From the NCBI RefSeq assembly GCF_900167395.1, contig NZ_FUWK01000028.1, positions 7,709-39,708 of the forward strand: a stretch of DNA of 32,000 nucleotides, given 5' to 3'. The DNA is from Nitrosomonas europaea (GTDB lineage Bacteria; Pseudomonadota; Gammaproteobacteria; Burkholderiales; Nitrosomonadaceae). Below, one piece after another: positions 1 through 32,000 of the stretch. The position numbers were made by a program, and so were the translations under genes. The notes under the pieces are model-generated. The model saw only the letters and a program-made list of their open reading frames with translations, was not told the origin of the DNA and did not search any database. Positions within the stretch are counted from its first letter, which is position 1, and each line of letters begins with the position of its first letter.

Positions 1-237
1 TTTCTGGACAACCTCGAATTCCTGAAACTGACCGTCACTCCTCGTGTATTTCCGGAAAATCACCATTTTATTGCAACGGACTTCCAGTCTGATGAAGCCG
101 AAATCATCCTGATACCGGAAGAAGATGCAGTAAAATGTCTGAGTCTGCACGATGATCGCATCTGGGTTTTACAACAGGAATATCGTGTCGATCCCGGGTT
201 ACGCGAAATCATACTTAAGAAGTTGAGAGAAAAATTC
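1..237 (+). CDS. lpxK: Tetraacyldisaccharide 4'-kinase (LpxK), C-terminal fragment. The 5' end is outside the window and no stop codon precedes the next ORF.
   Basis: Frame 1 is open from nt 1. Translation ...[67 protein letters not shown] shows the LpxK C-terminal pattern (FP-x-HH-F, then xE-x-DAVKC). lpxK followed by ycaR is a conserved gene pair. Confidence 0.6.
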
Positions 238-420
238 ATGGATCCAAAACTCCTGGACATTCTGGTCTGCCCATTATGCAAAGGCTCACTTATTTACAAA
301 AAAGACCGGCTGGAACTGATCTGCAAGGCGGATCGGCTGGCATATCCCATTCGGGATGGCATCCCCGTCATGCTGGAGGATGAAGCCAGAAAACTGCCTG
401 ACGAAGAAGAAATCAAATAG
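238..420 (+). CDS. Trm112/YcaR family (UPF0434) small zinc-ribbon protein
   Basis: [53 protein letters not shown] is the canonical Trm112p-like/YcaR sequence pattern. ATG at 238, stop at 418-420. It is in the same frame as the upstream lpxK fragment. Confidence 0.85.
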
Positions 421-460
421 CGCCACGCTCTTTCATACCCTTTTCCATTCAGAATCATTC

Positions 461-482
461 ACACGGCGGGTATCCGCCGTGT
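461..482. terminator. Hairpin between convergent genes (possible bidirectional terminator)
   Basis: ACACGGCGG-GTAT-CCGCCGTGT forms a perfect 9-bp GC-rich stem with a 4-nt loop. It lies between the YcaR stop (420) and the receptor stop (546). No clean U-tract on either side, hence moderate confidence. Confidence 0.45.
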
Positions 483-545
483 CTGTCTCTCAACCTGAAT
501 TTCCATCAGCCCGCAAGGTAAGGCCGGTTTCTGTTACCTGCAATC

Positions 546-3050
546 TCAATATTCGAGGCGCAAGGAACCCAGAATGGTCAGCGGAGCACCAGGATAAATA
601 CCAGCACGTGGTGGCGCATTCACGAAAGGGTCGGTAGATTCGTAATAACGTTTGTCAAGAAGATTACGGATATTGACCTGCGCGATCAGACGGGTTGGGC
701 CGAGCTTCATCCGGTAGGCGACAAACGCATCCAGACGAACGTACCCCGGCAACGCAAAGGTATTTTCATTATCACCCTGCCGCAGTCCGGCAGCGAATAT
801 GCCCATGCCGAACTGCCATCCGTTAAGCGGCTGGTAATGACGAATGTCATACTTGAGCCACAAACTGCCGGAATGCTCAGGCACGTTACTCAGGCGATTG
901 CCTTGCAGGCCGGAATAATCTCTGGTAATGCGGGCATCAGTAAAAGCATAATTACCAATGACGCTGAGTTCATCGGTAATCTGGCCGCTCAAATCAAATT
1001 CGATACCCTGACTGCGTGCTTTCCCGATTGCAGCAACCGCAAAAGGATCCGGACTGTTGAAATCGCGGGTCAGAATATTTTCCTTGGTCAGATGGTAATA
1101 AGCGAATGTCATTGTCAGCCGCTGATCGAACCATTCGGCTTTCAATCCGGCTTCGAATTGCTCGCCTCTTTCCGGATCGATCGTCGCACCAGTATTGGTA
1201 ACACCATTGTTGGCTCCGAACGAAGTTGTCCAGTTACCGTAAATACTGGCCCAGGACCACGGCTGATAAAGAATGCCCACACGCGGACTGAAGCCGTTAT
1301 CCTTGCGTGTCGGTAAGTTGGCTTCGGCCGCTCTGAAGGAATCACCCCGTCCGCGCCCCGTAGTCGCCCACTCATAACGGCCACCTCCCAGAATATGGAG
1401 CTTATCCCAAAGCGTGATGTGATCCTGAAAATACACGCCATACCACTCATCCTTAGAAAAACTGTGATTTTCCCCGGCAGGGAAAGGGGTTGCCAGCGCC
1501 TGAGCGTAAAATGAAGGATCAATGCCATATACCGGGTTATAAATATCGATTTCCAGACCCGACACCGGTGACAGATAATTACCCCGCGTCAGATAAGTGC
1601 CGGTCGAGCGCAAGTAATCGAAGCCCACCAACGTTTGATGCCGAGTGCCCAAAAACTCCAAGTTACCTGTTAAATCGAAATTCGTCGTATAGGTTTGGGA
1701 TGAGGAAATTTGTGAAAAGATATTGCGCAAATAGGTGCGGTTGCCCTTGCTTGGATCCAAAAACTGCGCGACCGTGAACGCATTCGCGGGTTTAACTGAA
1801 GTGTTATCATCATCGACAAAGGACGCCAGGAACCGGTTGCGCAAAGTCCAATCGGTATTGAAGGCATGGGTCAGATTGAAACCAAGATTGACCCGGGAAT
1901 GGGTATCGACAGGATCATCGGGATCGATGAAGGAACGGGTAACTGGAATCGGCGCGGGGCGGTCCCCGATTGCGAACAGACCTCTGTCGACCTGATAGTC
2001 CTCATGCAACGCTTCCACTTCCAGGGAAAGTTCGGTGGCATCATCAGGCCGCCACGTCAAGGCAGGGTTCACCAGCACCCGGTCATTAAAATTGAAATCC
2101 CGGAACGACCGGTTGTTCTGATAAGAACCGGAAAAGCGATAGTTGAGCGATTTGTCCTTGGTAACAGGACCCATGCCGTCCCACTCGGTCCGGTAAGAAT
2201 TGTAAGAACCGAAACGTTGTTCGATGGAATAATAGGATTCGCCACGCGGTTTTTTGGTGGTCAGATTGATCAGCCCGCCGGGCTCGATCCGCCCATACAG
2301 AATTGACGCAGGCCCTTTGAGCACTTCGATGGATTCCAGATTGGCGGAATCGAACATTGATTCCTCCCCAATAGACAAGCCCAGAGCGACCAGACCGTTA
2401 CGATAGACCCGGCCGTTTCTGAAACCCCGGATAATGAAAGCGTTGCTTCGGCCCAAAGACGATTGCGGCCGCACGCTGCTGACGTTTTCGAGCGCGTCCT
2501 TGATCGTCGTCGTTTTCTGGTCATTCATCACTACCCGCGGAATCACCTGTATCGACATGGGCGTTTCCATGATCGGCGTATCGGTTTTGGTTGCCGAGAA
2601 CGCACTGGAGCGACGATAACTTCTGTTATCCGGCGCATCAGGATCGATCACGCTGGTTATTTTCATTTCCGGCAAAGTCACTGCCTCTGTATTACTGTTC
2701 GTGTGCCCTGCGGGGGCAGCTTCCAGTGTGTAGCGTCCCGGCGCATTCTCGATCACGATGAGTCCGCTGCCTTTGAGCAGTTGCCCGATCGCCTGCAGGG
2801 GAGTAAAGCGTCCATTCAGTGCGGGTGCCTGTTTGCCTGCAACCAGACTGGCATCAACACCGATGAGCAAACCTGCCTGAGTGGCAAGCTGCGTGATCGC
2901 CTGTTCGAGGGGCTGTGCGGCAAGATCGATTGCAATCGTCTGCTGAGTGACGGCAGACTGCGCAACGGCACTGGCCGATACGAACAGACCCGTGGCCAGC
3001 ACCGATCCCAACAAAAAACCGTGACGTAACGAAACCGTTTTTATAATCAT
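546..3050 (-). CDS. TonB-dependent siderophore receptor/transducer with N-terminal STN signalling domain (FecA/FpvA type)
   Basis: Signal peptide MIIKTVSLRHGFLLGSVLATGLFVSASAVA. STN-like segment (IAIDLAAQPLEQAITQLATQAGLLIGVDASLVAGKQAPALNGRFTPLQAIGQLLKGSGL). Plug and barrel motifs follow, with a C-terminal aromatic (…GSLRLEY). I prefer the ATG at 3050 because GGGAG lies 5 nt upstream; the track ORF starts at 3098. Confidence 0.9.
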   Translation of the reverse strand: MIIKTVSLRHGFLLGSVLATGLFVSASAVAQSAVTQQTIAIDLAAQPLEQAITQLATQAGLLIGVDASLVAGKQAPALNGRFTPLQAIGQLLKGSGLIVIENAPGRYTLEAAPAGHTNSNTEAVTLPEMKITSVIDPDAPDNRSYRRSSAFSATKTDTPIMETPMSIQVIPRVVMNDQKTTTIKDALENVSSVRPQSSLGRSNAFIIRGFRNGRVYRNGLVALGLSIGEESMFDSANLESIEVLKGPASILYGRIEPGGLINLTTKKPRGESYYSIEQRFGSYNSYRTEWDGMGPVTKDKSLNYRFSGSYQNNRSFRDFNFNDRVLVNPALTWRPDDATELSLEVEALHEDYQVDRGLFAIGDRPAPIPVTRSFIDPDDPVDTHSRVNLGFNLTHAFNTDWTLRNRFLASFVDDDNTSVKPANAFTVAQFLDPSKGNRTYLRNIFSQISSSQTYTTNFDLTGNLEFLGTRHQTLVGFDYLRSTGTYLTRGNYLSPVSGLEIDIYNPVYGIDPSFYAQALATPFPAGENHSFSKDEWYGVYFQDHITLWDKLHILGGGRYEWATTGRGRGDSFRAAEANLPTRKDNGFSPRVGILYQPWSWASIYGNWTTSFGANNGVTNTGATIDPERGEQFEAGLKAEWFDQRLTMTFAYYHLTKENILTRDFNSPDPFAVAAIGKARSQGIEFDLSGQITDELSVIGNYAFTDARITRDYSGLQGNRLSNVPEHSGSLWLKYDIRHYQPLNGWQFGMGIFAAGLRQGDNENTFALPGYVRLDAFVAYRMKLGPTRLIAQVNIRNLLDKRYYESTDPFVNAPPRAGIYPGAPLTILGSLRLEY

Positions 3051-3213
3051 GAAAACTCCCTGTGTCCTGTCGATAAAAAATGTGCTTCTGTTATCCATGA
3101 CACACGAGTCGGAAAATCGGGTAGTTTTGACTGCAGAATTGTCAATGCGCTGCTCCGGTCACAGATTGCACATTGATGAAAACAGGGTGATGATGAGGTT
3201 TAAAGTTGCATGA

Positions 3214-3238
3214 TTCGCAAAAATGCTGCATTTGCGAA
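3214..3238. repeat. Perfect 8-bp inverted repeat TTCGCAAA-N9-TTTGCGAA in the receptor upstream region
   Basis: Read directly: 3214-3221 TTCGCAAA, 3231-3238 TTTGCGAA. It lies 164-188 nt upstream of the receptor start codon on the minus strand. Function (operator?) is unknown. Confidence 0.5.
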
Positions 3239-3324
3239 CCTGAAAAGGCGAAATGATCCAGCAAGCTTTGAAAGATTGTTTTTGCTGCCGTCAGAATCTG
3301 ACGAGAAATTTAAAAAATCTCTGA

Positions 3325-6300
3325 TTAAGCAGATTCCCGGGACGGAATCCACTTCCTCCATTTTCCCAGTAACGGAAAATAAAGCGCCAGGTGCATAGGG
3401 CGATCTTCCATACGCTGCAGTACTTGTGCATAGCGATCCAGTTGCGGACGGTAACGCAGCTGTTCCCGATCGAGGAATTCCTCAAGGCTGCCACCGGTAT
3501 GAGACCCCGTCTTGTAGTCGATGATCCAGCGCACACCTGCTGCATCCACGAAGGTTCGATCGATGATGCTGACAGAAATCGAGTGGCCCGCTGCAATTGC
3601 CGTTGGAACAGACAGCGCCCATTCACAACGCGCTTCCTGATGCCGATTGCTCAGAATCCAGCGGCCCGTTTCATCTTCCACACACATGGTCCTGAGGGCT
3701 CGTGCAACCTGCTGCACCGCTTTTTCCAAATGCCGGGGGGTGATACCAGATTGTATGAGTAACGACCGCCCCGCCAGTTTGAGAGCTTCCAGATCCTGAT
3801 GATCCACATTCTCGACCCCGATCAGCCCGATACGATGCAACAGGCAGTGCACGACCACCCCCACCAGTCGAGCGGGCTCACCCGCCCAATCGAAATCAAC
3901 CGGCTCTTCTGTCGTGCCGGCCTCATTCGCATGCATGGCAACTGCAACGGCTTTGGGCAACGGCGGGGGTTGCCAGCCAGACACCAGGCGCACCATGCCA
4001 ACAAGCTGCAAACCTGTATGTACATTCGATGCAGGCAAATCTCCGATAGCAGCTTCGCGCGATCGTGCCAGAAAATCTGCTGCCACGGCAGGCCATAACC
4101 TGGCCAGCAGGGTATCCTCCGGTGGTTTCAACGCATCATTCTCCTGCATATCCGGATCGATCCTGAGATGCCCCAGTAAATGCAGATTGTGTTTCGCCCG
4201 GGTAACTGCCACATACAGCAATCGCGCCTCTTCCAGCGCAGTCCGTTTCTTTTCTTCAGACAGGATGTAGGCGGAAATCGGATTTTTATCGCTCCCCGCT
4301 GCACTGATCGGCGCGCACAATAAACCCGGATGCTGTGACTGATCGTGAAACTCCAGCCAGTTGAGCAGCTTCTCCTGATCCCGTCTGGGAGATTTACCCA
4401 GCCCCGGCAGAATTACTGTATCGAACTCCAACCCTTTGGCCTTGTGCAAAGTCATGAGCTGCAATGAATCGTCTGCCGCCACATCCGGCAGAGCAAACAA
4501 CCGTACCAGCCGTTCATCCAGCTCCTGGATATCGGGTCGATAGCCGGTCACATCGAAATTTTCCAGCAACTGAAAATAGACTTCGGCGTCTGCCAGATCT
4601 GTTTCATTCTGTACACTGGCGGGCCCTCCCAGACTGACCCATATGCCCTCCACGCATCTTCTCAACGACATCCTGTCGTAGAGCATCAACGCACGCTCCA
4701 GAATCGGCAATACCCTGTTCACCCGCTGACCGCCTTCTTCACTCAAAACACCTGAACCGGCACAGGCACGCAATGAATCGATCAGCACATGCTGTGGCAG
4801 CGTATTGGCAACGGTATGTAAATCCTGCAGGGAAAGTCCGCAAAACGGGGCGCGCAATAATGCCAGCCAGGCGATACGATCAGCCGGATGCACCAGGGCC
4901 CGGGTCAATGCCATCAAATCCCGGATCACCACCCGTTGCGCCAGCTGTTCGATTTCCACTGCCTGGAAACGCAAGCCTTTTCGCCTCAAATGCACAACGA
5001 TACTCGCCAGATGGCTGCGATTACGCACGAGTACGGCAATTCTGCCATCCGGTTGTGCAGCTCTCGCCTGCGCTACGATCGCCCCCACCTGCTCCGCCTC
5101 GGCCCGATCATCTTTTTGCAGATAAGGATAAATCCTGACCGCCTCCCCGCTGGAAGCCGCATGAAACGCTACGGAACTCGCATACGACACGGCACCGGTG
5201 CTTACGCTATCCGTATCCGGCAATATCCGTGGAAAATAGCGGTTGACCCACTCGACGATCCCGCTCTGCGAACGGAAATTGACTGAAAGACGCAGAAACC
5301 TCATCTGGATCTGGCCAAAATAGCCACTATCGCGAATATCCAGAAACAACCCCACTTCAGCCTGCCGGAAGCGGTAAATCGACTGCATCGGATCTCCTAC
5401 CAGAAACAGCGTGCGGCCGTCTCCGGTCTGCCAGCCGGCAGTCAGCCGCTGCAGCAATTCGGCCTGGCTGGAAGACGTATCCTGAAATTCATCCACCAGC
5501 AGATGGTGAATACGATAATCGAGTGCCAGTGCCAGATCGGTCGGCATTTCCGGTTCACCCAGCGCACGGACAGCCGCCATAGCAATCTCGGTAAAATCCA
5601 CCTGGCCGTGCTGCCGGAAAACCAGCAGCAAATATCCGGCAGCCACCTTGAGCAGGCTGAACAGGGCCTGCAGCGTTTCCCACTCTTCATCGGTATATCG
5701 TTCCGGAGGTAACTGCCTGAGTAACTGCAACTGCTGACGAAATGTCTCCTCGCTCTGCAAAGCCACCAGCAACTCACTCATCCGCTGCTTCATTCCGTTC
5801 AGGTATTCTTTTACGTCAGCATCACGCACTGACGATGGTGCCGGGAACCCGTTTGCCTTCGTTACCTGTTTACGCCAGTCTCCCGTTTGGGTGAGCAGGA
5901 AATCCGCCATACTCTCCCAGACAAGACGATCTTCAAGTGCGTTACCAGGCCAACGGACTGTATTGCTATCGGCTGATCCTGCTTCTGACAGATTGACCGC
6001 GGCAAACTGCATCAACTCGATAATTTCCGACTGGCAGCCGGCAGGAACAGCATCAGCCAATCGCTCTATTGCTTCCGCAATCCGGCCTGACAGCACGGAT
6101 TCCAGACGATCACGCATATCATCCGAATTAGCGGCATCAACCACACCTCGCAACCATAAATCGCGCCGCGCCAGCATATCGGCAATCAACTGCTGCAATC
6201 TATCGAGACGATTATCCAGATGACCGATCAGATGTTCGATTGCCGCAGTCCACTCACCCTCTTCCTCCAGCGCCTCGACTGTCAAACGGGCTGCTTCCAG

Positions 6301-6792
6301 ATACAATCTGTCCGCATCCTCTGCCACTGATGACAAGGCGCCCTGCCGGGAACAGACCGGCATACGGTCGACCAGCCAGGCGCACAAGGAATCGATCGTC
6401 TGGATACGCAAACGTGACGGATTTTGCAGCAACTGCCAACCCCGCGCCTGATCATGCGCCAGTACCCGGTTTGCCAGCTCCCGTAACTGGCGCTGGTAAG
6501 CATCGTTCAGCAGTGCGGTTTCACTCTCCGCATCGCTATTTATATCACCAGCTGTATCGCGCAAAGCCTGCAGAATCCGATGCTTCATTTCACTGGCCGC
6601 CTTGCGCGTAAACGTAATGGCAACGATCTCCTCCGGTTCCTCTACCGTAGCAAGCAGCACCAGAAATCGCTGCGTCAGTAACCCTGTCTTGCCCGATCCA
6701 GCCGGCGCTTGAACGATGAAGGAATGCCACGGATCAAGCGCCTGCTGGCGTTCTCTCTGATCTGGAATCTCCTGTTGCAAGACTGTGTTCAT
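3325..6792 (-). CDS. AddA-like UvrD-family helicase with C-terminal PD-(D/E)XK nuclease domain
   Basis: 1155 aa. Walker A at the N-terminus (VQAPAGSGKTGLLTQRF). UvrD motifs (AITFTRKAASEM, LLVDEFQDTS, VGDPMQSIYRFRQA, LHKAKGLEFD, LLYVAVTRAK). C-terminal RecB-type nuclease motif (WIIDYKTG...QLDRYAQVL). Confidence 0.85.
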   Translation of the reverse strand: MNTVLQQEIPDQRERQQALDPWHSFIVQAPAGSGKTGLLTQRFLVLLATVEEPEEIVAITFTRKAASEMKHRILQALRDTAGDINSDAESETALLNDAYQRQLRELANRVLAHDQARGWQLLQNPSRLRIQTIDSLCAWLVDRMPVCSRQGALSSVAEDADRLYLEAARLTVEALEEEGEWTAAIEHLIGHLDNRLDRLQQLIADMLARRDLWLRGVVDAANSDDMRDRLESVLSGRIAEAIERLADAVPAGCQSEIIELMQFAAVNLSEAGSADSNTVRWPGNALEDRLVWESMADFLLTQTGDWRKQVTKANGFPAPSSVRDADVKEYLNGMKQRMSELLVALQSEETFRQQLQLLRQLPPERYTDEEWETLQALFSLLKVAAGYLLLVFRQHGQVDFTEIAMAAVRALGEPEMPTDLALALDYRIHHLLVDEFQDTSSSQAELLQRLTAGWQTGDGRTLFLVGDPMQSIYRFRQAEVGLFLDIRDSGYFGQIQMRFLRLSVNFRSQSGIVEWVNRYFPRILPDTDSVSTGAVSYASSVAFHAASSGEAVRIYPYLQKDDRAEAEQVGAIVAQARAAQPDGRIAVLVRNRSHLASIVVHLRRKGLRFQAVEIEQLAQRVVIRDLMALTRALVHPADRIAWLALLRAPFCGLSLQDLHTVANTLPQHVLIDSLRACAGSGVLSEEGGQRVNRVLPILERALMLYDRMSLRRCVEGIWVSLGGPASVQNETDLADAEVYFQLLENFDVTGYRPDIQELDERLVRLFALPDVAADDSLQLMTLHKAKGLEFDTVILPGLGKSPRRDQEKLLNWLEFHDQSQHPGLLCAPISAAGSDKNPISAYILSEEKKRTALEEARLLYVAVTRAKHNLHLLGHLRIDPDMQENDALKPPEDTLLARLWPAVAADFLARSREAAIGDLPASNVHTGLQLVGMVRLVSGWQPPPLPKAVAVAMHANEAGTTEEPVDFDWAGEPARLVGVVVHCLLHRIGLIGVENVDHQDLEALKLAGRSLLIQSGITPRHLEKAVQQVARALRTMCVEDETGRWILSNRHQEARCEWALSVPTAIAAGHSISVSIIDRTFVDAAGVRWIIDYKTGSHTGGSLEEFLDREQLRYRPQLDRYAQVLQRMEDRPMHLALYFPLLGKWRKWIPSRESA

Positions 6793-7006
6793 CGTTCTAG
6801 TCCAGGTACATTATTAGAAACCATCATTGCCAAAAGCTACTGAGCGGCCCGGGGCAGTTCACACAGCCTGAATATAAGATTCGATTTCTATTCAAAGATC
6901 GAATTTACTTGGTTATTAATAGACCAGGCTTTATATCCAATTGAGGATATACAAATGACAAACTCTTAATTAAAGCTACCCTGTAGATGCACCTATAGAA
7001 AGTGCT

Positions 7007-7030
7007 AAAACAAAAAACCTGGAAACCGGT
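7007..7030 (-). terminator. Weak intrinsic-terminator-like element downstream of the aminotransferase gene
   Basis: On the minus strand, ACCGG-TTT-CC(A)GGT forms a 5-bp stem with one bulge, followed directly by TTTTTGTTTT. It lies 45 nt after the stop at 7075. The stem is short, so confidence is low. Confidence 0.35.
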
Positions 7031-7074
7031 GGATACAATTGCGACGAAGACTATGACTTTTTCTCTTTGAGAGA

Positions 7075-8220
7075 TCAGCTAACAGCTTTACACAAAACCT
7101 CAACGACCCGGTCTTGCTGCTCTACTGATAAACCAACCCAGAGGGGTAACCGAACCAATCTCTCAGATTGTTGAGTAGTAATTTTCAGGTTGCCATGTAT
7201 ACGTCCGTACCGTAAACCAGCCGGGGAGGAATGAAGGGGCACATAATGGAACACAGACCAAATATCGTTTCTCTTAAATTCGTCAAGTACTTCTTGCCTA
7301 TCAATTTTTGATGCCAATAATACATAATACATGTGGGCATTATGCTGACACTCTTCCGGAACGATTGGACGACGCAGAATCTCTTTAGCTTCAAGTGGCC
7401 CAAGCAACTCATGATATCGTTGCCAGCTTGCCAGCCGCTCGTTAGTTATACGGTCTGCTTCTTCAAGCTGCGCCCACAGGAAGGCAGCGATCAGCTCACC
7501 CGGTAAGAATGACGAGCCCACCTCCTGCCAGGTGTACTTGTCCACTTCGCCCCTGAAGAACTGACTGCGATCGGTCCCTTTTTCGCGGATGATCTCTGCA
7601 CGAAGGCTCAGATCAGGTGTATTAACGAGTAGCGCACCGCCTTCTCCCGAGATCACATTTTTTGTTTCGTGGAAACTGTAGGCTCCAAGATCACCAATGC
7701 TGCCGAGGGCCCGCCCTTTGTAGGTTGACATCACCCCCTGCGCTGCATCCTCAACGACCTTCAATTCATGCTTCTGGGCGATGGCCATAATCGTATCCAT
7801 CTCGCACGCCACTCCCGCGTAATGCACGGGAGCAATGGCACGGGTACGCGGCGTAATGGCGGACTCAATCAGCCGTTCGTCCAAATTCAGAGTGTCTTCT
7901 CTGATATCGACAAACACAGGAACCCCACCACGTAGCACAAAGGCATTGGCGGTAGATACAAAGGTGTACGACGGCATGATGACCTCGTCACCGGGCTGAA
8001 TATCCAGCAATAAAGCAGCCATCTCGAGTGCCGCCGTGCAAGAGTGAGTAAGCAGACCCTTATTACATCCAGTCCGCTCCTCCAGCCATGCATGACAGCG
8101 CTTGGTGAAAGGCCCATCGCCTGCCAAGCTACCATTGAAGTGCGCTTCAGCGATGTAGTACAACTCCTTGCCTGTCATGTGAGGCCAGTTGAACGGGATG
8201 CGGTGATTTGTATTTTTCAC
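7075..8220 (-). CDS. wecE: dTDP-4-amino-4,6-dideoxygalactose transaminase (WecE/RffA, DegT/DnrJ/EryC1 family)
   Basis: Long near-identical blocks to E. coli WecE as I recall it. Examples: SCTAALEMAALLLDIQPGDEVIMPSYTFVSTANAFVLRG, PVHYAGVACEMDTIMA, VEDAAQGVMSTYKGRALG, SFHETKN, EIIREKGTDRSQFFRGEVDKYTW. The start overlaps the upstream stop by 4 nt. Confidence 0.9.
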   Translation of the reverse strand: MKNTNHRIPFNWPHMTGKELYYIAEAHFNGSLAGDGPFTKRCHAWLEERTGCNKGLLTHSCTAALEMAALLLDIQPGDEVIMPSYTFVSTANAFVLRGGVPVFVDIREDTLNLDERLIESAITPRTRAIAPVHYAGVACEMDTIMAIAQKHELKVVEDAAQGVMSTYKGRALGSIGDLGAYSFHETKNVISGEGGALLVNTPDLSLRAEIIREKGTDRSQFFRGEVDKYTWQEVGSSFLPGELIAAFLWAQLEEADRITNERLASWQRYHELLGPLEAKEILRRPIVPEECQHNAHMYYVLLASKIDRQEVLDEFKRNDIWSVFHYVPLHSSPAGLRYGRIHGNLKITTQQSERLVRLPLWVGLSVEQQDRVVEVLCKAVS

Positions 8221-10466
8221 ACTCTCTCCAAAACCCTGCGTCGAAACGTTTGCGAAAACTTAAAAATAATCAGAACAAACAAGAAAATCCAGAAAACATG
8301 TGCAATCCAGGCGTAGCGGGCAAGAGGCTTGAATTCGAGACGTACTCGGCGAGTTTCTTGAGGCACTAACACGCCCTGAAACACTCCATTGACCTCCACA
8401 GTCTGCGCGGCCTGCCAACCCTGATTGGTTTCTGCAAGTGCCTCCCAGTCGCGATGAAACTTCTGACTCAATAAAAAAACAGATGGTGCGGAGGAATTTA
8501 CCTCAAACTCTAATACATCACCCTGATCCAAAATCTTGACGGGTGTGTTCGTAACCATACCTCGCGGGTCATCGAGCACAAGTTTTGTCGAGCTCATATC
8601 AAGCTGCGGGGGGGTTACTTGCATGCTGTCGCCCATCCGTGAAACCACCCGGTAAAGGTGGATACCCGATTCCTCACTCAAAAACTCCAAATTTTCATGC
8701 GCCAGCTTGCCCGACGAGAGGATCAGGCTGATATTGCTCATCCAAAACATTGTGCCGGCATAGTCTGGGTCGATGGCTCCATTCCAGCGACCATATGTCT
8801 GCACTTCCCCACCAAGCGCCTTGATCAAGGTGTGGTATCGGGTGGAAGAGAGGCTGTTATAGCTATGCACAGAAGACAGATCGAGTGTGGCGTTAAGGTT
8901 CGGCGGCAACACTGAAATCCCTGGGGCTGCAACAGCATAACGACTGCCAGCCGGCAGATTTTCCCTAACCTTCTCAACCAGAGGCGAGGTCATCGCTATC
9001 TGCGCCGGATCTTGCTTAAGCATCAGCGGATAAGAGGTCATACCCAGAACCAACACAAGAGCCATCATCAAAAATAACGGACGGTATCGATCGTATTGCG
9101 CGATTAGTAGCCCAGTCACCAGCAGCATTCCGATGACAATCTCCCAATGAATCGAAATATGCTGCGAAACACCGTATGCAACACCAATCGCAATCACTAC
9201 CAGCGCAACTGCCGCTCCAGCAAATACGGCGCTCGAAAATTGACGGTGATGCGTGCGCCTGGCAAGAGCATCAATACCGAACGCAGTGATAATGGTAAGA
9301 GGAAGTGTGATACTCCCCAGTGGCGTGCTTCGCGAAAGATTGAACCCAAAGTATTTAACACCCAACACATAGAGTGGATGTACGAAGGCAAGCAGGCAAA
9401 ATATAAGAATCGCCAGCCACCACCCCCAGGTTTCCTTGAATGAAGTGACTAACGCCACGACTCCAAAGAAAATAGCGATCAACGTTACGCTCAAACCGTC
9501 GTAAGAAAATGGGAAAGATGGCGCGATCGGATTGCCAAAAATTTCAGGGATTGTACTCAGTACAAAAAAGCGAACCAGCTCAGTAAAGCTGGCGAACTTT
9601 GGAAGCACCATCGTGAAAAACGAGGGATCGGGTGCAACTCGTGCAGACTCGGACGAGAGAATGAACAGATCTCGATAAACAGGAAAAGCGAGCGCGGCTC
9701 CAACAACCAGAGCAGATAAAGCAAGAGTAAGGAATTTGGCAAGTTCAAGTCGGCTGACGCGTGCCTGATGGTATGCCAACCAGAGACCATAGCCACCCAG
9801 CAGGTAGGCATGAAAGACAACCGGCTGCGGGTACGCAGTCATCAGTAGACTGTAACCGCTGAAAGCCAACACGCCCCAGCCCAAAATATCCGGGCGTTTC
9901 GCCAAACGAGTAACAGCCCACAATGCCCCCGCTGCCCAGCACCACACGGCCGGGAACATGGGAAAGGTCAGCCAGTACATGAACAACGGAGATGTCGCCA
10001 ATCCTAGTCCTGCAATCAAGCCAGCTATAGGACTTAAGCCAACTTCCCTGGTAAACAACAAGACAAATAAACCGGCAAGGAAACAGAAACCTAATGACAA
10101 CGTGGTGATGAAGCGCCAAGGGCCATCAACCAATCTGGTAATCACCCAAGACGGCAGATAGGCTGAACTAAAGCCTGAAATTTGATAGAGCGGCCGCCCA
10201 AGCTCTGTATTATTTGACCAGAGAGGTAACCAACCAGATCGGGCCATCGTTAGATGCTCTGTTATTTCTGGGATATACGCATTTGTGAAGTCACTAAACT
10301 TTCTGTTCTCAATGAGGGAGCTATCTAAGTTTACAAGCTCAACGTGACCAACCTCTATCTCCTGCCGGTGTGGTGCTACAACGTAAGAAAAAAAACCCGA
10401 AAACAGTACAGCAGCTACTGCAATGTAATAGATCAACACATGCTTGTAGGAGGAAAATGGAAGCAT
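8217..10466 (-). CDS. Large polytopic membrane protein with a roughly 270-aa C-terminal extracytoplasmic domain. By architecture it is a GT-C-type (YfhO/ArnT-like) glycosyltransferase candidate.
   Basis: A dozen or more hydrophobic helices span the first ~490 aa, followed by a soluble tail. It sits in an operon with GtrA-like and GtrB/ArnC-like genes. I chose the ATG at 10466 (MLPFSSYKH...) because the track start (10514) overlaps the upstream methyltransferase by 41 nt. No family-level motif could be verified by eye. Confidence 0.55.
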   Translation of the reverse strand: MLPFSSYKHVLIYYIAVAAVLFSGFFSYVVAPHRQEIEVGHVELVNLDSSLIENRKFSDFTNAYIPEITEHLTMARSGWLPLWSNNTELGRPLYQISGFSSAYLPSWVITRLVDGPWRFITTLSLGFCFLAGLFVLLFTREVGLSPIAGLIAGLGLATSPLFMYWLTFPMFPAVWCWAAGALWAVTRLAKRPDILGWGVLAFSGYSLLMTAYPQPVVFHAYLLGGYGLWLAYHQARVSRLELAKFLTLALSALVVGAALAFPVYRDLFILSSESARVAPDPSFFTMVLPKFASFTELVRFFVLSTIPEIFGNPIAPSFPFSYDGLSVTLIAIFFGVVALVTSFKETWGWWLAILIFCLLAFVHPLYVLGVKYFGFNLSRSTPLGSITLPLTIITAFGIDALARRTHHRQFSSAVFAGAAVALVVIAIGVAYGVSQHISIHWEIVIGMLLVTGLLIAQYDRYRPLFLMMALVLVLGMTSYPLMLKQDPAQIAMTSPLVEKVRENLPAGSRYAVAAPGISVLPPNLNATLDLSSVHSYNSLSSTRYHTLIKALGGEVQTYGRWNGAIDPDYAGTMFWMSNISLILSSGKLAHENLEFLSEESGIHLYRVVSRMGDSMQVTPPQLDMSSTKLVLDDPRGMVTNTPVKILDQGDVLEFEVNSSAPSVFLLSQKFHRDWEALAETNQGWQAAQTVEVNGVFQGVLVPQETRRVRLEFKPLARYAWIAHVFWIFLFVLIIFKFSQTFRRRVLERV

Positions 10467-10473
10467 GTGAATG

Positions 10474-11349
10474 CTAAGCCGATTGTTTTTTTGCCACAAC
10501 CAGCCTGGATCCACCGACGGGATAATTCATCCCAAGCCTAATCCCTGCAAGCTCTAACATCATTAAACCGTAAAAAACCTTATTCAAAGCTGCGTTGATT
10601 TTAAGTTCGCCGGCAGGATCGAAATCTTTTGTTTTTCGCTTCTGCAAGACTCGTGAAAGCATCATTACTGGCAAAAGGCTCGTTACAAAAGAACTGCTCC
10701 TTAAAAGCTCAAAACCGGCGGTCAAAACCTTCTGCTCGATCTCGACACGCGTGTATCGGCGCACATGGCAGGCATAGTCGTCAGAAGCGCTCCACAACCG
10801 GGGATGCTGAGGAACGGTTAGCAGCAAAACACCACTAGGCTTAATGGCGTTATGAAGTTGAGCCAGGACAGTTTCATCTTCTTCGATGTGTTCCAGCACA
10901 TCAAAGGCGCCAATGGCATCAAACTCTTCCACAAAAGGCACCCGACGAGCATCCATCTGCATGAAATGTGTGGAGGGAACGCGTTTAGCCGCATGAAATA
11001 AGCCAGCCAAAAAAATCTCACTGCCATTTAATGCTATTTCAGGGCAGGCACGAGCGATACCCGACAGAACAAAGCCAGTACCACAACCCACCTCCAAAAA
11101 TGCGCCAGCGTTTGGCTTGTAGGTGCGCAGCGCCCAGAGAATAAGCTCGTTACGCGCCCGAAACCAGAAATTACCCGCCTCTAATCTGGATAGCTCTGAG
11201 AAGTATTCAGGCTTAAAACCTCCGCCACCATGTGCAAACTCAGAGGCATGAGCCTCTATTCCGTTCAAGCGTTCTGGCTGATAACCGCATGAAGGACAGG
11301 CCCAATCGGCAGAAGAGAAGAAATTTTCGCACTGAAGACAAACTTTCAT
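10474..11349 (-). CDS. Class I SAM-dependent methyltransferase with N-terminal zinc ribbon
   Basis: CxxC...CPxC at the N-terminus (MKVCLQCENFFSSADWACPSCGY). SAM motif I (FLEVGCGTGFVL) and post-I/II motifs (FDAIGAFDVLEHI). Confidence 0.85.
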   Translation of the reverse strand: MKVCLQCENFFSSADWACPSCGYQPERLNGIEAHASEFAHGGGGFKPEYFSELSRLEAGNFWFRARNELILWALRTYKPNAGAFLEVGCGTGFVLSGIARACPEIALNGSEIFLAGLFHAAKRVPSTHFMQMDARRVPFVEEFDAIGAFDVLEHIEEDETVLAQLHNAIKPSGVLLLTVPQHPRLWSASDDYACHVRRYTRVEIEQKVLTAGFELLRSSSFVTSLLPVMMLSRVLQKRKTKDFDPAGELKINAALNKVFYGLMMLELAGIRLGMNYPVGGSRLVVAKKQSA

Positions 11350-11780
11350 GAGGGAACTCCTTCGGATTCTGCCGCACTCTGCGCAAATACAAAAAACCGC
11401 GACATAACAAACAGAAAGATGGCCACCACGATGATTGCTATCGCCTGTACGATTTGATGCGGAAAACCTAACCAGTCCACAAACAACAGCAGCAAAACTA
11501 AATTCAGCAGATAGCCTGCAACTTGCGCCAGCAGGTAACGGACACCGGTAACGCCAATATGTCCGTCATGTCGAAAAGTATAACGTCGATTGGCGAAAAA
11601 CCCAATTGATGCCCCTACGAAGTACAGAGCCGTCATCGTTATCTTGGGAGCGTCCCATAAATAGGTCAGGAGGAGGTAAAAGGCATAACCTAAAACATTT
11701 GTCAGAATGCCAATCAATGCATAGCTAAACAATTGCCGAAATGTTTTTCGAATGGACAAGATTCCAGAATCAGCATTCAT
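11346..11780 (-). CDS. GtrA-family small membrane protein (putative polyprenyl-phosphate-sugar translocase)
   Basis: 144 aa with four hydrophobic helices. The N-terminal FRQLFSYALIGILTNVLGYAFYLLL pattern and a central NRRYTF loop are typical of GtrA-like proteins. ATGA-type 4-nt overlaps on both sides. Confidence 0.8.
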   Translation of the reverse strand: MNADSGILSIRKTFRQLFSYALIGILTNVLGYAFYLLLTYLWDAPKITMTALYFVGASIGFFANRRYTFRHDGHIGVTGVRYLLAQVAGYLLNLVLLLLFVDWLGFPHQIVQAIAIIVVAIFLFVMSRFFVFAQSAAESEGVPS

Positions 11781-12562
11781 TTTTCTTCTCTAAGATTTAA
11801 GCTGATATATATTTTTTGTCCTGATTCGTCATCTATAACGTATGCATTTTTTGAGTCTTCAAAAAATGCCAGTCCGCGAAGAAGATTAAAAAATTCTACC
11901 CCCTGATAACTCTTGTTAAGATCTATCAGGCAGGTTTTTTCAAACTTTTCCCTGGAATAATAGTCGCCCCTTGCCCCCTTCTTTTTTTGCGTATCCCTAA
12001 GACGGCTACCCAAGTCATAGGTCAGAAGTCGCTCTATTAATTCGTCAAAATGATGGCAAACTATATCATCGAGCCTTGACTGCAATGTTCTAGCCGTGTC
12101 GCTTAGATGTACAGGAACTTCAACTTGCATGAAAATTTCACCATCATCAATTTCTTCGTTGACGAAGTGGTAGGTGAACCCTGTTCTACGCTCTCCATTG
12201 ATGATGGCCCAGTTCACGGGATAAACACCACGATATGACGGGAGTAGGCTGTAATGGAGATTTAACACGCCCTGCTTTGGAAGGCTAATTAAATCAATGG
12301 GAATGATATGCTTCCAGCTCAAAAGCAAAAACCAATCAGCCTGCCGAATCAAACGATCAACCGAGAAAGGCGCCTCATACACAAGCAGAGGGATATTTGC
12401 CTTCATACATATCTCGCGTACACCAGGCCACCATGCTTTTCCATTTTCGCGAGTCGTGACAACAACTGGAATTTCAAAGCGACTGGCATCAGAGTGCGTA
12501 ACAAGCTTTTGAAGAAGCCTATAGCCTATCTCATGATCGACGAAAGGGACTATGCGTTGCAT
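11777..12562 (-). CDS. Sugar N-formyltransferase (Fmt/ArnA-N-terminal-domain family)
   Basis: Formyltransferase core LNLHYSLLPSYRGVYPVNWAIINGERRTGFTYHFVNEEIDDGEI matches the H-x-SLLP-x-x-RG motif and the catalytic Asp region. Size and context match nucleotide-amino-sugar formyltransferases (WbtJ/WbkC/VioF/ArnA-N type). Confidence 0.8.
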   Translation of the reverse strand: MQRIVPFVDHEIGYRLLQKLVTHSDASRFEIPVVVTTRENGKAWWPGVREICMKANIPLLVYEAPFSVDRLIRQADWFLLLSWKHIIPIDLISLPKQGVLNLHYSLLPSYRGVYPVNWAIINGERRTGFTYHFVNEEIDDGEIFMQVEVPVHLSDTARTLQSRLDDIVCHHFDELIERLLTYDLGSRLRDTQKKKGARGDYYSREKFEKTCLIDLNKSYQGVEFFNLLRGLAFFEDSKNAYVIDDESGQKIYISLNLREEK

Positions 12563-12565
12563 CGT

Positions 12566-13204
12566 TCACGCCTTCCTTATCAGAATTGTGAACTCATAAA
12601 GCCCATAGTCATGAAGTAACGCGACTTGGCGGGAATAGCGGCGCTTGCATAAATCAAACAATCGACACGGGTCAGCATAATAGAGATAGTCGCGCTTTTT
12701 GTCCTCGTCGGAGTAAGAAGTCAGGCAGTTGAAAGCGAATCCAAGACTGCTGGTTCGGTTCAGTACGTCCAATGTACCCAGCAGATAGTCAAACCACTCA
12801 GCATCCGTTCGCTCCAGACGCACATTGAAAATGCCGCTGGCGACACCATAGTCCGCCACTTGGTCTGGTTCAGTTGAGGTGATAAAGCGAGCTTGATTGG
12901 CGGCAGTGTGTCGCTGCCTGGCAGCTTTGATCATTTCGTGGGAAACATCCACCCCGAGGTATATACAGGCTGCATACTTGTCTCGCAGATAGTCCAGCAA
13001 TGCGCCATAGCCACAACCCAGGTCGTTCAAGGAAAAACCAGGCATCTTCTTCGGGTCAATCACTTTACAGAGCTGCTCAAATCGAATCGTTTGGCTTTCT
13101 TCACCATTCCAGTCGACCCCGCGAGGCGTATCACCATGTTCCGCAAGTTTTTCAGCGTAATACGTTGCAACTTCGTCGAGCAGCTTAGTCTTGTTGTTTT
13201 GCAT
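12566..13204 (-). CDS. Class I SAM-dependent methyltransferase
   Basis: Motif I LNDLGCGYGALLDYL, followed by LGVDVSHEMIKAA. 212 aa. Overlaps the upstream GT2 gene by 20 nt. Confidence 0.8.
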   Translation of the reverse strand: MQNNKTKLLDEVATYYAEKLAEHGDTPRGVDWNGEESQTIRFEQLCKVIDPKKMPGFSLNDLGCGYGALLDYLRDKYAACIYLGVDVSHEMIKAARQRHTAANQARFITSTEPDQVADYGVASGIFNVRLERTDAEWFDYLLGTLDVLNRTSSLGFAFNCLTSYSDEDKKRDYLYYADPCRLFDLCKRRYSRQVALLHDYGLYEFTILIRKA

Positions 13205-14114
13205 AAATCTGCCTCACGATGGTATAGGGGCGCTGCTTGGTTTCCGAGAATATCTTGGATAAGTAGATGCCCACCACACCAATGAAAGAGATAATCATCC
13301 CACCAAGAAGCCAAATAGAAGCCATTACGGATGTCCATCCGGCTAAAGGTTTTGCCAAGAAAAGCCAGTGAGTAACCAGATAAGCGATATAAGCCAAAGC
13401 AAACAACGAGATCGATATACCGATATAAAAAATGCTGACCAGTGGGGTGTTACTGAATGATGTCACCGAGTTGACCAGCAAGGACATTTTTCTGCGGAAG
13501 GTGTATGTGGTCTCGCTAGTATTGTGCTTTTTGATGACATAAGGGCGCTGGTCAAACCCGGTGATGTACCACAAGCCCGCCATAAAAACTTCCCGCTCTT
13601 CATGGCGCAGCAAAGCATTAACGTACCGACGAGTCATCAGGCGCGCGGTGACAACATTTTCCGGCAATGCAAGACCCGTCAGTGCTTTGAAAAAGCGATA
13701 GAACCACTGTCCACTCCAGCGCTCAAACCAGCTCCCTTTTCTGCGTTCCTGAATTCCGTACACCACATCACAACTCTCCTGCTCCATCTGCTGCACGAAT
13801 GTCTCTAGCCATTCAGGCTCCTCCTCCAGGTCGCTATCAATCAAAAAAACTCGCTCCCCCTTTGCGTGCGCCAAGCCAGTCATCATCGCCTTGTGGTGTC
13901 CAAAATTACGCGACAAATCAACAACAACAACGTGCGAATCCTGCTCCGTGAGTTTGACGGCCAGATCCAAGCTGTTGTCTGGTGATCCGTCGTTTACAAG
14001 AACTATTTCGTAATCGTCCCCAACCAGCCGCCTTGCCGTGGCACTCGCACGCTCGTGAAATTCATTGATGTAGGGCGCAGACTGATAAAGAGTTGCGACG
14101 ATCGAGAGCTTCAT
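13185..14114 (-). CDS. Family 2 glycosyltransferase with two C-terminal TM helices (ArnC/GtrB/CsbB-like polyprenyl-phosphate glycosyltransferase)
   Basis: GT-A signature MKLSIVATLYQSAPYI...EIVLVNDGSPDNS...LSRNFGHHKAMMTGLAHAKGERVFLIDSDLEE (DxD-type). Two C-terminal membrane helices (LVSIFYIGISISLFALAYIAYLV; VMASIWLLGGMIISFIGVVGIYL). This is the architecture of Und-P sugar synthases. Confidence 0.85.
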   Translation of the reverse strand: MKLSIVATLYQSAPYINEFHERASATARRLVGDDYEIVLVNDGSPDNSLDLAVKLTEQDSHVVVVDLSRNFGHHKAMMTGLAHAKGERVFLIDSDLEEEPEWLETFVQQMEQESCDVVYGIQERRKGSWFERWSGQWFYRFFKALTGLALPENVVTARLMTRRYVNALLRHEEREVFMAGLWYITGFDQRPYVIKKHNTSETTYTFRRKMSLLVNSVTSFSNTPLVSIFYIGISISLFALAYIAYLVTHWLFLAKPLAGWTSVMASIWLLGGMIISFIGVVGIYLSKIFSETKQRPYTIVRQIYAKQQD

Positions 14115-14236
14115 TTGAACAGTTGATCAAGGTTGAATGGGATATGTACTGCCAACAACCACCAAAAGGTGTGCTCAATCAACACAATCCCTTACGATTG
14201 GTTAGTTCGCCAGTAACCAGGCTGTGCAAGATCTTG

Positions 14237-14569
14237 TCATGGGTCAGTTTGCGCGTTGCAAGTGAGCGCACTTGCAGCAATGATGGCATCTGGCAGCTTT
14301 ACGCGGTGGCTACGACGCAAACCAATAACCATATCTTCAATCTCTTTGGTCAGGGGCAGATACTGGAGGCAGGCCAGTTTTCCACTAATCAGAATTTCTT
14401 CTTCCGCAGTCAATCCCGGAAAGCCCAGTAACTCCATACGAGTGATTGCGCTATAGCCGCAACGCCGGGTATCAATCTGCTGATTACTGATCATGGACAA
14501 TGTTTCAGGATTGGATTTCAATAGCCCAAGAATAAAGTTGGTATCAAGCAGCCAGTCAATCCCATTCAC
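14237..14569 (-). CDS. vapC: PIN-domain toxin (VapC family), possibly C-terminally truncated
   Basis: WLLDTNFILGLL (first acidic PIN residue), TRMELLGF and LPDAIIAASAL motifs. GTG start at 14569 with AGGAGG 9 nt upstream; it overlaps the antitoxin stop by 14 nt. Only 110 aa, see findings. Confidence 0.75.
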   Translation of the reverse strand: MNGIDWLLDTNFILGLLKSNPETLSMISNQQIDTRRCGYSAITRMELLGFPGLTAEEEILISGKLACLQYLPLTKEIEDMVIGLRRSHRVKLPDAIIAASALTCNAQTDP

Positions 14570-14777
14570 GGCGCAGTGCCTCCTGTACTGCCAACGGTTC
14601 CCCGGCAAAGCAGGCTGAATGTTCCAGCCCACCGGCCATATCAATCAGCCGGAAAGGCTCATCTGGTTGCGGAAGCATGTTCTTCTGGTGTAGAAATTCG
14701 GCAAAATCCAGCAACTCTGCCAGAGCAGCAGGTGGTAGCGTACTACTGAGTTTGTAAAGCCGTTCGATTGTTGACAT
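14556..14777 (-). CDS. Type II antitoxin (DUF2281/VapB-like)
   Basis: MSTIERLYKLSSTLPPAALAELLDFAEFLHQK is the DUF2281-type N-terminus. The C-terminal ...FAGEPLAVQEALRREWD is typical of partners of PIN toxins. I prefer the ATG at 14777 because AGAGGA lies 6 nt upstream; the track start at 14795 is TTG. Confidence 0.7.
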   Translation of the reverse strand: MSTIERLYKLSSTLPPAALAELLDFAEFLHQKNMLPQPDEPFRLIDMAGGLEHSACFAGEPLAVQEALRREWD

Positions 14778-14854
14778 TGTCATTCCTCTTTCCAACGTAT
14801 CGTATCGATTATCCGATCAAATTTCCTGCTCGTCATATCGAAATGATCGTGAGA

Positions 14855-15547
14855 TTATTCCACATACTTCATATAACGCTTCGCGTTCTTCCCGCAATTG
14901 AGCAACAAATCAAGAATGGTAACGCCATGTGTGAATTCCCCCCAGAGTTGCTGATATTCCGGATACCCGATGTAATCAAACCAGGTGAGTTTGATGCCAT
15001 TCTCTTTAAAAACCTGCTCATCCACGTAATCTTTTGCCGCCGGGCCTGAGATGTACTCAGTGCCACCAGCCTGCACACAAAGGTCAGCAAGGCGTTCGGT
15101 CTTGCCATCGAGCAGGGTGTAATCCCATGAATTTTTAATTACCGTCTTGATCCCCAGGTAGTTACAGATAGCTTCAATAAATCTCCTGTTCAATTGTGAA
15201 ATATGGGTGAAGGTCTCTGCGAGATAGAGTGGCTCCAGCCATGCAGCAATCTCAGTAAAATGCGGTGAACGACGATAGTTCTGCACCAAGGCTTTCCAAT
15301 GCGCAGCTGCCCAATCAGTACCGTCGATTTCGGTCTCGCGAATCTTTTGATGGTATTTACCCTTCACCAGAACCGGAACCGTGAGCCACTGAACACCTTG
15401 AGGTGTTTTGATCTGATTACGATTTCGCCAATCGCGGCGCGTATATTGCATATCATCGTAGAGGATGAACTCATCTACGGCAGCAATCATATCGAAGTAA
15501 CCCTTCCACGGTATGTAGTTGGATTGCACGATGGCGACTTTTTTCAT
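14855..15547 (-). CDS. WbqC-family protein (polysaccharide-cluster protein of unknown biochemical role)
   Basis: N-terminus [47 protein letters not shown] matches the WbqC-like family pattern (Q-x-x-YLPW-x-GYFD...). The start overlaps the upstream stop (ATGA). Confidence 0.7.
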
Positions 15548-17127
15548 TGTCCTGCGTTTCTCGTTTTATAGATTTGATACGCTGGATTATGTGAATTTGG
15601 CACCAATTCAAAATTGTTCAGGATAAATTGGTAAATTAACGGATGTGTATTTTTAAAACGCAGCTCGTCACGACCATCAAGAGGCAGATCAAAAATAAAC
15701 GCAAAACCAGGGTCAGATGCCTTGATGCGTTCGATCTCTTTTTTCTCGAATGCTCCTGTGCGGGGAAATAATGCATAAATCTCCCACATGGGCGACCTTC
15801 GCTCCAGCAAAGCATAAGCACCAGGCCAAAAGGGTGTGGCAATAAAAGACCGTCCATCTGGAGCGAACTGATCAGTCAATTGATGGAGCAATGCAATGTC
15901 ACTCGCCGTATTTGGATCGACCTGGAGATACTTGCCAGATATATCCACATTGACGCACTGTTTGCTTGCCAGGCATTGCCACCCAGGGTGAAACACATGC
16001 ATCACCCAGAAGCTTGTCATAAATAGACCAGCAGCAAGAACCCACTTTGTTTTGCTGGACGCACTTGACGCTATGGCCAGAATCCCGATCAAAAGTGGGA
16101 ATATACCTTGAGCAAGGTGCCCAACGTCAGCGCGAGAAAACGCGTAATGCGCATAAGGAAGCGCGAGAAATGCTGATGCGACCAACACTGGCGGTAAGGG
16201 CTTTTCCTTCAATCCTCGATAAACGACCCATATAACTGAAAGCCCCCCAAAGATTAGGGTTCCAATAAAGAAAATACCGATCAATACACCCCGCGCAGCA
16301 TCACCGATAGAAGAGGCAGCAAAGTTGATTGTCCACGGCCAGGGCACGGGTAGTGGCAAATTAGTGGCTTTTTGTTCAAACAAAAATCGCACACTTTCCC
16401 AGAATGCAACTGCAAAACCTGGAATCAGGAGCGCCATGAAAATAATAGGGAGAAAGCCGATCGTAACCCCTACACTCCAAAGTACAAACCCTTTCAAAAA
16501 TCCGGTATCAGAACGGTTCCTGATATTGAGCCAAGCGATAACACCAAGGCTACCTACAGCACCGTAAACGCCATGATTACGACCAAAAACAGCAATCAAT
16601 CCGACACAGATGCCAGCAATAAGATAGCGTTTGGGAATGGGGTTTGAAACAAGATAAGTCAGAATTCCGATCAGAAATATAGAGATGGAAATATCGAAAA
16701 GCTTGTGGCGTGGAAACATCCATAACACCAGTATCGCTGCAGAGATTATCCAGAAGAGAATATCAGCTTTATCTCTGCTCTTTGTCGACTGCGCAATCAA
16801 CAACAAACCAACGAATAAGCCGAGGCACTGGAAAACAGCCACTGCTATACGGACACTCATAATACCGTTGTCACCAGCAACACTCAGTAGTGCTGCAACC
16901 CAGTAATAACGACCGGGATCATAGGACATAAAATCACGAATCGGGATTTCACCCAGCAAAACTCGCTGGACGCCGTACCACAGATAGCCTTCATCCCACA
17001 AGTTAAAGCCCTTGTTACCCTGCCAAATAAACAGTAAAAAGATGACAAGGCATGAAATCGTCAGAATCTGGATTAGTCTATATTTATTGTTTTGTATTTC
17101 TGGCTCATCCATATACGCATCCGGCAC
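15544..17127 (-). CDS. Polytopic membrane protein, GT-C-type (ArnT/PMT-like) glycosyltransferase candidate
   Basis: 527 aa with about 12 hydrophobic helices. An acidic DE motif sits in the first predicted external loop ([35 protein letters not shown]), resembling the loop-1 DE/DxD of GT-C enzymes. The C-terminal ~140 aa are soluble. Assignment is by architecture and context only. Confidence 0.5.
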
Positions 17128-17256
17128 TAAAATGCCATTGTAATCTACAGCAAAGAGAGCGTCACCTTCTCACGGATTGTTGCGAATGGCATCAGCACGT
17201 TGCACTGGCCATCCACCAGGGTCCATAGACAAGAACAAGTAATAGCACTGCAAATA

Positions 17257-19986
17257 TCAACAATCATCCACAGCTTCCAGCGATTCACCGATTCTGCACA
17301 GAGGTTTGAGCTCGCAGTAAGTGCAGGTTTGCGGGTATTGTTTAGGGCTCACTCTGGCTTCTCCGGCCATAAAATCCTGCACCAGTTGCTCGATCGTCTG
17401 GCGCCAGCCGGCCAATACTTCATCCCAGCTTGCTGCTTCCCGGGTATGTCTCAGGTTTTCGAAAGATTTTATTCCCAGGATCGATACTTCTTCGCTTGCT
17501 ACACCCTCAAACGCAATATCACCTGCTCTGATGCGGGCAAATGCAATCCCGGCCAGCCCGTCATCAGTAAATGCCAGACTGTATAGCGGCAATTGCGGTT
17601 CATCGGGGCGATCGCCAAACCACGCACTTGCTTTGACTTCACCGGTTTTGTAGTCGATGAGCAGTTCACCCCCTTCTTCCAGCGTATCGATGCGGTCTAT
17701 CCTCAAATTGATGCGCAGGCCGTTCAGTTCAAGCTCCGTTTCCATTTCCCGGCCTGAAACACGGAAAGGGGGGCGCTGCTTTTCCATTTCCAGCCACGCC
17801 AGCACGAGAGCATGCAATCGTTTGCTTTCAAGTGCTTGCAGACGCTCACCAAAAGTGTGCGGATAGCGCGGAGCGATTTCGTATATCGCTTCATTCACCT
17901 TGCCGGCGACCAGTGCATTCAGCTCACCAGGGGACAAATTTGCCAGTGCTGCTAACGAATCCAGTTCAGCCCAGACCATTTCCATGACCCGGTGCAGCAA
18001 AGTGCCGCGTACCAGCGCATTCAGACCGATCTGTATGCGGCCCAGTGGACGGGCGACCAGCCGCAGTTCGGCAAATGCCCGGAACGGGCAGGCTGCCTGT
18101 AACTTGAACAGCTTGCTGCCGCCCGGAATACCCGTTCCGACAAATGTCGGGGCAACATCCTCGGACAGCACCTCCTGTTGTCGACTGTGATACACGCTGT
18201 CTCGCCAGGCGGATTGCGTACCCATGGCGAGCATTTCTTCACTCAACGCCGGGAAAGCATCGATCAGTGGACTGGAATCGAGGATTTCATCGCCCTTACG
18301 CTGCGGATAGCTGATGACAACCTCAGTAGCATTCGTGGTAATTCGCTGCAACAGCGCTGCTGCCACACGTAATTCACGCCTGGCGCTGGAATGCGGCGCA
18401 TCAACCTCACGCTGCAAGGTCAGAGGAAGAAACGGATTGGGCCGGGATGATGCGGGAAATACGCCGTCATGCAATCCCATGATCCAGAGATAGTCGAACT
18501 GCAGCCCGCTGGTTTCAAACAACCCCAATACCTGCACAGGCGCCTCCGCTGATTCCGGCTGAAAAATCGTACCGGCAACCATGTGCCTGAGTTGCTGCAG
18601 CGCTTCAGTCAAACTGACCGACCGAATTACCCAGTCCAGCGTGGAAAATTCTCTCAGTACCCCCTGCCATGCCTGGATAACCTGATATTCCTCGCTGGAC
18701 AATCCTCGCTCACCTGGCCAGCCGATTGCTTTCAGCCACTGTCCGAATCGCTGCGCCCACTCTCCCGGGCTCGTTGGCGCAAGTGATACTTTCACCTGCT
18801 TCATCAAATTACTCAGACATTCGGCCAGCAGTGGACACGAATAGGGCTGGCCACTGCGAGCCGCATTCGTCAGCAGCTTTTGCAGGGTCAGATTCCATTC
18901 ACCCGATTCGCGCAGACGAGCATCCAGCAAGGCGCGCGCATTCATTTCCCGATCCCCGCCCGCAATGAAAGAAGAACGCAGCACACGACTGACATGCGGC
19001 AACTCGATGACAGTTTCTGATAAACCGAGAACATCCAGCGCCAGACTGACGGGTGGATAGCGGTCGAGCGGCTTGCCAAGCGACAAATTGTAAGAACGCA
19101 CCCGATCATGATGCTCCGGCTGCAATGCTTGTGGAATCAGCACTTCATCCAGTGTCTGGCAGATCATTTCCCGCTGTGCGGCCAGTTCCGGCACGACCAG
19201 CGCAATCCTCGCCGCCGGATTTTCCTCCAAACGTTGCCGTATCCAGCGCGCCGCCTGCCGGATCTCGTCACGACCGTCTGCGCACGCCAGCTTGCCGATA
19301 CGATCCGGCTGACCGGATAACTGTAACCACTGCAATGAGCATCCCGTCTGTTCGAATGCACGCAGAAACGATGATTGCTGCGGTGTCCACTCATCGAAAC
19401 CGGTCAACACAAGCTCGTTCGGCACTGACAGGCTGTCGATCTGCACGTATTTCTGCAATATTCCGGGCAGAACGGCGACTGAAAGCCAGCTATTTTTCCG
19501 GCATTTCGCTTCGAACATCGAGGCCAGTTGCCAGAACAACCGGGTATCGGCGTTATGACCGAAATCCGCTTCCCGGCAGGGAATACACCATGCATGCAGT
19601 GTCTGCCATGCTTCCATGATACGAGCGACAGTCTCGTTGGTGGCCTGTAACGGAACATCGCCGGACTGTTCTGCCAGAATTTCCTGCCAGACGAAATACT
19701 CCTGATGGGAAGTCAGTAACACCCCCGGGGCCGATTCAATCCGGCTGGAAATGACCACCTCCTGCCACAGCTGCTGCAACCATGCATCCCAGGGCAGAAT
19801 ATCCGGTGCGGGCCATGCCCCGTGTCCTTCCGCAGACCTGGCCTGATTGAATGCCTGATGAAGGGCACGCGCCAGCCGCCGGTTTCCGGTCACAATCGTT
19901 GCACAGCCATCCAGTCTTTGGATAAGATCGGTGATGTTAGTCTGTCGGGCGTCGAACGGGCGGGTCGTCATGGCCGGATTTTCCAT
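17257..19986 (-). CDS. AddB-like PD-(D/E)XK nuclease with C-terminal Fe-S cysteine cluster (partner of the AddA-like helicase)
   Basis: Nuclease motif LLIDYKTGE...PQLPLYSL. One upstream Cys (AACPFRAFAE) plus C-terminal CTYCELKPLC matches the AddB-type 4-Cys staple arrangement. No Walker A. The start is uncertain: TTG 19995, ATG 19986 or ATG 19971. Confidence 0.8.
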   Translation of the reverse strand: MENPAMTTRPFDARQTNITDLIQRLDGCATIVTGNRRLARALHQAFNQARSAEGHGAWPAPDILPWDAWLQQLWQEVVISSRIESAPGVLLTSHQEYFVWQEILAEQSGDVPLQATNETVARIMEAWQTLHAWCIPCREADFGHNADTRLFWQLASMFEAKCRKNSWLSVAVLPGILQKYVQIDSLSVPNELVLTGFDEWTPQQSSFLRAFEQTGCSLQWLQLSGQPDRIGKLACADGRDEIRQAARWIRQRLEENPAARIALVVPELAAQREMICQTLDEVLIPQALQPEHHDRVRSYNLSLGKPLDRYPPVSLALDVLGLSETVIELPHVSRVLRSSFIAGGDREMNARALLDARLRESGEWNLTLQKLLTNAARSGQPYSCPLLAECLSNLMKQVKVSLAPTSPGEWAQRFGQWLKAIGWPGERGLSSEEYQVIQAWQGVLREFSTLDWVIRSVSLTEALQQLRHMVAGTIFQPESAEAPVQVLGLFETSGLQFDYLWIMGLHDGVFPASSRPNPFLPLTLQREVDAPHSSARRELRVAAALLQRITTNATEVVISYPQRKGDEILDSSPLIDAFPALSEEMLAMGTQSAWRDSVYHSRQQEVLSEDVAPTFVGTGIPGGSKLFKLQAACPFRAFAELRLVARPLGRIQIGLNALVRGTLLHRVMEMVWAELDSLAALANLSPGELNALVAGKVNEAIYEIAPRYPHTFGERLQALESKRLHALVLAWLEMEKQRPPFRVSGREMETELELNGLRINLRIDRIDTLEEGGELLIDYKTGEVKASAWFGDRPDEPQLPLYSLAFTDDGLAGIAFARIRAGDIAFEGVASEEVSILGIKSFENLRHTREAASWDEVLAGWRQTIEQLVQDFMAGEARVSPKQYPQTCTYCELKPLCRIGESLEAVDDC

Positions 19987-20072
19987 GTTTCGCAAACAGT
20001 CTGATAATCAATGCTGTACGCAGGCAGAGTAATACAATTCAATTTTTGAAACAGTTTTTATCAGGAGAACCA

Positions 20073-20612
20073 ATGAACAGAATAGGAAACGGGCTGCTGG
20101 TCGCCATGGCGATCACCTGGTCCGGTATGGTTTTTTCAGCAGTGCAAAACTTGCCTCAACCGGTTTTCTCAGGCCAGGATGGTGAACAGGCAGCAGCCGA
20201 CAATGCAGCATCACCTGCTCCCGCGGAACAAGCCGCACCGGCCTCGACAGAAGCAGAAACTGCAGCGAAGGCAGAAGAACAGGCACTGCCCAGCGGCATC
20301 GGCTGGAAACTGGTACGCAGCCTCGAAATGGGAGACTCGGGCAAGTTTGTGCACATGGTACTGATCGAAAAAGGACGCCAGGCGGATAAAACCATCTACA
20401 GCTCCGCCATTCACAGATTATGTGCCAAGGAAAAAGAATTTTGCCGGATACGTTTCTGGGTTCAGTCATACCTCATACCGGAAAAAGTCTCACTCACACT
20501 GGAACAGCAAAAAACCCAGCAGGCAGATCACCTGTTCAATCGCGCTGCCGGTATCCACCGAACGTTATGGGCCTGCACCGTCGATTCGACGAGTGAATCG
20601 TGCATTCAATAA
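20073..20612 (+). CDS. Secreted hypothetical protein (signal peptide, Ala/Glu/Gln-rich linker, Cys-containing C-terminal domain)
   Basis: ATG at 20073 preceded by AGGAG 6 nt upstream. MNRIGNGLLVAMAITWSGMVFSA looks like a signal peptide. A low-complexity AAADNAASPAPAEQAAPASTEAETAAKAEEQA linker follows. The C-terminal ~110 aa contain 4 Cys. No family recognised. Confidence 0.6.
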   Translation: MNRIGNGLLVAMAITWSGMVFSAVQNLPQPVFSGQDGEQAAADNAASPAPAEQAAPASTEAETAAKAEEQALPSGIGWKLVRSLEMGDSGKFVHMVLIEKGRQADKTIYSSAIHRLCAKEKEFCRIRFWVQSYLIPEKVSLTLEQQKTQQADHLFNRAAGIHRTLWACTVDSTSESCIQ

Positions 20613-20621
20613 ACGTAAACA

Positions 20622-21683
20622 TCATCCTGCTGAACCTGCCGGACGTATCGAGTCCATGTAGGTCAGCAACATTGCCTCCAGAAACAGTCTGGGGTTGAGC
20701 GGATGGCGCGCCAGTTGCTGCGAGGCAATCAGGTTGCGCCACAAAAACCCAAAAGCAACCGGATCGATGACAGCCGCCTGCTGCCGGATGACCGCCACCT
20801 GCTTCAGATGGTAACGCACCCGCCCGCTGGTACGGCAGCTCATCAGGTCATAACACCATTTCTGCAACCAGCCGGTCACGCTGGATAAATCCAGCTTGTG
20901 CAGCTTTTCCGCCAGCTCGATCGGATCGAACCTCTCCGGTGCACACAAGCACTGGATGAAATCAGTGTGAGAAGCAGCCAGCCGTTCATCGTACTGCAAT
21001 GCCAGCAATGGTGAAAAACCTGACATGGCGAGATGAAAATCAGGATCGGTGATTCCCTGGTGAATAAGCCAATCCTTTGCCATTTCATGATCCGGCCCCG
21101 GCATGGCGGTCTGCCGGCAGCGGCTCAGAACCGTAGGTGGAATCAGTGAAACATTATGTGTCACCAGAATGAACAGCACTTCTGGTGGCGGCTCCTCCAG
21201 TTTTTTCAGCAGCGCATTGGCAGCCGCCGTATTCATCGCTTCGGCTGGATGAATCAGCACCACCTTGTCACGCGCCTGGTGAGCACTCAGGTAAATGAAA
21301 TCGTCCAGCGCACGAATCTGCGCAATACTGATCTGCTGACTTGGCTTCCTGCCTGATTTCGTACTCCCGGCTTCTCGCCGGTTTTCTTCATCATCCTTGT
21401 CTGTAGCACCTTCCTGCGCTGATAACGCCTCCGGCTCCAGCAGGCGAAAATTCGGATGCAACCCCTGTTCGAACCAGTAACAATCCTGGCACTTCCCGCA
21501 CGCCACACCCGCTGCATCCCCCTGCCCGCACAATATGGATTTCGCCAGAGCAAGGGCAAAACCCAGCTTGCCAATTCCCCGACGCCCCTTCAGCAACAGC
21601 GCATGATGTCGCTGCGCACTACCTGACTGTCTGGCCTGCTGCCAGATCACCCGCTGCCATGGAAAAATTTCGGCTGTGGCCAT
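20622..21683 (-). CDS. holB: DNA polymerase III subunit delta'
   Basis: HHALLLKGRRGIGKLGFALALAKSILC, a zinc module C-x-x-C-x-x-C (CGKCQDCYWFEQGLHPNF), and SRC motif (PPTVLSRCRQ). Immediately downstream of tmk, as in many bacteria. Confidence 0.9.
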   Translation of the reverse strand: MATAEIFPWQRVIWQQARQSGSAQRHHALLLKGRRGIGKLGFALALAKSILCGQGDAAGVACGKCQDCYWFEQGLHPNFRLLEPEALSAQEGATDKDDEENRREAGSTKSGRKPSQQISIAQIRALDDFIYLSAHQARDKVVLIHPAEAMNTAAANALLKKLEEPPPEVLFILVTHNVSLIPPTVLSRCRQTAMPGPDHEMAKDWLIHQGITDPDFHLAMSGFSPLLALQYDERLAASHTDFIQCLCAPERFDPIELAEKLHKLDLSSVTGWLQKWCYDLMSCRTSGRVRYHLKQVAVIRQQAAVIDPVAFGFLWRNLIASQQLARHPLNPRLFLEAMLLTYMDSIRPAGSAG

Positions 21684-21808
21684 TCCTGAAATTGTCCCGT
21701 TTTGAAAGATAATTTTTACTGAATCGAAAAAAAGCAGATTGGGATGAGAAATCGCAGTTTATCGTGAATTCTCTGATAGCTGCGAAAGGGAGCAAATTTC
21801 GAACCCAT

Positions 21809-22498
21809 TCACCCTCTGAACTGCGTATCCGACAGATCTGACCAGAAATCCTCCACAATTTCCGCTACAGCTGTTTTGACTTCTGCCAGCAGCCGGCTGC
21901 CGTCCACCACCCGAATTCTTTGCGGAAACTGTTCTGCACGTTGCAGATAGGCTTGTCGTACCCGCTCGAAAAACAGATTGGATTCCATTTCGAAACGATC
22001 GGCAACTCTGGTGGATTGCAGCCGTTCGCGACCCACTATGACGGGTACGTCGAAGTACACTGTCAGATCAGGAGAAAGTTCTGCCTGCACCCACTGTTCC
22101 AAATTATCCAGTTTACTTTGTGCCACTCCTCTGCCCCCGCCCTGGTAGGCAAAACTGGCATCCGTAAAACGATCGGAAACCACCCAGGCACCGCGGTCCA
22201 GCGCAGGCAGTATTACTTTGTCCAAATGCTCCCGTCGCGCAGCAAACATCAGTAAAGCCTCGGTTTCAGGGTGCATCGCCTGGCGATGATCCAGCAGCAA
22301 CTGTCGTAATGCTTCGCCCAGCGCTGTACCACCCGGCTCACGTGTCACGACTACCTCCAATCCCTTGTCCTGCAGGAAACGCTCCAACCATGCCAGATGC
22401 GTACTTTTTCCTGCTCCATCAATCCCTTCAACAGTAATAAATTTTCCGCGCTGCAAGATAATCGCTCTATTAAAATGATTTACAAAATTCCCGATCAA
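21809..22498 (-). CDS. tmk: dTMP (thymidylate) kinase
   Basis: [19 protein letters not shown]-loop, TREPGGT, and DRF/lid-region motifs. An alternative TTG start at 22456 ([11 protein letters not shown]) would give the usual N-terminus and a longer divergent intergenic region with ampD. Confidence 0.9.
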
Positions 22499-22533
22499 GA
22501 AACTGGCATCTCATACTGTCATTACCAACCCTG

Positions 22534-23085
22534 ATGTCCATGCTAATCGATGCTGAAGGCCGCCTTGTCCCAGCTCGCTACATACCTTCGCCCAATTGTG
22601 ACGAACGGCCGGACCGGAACGACATCAGCCTGCTGGTGATTCACGCCATCAGCCTGCCGCCGGAAGAATTTGGTAGTGATAGTGTCATCGAACTTTTCAC
22701 CAACCGGCTCGATCCACAAGCACATCCGTATTATCAGGGATTGCAGGATTTGAAAGTCTCCAGTCATTTTTTCATTCGTCGTAATGGAGAAATCATTCAG
22801 TTCGTCCCTTGTACTCTGCGCGCCTGGCACGCCGGTATATCCTGCTGGCAGGAGCGCCCCCGCTGTAATGATTTCTCGATCGGCATCGAGCTGGAAGGCA
22901 GTGACAACCAGCCGTTCGAGCTCATGCAATATAACCGGTTGATAGAACTCACCCGGGCAATACAGGCAGCTTACCCTGTCAGTGATATCGTCGGCCATGC
23001 CGATATTGCGCCACAAAGAAAAACCGATCCCGGTCCTTATTTCGACTGGCAAAGTTATCGCCAGGCACTTGAAACAAATCGATAA
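22534..23085 (+). CDS. ampD: 1,6-anhydro-N-acetylmuramyl-L-alanine amidase AmpD
   Basis: YIPSPNCDERPDRNDISLLVIHAISLPP..., SSHFFIRRNGEIIQFV, RAWHAG, IGIELEG and GHADIAPQRKTDPGPYFDW are the AmpD/amidase_2 hallmarks. Confidence 0.9.
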   Translation: MSMLIDAEGRLVPARYIPSPNCDERPDRNDISLLVIHAISLPPEEFGSDSVIELFTNRLDPQAHPYYQGLQDLKVSSHFFIRRNGEIIQFVPCTLRAWHAGISCWQERPRCNDFSIGIELEGSDNQPFELMQYNRLIELTRAIQAAYPVSDIVGHADIAPQRKTDPGPYFDWQSYRQALETNR

Positions 23086-23242
23086 CCACACGATTGATCA
23101 CTCCATACTACCCGGTCCGGTTGTCACACAGGTGCCTGCAGCATCTGATTTGCCATAATCATAATTCAGCAACCCTTCAACAACCAGAAGGGAGTGATAG
23201 AATCCGGGGTTATTTTCAGCAAACAAACAGATAAATCACGAA

Positions 23243-23647
23243 ATGATCGGCATTCTGATCATCAGTCATGAACAGTTGGGAACCAGTCTGATCGACTGCA
23301 TCATCCATATCCTGGGCGAGCGTCCCCCGCTGCTGATCAATCATATCGTTTCCTCCACTGAGGGTCCGGATAGCGGATCAGTTAGGCTGCAGGTGACCCT
23401 CGAGCAGTTGGATCAGGGCAGTGGTGTCCTGATTTTGACGGATATTTTTGGTGCAACGCCGGCCAATATCGCCCGCAAGCAGATCCGGAGCGGGCGGATC
23501 GAATGCCTGGCCGGACTGAATCTGCCCATGTTACTGCGTGCCGTGCAATATCGGCATCAGCCCCTGCCGCAGTTGATCGACAAAATCCTGGCCGGTGGCC
23601 GGGAAAGTATCTTCCAGATATCTCCGGAAAACAGCAATGCAAACTGA
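23243..23647 (+). CDS. PTS EIIA component, mannose/fructose (EIIA-Man) family
   Basis: MIGILIISHEQLGTSLIDC has the phosphorylatable His near the N-terminus. GVLILTDIFGATPANIA. 134 aa. It directly precedes HPr and EI. Confidence 0.8.
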   Translation: MIGILIISHEQLGTSLIDCIIHILGERPPLLINHIVSSTEGPDSGSVRLQVTLEQLDQGSGVLILTDIFGATPANIARKQIRSGRIECLAGLNLPMLLRAVQYRHQPLPQLIDKILAGGRESIFQISPENSNAN

Positions 23648-23906
23648 ATCATTGACCATCCTCAATAAGCTGGGCCTGCATGCACGTGCCTCGGCCAAGC
23701 TGACACAACTGGCCGGCAAGTTCGAAAGCGAAGTCTGGCTTACGCGTAACGGCCGCCGGGTGAATGCCAAAAGTATCATGGGTGTCATGACCCTTGCTGC
23801 AAGTATAGGCACAGTCGTCGAACTGGAAACGTCCGGCCCCGATGAAGTTCAGGCCATGGAAGCATTGAAAGCCCTGATCAACGATTACTTCGGGGAAGGT
23901 GAATGA
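23637..23906 (+). CDS. ptsH: Phosphocarrier protein HPr
   Basis: LTILNKLGLHARASAKL contains the His-15 motif, and VNAKSIMGVMTLAA the Ser-46 region. ATG at 23637. Overlaps EIIA by 11 nt and EI by 4 nt. Confidence 0.85.
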   Translation: MQTESLTILNKLGLHARASAKLTQLAGKFESEVWLTRNGRRVNAKSIMGVMTLAASIGTVVELETSGPDEVQAMEALKALINDYFGEGE

Positions 23907-25630
23907 GTTTCATCCTTTACGGCACAGGCGTATCCGATGGCATTGCGATCGGGCATGCTCACTTGGCTTCATCCGCCACATTGAATGTTCCCCATTATCT
24001 GCTGCCGAAAAACCAGATCAACGCTGAACTGACCCGGTTGCGCAATGCATTTTCCACCGTGCGGCTGGAGCTGGAAACATTGAAAACTTCCGCTGCACAG
24101 GTATCCGGCCTGGCCGAGTTCAACGCTTTCCTGGAACTGCACCAGATGATTCTGGATGATCCGACACTTTCCCATGCAGCTCTGGAAACGGTTGAACAGG
24201 CACAATGCAACGCGGAATGGGCCATTACGCAGCAGATGGAAGTATTGGTTGCTCGCTTCGAAGAGATAGAAGATGCTTACCTGCGCGAGCGTAAAACCGA
24301 TGTTGTCCAGGTAGTCGAGCGAGTATTGAAAGTACTGCTCGGGCATCCTGGATATACCCCCCCGCCATCGAAGCATGACGGCTCCAGTATTCTGGTGGCG
24401 CATGACCTGAGCCCGGCCGATGTCATGCAATACAAGCAGCACCAGTTTTCCGCCTTTCTGACGGACATGGGCGGGCCGACTTCGCACACCGCTATCGTTG
24501 CACGCAGCCTCAATATTCCTTCGATCGTGGCAATGCAGCACGCCCAGCAGCTCATTTACGAAAACGACAATCTGATCGTAGATGGCAATCAGGGTATCGT
24601 CATCGTCAATCCGGACAAATACATTCTCGCTGAATACCGCCTGAAGCAAAGCCAGCTTGAGCTGGAAAAACGCAAACTCTGGCGTATTCGCTCTGTGAAA
24701 GCAGTCACACTGGATGGCACGACGGTGGATTTACTCGCCAACATCGAGCTGCCGCAGGAGGTCGAACAGGCAAGGGAATGTGGCGCCATGGGGATCGGCC
24801 TGTTCCGCAGCGAATTCCTGTTTCTCAACCGGGATGATCTGCCGGATGAGGAAGAACAGTTCGAAGCCTATTCCACAGTGGTGAAAGGCATGCACGGGCA
24901 GCCGGTCGTGATCCGCACTTTTGATCTGGGAGCGGACAAAAACCTGCGCAGCGCCTACCGCACAGCACCCAACCCGGCACTCGGGCTGCGCGCGATCCGC
25001 CTGAGTCTGGCCGAACCCGGCATGTTTCTGGTGCAATTGCGTGCGATCCTGCGCGCTTCCGTTCTGGGCAAAACCCGGATTCTGATTCCGATGCTGTGCA
25101 GCAGCCGGGAAGTCGACCAGACGCTGCAAATGATCGAATTTGCCAAACAGAGCCTGCGCGATGAAAACAAGCCTTTCGACGAAAACGTCAGGATAGGTTG
25201 CATGGTGGAGATTCCGGCAACGGCACTGAGCCTCGAACTGTTCATGCGCAAGCTGGATTTTTTATCCATCGGCACCAATGATCTCATCCAGTACACGCTT
25301 GCAATCGACCGAACCGACGAAACCGTGGCACATCTGTTCGACCCGCTGCACCCGGCCATCATCCGTCTGCTGGTTCAAATCATCCAGAATGCCGGGAAAG
25401 CCGGTATTCCGGTTTCCATCTGTGGTGAAATGGCAGGGGATTCAGAATATACCCGTCTGCTGCTTGGAATGGGATTGCGACAGTTTTCCATGTATCCGGC
25501 ACAACTGCTGACCGTGAAACGTGAAATTCTTGGCAGCCACCTGCCTGAAATATCCCGTCTGATGCAGAAAATCCTCAAAGCGGATGAACCGGAAAAAATC
25601 AGCGAGTTGCTGCAGAAACTCAACAGCTGA
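23903..25630 (+). CDS. ptsI: Phosphoenolpyruvate-protein phosphotransferase (PTS enzyme I)
   Basis: 575 aa. GGPTSHTAIVARSLNIPSIV (active-site His), GIGLFRSEFLF, LSIGTNDLIQYTLAIDR, and SICGEMAG. No N-terminal GAF domain, so PtsI rather than PtsP. Confidence 0.92.
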   Translation: MSFILYGTGVSDGIAIGHAHLASSATLNVPHYLLPKNQINAELTRLRNAFSTVRLELETLKTSAAQVSGLAEFNAFLELHQMILDDPTLSHAALETVEQAQCNAEWAITQQMEVLVARFEEIEDAYLRERKTDVVQVVERVLKVLLGHPGYTPPPSKHDGSSILVAHDLSPADVMQYKQHQFSAFLTDMGGPTSHTAIVARSLNIPSIVAMQHAQQLIYENDNLIVDGNQGIVIVNPDKYILAEYRLKQSQLELEKRKLWRIRSVKAVTLDGTTVDLLANIELPQEVEQARECGAMGIGLFRSEFLFLNRDDLPDEEEQFEAYSTVVKGMHGQPVVIRTFDLGADKNLRSAYRTAPNPALGLRAIRLSLAEPGMFLVQLRAILRASVLGKTRILIPMLCSSREVDQTLQMIEFAKQSLRDENKPFDENVRIGCMVEIPATALSLELFMRKLDFLSIGTNDLIQYTLAIDRTDETVAHLFDPLHPAIIRLLVQIIQNAGKAGIPVSICGEMAGDSEYTRLLLGMGLRQFSMYPAQLLTVKREILGSHLPEISRLMQKILKADEPEKISELLQKLNS

Positions 25631-25733
25631 TTCACCGGTCCCTGACACATCAGGAATAATGTATTTCCAGTAGTACAATTGGATACAATGAGCGCTCATT
25701 CTTCACATCGACAGTTGGCTTTACTATTTTCAG

Positions 25734-26867
25734 ATGTCCACACAAGATTCTGATTCGATCGGCATCGTATCGGCACGACGCGCCCATTTCGACACCCCGC
25801 TCAGCCTGAAAAGCGGAGCTGTACTGGACAGCTACGAGCTCGTCTATGAAACCTATGGGGAGCTGAATGCAGACCGATCCAATGCAGTGCTGATCTGCCA
25901 TGCTTTATCCGGCAACCACCATGTTGCCGGTGTTTATGCAGATAACCCCAAGAATACCGGATGGTGGAACAACATGATCGGTCCGGGCAAACCGGTCGAT
26001 ACCCGAAAATTCTTTGTCATCGGTATCAATAATCTCGGGGGTTGCCATGGCTCCACCGGGCCCATCAGCATCAACGACAAGACCGGTAAACGCTTCGGCC
26101 CGGATTTTCCGCTGGTAACGACAGCTGACTGGGCAAAAACCTATGTCCGTTTCGCCGATCAGTTCAGCATCGACTGTTTTGCCGCCGTCATCGGTGGCAG
26201 TCTGGGCGGGATGTCGGCCATGCAACTGGCGCTCGATGCACCGGAAAGAGTTCGTCATGCCATAGTGGTTGCAGCATCGGCCAGGCTGACAGCACAGAAC
26301 ATCGCTTTCAATGATGTCGCGCGTCAGGCGATTCTGACCGACCCTGATTTTCACGACGGCGACTATTATTCCCATGGCACCCACCCGCGCAGAGGTTTAC
26401 GCCTTGCCCGCATGCTTGGCCACATCACCTACCTGTCGGACGACTCCATGGCCAGCAAATTCGGCCGTGAGTTACGTAACGGCTCGCTTGCTTTCAATTA
26501 TGATGTGGAATTCCAGATCGAATCCTATCTGCACCATCAGGGCGACAAATTTGCCGACCTGTTCGACGCAAACACTTATCTGCTGATGACGAAGGCGCTC
26601 GATTATTTCGATCCGGCCCAGGATTACGATGGCAACCTGAGTGCAGCCTTTGCCCGTGCACAAGCGGATTTTCTGGTACTTTCCTTTACTTCCGACTGGC
26701 GTTTTTCCCCGGAGCGTTCGCGCGATATCGTCAAGGCACTGCTCGACAACAAACTGAATGTCAGTTATGCGGAAATTCCCTCCTCGTACGGACATGATTC
26801 CTTTCTCATGCAGGACGACTACTATCACCAGTTGATACGTGCTTACATGAACAATATCGCTCTCTAG
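25734..26867 (+). CDS. metX: Homoserine O-acyltransferase MetX (acetyl or succinyl specificity not decidable here)
   Basis: [31 protein letters not shown], the nucleophile elbow [13 protein letters not shown] and YGHDSFL are classic MetX alpha/beta-hydrolase motifs. Followed by metW. Confidence 0.92.
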
Positions 26868-26892
26868 CCGATACCGGCTAACGGAACTGAAC

Positions 26893-27510
26893 ATGATGAC
26901 AACTGAAATCAGCAGATCGGCACTGACATTGCGGCCGGACTTCGCCACCATCGCAGCCTGGATCAGACCGGGTTCCAGCGTGCTCGATCTGGGCTGCGGT
27001 GACGGAACGCTGTTGCACTACCTCAGGGATAAACTCGACATACACGGCTATGGCGTGGAAATCGATGCCCACAATATACTGGCCTGCATGAAAAACGGCA
27101 TCAACGTGATCCAGAACGACCTTGAAGCCGGTTTATCCGAATTTGAGGGTGAATCCTTCGATTACGTCATTCTGTCCCAGACATTGCAGGCCATGAAAAA
27201 TACGGAATACATCATTCGGGAAATGTTACGCGTGGGCAAAGAAGGGATCGTTTCCTTTCCCAATTTCGGCTACTGGAAAAACCGTATACAGGTTGCCGGC
27301 GGGCACATGCCCGTCTCGCCAACTCTGCCTTACCAGTGGTATGACACCCCGAACGTACACCTTTGCACCCTGCACGACTTCGAGCAGTTATGTCAGCAGC
27401 ACCGGGTCAACATTCTGGAAAGACGGGTGATGAACAATGACAAAAAGGTGACATTCCTCCCCAATCTTTTCGGTATCCTGGCGTTTTATCGCTTTAGCCA
27501 CGCAGCTTAA
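26893..27510 (+). CDS. metW: Methionine biosynthesis protein MetW
   Basis: VLDLGCGDGTLLHYL motif, DYVILSQTLQA, and SFPNFGYWKNR. The canonical metX-metW pair, 25 nt apart. Confidence 0.9.
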   Translation: MMTTEISRSALTLRPDFATIAAWIRPGSSVLDLGCGDGTLLHYLRDKLDIHGYGVEIDAHNILACMKNGINVIQNDLEAGLSEFEGESFDYVILSQTLQAMKNTEYIIREMLRVGKEGIVSFPNFGYWKNRIQVAGGHMPVSPTLPYQWYDTPNVHLCTLHDFEQLCQQHRVNILERRVMNNDKKVTFLPNLFGILAFYRFSHAA

Positions 27511-27536
27511 CCGGCGACTCAAATTGATGCGATGGA

Positions 27537-27812
27537 TCAGACAAGATGAGATGTACGACTTGCCAGCCATTTCTTAAGGGATGTTTGACTTTCGCCCGAA
27601 GGCCTGCCTGCTAATAATCCCTCTACGCTAATATCTTCGTCCAGATCTTCCCAGTGTATTCCATATCCTTTCCCAATCAAACGCCAATTGTTTTGTTCTG
27701 ATTGAGACGCATAAGTCAGTCGGGGATACCACGCCAGCGGGACAGAGATCGTTCACCCATCGCTCAAGTCAACACTCAAGGTATCCTCGGTGATCATAAC
27801 GTTTTCAGCCAT
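27537..27812 (-). pseudogene. DUF2442-family gene interrupted by an in-frame TGA
   Basis: My own minus-strand translation is MAENVMITEDTLSVDLSDG*TISVPLAWYPRLTYASQSEQNNWRLIGKGYGIHWEDLDEDISVEGLLAGRPSGESQTSLKKWL.... The family pattern is ...DGR-x-I-x-VPL-x-W-x-PRL...G-x-GIHW-x-LDEDISVEGLL. The TGA at 27753-27755 sits where the conserved Arg (CGA) is expected. Confidence 0.7.
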
Positions 27813-27825
27813 TGGGACTTCAATT

Positions 27826-28096
27826 TCAATCGTGGAAGTATGCATTCCAGGCCTCTCTTAACTGTATTTGATATTCGTCCACAACTTTCTGAATACGGAT
27901 AATCTCTTTTCGAGAAAAACCACTACTGACCTGGTCAAGTAAAACCGGACAACCCGGTTAAGCGACCTTTTTCAATTTTTCCATTTATTTCTGCCCCATA
28001 TTGGTTTAGATTTTTGTAGCCCAAGTATGAATGCAGTCGATGGCTGTTATCAAATATGGAAATATACTGCAGTACATCTTGCTGTGCTGCATAGGG
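27826..28096 (-). pseudogene. Degenerate DUF4160-like remnant (no start codon, at least one frameshift)
   Basis: Two minus-strand frames read ...LQYISIFDNSHRLHSYLGYKNLNQYGAEINGKIEKGRLTGLSGFT* and then LDQVSSGFSRKEIIRIQKVVDEYQIQLREAWNAYFHD*. They loosely follow the DUF4160 layout (Y-F-x-D-x-x-H...H-x-x-Y...G-x-L...W). It lies directly upstream of the DUF2442 gene, the usual pairing. The similarity is weak and judged by eye only. Confidence 0.35.
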
Positions 28097-28384
28097 TCAG
28101 ATAGTGTCGCCAATGGATTTGCTCCTGTTCAATGCTGCTCCCTGAAGCAAATAATATTGTTCAGGAAGCAGCTGGTTTGCCTGCTTATTATGGGCAGCTG
28201 TTTTTTGATCTGCCAAGAATGTGAAGTGCGTGCAACCTAACACAATAACATCACTGGCCATTGAGACCGCTGGAGCGAGATACTGATTGAGCATTGCCTG
28301 ATGCGGAAGCAATGCACGGGCGGCACGGTAGGCAGCCAGTCCGCTAACCCCTGAATCGAAAATTCCTACAAAGCCTGACTGCAT
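28097..28384 (-). pseudogene. Glutamate/aspartate racemase-like fragment (internally deleted remnant)
   Basis: The 95-aa ORF joins an N-terminal racemase motif (VGIFDSGVSGLAAYRAARALLP) almost directly to the second catalytic-Cys motif (VIVLGCTHFTFL). Full-length MurI-type enzymes are about 270 aa, so roughly 150 aa are missing. Confidence 0.45.
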
Positions 28385-28500
28385 GAAGATGTAACAAATT
28401 AATCTGACCCGGTATAGCTAGCCTGAATTAAGCTGTACCAGCTTATGGGCGTCGTTTGGATGAATCGTCAGGTGACATGGTTTAGCTGGAAGTATTGATT

Positions 28501-29472
28501 TTACATATCCAGCGGGCTTCTGACACCCCGCCCGCCTTTATTGAGAACATGGGTATAAATCATCGTTGTATGGACATCCTTATGACCGAGCAGCTCCTGG
28601 ATAGTGCGGATATCGTAGCCTGAATCGAGTAAATGGGTCGCAAACGAATGGCGTAAGGTATGCGGAGTAGCCAATTTGGTGATGCCACTGGTCTGCACTG
28701 CTTTTTTCATCGCCCGCTGCAATAGTTTCTCGTCTATATGATGTCGCCGCTCGACACTGCTGCGCGGATCGATCGAAAAACTTCCGGAAGGGAAAATATA
28801 TTGCCATATCCAGTCTGTTGCTGCGTTGGGATATTTGCGTTCCAACGCGTCCGGCAAATACACCGATGCCTTGCCTAAACGGATATCGTCATCGAACAAG
28901 ACCCGGCGCTGAAGTAAATACGTCTGTAAAGGACTCACTAACGACTCCGGCAGTATCGTGACTCGATCCTTGGCCCCTTTGCCGTCGCGGATCAAGATCT
29001 CGCCACGTTCAAAATCCACATCCTTCACTCTGAGACGCACACACTCCATCAAACGCATCCCCGTGCCGTATAGAAGATTCGCCATCAAACCATAGGTTCC
29101 ACTCATCCGGACCAAAATGGCCTGCACTTCGGTGCGCGTCAGAACAACAGGTAACCGTTGCGGCTGCTTGGCGCGTACGACCTTATCCAGCCAGGGCAAG
29201 TCAATCGACAGCACCTCTTTATACAAAAACAGCAAAGCCGACAACGCCTGGTTTTGGGTCGAAGCTGATACTTTACCAACCACTGCCAAATGCGTTAAAA
29301 ATGCCTCTACCTCTGCTGCACCCATTTCTTGTGGATGGCGCTTACCGTGGAATAGAATGAAACGCTTTATCCATTGCACATATTGGGTTTCGGTACGCAG
29401 GCTATAGTGTTTGATACGGATACGGTCACGAACCTGATCCAGGAGTTTTGGCGGTGTATTTGTATTTCCCAT
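28501..29472 (-). CDS. intI: Integron integrase IntI
   Basis: Tyrosine recombinase with the IntI-specific insertion. [54 protein letters not shown] parallels IntI1 [23 protein letters not shown]...DPRSGVVRRHH. The N-terminus [22 protein letters not shown] and the catalytic [12 protein letters not shown]...[14 protein letters not shown] are also present. Confidence 0.95.
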
Positions 29473-29478
29473 AAAAAG

Positions 29479-29507
29479 TTGATACAGATTAATAGGCGTG
29501 ATAGATT
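29479..29507 (+). promoter_or_regulatory. Candidate cassette promoter (Pc-like): TTGATA-N17-TAGATT with TG extended -10
   Basis: -35 TTGATA at 29479-29484, a 17-nt spacer, TG at 29499-29500, and -10 TAGATT at 29502-29507. It is oriented toward attI and the cassette. Predicted from consensus only. Confidence 0.4.
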
Positions 29508-29532
29508 CTCAAGAATCTGATCATTTTATGAG

Positions 29533-29567
29533 TTATACACCTATGATCAAAGTTTATTATACACCTA
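29533..29567 (+). repeat. Two perfect 11-bp direct repeats TTATACACCTA spaced 24 nt start-to-start, inside the attI region
   Basis: Copies at 29533-29543 and 29557-29567, read directly. Their position just upstream of the GTTAGGC core is analogous to the DR1/DR2 accessory integrase-binding sites of attI1. Confidence 0.6.
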
Positions 29568-29574
29568 GAAAGGT

Positions 29575-29592
29575 GCCTACTTAACGTTAGGC
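29575..29592 (+). other. attI simple site with recombination core GTTAGGC (crossover expected between G29586 and T29587)
   Basis: GCCTACTTAACGTTAGGC. The right half GTTAGGC (29586-29592) fits GTTRRRY. The left half GCCTAC is an imperfect inverted copy. It lies 114 nt from the intI start and 21 nt before the first cassette ORF. Confidence 0.6.
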
Positions 29593-29612
29593 TTACAGAG
29601 TCAGGAGCAGAT

Positions 29613-29984
29613 ATGAGCGAGCAAATTTTTTTCGAACACGACGGTGTTCGCGTCTCTAGCGCACGCTTTGTTGTCAAGGGAGCCACATATCCTATAAGTG
29701 CAATCACATCCGTTCGAGCAGTCAGATCAAAAACTTTTCCTTTGTTGGCTATCGTCTTGATACTAATTGGATTTGGCATTCTTCTTGGTGGTGAGCCGAC
29801 GTTGCTGATTTTTGGTCTTGCTACTATTGCGCTTGGGGTTGTGTGGATAATAAAGAAAAAAGAACTCTATTCTGTTGTGCTACAAACATCGTCAGGTGAA
29901 TCTCAGGTTCTAGAGAGCCAAGATAGGCAATATATTCACTCGGTTGTCGATGCATTAAATAATTCCATCGTCCAGCGCGGCTAA
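29613..29984 (+). CDS. First integron cassette ORF: small two-TM membrane protein of unknown function
   Basis: AGGAG lies 6 nt before the ATG. 123 aa. The N-terminal soluble segment (FFEHDGVRVSSARFVVKGATYPISAITSVRAV) is followed by two hydrophobic helices and a ~45-aa tail. The stop TAA is immediately followed by the attC inverse core. Confidence 0.7.
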   Translation: MSEQIFFEHDGVRVSSARFVVKGATYPISAITSVRAVRSKTFPLLAIVLILIGFGILLGGEPTLLIFGLATIALGVVWIIKKKELYSVVLQTSSGESQVLESQDRQYIHSVVDALNNSIVQRG

Positions 29985-29989
29985 GCCTA

Positions 29990-30058
29990 ATCGGGTAGCT
30001 GGGAGCTTTTAACTCCCAGCCCCCACACCACCCACCGTGCGGGTCCGCAGTAGGCGGT
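29990..30058 (-). ncRNA. Intron ribozyme domains V and VI (3' end of the group II intron)
   Basis: Domain V candidate at 30058-30027. It has a 9-bp lower helix containing a CGC triad with a G-U wobble, a 2-nt bulge (CG) on the 3' strand, and a short upper helix. Domain VI candidate at 30024-29993 is GGGG-GCTGGGAG/CTCCCAGC-T(A)CCC. The single bulged A (29996) lies 7 nt from the 3' end. Folded by hand. Confidence 0.55.
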
Positions 30059-30090
30059 TCAACGAGCGTGCTCGTGTGACGACGACGCCT

Positions 30091-31404
30091 TCAACCCTTG
30101 TCCGGCCCGTAGCTCTGTGCTTTGCACCACAGGTCTTTGATGCTGAGCAGTCCCTGTGCCCTGAGCCAGTCGTTGGACATGGCCTGTTGGGTCACCGGAG
30201 TTCTGGCCATGCGCCAATAGCTCAGGCTGCTCACGCCGTGTTGGATGGCAGCCTTCAGCGGTATGCCCAAGTCCAGCAGGTGCCGGATCTTAGTGCGCGC
30301 CCAGCGCCACTGTTTCCAGTAGCACATACGCACCCGACGTCGGATCCATTCGTCCAGTTCCGGGATCGGCCGGTAGTACTGGCTGATCCCGTAGTACCCG
30401 AACCATCCCCGCAGATACTGACCGAGCTTTTCCAGCCGGTACTCCATGCTGACGCCCCAACTTCTGCCGGTGAGTTGCCGCACCCGATGCTTGAAATTCG
30501 CCAGGGATTTCTCTGTCCAGCGGATCTTCTTGCCCACAAGAGTGAAGCCTAGAAAGCTGCATTCACTCATCGGTGCGACTTGGCTCTTGGCCAGGTTCAC
30601 GGTGAGCTTGAGGGTGGATTGCAGGAAGTACGTGAGGCTTTGCATCACCCGCTCGGCCGCGCGTCGGGACTTGACCAGGATGATCACATCGTCGGCGTAG
30701 CGGGCGAAGCGGTGTCCGCGGCGTTCCAGTTCGAGATCGAACTGGTGCAGCAGGACGTTGGCCAACAGCGGCGAGAGCGGCCCGCCTTGCGGCGTGCCCA
30801 CCTCGCTGGGTTGGGGGTGCTCCCCGACCAGCACCCCGGCGCGCAGGTAGCGCCCGATCAGGGCCAGCAGTCGCTTGTCGGCGATGCTTCGACTCAGCAG
30901 GCTCATCAACAGGTCATGGTTGACGTTGTCGAAGAACCTGGCCAAGTCCAGATCTACCGCCCAACGGTAGCCGGCCTTCACGTGCGCCTGCACCTGGCGG
31001 ATCGCCTGGTGTGCATTGCGGCCCGGTCGGAAGCCGAAGCTCGATGCCGAAAAGCCCGGATCGAAGATCGGTATGAGCACCTGGGCGATGGCCTGCTGGA
31101 TGACCCGGTCCGTGACGGTCGGGATGCCCAGTTGCCGTTGGCCGCCATCGGGCTTGGGGATATCCACCCGTCGCACCGGTTGCGGCCGATATCGCCCGGC
31201 CTCGATCTGCTCGCGCGTGGCTGGCCAGTGTGCGCGGGCGTGTTCGGGCCATTCCGCCGTGGTCACGCCGTCGATACCCGGCGCCCCCCTATTGGATTTG
31301 ACCCTGCGCCACGCCCGCGCCAGGTTGTCTCTGGCCAGCACGGCCTCGAGCAGGTCTTGGCCGTCTTGGTTATGGTCGTCGTCTTGGTTCAAGGCTCGGT
31401 GCAT
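30091..31404 (-). CDS. Group II intron reverse transcriptase/maturase (no endonuclease domain)
   Basis: RT motifs 0-7 are present: RVKSNRGAPGIDGVT, IPKPDGGQRQLGIPTVTDRVIQQA, DLDLARFFDNVNHDLL, GTPQGGPLSPLLANVLL and ARYADDVIILV (YADD). The maturase X domain reads LGFTLVGKKIRWTEKS...LRGWFGYYG. 437 aa, with no C-terminal HNH, as in class C introns. Confidence 0.93.
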   Translation of the reverse strand: MHRALNQDDDHNQDGQDLLEAVLARDNLARAWRRVKSNRGAPGIDGVTTAEWPEHARAHWPATREQIEAGRYRPQPVRRVDIPKPDGGQRQLGIPTVTDRVIQQAIAQVLIPIFDPGFSASSFGFRPGRNAHQAIRQVQAHVKAGYRWAVDLDLARFFDNVNHDLLMSLLSRSIADKRLLALIGRYLRAGVLVGEHPQPSEVGTPQGGPLSPLLANVLLHQFDLELERRGHRFARYADDVIILVKSRRAAERVMQSLTYFLQSTLKLTVNLAKSQVAPMSECSFLGFTLVGKKIRWTEKSLANFKHRVRQLTGRSWGVSMEYRLEKLGQYLRGWFGYYGISQYYRPIPELDEWIRRRVRMCYWKQWRWARTKIRHLLDLGIPLKAAIQHGVSSLSYWRMARTPVTQQAMSNDWLRAQGLLSIKDLWCKAQSYGPDKG

Positions 31405-32000
31405 GCCGACCGCCGCCGTGCCTGGCCCATGCGGGCTTCATCGGTTTGGTCGAGTTCGGTCACGTCTGCTCCTTAGTATCTCGTTGTTCAGCCCTTCGGC
31501 AGCCCGACACCTGGCTGCCTACTATGGCTTCTGCTGACTTCTGCACCGTCACGCCCACCGTTGCCAGTGGACGCGCTGCCCGTCTGATCGTGCGTCGCTG
31601 CCGGTTTCTTCGCTCGTGGCGGGCAGCTCGCCACGGCTCCTGGTCCTTGGTTGCCCGGTGGGACCGGCCGGGTCATCGTCACGATCAGGCTGGCCGCCGT
31701 CAGCACAGACCTCCCCAGGTAAGAACGCGAACTGTCGGTGCACAAGCGCCGCATTTACCGTGGCCGGCGTACCGTTGGGCTTCGCTGTCATGTGCCAGCT
31801 CGCCTCGCCTGCCTCGGCCTTCTATGCGGTTTCTGTCCGTCGCCTCGCACCTCTTGCACTCCGGCTTCCTCCAGACAATCCCTCACGGGCTTGCCCTTGC
31901 CTTCGGCTCGTGGTTATACTCGGTTCACAATGAATCCAAGTCGGTACTCCCACAGGGGACTTGCACCCCATAAGTTCGCGCCCATGCTGGGCGCACACAA

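Follow-up and report, generated by a model that had tools for sequence, protein, structure and literature searches.

Layout of the addB-addA locus

The stretch of Nitrosomonas europaea DNA analysed here (the window, 32,000 nt) carries, according to ORF and profile annotation, addB, 12 genes and addA in that order, all on the minus strand. The two genes are separated by 10.4 kb of co-oriented genes, which matches the layout originally described, a glycan-type block between genes of the same strand in B-then-A order. The features, from addB to addA, are as follows.

17257-19986, minus strand: addB, AddB-type PD-(D/E)XK nuclease subunit, 909 aa (Pfam PDDEXK_1, E = 3e-26)
17113-17265, minus strand: island left end, new addB stop codon and leader ahead of the first island gene
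15544-17127, minus strand: U527, polytopic membrane protein, predicted GT-C-like fold
14855-15547, minus strand: WbqC-family protein, 230 aa (Pfam PF08889, E = 7e-85)
14115-14856, minus strand: secondary insertion with toxin-antitoxin (TA) pair, cassette homology being interrupted at 14857 and back at 14114
14556-14777, minus strand: DUF2281 antitoxin (E = 9e-15)
14237-14569, minus strand: PIN toxin, overlapping the antitoxin by 14 nt
13185-14114, minus strand: GtrB/ArnC-like GT2 polyprenyl-phosphate glycosyltransferase, 309 aa (Pfam Glycos_transf_2)
12566-13204, minus strand: SAM-dependent methyltransferase, 212 aa (Pfam Methyltransf_25/12/11)
11777-12562, minus strand: sugar N-formyltransferase, 261 aa (Pfam Formyl_trans_N and N_formyltrans_C)
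11346-11780, minus strand: GtrA-family small membrane protein (Pfam GtrA_DPMS_TM, E = 1e-18), putative lipid-linked-sugar flippase
10474-11349, minus strand: methyltransferase, 291 aa (Pfam Methyltransf_23/11/25)
8217-10514, minus strand: U765, large polytopic membrane protein, predicted GT-C-like fold
7075-8220, minus strand: WecE/VioA-type dTDP-4-keto-6-deoxyglucose 4-aminotransferase, 381 aa (TIGR02379, NF008687)
6847-7074, minus strand: island right end, AT-rich non-coding spacer, common to variant v2 (L094) by alignment
6793-6846, minus strand: ancestral remnant, former addB stop region and addB-addA intergenic sequence
3325-6792, minus strand: addA, 1155 aa (Pfam UvrD-helicase, UvrD_C, PDDEXK_1)

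On the left, homology with empty-site relatives stops at 17269-17266, past the GAT codon at 17266; by comparison of C-terminal tails, the final addB codons (…VDDC, then stop) come from the island junction, and the leader before the first island gene measures 129 bp (ORF start) to 144 bp (called start). On the right, homology with block-less relatives restarts at about 6846, with the ancestral stop-codon region and intergenic sequence kept. This remnant (6793-6846) can be aligned to the 40-50 bp between addB and addA in two relatives (L082 and L081) and, in a third contig (L095), to the sequence past an addB 3' duplicate. The 282-bp AT-rich spacer noted earlier ahead of addA (6793-7074) is indeed present, at a computed G+C of 38.3%; its part within the island (6847-7074) has no Rfam family match.

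Neither of the two membrane proteins U527 and U765 (522 and 749 aa from the starts chosen by gene callers at 17112 and 10466) matched any Pfam, NCBIfam or PHROG family, and neither had a sequence-level match with any solved structure. For the AlphaFold model of U527 (pLDDT 74.4), the top 13 PDB hits in Foldseek were all GT-C proteins (STT3, AglB, PglB, ALG12/9, Emb; E = 2e-4 to 9e-2), and for the model of U765 (pLDDT 70.5) so were the top 22 (E = 1e-3 to 5e-2, TM 0.24-0.36), with STT3, AftD, EmbB, ArnT (5f15), PglB, AglB and Pmt4 among the matches. Both are predicted to be GT-C-fold proteins, on models of medium confidence (pLDDT 70-74) with weak Foldseek E values and TM scores of 0.24-0.45. 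U527 has an invariant W44 D45 E46 (WDE motif) past TM1, and U765 has a C-terminal beta-rich domain followed by a final TM helix.

The remaining cargo was assigned from sequence families. The aminotransferase scored 700.7 bits against TIGR02379 (cut-off 434.85), 630.9 bits against NF008687 (cut-off 375) and 513 bits against E. coli WecE (PDB 4piw). The GT2 matched the PHROG 'GtrB-like O-antigen conversion' over its full length (216 bits), and NCBIfam PgfS and ArnC at 188 and 136 bits, each under cut-off. PDB relatives of the N-formyltransferase were the ArnA N-domain (top), 6nbp, VioF and Rv3404c. The WbqC-family protein, without a sequence relative in the PDB, is 84-89% identical in four WbqC-type cassettes from other taxa (L088, L089, L090 and L092) and kept in variants v1 and v2. 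The 212-aa methyltransferase is 76-86% identical in WbqC-type cassettes of other taxa, and the 291-aa one has N-terminal Cys-rich CxxC pairs that look zinc-ribbon-like by eye.

Origin and strain variation of the block

Among 78 loci from other species with both genes, the projected addB-addA gap had a median of 3 bp and did not exceed 150 bp in 76, the remaining two loci having 426 and 255 bp of non-coding sequence between the genes (ORF coordinates). Close relatives follow the same order: addB and addA are neighbours in L082 and L081 (AddB 88% and 83% identical) and overlap by 4 bp in L098 (72%), and lpxK comes after the pair in all three. Because the genes are adjacent or overlapping in other genomes, including these relatives, we read the block as an insertion, as the original prediction had it, and gene-order comparison shows addB-addA adjacency to be the ancestral state.

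The block is also foreign in composition. Its G+C, judged lower than that of its flanks from spot counts at first, is 47.7% by full computation against 55.5% for addA and 55.9% for addB. Its tetranucleotide correlation with a housekeeping core is 0.32-0.65 against 0.86-0.93 in the flanks, the flank values being partly circular because addA and addB themselves belong to that core. Alpha-, beta- and gammaproteobacteria as well as Desulfobacterota have homologs of the island proteins. Against cassettes of other phyla the island proteins show 70-92% identity, whereas AddB identity drops to about 56-57% within Nitrosomonas. A Desulfobulbus MAG carries, next to phage genes, a cassette with 92% (DegT), 91% (GT2), 88% (WbqC), 82% (U765) and 70% (U527) identity and with 72-85% nucleotide identity to the window over the common segments; the U765 homolog in Allohahella is 71% identical.

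The converse reading, that the block is ancestral here and that relatives with adjacent genes have lost it, draws on the direct repeats of L095, which would permit precise excision, and on a trichotomy in AddB among the window, L097 and L082 (identity 0.88 each); recombination between repeats could thus have emptied the L082 site secondarily, in which case it would not show the primitive state. Adjacency in 76 of the 78 loci and in L081 and L098, both outgroups of the island-bearing clade, nevertheless argues against it, as do the foreign composition and a similarity to other phyla far above that between host housekeeping genes and those of congeners. Moreover, the addB fragment on the right is a duplicate undergoing decay, and ancestral intergenic sequence persists beside addA. 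As a statement on the deep ancestor this reading is, on these comparisons, already refuted, and we hold it to be highly improbable. One related assembly (L091) stops inside the island after reaching the first island gene, which might suggest that two unrelated regions were wrongly joined in assembly. Such an artefact is ruled out, and its probability practically nil, because the same left junction recurs in seven or more independent assemblies that were sequenced in different runs (L083-L087, L091, L094), and L094 covers the whole island from addB through the right junction into addA.

Within the Nitrosomonas europaea lineage, three or more distinct cassettes occupy this site in contigs whose addB/addA are 97-99% identical. 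Variant v2 (L094) is collinear with the window at 93-95% nucleotide identity except for 11781-12571, which is replaced by an acetyltransferase module; the N-formyltransferase is a swappable module, with a hexapeptide acetyltransferase and a protein of about 300 aa instead in v2 and in several other taxa. L095 and L096 keep addB and two-thirds of U527 and then turn to different cargo (a split transketolase, an epimerase::GT2 fusion, methyltransferases, GtrA, a U748 homolog, a DegT remnant and a TA pair). A fourth lineage (L097) has other cargo behind the same left junction, with an AddB tail of AAVDDV and stop; its homology extends to 17241, the first ~25 nt of the island's left end being in common. 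Comparison of these contigs shows a strain-polymorphic island locus and not one frozen event in a single genome. The contents may since have been swapped by homologous recombination across the conserved flanks, with addB and the first GT-C gene as one handle and the second GT-C gene, the aminotransferase and addA as the other.

The toxin-antitoxin module had been taken as a mark of insertion. The DUF2281/PIN pair is real, but it speaks to a different event: in the TA-free cassettes L088, L089, L090 and L092 the WbqC and GT2 genes overlap by 4 bp, and by this alignment the pair is a later, secondary insertion within the cassette. As a later arrival, the pair says little about how the block as a whole arose. 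The PIN toxin aligns to profile positions 2-104 of 120, reaches position 115 when its frame is repaired (42.8 vs 35.2 bits), and looks C-terminally truncated.

On balance, we consider it quite probable that with this block a genomic island, gained by horizontal transfer and variable among strains, has split a formerly contiguous addB-addA pair, the entry and function proposed below included.

Entry of the island and consequences for addA

We propose that the island entered the last addB codons in the ancestor of the Nitrosomonas europaea lineage via single-crossover (Campbell-type) recombination, which would have duplicated the addB 3' end in the process and would have involved neither integrase nor transposase; in the window variant, the right-hand addB copy would subsequently have been deleted. 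In L095, positions 21189-21366, beside addA, match the 3' end of the functional addB at 91-92% identity, and this duplicate of about 180 bp encodes '…CRIGESLEAAVDTEQ' and a stop, the ancestral-type AddB tail. Across 162 aligned columns there were 16 sites unique to L082, 11 unique to the right copy and 1 unique to the left copy, which fits direct duplication of addB 3' sequence from within the lineage and ongoing decay of the right copy. The duplicate looks like the footprint of single-crossover integration; it is present only in variant v3, and could stem from a rearrangement that came after the founding event.

Alternatively, the block may be what is left of an element mobilised by an integrase or transposase (integrative island, prophage or composite transposon), which integrated site-specifically and later lost its mobility genes. 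Elsewhere, cassettes lie near Wzm/Wzt, have phage genes and a large serine recombinase as neighbours (L088), or sit between rve transposase genes (L089). The last two settings favour a mobile element, and so do the U527 homologs on IMG/VR viral contigs, one of them directly after virion structural genes, and the insertion at a gene 3' end with a replacement stop codon, typical for integrative elements. The island, however, contains no recombinase or transposase gene or fragment. The search for direct repeats at the two window junctions, suggested at the outset, came back empty, with no target-site duplication, inverted repeat or short att-like repeat; the sole flanking repeat is 180 bp of host gene, far above the typical att core length, and the U765 family was not found in IMG/VR. 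We regard a mobile-element remnant as unlikely and favour entry by single crossover.

With the island in place, adjacency of addB and addA and any translational coupling are lost. Read-through transcription from addB to addA is possible, because all island genes are co-oriented and no credible terminator was found. A hairpin plus T-tract had been placed at 7007-7030; the T-tract exists (7007-7017), but the 'hairpin' is a 3-bp stem (MFE -3 kcal/mol, z = +0.89) that 159 of 200 shuffles equalled or bettered in stability, the terminator scan did not report it, and we dropped it. Promoter-like matches were no commoner than in shuffled sequence, the one at 17165-17137 being no better than chance.

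AddB has all of the invariant residues C636/C891/C894/C900, D767, D781 and K783. The dN/dS values against relatives (0.16-0.18 for addB, 0.15-0.16 for addA) equal that between two relatives with adjacent genes, and by this measure both genes are under purifying selection; AddA and AddB would thus stay functional though their genes are no longer neighbours. In Helicobacter pylori, addA and addB are unlinked (HP1553, HP0275), and AddAB can work with non-adjacent genes. There the genes lie far apart on the chromosome, whereas in the window 10.4 kb separates two genes of the same orientation that may still be co-transcribed.

Predicted glycan modification and related systems

Judged by its gene families, the cargo is similar to periplasmic glycosylation systems of the Gtr/Arn type, and the island probably decorates a cell-surface glycan. 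In the pathway that we propose, the WecE-type aminotransferase would convert dTDP-4-keto-6-deoxyglucose, supplied by RmlA/RmlB encoded elsewhere in the genome (rmlA and rmlB are absent from the 32,000-nt window), to a dTDP-4-amino-4,6-dideoxyhexose of either Fuc4N or Qui4N configuration, which the N-formyltransferase, or the acetyltransferase in sister variants, would acylate. The GtrB/ArnC-like GT2 would put the sugar on undecaprenyl phosphate, GtrA would aid its passage across the inner membrane, and in the periplasm the two GT-C-fold membrane proteins would pass it to an acceptor, which is most likely the O-antigen or core of LPS.

The scheme resembles the three-component glycosylation paradigm of GtrA/GtrB/GtrC and relatives (PMC11127046). 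As in Gtr of Shigella and Salmonella, often phage-borne and causing seroconversion, there are a GtrB-like GT2, a GtrA-family protein and GT-C-fold transferase(s) in a horizontally mobile, strain-variable accessory cassette, and a family member sits at a phage moron position (L100). Unlike Gtr, the island brings its own nucleotide-sugar tailoring (4-aminotransferase, N-formyl- or N-acetyltransferase, two methyltransferases and WbqC) and two unrelated GT-C-like proteins instead of one, both outside Pfam, NCBIfam and PHROG families, and its predicted donor is an N-acylated 4-amino-4,6-dideoxyhexose, not glucose.

The order of steps is that of Arn (PmrHFIJKLM, L-Ara4N on lipid A): C4 transamination, N-formylation, GT2 transfer onto undecaprenyl phosphate, flipping and periplasmic GT-C transfer. 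One might therefore suppose an Arn-like lipid A modification, with a cationic amino sugar acting against cationic peptides or metals, in place of O-antigen or core decoration. The gene complement (aminotransferase, N-formyltransferase, formyl-sugar-type GT2, small flippase-like protein and GT-C enzymes), the ArnA N-domain as top relative of the formyltransferase, and ArnT among the fold matches of U765 all lean this way. Nevertheless, the sugar would remain N-acylated and uncharged, because an ArnD-type deformylase and the ArnA decarboxylase domain are missing. In addition, the aminotransferase is WecE-type, acting on a dTDP-6-deoxyhexose, and not ArnB; every Arn equivalog model stays under cut-off for the island proteins, those of ArnB, ArnA and ArnC far under; and sister variants carry an acetyltransferase or a wholly different sugar module. 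An Arn-like role seems rather doubtful to us, and O-antigen or core remains our preferred acceptor.

Polymorphic O-antigen and capsule loci sit between conserved flanking genes, e.g., galF-gnd in Enterobacteriaceae. The present site likewise holds alternative glycan sets between near-identical flanks with internal conserved 'handles', features which fit replacement by homologous recombination; it differs in lying within a DNA-repair gene pair, in being empty in a sister species, and in carrying a small modification system, not a full polymer pathway. YfhO has an N-terminal multi-TM bundle and a final C-terminal TM helix, and U765 looks similar. CsbB/GtcA/YfhO, which glycosylate lipoteichoic acid in Gram-positive bacteria (PMC7389260, PMC5836110), also combine a GT2, a GtrA-family protein and a large GT-C membrane protein; there is, however, no Pfam match, the YfhO family included, and the island has a Gram-negative host and a different donor sugar. 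For its bearers, the likely benefit of the island would be variation of the cell surface, for instance against phages.

The addB-addA insertion

The usual adjacency of the AddAB genes is broken in the window, where the two are co-oriented yet lie 10.4 kb apart:

17257-19986, minus strand: addB, PD-(D/E)XK nuclease
3325-6792, minus strand: addA, UvrD helicase with PD-(D/E)XK

The ORF map and Pfam scans place addB, addA and the intervening genes (twelve) all on the minus strand, in agreement with the original prediction that unrelated genes separate the pair on one strand. That these genes were inserted into a formerly adjacent pair was also proposed there, and synteny bears this out. We scanned 80 loci, one genome per species, retrieved with an AddB-homolog profile, and located AddA and every block protein on them. 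Both genes are visible in 78 of these loci, where the median projected addB-addA gap is 3 bp and 76 gaps measure at most 150 bp; none of the 80 loci contains a block gene. Wider gaps, 426 and 255 bp by ORF coordinates, occur only in N. halophila and Nitrosomonas sp. ANs5, which among named organisms are the nearest relatives, and both spacers are non-coding, with no ORF longer than about 57 aa:

L001 12749-13174: N. halophila spacer, 426 bp
L002 12752-13006: Nitrosomonas sp. ANs5 spacer, 255 bp

In metagenomic relatives with AddB identities of 88% (L082), 83% (L081) and 72% (L098), addB and addA are 40-50 bp apart or overlap by 4 bp, and lpxK follows. Judged by the deeper outgroups, adjacency is the ancestral state, whatever the history of L082, and these comparisons support reading the block as an insertion. 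Our literature search found no paper on a split addBA in Nitrosomonas.

The junctions can be placed closely. By blastn against L082 and L081, homology is lost at window 17269 and regained at 6808, and the alignment shows the ancestral addB stop-codon region and intergenic sequence kept beside addA, back to about 6846. On the left, GAT at 17266 is the last shared codon, and the remaining "D C stop" comes from the island. At least seven independent assemblies have this left junction, and one contig (L094) runs from addB across the island into addA; the join is therefore not an assembly artefact.

Composition agrees with foreign origin: the G+C contrast, at first taken from spot counts, stands at 47.7% for the block against 55.5% for addA and 55.9% for addB on full computation, and tetranucleotide correlations with the housekeeping core are 0.32-0.65 in the block versus 0.86-0.93 in the flanks, the flank values being partly circular as the core included addA and addB. 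The island is thus atypical in composition and also patchy in its presence among relatives. The AT-rich non-coding spacer of 282 bp upstream of addA was likewise recovered (38.3% G+C). The hairpin and T-tract at 7007-7030, which had been taken to end the block, did not hold up as a terminator: it folds at only -3 kcal/mol, poorer than most shuffles (z = +0.89), and is absent from the terminator scan. Folding of the whole spacer is no better than that of shuffles (z = -1.2), no coding-strand match to a promoter of at least 9/12 was found there for addA, promoter-like sites being no commoner regionwide than in shuffles, and no known Rfam RNA family matches the island or spacer. All island genes are co-oriented, and we found no credible terminator or promoter in the spacer, so transcription may still run from addB through to addA.

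Both host genes are intact. AddA retains its UvrD-helicase (E = 2e-42), UvrD_C (E = 3e-30) and PDDEXK_1 (E = 2e-6) domains and AddB its PDDEXK_1 domain (E = 3e-26), and the AddB residues C636, C891, C894, C900, D767, D781 and K783, invariant in 20 homologs, are present in the window. The conserved cysteines flanking the nuclease are Fe-S cluster ligands in characterised AddB. For both genes, comparing the window with L082 or L081 gives a dN/dS of 0.15-0.18, equal to the L082-versus-L081 value and to that of neighbouring holB, which indicates continued purifying selection. The AddB tail past "…CRIGESLE" is variable among relatives, so nothing conserved was lost at the junction. What was lost with the insertion is adjacency, together with the 4-bp overlap as in L098-type ancestors. 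In H. pylori addA and addB are unlinked, and gene separation is thus compatible with function.

Island variants and proposed mode of entry

The members of the window's AddB and U527 clusters (U527 being a family-less polytopic membrane protein of the island, 527 aa long) carry the names Nitrosomonas europaea or Nitrosomonas sp. PRO5. Contigs whose addB and addA are 97-99% identical to the window at the nucleotide level hold three island variants, and a fourth occurs with a more distant AddB.

Island variants at the addB-addA site
v1 (window, L083-L087, and L091 as far as the contig reaches): formyltransferase present
v2 (L094): collinear at 93-95% identity, with window 11781-12571 swapped for a hexapeptide acetyltransferase and a 302-aa uncharacterised protein
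v3 (L095/L096): addB and about two-thirds of U527 kept, then a split transketolase, an epimerase::GT2 fusion, two methyltransferases, GtrA, a U748 homolog (82% nucleotide identity), an 89-aa DegT remnant and the TA pair
v4 (L097, AddB 88% identical): other cargo, a 296-aa uncharacterised protein and an FkbM-type methyltransferase

Beyond the earlier account, the chief new point is that the addB-addA site is a polymorphic locus and not one frozen event. Variant v4 has about 25 nt of the island's left end in common with the others, and its AddB tail reads "AAVDDV*"; these features point to one founding insertion whose contents were later exchanged. Within v1, most island proteins of contig L084 are 100% identical to those of the window, with U765 (the second family-less polytopic membrane protein, of 765 aa) at only 97.3% and the aminotransferase at 94.4% (window 7259-10514), a hint that the island recombined recently towards its right-hand end.

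As to how the island arrived, neither Pfam scans nor reading of the sequence found an integrase, transposase or recombinase gene between addB and addA. The junction repeats for which a search had been advised were not there: across 6600-17500, direct or inverted, only short chance matches appeared, with no target duplication, att-type direct repeat or terminal inverted repeat at the window junctions. Entry through an integrase that was later lost is improbable in our estimation. A recombinase gene lies about 8.5 kb past addB, with conserved housekeeping genes between:

28501-29472, minus strand: tyrosine recombinase of 323 aa (Phage_int_SAM_4 and Phage_integrase), in a low-G+C stretch (about 45-48%) just past metW

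This recombinase could mark another mobile or integron-like region.

The only flanking repeat found is of host origin, and it is clear in L095 only. Directly upstream of the ancestral intergenic region and addA, v3 carries a 180-bp direct duplicate of the addB 3' end:

L095 21189-21366: addB 3' duplicate, 91-92% identical to the functional copy, encoding "…CRIGESLEAAVDTEQ*", a tail type as in L082

In an alignment of 162 columns, L082 alone differs at 16, the right-hand copy alone at 11 and the functional copy alone at one, a pattern which argues that the duplicate was made from sequence of the lineage itself and that its right-hand copy has degenerated in the meantime. Window 6850-6900 bears a faint resemblance to the addB 3' end, to which we attach no weight. 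A layout of homology, island and homology is the product of single-crossover (Campbell-type) integration of a circular molecule, and we tentatively regard such an integration as the most likely origin of the island. In v1 and v2 a later deletion would then have removed the right-hand addB copy, sparing only the 6 nt that precede the old stop codon. Flanking repeats of this kind would permit precise excision, and the AddB identities between window, L097 and L082 are all 0.88; the empty site of L082 may hence be either primitive or a reversion. The AddB relationships used here were taken from pairwise identities and the common junction, the bootstrap neighbour-joining consensus having rooted implausibly and carrying no support values. 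Taken together, the locus is a strain-polymorphic island, putatively for glycan modification, that probably arose by homologous recombination.

The putative glycan cassette and its relatives

Along the direction of transcription the island reads U527, WbqC, DUF2281 antitoxin, PIN toxin, GT2, methyltransferase, and then sugar N-formyltransferase, GtrA, a second methyltransferase, U765 and a DegT-family aminotransferase. The aminotransferase passes the curated WecE/VioA-subfamily cut-offs (700.7 bits against 434.85, and 630.9 against 375) and matches E. coli WecE at 513 bits. The formyltransferase has a sugar-formyltransferase C-terminal domain, and in the PDB it is related to the ArnA N-domain, VioF, Rv3404c and further sugar N-formyltransferases. 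GT2 shows a full-length PHROG GtrB-like match (216 bits) and Pfam Glycos_transf_2, with weaker similarity to ArnC and PgfS, and its C-terminal tail is hydrophobic; on this family evidence it would be the polyprenyl-phosphate-monosaccharide synthase of a Gtr-type system. The GtrA assignment is unambiguous (GtrA_DPMS_TM, E = 1e-18), and some cassette variants have EamA-like proteins in its place.

For WbqC, a sequence search of the PDB gave no match and the literature held incidental mentions only. U765 (8217-10514) and U527 (15544-17127) match no Pfam, NCBIfam or PHROG family and no PDB sequence, and are not detectably related to each other (hhalign probability 0.4%). AlphaFold models built from 22-sequence alignments reached pLDDT 70.5 for U765 and 74.4 for U527, and their leading Foldseek PDB matches are all GT-C (the top 22 for U765 and the top 13 for U527), spanning STT3, PglB, AglB, ArnT, AftD, Emb, ALG9/12 and PMT, at weak statistics (E = 1e-4 to 5e-2, TM 0.24-0.45). 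In both proteins the first loop following TM1 contains an invariant acidic motif, WDE in U527 and D75 in U765; GT-C enzymes have their catalytic acid in this loop.

In the pathway we propose, dTDP-4-keto-6-deoxyglucose would be converted to a dTDP-4-amino-4,6-dideoxyhexose, the amino sugar N-formylated, the formylated sugar moved onto undecaprenyl phosphate, the lipid-linked sugar flipped across the inner membrane, and the sugar finally handed by the putative GT-C enzymes to a periplasmic acceptor. Three-component glycosylation systems follow the same logic (PMC11127046). Our best guess for the acceptor is the LPS O-antigen or core, given the resemblance to GtrB, the association with phages and the polymorphism among strains. 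The Arn pathway also works by this logic, but membership in it was rejected, since the equivalog scores fall far under the cut-offs (ArnB 198.7 versus 631; ArnA 97.6 versus 777, N-domain only; ArnC 135.6 versus 529), an ArnA-type decarboxylase is absent from the island, and no island ORF matches an ArnD-type deformylase or the polysaccharide-deacetylase family.

Homologs of U765 and U527 occur in alpha-, beta- and gammaproteobacteria and in Desulfobacterota at unusually high identity. Protein identities to the cassette of a Desulfobulbus MAG (L088) are 91% for GT2, 92% for DegT, 88% for WbqC, 82% for U765 and 70% for U527, and nucleotide identities are 83-85% across most shared segments and 72% in the U527-WbqC segment; by contrast, AddB of the window organism and that of N. 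halophila are only about 56-57% identical. The conserved cassette reads U520, WbqC, GT2, methyltransferase, a variable N-acyl module, GtrA or an EamA-like small protein, a methyltransferase (variable), U750 and DegT, U520 and U750 being homologs of the island's membrane proteins. In Desulfobulbus its neighbours are phage baseplate/lysozyme genes on one side and a large serine recombinase on the other; in L089 it is flanked by rve transposase genes, and in Allohahella sp. A8 (L090) it adjoins an rve remnant and Wzm/Wzt. An acetyl-type cassette in Nitrosomonas sp. GH22 (L092) adjoins a FimL/ChpA-like gene, a site different from the addB-addA locus; at its U750 position (L092 6117-7737) are three short ORFs of 231, 180 and 94 aa, which suggests fragmentation by pseudogenisation. 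In Allohahella an inverted partial second aminotransferase copy (88% identical) and a methyltransferase remnant lie by an rve fragment upstream of the intact cassette (L090 1414-2740), and look like the scar of an earlier cassette rearrangement.

Five IMG/VR viral contigs carry U527-family genes, and no U765 relatives were found in IMG/VR. One of the five places its gene at the contig end:

L100 2343-11575 (IMG/VR UViG 2671180069_000001): region with a U527-family gene, 59% identical, at the contig end

There it comes straight after genes for an endolysin, an internal virion protein, an acetyltransferase and a virion structural protein. A position after virion genes is typical of seroconversion morons, and the arrangement suggests a moron-like role in phage seroconversion.

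The toxin-antitoxin module noted in the original prediction is VapBC-like, with PIN toxin (E = 2e-8) and DUF2281 antitoxin (E = 9e-15) matches and a 14-nt overlap of the two genes. In the L088, L089, L090 and L092 cassettes the WbqC and GT2 genes overlap by 4 bp, which argues that the window pair (14115-14856) entered the cassette secondarily; v3 has this pair at the right end of the island. The PIN toxin (14237-14569) ends at profile position 104 of 120, some 16 positions early, and the +1 frame prolongs the homology ("…LTHDKIL…"), the repaired protein scoring 42.8 against 35.2 bits and reaching position 115. As the same truncation is found in other island variants, the toxin may be inactive with its antitoxin intact.

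Neighbouring regions and significance

The surroundings of addBA are themselves variable. Compared with close relatives, window 421-3324 is a second insertion, which places a TonB-dependent receptor gene between addA and lpxK, the latter directly following addA in L081, L082 and L098; homology to L094 reaches window 3071, a little way into the receptor gene from its 5' end, where that contig stops. Upstream of holB the sequence is also strain-variable (L083 1-7594; L081 1-7985): L083, with addB 99% identical, has a 1757-aa DEAD/MZB helicase and an SNF2 helicase, L081 has a type I restriction-modification system with AAA_15 and Fic-like genes, and tmk takes this place in the window, L091 and L095. 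Such differences suggest that a hotspot for defence islands adjoins the addBA locus. The ORF between holB and addB lacks a Pfam family and is called in all close relatives (L081, L082, L083, L091, L095, L097, L098).

546-3098, minus strand: FecA-like TonB-dependent receptor (STN, Plug and barrel domains)
20046-20612, plus strand: ORF of 179-188 aa, antisense to its neighbours
30091-31892, minus strand: group II intron in a 64% G+C stretch, with a reverse transcriptase/maturase ORF (RVT_1 and GIIM) at 30091-31404 and Rfam group-II D1-D4 matches at 31491-31575 and 31724-31892

A genomic island with a Gtr/Arn-like modification system is of a kind already familiar, and the insertion event itself is ordinary genome plasticity. 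What is unusual is the location inside the addBA pair, the long host-gene duplication in place of an att site, the self-contained amino-sugar module, and two unclassified families with a predicted GT-C-like fold in a cassette that crosses phyla. As a doubtful but wider reading, the addB 3' tail in the N. europaea lineage might be a standing site of glycan-cassette exchange under phage pressure; U527 and U765 would found new GT-C families placing N-formyl or N-acetyl 4-amino-4,6-dideoxyhexoses on LPS through a self-contained undecaprenyl-phosphate pathway, and the cassette would have moved between phyla (Nitrosomonas, Hydrogenophaga, Allohahella, Labrenzia, Desulfobulbus), partly by temperate phages.

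For AddAB, the locus is a natural case of two genes, adjacent almost everywhere else, that were parted and have remained so without any indication that selection on them relaxed, and a split addBA can reveal whether co-transcription or co-translation of both subunits matters. For glycobiology, it is an instance of a widespread, highly mobile and uncharacterised cassette that couples amino-sugar synthesis and N-acylation to Gtr-type delivery, and holds two large protein families with a GT-C-like predicted fold and no family assignment. For ammonia oxidisers, it shows where a model nitrifier lineage probably varies its surface glycans from strain to strain; a locus of this kind could plausibly help to determine how susceptible strains are to phages and how they turn over in wastewater systems.

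Follow-up and report, generated by a model that had tools for sequence, protein, structure and literature searches.

A block of ten genes in the 32,000-nucleotide stretch of Nitrosomonas europaea DNA analysed here (the window) represents one copy of a cassette that is self-contained and was acquired horizontally. Its products most likely make an N-formylated amino-deoxy sugar, load it onto a lipid, flip it and attach it outside the cytoplasm by means of two GT-C-type glycosyltransferases. We consider it probable that the cassette encodes a multi-component transmembrane glycosylation pathway in which the N-acyl group is retained and the two GT-Cs act in parallel. What the analysis demonstrates is the identity of the genes, the modelled folds, the conservation of the cassette and its insertion. 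Its substrates, carrier lipid, reaction topology and acceptor are proposed from homology and gene context, from which it appears to be a variant of known multi-component periplasmic glycosylation systems.

Lipid-carrier systems of this kind govern O-antigen serotype, polymyxin resistance, and teichoic acid and protein glycosylation. If our reading is correct, the cassette would add a new sugar class and a dTDP donor type to them, and would suggest roles for two large unannotated membrane protein families and for WbqC, which is frequent in O-antigen clusters. It would also represent a compact, portable surface trait with cross-phylum transfer and swappable acylation and flippase modules, which may change the charge or antigenicity of the surface of environmental bacteria, the model ammonia oxidiser N. 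europaea among them. A literature search returned no paper on the genes or the system, in keeping with the initial annotation, which had called the pathway uncharacterised. Of the checks proposed there, all those carried out favoured its interpretation.

The gene block, its insertion and its relatives

The genes listed in the initial annotation were all found, on the minus strand, at the coordinates collected in Table 1. Of the four 4-nt ATGA overlaps described there, those at 11346-11349, 11777-11780 and 15544-15547 are present, but the one at 8217-8220 reads GTGA because the start codon of the WecE gene is GTG. The open frame of the 749-aa membrane protein extends to position 10514; since its homologues have 747-755 aa, Met17, the start that had been assumed, is the likely one. 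For the 527-aa membrane protein, the database annotation gives 522 aa, starting at the ATG of residue 6.

Table 1. Coordinates of the cassette genes and of the insertions, in window positions.
Feature	Position	Strand	Remarks
WecE gene	7075-8220	-	dTDP-4-amino-4,6-dideoxygalactose transaminase
749-aa polytopic membrane protein	8217-10466	-	predicted GT-C fold; proposed periplasmic transferase 2
291-aa class I SAM methyltransferase	10474-11349	-	Methyltransf_23/11/25 matches
GtrA-family small membrane protein	11346-11780	-	PF04138; proposed flippase
Sugar-type N-formyltransferase	11777-12562	-	PF00551 + PF18216; variable N-acylation slot
212-aa class I SAM methyltransferase	12566-13204	-	Methyltransf_25/12/11 matches
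GtrB/ArnC-type GT2, C-terminal TM hairpin	13185-14114	-	PF00535
Inserted toxin-antitoxin pair	14237-14795	-	antitoxin 14556-14795; PIN/VapC ~14237-14569
WbqC-family protein	14855-15547	-	PF08889
527-aa polytopic membrane protein	15544-17127	-	predicted GT-C fold; proposed periplasmic transferase 1
Inserted island	6793-17256	.	between addA-like (3325-6792) and addB-like (17257-19995)

The gap between the two halves of the block (14115-14854) contains an antitoxin and a PIN/VapC toxin (PF01850, 4.3e-8), which the initial annotation had not listed. A PIN scan and the gene tables revealed no such pair in the sister cassettes, where the WbqC and GT2 genes overlap directly. The two-halves layout is the result of a toxin-antitoxin insertion, and the pair is not part of the pathway.

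The block as a whole is also an insertion. In relatives, addB and addA adjoin, with a gap of 39 nt in one (L042, AddB identity 83%) and an overlap in N. communis (L043). The GC content inside the block is 0.45-0.51, compared to 0.52-0.57 in the flanking genes. In agreement with what had been claimed before, a scan of the ten ORFs of the cluster and of ten large ones flanking it gave no RmlA, RmlB or ArnD-type (polysaccharide deacetylase) domain.

The same gene set, with its order mostly kept, was seen again in some 20 independent loci retrieved from several phyla, which answers the question of co-occurrence raised by the initial annotation. The hosts are Beta-, Gamma-, Alpha- and Deltaproteobacteria, Phycisphaerae, a cyanobacterium and a Parachlamydiaceae MAG. 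WecE and WbqC are 88% and 86% identical to deltaproteobacterial copies, a Peteryoungia plasmid carries a cassette remnant flanked by IS, and the cassette is found, transferred in one piece, in unrelated surroundings. Wzm/Wzt genes adjoin two of the sister cassettes.

Proposed sugar synthesis, acylation and further modification

The identity of WecE is supported by two models whose cut-offs it passes, NF008687 at equivalog level (631 bits, 630.9 before rounding; cut-off 375) and TIGR02379 (701 bits, 700.7 before rounding; cut-off 434.85). E. coli WecE (4PIW) is the closest characterised enzyme with 513 bits, other sugar aminotransferases reaching at most 168 bits. The protein would convert dTDP-4-keto-6-deoxyglucose, drawn from the host rhamnose pathway, to dTDP-4-amino-4,6-dideoxygalactose.

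The formyltransferase combines PF00551 (5e-27) with PF18216 (8e-13), the small C-terminal dimerisation domain of the sugar type. Its PDB matches are ArnA-N (1.8e-19), which is the closest, 6NBP, WbkC, VioF and Rv3404c, and its NLH...D aligns to N102/H104/D140 of ArnA, so that the Asn/His/Asp triad is kept. Against NF005755, the equivalog for dTDP-4-amino-4,6-dideoxyglucose formyltransferases, it scores 84 bits (cut-off 238), a miss that fits a substrate that is different (galacto) or modified in some other way. The enzyme would N-formylate the WecE product, with N10-formyl-THF as the assumed donor.

Across the loci compared, the acyl slot is occupied by a hexapeptide (NeuD/PglB/VioB-type) acetyltransferase in 13 cases, by a formyltransferase in four and by an ATP-grasp protein in one (L009). 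Besides the N. europaea copy, L004, L028 and L033 have a formyltransferase in this slot, and no acyltransferase was detected in the cassettes of L013 and L026. Formyl is a minority alternative to the hexapeptide acetyltransferase, which would perform the equivalent N-acylation in most sister cassettes. The earlier view of an Fmt/ArnA-N-type formyltransferase in place of WecD is therefore right about the sugar-type enzyme but not about its counterpart, which is a hexapeptide acetyltransferase and not the GNAT WecD. We think that the product keeps its N-acyl group, as the ATP-grasp variant suggests.

WbqC (PF08889, 6.7e-85) has no PDB relative detectable by sequence or profile search. Its gene is present in all 20 complete cassettes, and its constant companion, in distant plasmid clusters too, is WecE or some other aminotransferase of the DegT family. 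Of the 16 cassette homologues aligned, 15 show 63-86% identity across phyla and the remaining one (L031) 45%; 56 columns of this alignment are invariant. The 212-aa methyltransferase is near-core, with copies in 16 cassette loci, and matches only generic methyltransferases in the PDB. The 291-aa enzyme has an N-terminal Cys4 motif and the rRNA methyltransferase RlmA as its closest PDB match (1P91, 2e-7), followed by generic methyltransferases; it occurs in all ten GtrA loci and inside the cassette in none of the 11 ArnF-type loci. Tailoring by both methyltransferases and WbqC, as first proposed, needs to be divided accordingly: WbqC is core rather than optional, and the 291-aa enzyme is an accessory that goes with GtrA. 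Some further modification would be made by the 212-aa methyltransferase and WbqC.

Proposed lipid loading, flipping and transfer

The GT2 (PF00535, 2e-29) had been described as ArnC/GtrB-like with C-terminal TM helices, and its residues 2-304 indeed give full-length matches, TM hairpin included, to GtrB (5EKP, 5e-47) and ArnC (9HWJ, 6e-39). It stays below equivalog level in both its best NCBIfam match, PgfS (188 bits, cut-off 500), and the ArnC model (136 bits, 135.6 before rounding; cut-off 529). The enzyme would move the sugar onto undecaprenyl phosphate. To our knowledge, the donor of every characterised GtrB/ArnC-type synthase is a UDP- or GDP-sugar. A dTDP-sugar would have no precedent, and the cassette GT2, if it uses one, would be the first such synthase we know of; this counts against our reading, as does the absence of RmlA and RmlB from the window.

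A PF04138 match (1e-18) backs the membership of the small membrane protein in the GtrA family, as originally assigned. GtrA is found in 10 sister loci and an ArnF-like EamA protein in 11, the two never occurring together. GtrA would flip the lipid-linked sugar, and the ArnF-like protein may take that place in the sister cassettes. GtrA, the GtrB-type GT2 and a GT-C are encoded together in overlapping or abutting genes, as in three-component Gtr systems.

The 749-aa and 527-aa proteins have no sequence match in Pfam, NCBIfam or the PDB. Their AlphaFold (AF2) models are confident (pLDDT 89.9 and pTM 0.90; pLDDT 82.7 and pTM 0.85, respectively). In Foldseek searches, the model of the 749-aa protein matched AftD (2.7e-8), STT3, ArnT (5ezm, 1.3e-5), PglB, EmbB and AglB, and that of the 527-aa protein STT3 (4.7e-5), AftA (3e-4), PglB, ArnT (5f15) and Emb, the matches of the 527-aa protein all having probability 1.0. 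The top 20 and top 15 PDB matches, respectively, were GT-C enzymes only (probability 0.97-1.0), with modest TM-scores of 0.3-0.5 for both proteins; no WaaL, Wzy, RodA or Wzx structure was among the 50 hits listed. The models thus favour the GT-C-like nature that had been claimed for both.

The two proteins belong to different, unrelated GT-C families. In the 749-aa protein, D59 is invariant and E67 nearly so; both lie in the first loop, between helices 7-26 and 116-142. In the 527-aa protein, D45-E46, D65 and D70 are invariant and lie between TM1 (helix 10-36) and TM2 (helix 89-112). The model of the 749-aa protein has helices to residue 481, a mixed, then β-rich domain (485-712) and a final helix (715-748), a predicted architecture resembling YfhO, with an N-terminal TM bundle, an extracytoplasmic β-sandwich and a C-terminal TM helix. 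As to the 527-aa protein, a search of clusters at 50% identity gave 817 representatives of its family at E<1e-30. That the two proteins use a polyprenyl-phosphate sugar donor outside the cytoplasm is proposed solely on account of their neighbours, the GtrB/ArnC-type synthase and GtrA; in the periplasm, both would transfer the sugar.

Known GT-C families were not recovered at the level of profiles. The YfhO model (PF09586) does not match the 749-aa protein of the window, and of the 65 members of its family a single one gives a hit (E=0.42); the ArnT/PMT_2 models (PF02366, PF13231) match neither protein nor any family member, and an hhalign comparison to a PMT_2 protein from L033 gave a probability of 0.1%. 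Some copies of the 749-aa protein carry a YfhO label in NCBI and UniProt, and UniProt labels the 527-aa protein 'RgtA/B/C/D-like domain'.

Acceptor, alternative readings and known systems

Each GT-C occurs without the other: Nitrosomonas sp. GH22 has the 527-aa protein without an intact 749-aa one, whereas L013 and L026 have the 749-aa protein without the 527-aa one. This suggests that they act in parallel, on two sites or acceptors, and not in an obligatory sequence. Even in hosts that are far apart, both GT-Cs remain 50-94% identical, and the cassette brings no acceptor gene along, which points to a conserved envelope component as the probable acceptor; our guess is a conserved glycan, be it the lipid A-core region or a different one, or alternatively a conserved protein region. 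Tentatively, and with well under even confidence in all its parts together, we picture an undescribed envelope modification in which a 4-amino-4,6-dideoxyhexose, N-acylated (formyl, acetyl or aminoacyl) and possibly methylated, is carried on undecaprenyl phosphate and transferred by the GT-Cs to a lipid A-core-like acceptor, WbqC providing an essential new step in donor synthesis.

It is unlikely, in our view, that the GT-Cs instead O-glycosylate periplasmic or outer-membrane proteins, like PgfS with PgfM1 and PgfM2 in Streptococcus mutans or GtrB with the YfhO-type PgtC2 in S. pyogenes. The invariant Asp-Glu pair in loop 1 of the 527-aa protein, which is also present in protein O-mannosyltransferases, would fit such a role, as would the high rank of oligosaccharyltransferases in both fold searches, the YfhO label of the 749-aa protein in some sources and PgfS as the best NCBIfam match of the GT2. 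That match is, however, far under its cut-off, the YfhO profile is not matched, the STT3/PglB motif WWDxG is absent on reading of the sequences, and the cassette brings along no protein that could be a candidate acceptor. A further point of likeness is that streptococcal Pgf (PgfS, PgfE, PgfM1, PgfM2) has one synthase and two GT-Cs, the synthase being GtrB-like and both GT-Cs of the YfhO type (PMC12041528). Both Pgf and the CsbB/GtcA/YfhO system of lipoteichoic acid share a GtrB-like synthase, a GtrA-type flippase and a GT-C of YfhO architecture with the cassette (PMC5836110, PMC7389260, PMC12041528). They differ in being Gram-positive systems that use UDP-GlcNAc, UDP-GalNAc or UDP-Glc, and in that the 527-aa protein belongs to another GT-C family and the 749-aa protein does not match the YfhO Pfam model.

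The Arn system, which makes the L-Ara4N modification of lipid A, shares an aminotransferase, an N-formyltransferase, GT2 loading of undecaprenyl phosphate, a small flippase and GT-C transfer with the cassette; the nearest PDB structures include ArnA-N and ArnC, and an ArnF-like protein occurs in sister cassettes. It differs in that its sugar is a UDP-pentose, in contrast to the proposed dTDP-6-deoxyhexose of the cassette (WecE), which lacks the decarboxylase domain and the ArnD deformylase. The N. europaea copy has GtrA instead of ArnE/F, with no EamA protein in the cluster, and the cassette adds WbqC and methyltransferases and has two GT-Cs that show no sequence relationship to ArnT. Scores against the Arn equivalogs all fall short, including ArnB (198.7 bits, cut-off 631) and ArnA (97.6 bits, cut-off 777). 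The idea that the pathway copies Arn logic thus holds for formylation, GT2, flippase and GT-C, but not for deformylation, as no deformylase is present and the ATP-grasp variant suggests that the N-acyl group is kept.

Followed strictly, Arn logic would make the acyl group transient, to be removed after transfer to undecaprenyl phosphate by an unrecognised deacylase, for which WbqC is a candidate, and would deliver a cationic 4-amino sugar to lipid A; the free amino sugar, possibly N-methylated, would be placed on the lipid A phosphates by both GT-Cs and lower the binding of cationic peptides. We hold this reading to be distinctly unlikely, even though the closeness of the formyltransferase to ArnA-N, the homology of the GT2 to ArnC, the ArnF-like proteins and the presence of ArnT among the Foldseek matches all speak for it. 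An acyl group that is interchangeable while the rest is conserved, and that has no detectable transferase in L013 and L026, could be transient, and WbqC is the only core soluble protein without an assigned role. Yet the cassette was found to contain no deacylase of the ArnD/CE4, YdjC or PIG-L type, WbqC resembles no hydrolase or solved structure at the sequence level, an ATP-grasp ligase fits a retained acyl decoration better, and all Arn equivalog cut-offs are missed. LgmA/B/C of Bordetella and FlmF2/FlmK/NaxD of Francisella likewise bring together an ArnC-like synthase and an ArnT-like GT-C whose substrate is an N-acylated amino sugar, as is proposed for the cassette; these lipid A hexosamine systems, unlike the cassette, have a dedicated deacetylase, a single GT-C and UDP-HexNAc.

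In another alternative, WbqC could act before the acyltransferase, placing an aminoacyl (glycyl-type) group on the 4-amino group that is then capped by formyl or acetyl. The resulting 4-(N-formylglycyl)amino sugar would be an analogue of N-acetylglycyl-Qui4N, which occurs in the O antigen of E. coli O121, the O antigen after whose gene cluster WbqC is named; we regard this order of steps and this product as quite improbable. WbqC is core and always accompanies WecE or another DegT-family aminotransferase, and the minimal cassettes L013 and L026 keep it without an acyltransferase, but no ATP-grasp, GNAT or Fem-type similarity was detected in it, and the C-terminal domain of the formyltransferase is typical of direct sugar-amine formylation. 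WbqC of Shewanella oneidensis is annotated as 'putative glycine transferase' (PMC7253198), although as a bare annotation, and N-acetylglycine is present in E. coli O121 (PMC7685785).

It is highly improbable that the block is a fragment of an ordinary O-antigen or exopolysaccharide cluster in which the two membrane proteins serve as polymerase (Wzy-type) and ligase (WaaL-type) or as transporters. O-antigen clusters do typically contain WbqC and WecE, and Wzm/Wzt genes stand beside two sister cassettes, but the leading Foldseek matches (probability ≥0.9) are all GT-C enzymes, with WaaL, Wzy, RodA and Wzx absent among the 50 listed, no initiating phosphoglycosyltransferase, Wzx or Wzz was found in the cassette, the GT2 is of the membrane-anchored GtrB/ArnC type, and the whole cassette is transferred together to surroundings of different kinds.

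The Fuc4NAc branch of enterobacterial common antigen (ECA) synthesis (RmlA/RmlB/WecE/WecD) shares a WecE orthologue with the proposed pathway and the same dTDP-Fuc4N intermediate, which is then N-acylated. There, WecF adds the sugar in the cytoplasm to an Und-PP-linked trisaccharide, whereas the cassette lacks WecD, WecF, WzxE and WzyE and would use an Und-P monosaccharide route instead. O-antigen glucosylation by Gtr systems has in common with the cassette a GtrA protein, a GtrB-type synthase (5EKP), an adjacent GT-C and mobility. It differs in using UDP-glucose rather than the N-acyl-4-amino-4,6-dideoxyhexose proposed to come from the cassette's own enzymes, and in that the cassette has two GT-Cs and its N. 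europaea copy is not phage-borne. The conservation of the GT-Cs across phyla argues against a serotype-specific O-antigen acceptor, and since WecE and an N-acyltransferase are encoded here, the sugar is probably not the glucose of Gtr systems.

Gene content of the block

The initial annotation had placed a cluster for the lipid-carrier-dependent transfer of a formylated amino-deoxy sugar at 7075-17127, and ten minus-strand ORFs are indeed found there. The gene junctions it listed are all as described except for one, the overlap at 8217-8220, which reads GTGA and not ATGA. Its gene list lacked a toxin-antitoxin pair inserted between WbqC and the family 2 glycosyltransferase (GT2). The division of the block into two halves is the product of this pair; in sister cassettes, the copies of the same gene set in other genomes, WbqC and GT2 overlap directly. 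In the window, the antitoxin has about 74-79 residues and the start of the PIN/VapC toxin is likely a GTG at 14569. The PIN match covers the profile only up to position 104 of 120, and the frame that follows resembles a displaced C-terminus, so the toxin may be frameshifted. RmlA, RmlB and ArnD-type enzymes, reported as missing from the block, were also missing from the window ORFs that we scanned. Scans for promoters and terminators were uninformative, with fewer sites than in shuffled sequences, and the window holds no tRNA genes.

Features of the block in transcription order, followed by examples of the GH130-like gene in acetyl-type cassettes of other genomes (coordinates of the respective locus). 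Protein accessions, from exact look-ups in Nitrosomonas europaea ATCC 19718, run from CAD86078 to CAD86088 across the block.
Feature	Position	Strand	Remarks
527-aa membrane protein	17127-15544	minus	first in transcription order; CAD86088
WbqC	15547-14855	minus	PF08889 at 6.7e-85
Antitoxin and PIN pair	14795-14237	minus	PF01850 at 4.3e-8
GT2	14114-13185	minus	full-length GtrB/ArnC match
212-aa methyltransferase	13204-12566	minus	generic class I
Formyltransferase	12562-11777	minus	PF00551 and PF18216
GtrA	11780-11346	minus	PF04138 at 1e-18
291-aa methyltransferase	11349-10474	minus	generic class I; N-terminal Cys4 motif
749-aa membrane protein	10466-8217	minus	CAD86079, locus NE2168
WecE	8220-7075	minus	last in transcription order; CAD86078
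GH130-like gene, L002	7656-8576		
GH130-like gene, L001	8649-9566		
GH130-like gene, L038	4827-5753		

Among the soluble enzymes, WecE reaches 631 bits with the equivalog model of dTDP-4-amino-4,6-dideoxygalactose transaminases, above the cut-off of 375, and matches the structure of E. coli WecE with 513 bits, compared to at most 168 bits for perosamine synthase, ArnB or QdtB. The second domain of the formyltransferase, PF18216, is the small domain found at the C-terminus of sugar N-formyltransferases, and the best relatives of known structure are the formyltransferase domain of ArnA (1.8e-19), 6NBP, WbkC, VioF and Rv3404c. The catalytic Asn-x-His and Asp residues are kept in the alignment to ArnA, and with 84 bits the protein stays below the cut-off (238 bits) of the equivalog model for the dTDP-Qui4N enzyme. 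Residues 2-304 of GT2, including its two C-terminal transmembrane (TM) helices, align to GtrB of Synechocystis (5EKP, 5e-47) and, over the same span, to ArnC (9HWJ, 6e-39), which marks GT2 as a predicted polyprenyl-phosphate glycosyltransferase of this type. For both methyltransferases, PDB searches returned generic class I matches and no informative relative, so we assign no substrate to them.

The two membrane proteins

Neither the 749-aa nor the 527-aa protein has a match in Pfam, NCBIfam or the sequences of the PDB. Extending the Pfam search to every aligned member of the respective families (65 and 58) also gave nothing, apart from YfhO matching once with E=0.42. With hhalign, the two families match each other with a probability of 0.4%, and a PMT_2-domain protein with 0.1%. 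At the sequence level, the two proteins are neither paralogues of each other nor detectable relatives of ArnT/PMT.

Structure models were built with AlphaFold2 on the family alignments; the topology was also taken from these models, as hydropathy segmentation was too noisy. The model of the 749-aa protein reached a pLDDT of 89.9 and a pTM of 0.90, that of the 527-aa protein 82.7 and 0.85. In Foldseek searches of both models against the PDB, all matches with a probability of at least 0.9 were GT-C glycosyltransferases, and unrelated transporters appeared only with probabilities below 0.25. The 749-aa protein matched AftD (2.7e-8), STT3 of yeast and human OST, ArnT (1.3e-5), PglB, EmbB, AglB and Pmt4, and the 527-aa protein STT3 (4.7e-5), AftA, PglB, EmbA-C, ArnT, AftB and ALG9. 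The TM-scores lie at a modest 0.3-0.5, a range to be expected of distant members whose periplasmic domains differ. Models and matches thus point to the GT-C fold, on which the pathway proposed in the initial annotation depended. A Wzy/WaaL-type identity of the membrane proteins was rejected on the same set of high-probability matches, and also because the cassette encodes no initiating phosphoglycosyltransferase, Wzx or Wzz, has a GT2 of the GtrB/ArnC type and moves as one unit between unrelated contexts.

GT-C enzymes place their catalytic carboxylates in a long loop after TM1. In this loop, D59 is invariant and E67 nearly invariant in the 749-aa family, and D45-E46, D65 and D70 are invariant in the 527-aa family; by their position in the models, and by position only, these residues would be equivalent to the catalytic carboxylates. 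The 749-aa model further has a β-rich periplasmic domain and a last TM helix, which is the architecture of YfhO, and some databases label the protein as such.

The plus strand shows a strong AT skew over both membrane-protein genes (0.34 at 9001-10000, 0.29 at 16001-17000), probably because of T-rich codons for hydrophobic residues on the coding strand.

Distribution, modularity and insertion of the cassette

A scan with one genome per species yielded 34 loci, to which we added loci fetched by exact protein look-up, and all were scored with the full set of cassette proteins. The gene set recurs in other genomes, where the initial annotation had proposed to look for it: WbqC, GT2, the 749-aa protein and WecE occur together in about 20 loci. 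From first to last, the cassette usually encodes the 527-aa protein, WbqC, GT2, the 212-aa methyltransferase, the acyl module, the flippase module, the 749-aa protein and WecE. Hosts include Beta-, Gamma-, Alpha- and Deltaproteobacteria, as well as MAGs of Phycisphaerae, Pseudanabaenaceae and Parachlamydiaceae, although some of the assignments of short-contig MAGs may be binning errors. Homologues of the 749-aa protein (53-94% identity) come from metagenomes and from genomes across many classes. The family of the 527-aa protein is the larger of the two: it has 1899 word-index matches, and 817 representatives of 50%-identity clusters match at E<1e-30.

The slot for N-acylation is modular. In 13 loci it holds a hexapeptide acetyltransferase of the NeuD/PglB/VioB family (TIGR03570, 177 bits), followed in 13 of 13 cases by a protein of about 305 residues with weak similarity to GH130 (β-1,2-mannobiose phosphorylase). 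This GH130-like gene is absent from all four cassettes with a formyltransferase, namely the one in the window, L004 (49% identity) and two Duganella loci (∼32%). In locus L001 the gene caller cut the GH130-like gene to 143 aa. In Neisseriaceae bacterium TC5R-5 (L009, 5411-8685) the acyl module is replaced by a methyltransferase, an NAD-dependent epimerase/dehydratase, an ATP-grasp ligase and a metallophosphoesterase, and nothing was detectable in the acyl slot of two further loci, L013 and L026.

GtrA occupies the flippase slot in 10 loci. In 11 others the slot holds an EamA protein of 124 residues whose closest similarity is to ArnF (4e-14, below cut-off), and no locus has both. This mutual exclusion supports the flippase role which the initial annotation had proposed for GtrA and which the two proteins would share. 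All 10 loci with GtrA also carry the 291-aa methyltransferase, whereas none of the 11 ArnF-type loci has it inside the cassette; the enzyme thus tracks GtrA as an accessory of this module and not as a core tailoring enzyme, which suggests a functional link between the two.

Each of the two GT-C proteins is able to occur without the other. Nitrosomonas sp. GH22 (L038) has kept the 527-aa protein within an otherwise intact acetyl/ArnF-type cassette, and the usual slot of the 749-aa protein, between the ArnF-like gene and WecE, contains three short ORFs without Pfam matches (231, 180 and 94 aa; 6117-7737), which we read, from their position, as a fragmented 749-aa gene. Locus L013 has the 749-aa protein and no 527-aa protein; immediately upstream of its 749-aa gene lies the gene of another polytopic protein, in which TM1 is followed by an Asn-Asp-Asp motif. 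A second membrane protein is absent from L026. As the GT-C proteins occur singly, we read their action as parallel and not as obligatorily sequential.

The block (6793-17256) is set exactly between the genes of an AddB-like nuclease (17257-19995) and an AddA-like helicase-nuclease (3325-6792). These genes abut or overlap in N. communis (L043, 8001-14167) and in a close relative that shares 83% AddB identity and the neighbouring holB gene (L042, 8001-14261), so the 10.5-kb block is an insertion. Its GC content is 0.45-0.51, compared to 0.52-0.57 in the flanking genes, and no direct or inverted repeats of at least 9 nt flank it. The acetyl/ArnF-type cassette of Nitrosomonas sp. GH22 is found at another locus, and a search with WbqC led to an IS-flanked cassette remnant on a Peteryoungia plasmid; a tblastn search of 72,556 plasmids with the 749-aa protein gave no match. 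Deltaproteobacterial copies of WecE and WbqC share 86-88% identity with those of the block.

Elsewhere in the window, a tyrosine recombinase/integrase gene (28501-29472) is followed by a group II intron (30091-31892). The ORF of its reverse transcriptase-maturase lies at 30091-31404, and domains D1-D4 match Rfam at 31491-31575 and 31724-31892. The GC content rises to 0.62-0.65 in this part of the window.

Proposed pathway and possible role of WbqC

The best-supported reading of the cassette is a generalised form of the one originally proposed: a portable, multi-component transmembrane glycosylation system, for which all substrates are predicted. dTDP-Fuc4N would be N-formylated, or N-acetylated in most cassettes, and further modified by WbqC and the 212-aa methyltransferase. 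GT2 would load the sugar onto undecaprenyl phosphate, GtrA would flip the lipid-linked product, and the two GT-C enzymes would transfer the sugar.

No acceptor gene accompanies the cassette, and between distant hosts its GT-C proteins retain 50-94% identity. This makes a conserved structure of the envelope the probable acceptor, for which we tentatively suggest the lipid A-core region or a different conserved glycan. The main alternative is O-glycosylation of proteins, which has precedents in the Pgf system (PgfS with two YfhO-type enzymes, PgfM1 and PgfM2) and in GtrB with PgtC2 (PMC12041528). As to the acyl group, we think that it is retained in the product, because the cassette encodes no member of a deacylase family and because an ATP-grasp ligase can take the acyl slot. 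Transient protection by the acyl group, as in the Arn pathway, is possible, and WbqC would then be the sole candidate deacylase.

As a transmembrane glycosylation system, the cassette would operate in the same way as the Arn, Gtr, CsbB/GtcA/YfhO and Pgf systems (PMC8035078, PMC5836110, PMC7389260, PMC11127046). It fits the generic three-component definition but falls outside the Arn pathway, as it misses the equivalog cut-offs and has no ArnD, and its membrane proteins fall outside the YfhO and ArnT/PMT_2 sequence families. New are the two GT-C families that no Pfam or NCBIfam model covers, the core role for WbqC, the modular and mobile organisation of the cassette, and the predicted sugar class, with the dTDP donor it would imply for a GtrB/ArnC-type synthase. 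To our knowledge, all characterised synthases of this type use UDP- or GDP-sugars. Literature searches for the locus tags NE2167-NE2177, the gene combination and the sugar found no description of the genes or of such a system.

WbqC is the best-conserved unknown of the cassette, with 63-86% identity in 15 of 16 aligned cassette homologues and 56 invariant columns. Searches of the PDB with the single sequence and with a 17-sequence profile gave no relative of known structure. More distant relatives (36-47%) on plasmids of Rhizobium (L044), Solidesulfovibrio (L045) and Bacillus thuringiensis (L041) all have a DegT/WecE aminotransferase as neighbour; those of Rhizobium and Solidesulfovibrio, but not that of B. 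thuringiensis, also lie next to class I methyltransferases. The Peteryoungia remnant (L040) combines a WbqC relative with a class I methyltransferase, without the aminotransferase. This recurring neighbourhood of aminotransferases and methyltransferases may be the best lead to the chemistry of WbqC. The B. thuringiensis plasmid cluster also encodes a PIG-L deacetylase and a GNAT enzyme.

Follow-up and report, generated by a model that had tools for sequence, protein, structure and literature searches.

A group II intron in the chromosome of Nitrosomonas europaea sits inside the attC site of an integron cassette, and the locus raises the question of how the two sides of that site came to face each other across the intron. 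The stretch of DNA analysed here, called the window, is 32,000 nucleotides long and holds the integrase gene, the cassette and the intron (Table 1). The explanation that best accounts for the whole, in which we have high confidence, is that the element is N.e.I1, a mobile IIC-attC intron in the chromosomal integron of N. europaea ATCC 19718, and that it occupies a chimeric junction.

Table 1. Features of the integron and the intron, numbered from the first nucleotide of the window
Feature	Position	Strand	Basis or remark
Integron integrase intI	28501..29472	(-)	323 aa; Pfam Phage_integrase 9.4e-38, Phage_int_SAM_4 9.7e-31
attI/cassette junction G|TTAGGC	29586..29592	(+)	cassette from 29587
DUF6232 cassette body plus 5 nt of R''	29587..29989	(+)	ORF 29613-29984; GCCTA 29985-29989; Pfam DUF6232 6.9e-23
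Group IIC-attC intron N.e.I1	29990..31996	(-)	2007 nt, 5' GTGCG ... CCCGAT 3'; Rfam matches and empty-site alleles
Domain VI	29992..30025	(-)	RNA fold; bulged A at 29996, candidate branch point
Domain V (ACCGCCUACUGCG-GACC-CGC[AC]GGUGGGUGGU)	30027..30058	(-)	hairpin with 2-nt bulge; RNA fold centroid
Intron-encoded protein, RT and maturase (X)	30091..31404	(-)	437 aa; Pfam RVT_1 1.8e-40, GIIM 1.4e-19; YADD at aa 236
Domains II-IV junction region	31491..31575	(-)	Rfam group-II-D1D4-1, 70.6 bits, E 5.9e-11
Predicted outward promoter P2out, TTGCCA-N16-TCTGAT	31561..31588	(+)	intron 409-436, published as 409-435 (PMC3001079 Table 3)
Ribozyme domain I core	31724..31892	(-)	Rfam group-II-D1D4-3, 118.7 bits, E 4.9e-24, full-length model match
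Candidate EBS1 in domain I hairpin GCUGG-CACAUGA-CAGC	31784..31799	(-)	covariation in aligned relatives
Outward promoter P1out, TTGCCC-N18-TATACT	31891..31920	(+)	promoter scan; toward exon 1 and ampG 3' end
IBS1 TTGT, last 4 nt of 5' exon	31997..32000	(-)	start of the 111-nt attC, ~102 nt beyond the window, then ampG

An integron-type tyrosine recombinase (source name 'integron integrase [Nitrosomonas]', CAD86100.1) stands beside a divergent cassette that starts with G|TTRRRY, and the locus is thus an integron. Ten further contexts share the cassette unchanged from TTAGGC on, and their upstream sequences part from that of the window immediately ahead of GTTAGGC; TTAGGC in turn complements GCCTAA, the R'' that the cassette itself carries. 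The DUF6232 cassette is the only one in the integron, and it shows 0-1 mismatches over 403 nt to copies in Caldimonas and in metagenome arrays. Scans of the window for tRNAs and tandem repeats found nothing.

Read on the minus strand, the intron starts with GTGCGCCCAGCA at 31996 and finishes with ...CAGCTACCCGAT at 29990, between the 5' exon TTGT (32000-31997) and the 3' exon TAGGCTTAGCC, which runs from 29989 downward. Its ends, GTGCG and ...GAT, agree with the group II consensus (5' GUGYG and 3' AY). On the plus strand the boundaries read GCTAA GCCTA|ATCGGG (29980-29995) and GGCGCAC|ACAA (31990-32000); the intron breaks GCCTA|AC 5 bases past the stop codon of the first cassette, the TAA being immediately 5' of GCCTA. 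The first-pass annotation, which was made from the letters of the window, had given the same start (GTGCGCC), end (CCCGAT), exon (TTGT) and coordinates (31996 to 29990) and had placed an attC inverse core right after the cassette stop codon, and all of these claims hold. It had left room for the true boundaries to lie elsewhere; two independent intron-free alleles now fix both at single-base precision. The first, DUF6232...TAAGCCTA|ACAAGG..., occurs in nine contexts; the second is ...ACCTA|ACAAGTCGCTCAAGG...ampG at locus L027 of another strain, where the flank toward ampG is identical over 230/230 nt. Comparison with these empty sites revealed no target-site duplication.

Both the ribozyme and the protein of the intron were classified. 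Two Rfam group II models matched the ribozyme (Table 1). On 29400-32000 at a permissive E-value, Rfam gave no match to the D5-D6 model (RF00029) and added no further family, and domains V and VI were identified by RNA folding instead. Folded together, the two domains have a z of -5.65, and the bulged A of domain VI (the minus-strand base at 29996 is A) is 7 nt from the intron 3' end. The Pfam matches of the intron-encoded protein are RVT_1 and GIIM only, and an endonuclease domain was not found in it. Its best solved relatives are class C RTs, namely the GsI-IIC RT of Geobacillus stearothermophilus (462 bits), 7uim (376 bits) and a third (285 bits), as compared with 140 bits for LtrA (IIA) and 134 bits for 6me0. 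The similarity to the GsI-IIC and 7uim RTs extends over the full length of the RT/maturase, and these proteins have the same short architecture, in which the endonuclease domain is absent. The closest solved RTs and the absent endonuclease domain lead us to assign the N.e.I1 RT to bacterial class C, as the first-pass annotation had done. The GsI-IIC and 7uim introns themselves lie downstream of terminator-type hairpins and are not known at attC sites.

The intron has been placed in the IIC-attC group (PMC3001079, Fig. 3), whose insertions fall in the R'' sequence TTGT/T of the bottom strand, against the direction of cassette transcription (PMC3001079; PMC7923331). The site in the window is TTGT|TAGGC with the cassette on the opposite strand, and the earlier description of a class C, attC-targeting intron lying antisense in the inverse core of the first cassette agrees with both papers. 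A non-redundant set of 35 related insertions shows GT at -2/-1 in 35/35, T at +1 in 34/35 and mostly R-G-G-C at +2 to +5; written as GT|TRRRY, this target corresponds to the inverse core of attC read on its bottom strand. A hairpin is present upstream of the insertion site. In the candidate EBS1, the loop ACA (intron nt 204-206, window 31793-31791) would pair with the TGT of IBS1. The loop of the relatives is ACAA with TTGT targets, ACTA with TAGT (L057) and ACCA with TGGT (L086), and all four Watson-Crick pairs are formed in 12 of the 35 relatives, representing three sequence types. In contrast, close relatives of the N.e.I1 clade at GGGT sites show no pairing with the same loop, and we regard the ACA loop as a candidate EBS1. 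An alternative position in the internal loop CCCAAC-GGUAC was rejected, as it showed no covariation with IBS1.

In the mechanism that we envisage, the intron RNA and its RT/maturase would recognise the folded bottom strand of attC, and reverse splicing would occur at GT|TRRRY (here TTGT|TAGGC) through 3-4 bp of IBS1-EBS1 pairing and a single-base IBS3. Reverse splicing into the bottom strand would therefore leave the intron antisense to the cassettes, inside R''. S.ma.I2, E.c.I7, Kl.pn.I1 and related introns of class 1 integrons likewise run antisense to the cassettes, having entered the bottom strand of attC at TTGT|T within R''; their RTs lack the endonuclease domain, and outward promoters lie in domains I and II (PMC3001079; PMC7923331). 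A megablast search of the intron against plasmids gave only two short matches of ~100 nt, and class 1 integron relatives on plasmids were reached by tblastn. With 56-59% aa identity, these relatives are found in antisense orientation with aadA1 or blaIMP-4 on one side and qacEdelta1 on the other, after aadA1 in one arrangement and after blaIMP-4 as the first cassette in the other, with insertion sites TTGT|TAGAC and TTGT|TAGAA. They differ from N.e.I1 in that their RT identity is only 56-59%, their integrons are mobile, and a cassette or qacEdelta1 lies downstream of Pout, whereas the integron of N.e.I1 is chromosomal and has downstream a housekeeping gene in convergent orientation. The IS1111-attC elements (ISPa21 and ISPst6) also target attC near the 5' end, antisense to the cassettes, but as DNA transposons they are not retroelements, and none is known to carry an active outward promoter (PMC3001079).

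The first-pass annotation had made its reading depend on whether the sequence past 32000 completes an attC stem-loop, and it does. The rejoined attC (111 nt; positions 9303-9408 of L003 joined to TAGGC) folds as DNA at -34 kcal/mol (z = -5.65) with CTAAC/GTTAG pairing of the R boxes. A strict scan for RYYYAAC...GTTRRRY missed both intron-bearing attCs, the R' boxes of which deviate (AGCTAAC and AACTAAC), but both, the rejoined site included, were recovered by a relaxed structural scan, which picks up no more than 0.04-0.07 sites per kb of housekeeping DNA. The same long attC is that of a ceramidase-family cassette at L027, and a related one bounds cassettes at L028. The rejoined sequence is thus an attC site by its fold, its R-box pairing and its place at cassette ends. 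This result also bears on the idea that the intron targeted the transcription terminator of ampG and that the resemblance to attC is incidental. Class C introns typically insert after terminators (PMC7923331), and the present one, which lies 149 nt downstream of ampG in the same orientation, follows a strong hairpin. However, the hairpin lacks a T-run, its sequence functions at L027 and L028 as the attC, complete with R'' and R' boxes, of bona fide cassettes, and the 3' exon is the R'' of a cassette. We consider a terminator target to have almost no probability.

The element is already catalogued as N.e.I1 of N. europaea ATCC 19718, and its presence here is a known finding. The identification rests on P1out and P2out, which lie at the published intron positions (PMC3001079, Table 3; P1out at 77-106, exactly as published), and on the mapping of the RT protein (CAD86009.1 and CAD86102.1) to AL954747.1 at two places, with the gene neighbourhood of the window. 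The published N.e.I1 comes from the same genome (AL954747), has the same convergent 5'-exon gene ampG and the same two promoters, and shows no difference from the window intron (PMC3001079). That paper makes no mention of non-cognate attC halves or of a second, inverted copy, and no further relevant literature on N.e.I1, or on the N. europaea integron together with an inversion, was found.

The two halves of the attC around the intron do not come from the same cassette. All nine intron-free DUF6232 cassettes (0-1 mismatches over 403 nt) are followed by the same short attC, ACAAGGCATTCAAGCCG...GTTAG, with a native length of 59 nt and the remainder ACAAGGCATTCAAGCCGACGCCGCTTCGCGGCGCAGCTTAAC. In the window, the DUF6232 cassette is followed instead by the long attC of 111 nt. 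At L027, this long attC ends a cassette that begins with TTAGGT and has the R'' ACCTAAC, and is thus self-consistent there. Since the long attC is cognate to another cassette and the native DUF6232 attC is short in nine contexts, the junction is, as read from these alleles, chimeric: the DUF6232 cassette and its own GCCTA are joined to the attC of a ceramidase-family cassette. The first-pass annotation had described the attC of the first cassette as split. The intron does lie inside R'', but L027 and the nine DUF6232 contexts assign the distal part to a different cassette. As far as we could check in the literature, chimeric attC halves of this kind are unreported.

The implicit picture had been a single retrohoming event into the own attC of DUF6232, with the sequence beyond 32000 belonging to that same attC. 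Rejoined, GCCTA|ACAAG... indeed folds well as an attC with R-box pairing, and ACAAG follows the insertion point directly in the native DUF6232 attC as it does in the long attC. This picture is nevertheless very unlikely, because the nine intron-free copies of the cassette all have a different, 59-nt attC and because the long attC is the self-consistent site of the other cassette at the same chromosomal position in L027. A mis-join in assembly between two copies of the 2-kb repeat was also considered. The repeat is longer than short reads, the contigs L006, L007, L014 and L016 end inside it, and metagenome assemblies contain conflicting junction pairs. However, the arrangement of the window is found in the finished AL954747.1, in the chromosome-level CM135170.1 and in the independent contigs L005, L010 and L013, and we regard an artefact as extremely improbable. 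For the chimeric junction, the switch point between the two cassettes lies within the intron or exactly at its ends, which makes homologous recombination between two copies of the intron the likeliest cause.

The second N.e.I1 copy in the same genome is identical and inverted, 91 kb away (the copies occupy 2,285,095-2,287,101 (+) and 2,378,147-2,380,153 (-) in AL954747), and it lies between a short attC and a 76-aa cassette. The window junction might accordingly have been made by a 91-kb inversion between the two inverted copies, in which case the 5' exon of the other copy would be the true remainder of the DUF6232 attC. Besides the identity and the inverted orientation of the copies, this reading is favoured by the other copy's 5' exon, which shares the short type of the native DUF6232 attC (48/51 identical), and by metagenome contigs that contain both reciprocal junctions: L017 and L019 read intI-DUF6232-intron-short attC, and L004 and L008 read ampG-long attC-intron-76-aa cassette. 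The four contigs imply that inversion between inverted copies does occur, unless the assemblies are wrong, and such an inversion could be part of the history of the locus.

As the origin of the window junction, however, inversion is unlikely. The short attC of the other copy has three mismatches to the native one over ~51 positions, as against at most one over 403 in the cassette body (Fisher p = 0.005), and the short attC in L017 and L019 is the L002 version instead of the one native to DUF6232. The 76-aa cassette that adjoins the other copy has an 88%-identical homologue whose attC, of the short type, resembles the attC at the other copy, and the L002 junction therefore looks like a native one. 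The cognate cassette of the long attC is the ceramidase-family cassette. Neither GC skew nor gene-strand bias shows a sign of inversion: the skew is -0.075 inside the 91-kb interval and -0.061 outside, of the same sign and continuous across the intron, and the strand bias in the window fits the present orientation. The attC families are common to many cassettes, the short type being close to the aadA1 attC, and arguments about a cassette's 'own' attC therefore rest on few mismatches. Since the short type is common (aadA1 included), three positions differ, the 76-aa homologue has an attC of the same type and the GC skew is continuous, we give low weight to a 91-kb inversion in the ATCC lineage, under which the 5' exon at the other copy would be the true attC of DUF6232.

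The attC mismatches, the attC of the 76-aa homologue, the GC skew and the gene-strand bias lead us to favour a path by deletion. One intron copy would have resided in the old last attC adjoining ampG, and another, with the same orientation, would have homed into the attC of DUF6232; the two would have formed direct repeats, and recombination between them would then have removed all the intervening DNA. The expected intermediate, an intron in the short attC of DUF6232 followed by that same attC, was not found.

The intron itself is nothing new, as N.e.I1 was already catalogued, with experimental data on one of its promoters, and the value of the locus, which is modest, lies in the flanks. The replacement of the cassette's attC, across the intron, by that of another cassette is sequence evidence of a direct kind for intron copies serving as portable homology in the rearrangement of integron arrays. 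We propose only tentatively that the junction is a natural, undescribed product of recombination between intron copies that swapped attCs, and that the copies may drive a reversible 91-kb inversion. How a gene gains an attC, and thus how integron cassettes originate, is a long-standing open question, and the only concrete model known to us invokes such recombination between intron copies. If our proposal is correct, the junction would be the kind of intermediate needed by the Leon-Roy model for creating or remodelling cassettes, and the inversion would separate or reunite integron parts in N. europaea populations. As outlined in PMC7923331 and PMC3001079, that model has intron-copy recombination join a gene to an attC that is not its own; the junction in the window has a matching structure of ORF, intron and foreign attC. 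The outline starts from a non-cassette gene with a terminator and an isolated attC and continues with splicing and reverse transcription, whereas the window shows an existing cassette with an exchanged attC and none of these later steps. As a natural example in a culturable organism with active IntI, the locus would make sense transcription, splicing and reverse transcription testable.

The intron may also affect the expression and mobility of the cassette. Pc-driven transcripts would be unable to splice it out, as it is antisense to them, and the broken R box probably prevents IntI from excising the DUF6232 cassette. The first-pass annotation had expected the intron to block downstream cassettes. 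This expectation is incomplete: in the related intron S.ma.I2, transcription from Pc is impeded and the outward promoters compensate, and a CAT assay in E. coli showed activity of P1out of N.e.I1 (PMC3001079). Moreover, no cassette lies beyond the intron at this locus, where ampG is convergent with its stop codon 36 nt after the attC. P1out would accordingly fire antisense to the ampG 3' end and reach no cassette. As the intron is downstream of ampG and co-oriented with it, read-through from this gene could yield the sense transcripts that Pc cannot supply.

High G+C had been taken as a sign of recent foreign origin. The spot counts were right (78.3% in the line at 30781 and 41.7% in the line at 29701), and over their full lengths the intron has 63.6% and the cassette 43.7%, with 50.9% in the rest of the window. 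The sign is weak, however, because high G+C is typical of this intron lineage wherever it is inserted: introns of the lineage average 59.5% against 52.8% for their flanks and exceed the flanks in 28 of 34 loci. The identity of the two genomic N.e.I1 copies, with 0 mismatches over 2007 nt, is a better sign of recent intron activity than base composition.

The element in the window is the already known N. europaea intron N.e.I1, which Leon, Quiroga, Centron, and Roy catalogued among the IIC-attC introns (accession AL954747), describing it as lying in an integron with ampG as a convergent 5'-exon gene (PMC3001079). Its RT protein and the gene neighbourhood of the window are present in Nitrosomonas europaea ATCC 19718 (AL954747.1). 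The intron occupies 2007 nt on the minus strand, from 31996 (GTGCGCCCAGCA...) to 29990 (...CAGCTACCCGAT). Rfam group II intron models cover domains I–IV, and the YADD motif of the RT is at residue 236. In the fold of the last 73 nt, domain V is a 32-nt hairpin with a 2-nt bulge, followed by the domain VI hairpin with its bulged A seven nt from the 3' end (z-score of −5.65 for the two domains together). Even with the threshold set permissively, the Rfam D5-D6 model gave no match here. The loop ACA of a domain I hairpin is a candidate EBS1, the intron site pairing with IBS1 of the exon. In relatives, this loop reads ACAA with TTGT sites, ACTA with a TAGT site, and ACCA with a TGGT site; the assignment is tentative because the close relatives at GGGT sites do not fit.

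Features of the integron locus, the intron, and the locus of the second intron copy (window positions unless L002, the second copy's locus, is named; a slash marks a junction)
Feature	Position	Strand	Details
Integron integrase gene	28501-29472	minus	
G/TTAGGC junction	29586-29592	plus	
DUF6232 ORF, 123 aa	29613-29984	plus	
GCCTA	29985-29989	plus	abuts 3' end of intron
Intron ORF, 437 aa	30091-31404	minus	reverse-transcriptase and group II maturase domains, no other domain
Ribozyme domain part	31491-31575	minus	Rfam group II D1D4-1, 70.6 bits
P2out motif	31561-31588	plus	intron positions 409-436
Ribozyme domain part	31724-31892	minus	Rfam group II D1D4-3, 118.7 bits, E 4.9e-24
Domain I hairpin with candidate EBS1 loop ACA	31784-31799	minus	comparison with relatives' loops
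P1out motif	31891-31920	plus	intron positions 77-106
Further attC-like sites downstream of second copy	L002 11726-11797, 14136-14199, 21116-21203		

Among solved structures, the class C intron RTs are nearest to the N.e.I1 RT: the GsI-IIC RT matched best (462 bits, full length), with 376 bits for 7uim and about 285 bits for two more class C RT fragments, compared with 140 bits for LtrA (IIA) and 134 bits for 6me0. When each species was represented by one genome, 282 loci encoding relatives were found, the closest (75–86% amino acid identity) in Burkholderiales and Rhodocyclales genomes. At the 35 non-redundant sites where both intron ends could be placed, target positions −2/−1 were always GT (35/35) and +1 was T in 34; a purine followed at +2 in 30, G at +3 in 28 and at +4 in 21, and C at +5 in 24. 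The resulting rule, GT/TRRRY, is the complement of the attC inverse core on the bottom strand. IIC-attC introns are described as inserting into the R'' box within TTGT/T, on the attC bottom strand and opposite to the cassettes (PMC7923331). The nearest plasmid relatives (56–59% amino acid identity to the N.e.I1 RT) are the well-known introns of class 1 integrons, in antisense orientation with aadA1 or blaIMP-4 on one side and qacEdelta1 on the other; their sites read ...GAATTGT/.../TAGAC and ...GAATTGT/.../TAGAA. Anatomy, class, and target bear out the first-pass annotation of an antisense class C intron within an attC inverse core; the observation as a whole is confirmed, and its interpretation supported.

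The boundaries of the insertion are fixed by empty sites. The DUF6232 cassette (29587-29989), the first after intI, is intron-free in nine other contexts, including Caldimonas genomes and several metagenome arrays, with 0–1 mismatches per 403 nt; all nine copies read ...GGCTAAGCCTA/ACAAGGCATTC... On the other side, the ampG flank and the long attC stand uninterrupted in L027, a contig from activated sludge, where they are identical at 230/230 nt and read ...ACCTA/ACAAGTCGCTCAAGG... Each empty-site allele fixes one boundary, and the insert is exactly 29990-31996. Comparison with the empty sites revealed no target duplication at the insertion, as would be expected for retrohoming. Past 32000, the 5' exon runs on as an imperfect palindrome, and together with TAGGC it makes a 111-nt site, AACTAAC...GTTAGGC, with a single-stranded DNA fold of −34 kcal/mol (z = −5.65) and R-box pairing CTAAC/GTTAG. 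An attC-like stem-loop, the absence of which would have counted against the earlier reading, was thus found beyond 32000. The ampG stop codon lies 36 nt beyond this long attC; the gene is convergent with the cassette and co-directional with the intron.

The two empty sites do not belong to one attC. The intact DUF6232 cassettes all end in a 59-nt aadA1-type attC (GCCTAACAAGGCATTCAAGCCGACGCCGCTTCGCGGCGCAGCTTAACTCAGGCGTTAG), whereas the window cassette has, across the intron, the unrelated 111-nt attC instead. In L027, the cassette that ends in the long attC is of the ceramidase family (Pfam Ceramidase, 6.4e-13); its two ends match each other, since the start G/TTAGGT corresponds to the R'' box ACCTAAC. 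In an unrelated metagenome contig (L028 2650-3400), an unannotated 148-aa cassette and a 64-aa cassette are parted by a closely similar site, so the long attC is a family common to several cassettes. In ATCC 19718, the body of the ceramidase-family cassette is gone, and the DUF6232 cassette is without its own attC. The change-over point lies inside the intron or exactly at its ends, and homologous recombination of two intron copies would be the simplest cause of the chimeric junction.

A second copy, identical at 2007/2007 nt, is present at AL954747.1 2,285,095-2,287,101 (L002 9409-11415), 91 kb from the window copy (2,378,147-2,380,153) and inverted relative to it. It lies between a 76-aa cassette and a short aadA1-type attC, in a cassette cluster near which no integrase was found. 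In our first reading, later disfavoured, this short attC was the missing half of the DUF6232 cassette, displaced by a 91-kb inversion between the intron copies. Both reciprocal junctions of such an inversion are indeed present in metagenome contigs (L017/L019 and L004/L008), but of about 51 positions in the second copy's attC, 3 depart from the native DUF6232 site, against at most 1/403 in the cassette bodies (p = 0.005), and L017 and L019 carry the second copy's variant rather than the native one. The second-copy junction itself looks native, because a homologue of the 76-aa cassette, 88% identical, bears the same type of short attC. Moreover, the GC skew is negative both within (−0.075) and beyond (−0.061) the 91-kb interval, and the strand of most window genes is the one that the present orientation would lead one to expect. 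On these grounds, we favour a deletion between direct intron repeats over the inversion. One intron copy would have resided in the long attC beside ampG, another would have homed in the same orientation into the attC of a newly acquired DUF6232 cassette, and direct-repeat recombination would then have deleted everything between them. The intermediate of this deletion was not observed among the compared loci. If the deletion occurred, the reciprocal contigs would be inversion derivatives in other populations or mis-joins across the 2-kb repeat.

The four contigs show the junctions ampG–long attC–intron–76-aa cassette and intI–DUF6232–intron–short attC, reflecting either an inversion in some N. 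europaea populations or such mis-joins. The chimeric attC, together with the evidence of intron copies rearranging the integron, agrees with the published idea that IIC-attC introns can provide genes with an attC of foreign origin; it is a modest addition, which older literature may already note.

The intron lies opposite to the cassettes, and the earlier inference that cassette transcripts cannot splice it is upheld. The proposed block of downstream cassettes stands in part: a related intron, S.ma.I2, impedes Pc transcription (PMC3001079), but N.e.I1 has outward promoters of its own, facing the housekeeping gene ampG and no cassette. These were published as P1out (TTGCCC-18-TATACT, positions 77-106 of the complementary strand) and the predicted P2out (TTGCCA-16-TCTGAT, 409-435), and cloned P1out gave more than 5-fold higher expression of a cat reporter than the weak Pc promoter in E. 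coli (PMC3001079). P1out, active in E. coli, points beyond the attC into ampG from its 3' end, and any transcript from it here would be antisense to that convergent gene. Sense transcription of the window copy by read-through is possible, because the intron lies downstream of the co-oriented ampG and the hairpin between them has no T-run. By consensus match only, a candidate Pc (TTGATA-17-TAGATT with a TG extension, 29479-29507, plus strand, towards the cassette) and a candidate PintI (TTGATC-16-TAAAAT, 29550-29523, minus strand, towards intI) diverge within the intI–attI spacer.

The spot G+C values of the first-pass annotation were reproduced exactly (78.3% and 41.7%), and the intron has 63.6% G+C against 43.7% in the cassette and 50.9% in the remaining window. 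They are weak evidence of the recent foreign origin read from them: the lineage averages 59.5% against 52.8% in its flanks, and the intron is richer than the flanks at 28 of 34 loci. Since the lineage is G+C-rich wherever it is sited, G+C tells little about arrival time; the 2007/2007 identity of the two genomic copies is a better sign of recent activity.

Several minor observations concern the cassettes and other intron copies. The DUF6232 cassette (29587-29989, compared with L015, L018, and L020-L026) recurs almost unchanged, with 0–1 mismatches per 403 nt, not only in Nitrosomonas and Caldimonas but also in several unrelated metagenome arrays. In one case it directly follows an aadA-like gene, and it bears the label 'QacE-like protein integron orf' in one source. 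It is a widely travelling cassette whose predicted ORF product has no assigned role. In contig L016 (4096-4497), it is the sixth gene, not the first, and is followed up to the contig end by 30 nt identical to the intron 3' end; the attC before it ends like the long type. L016 may represent a related strain with cassettes added later at attI. At the second copy, the TAA stop of the 76-aa cassette is made across the insertion point, and small toxin-antitoxin and TIR genes are clustered downstream. In two distant relatives from the genome scan (L073, L078), one intron's 3' end, ...CCCGAT, directly abuts another copy's 5' end, either GTACGCCC... or ACGCCC... without GT; these are tandem or nested copies. 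In Nitrosomonas sp. H1_AOB3 (CP054389.1; L001 8084-9446), an intron copy with the short-attC 5' exon appears to be disrupted, roughly 100 nt from the 5' end, by an IS element that encodes an rve-type transposase and has additional copies in the vicinity.
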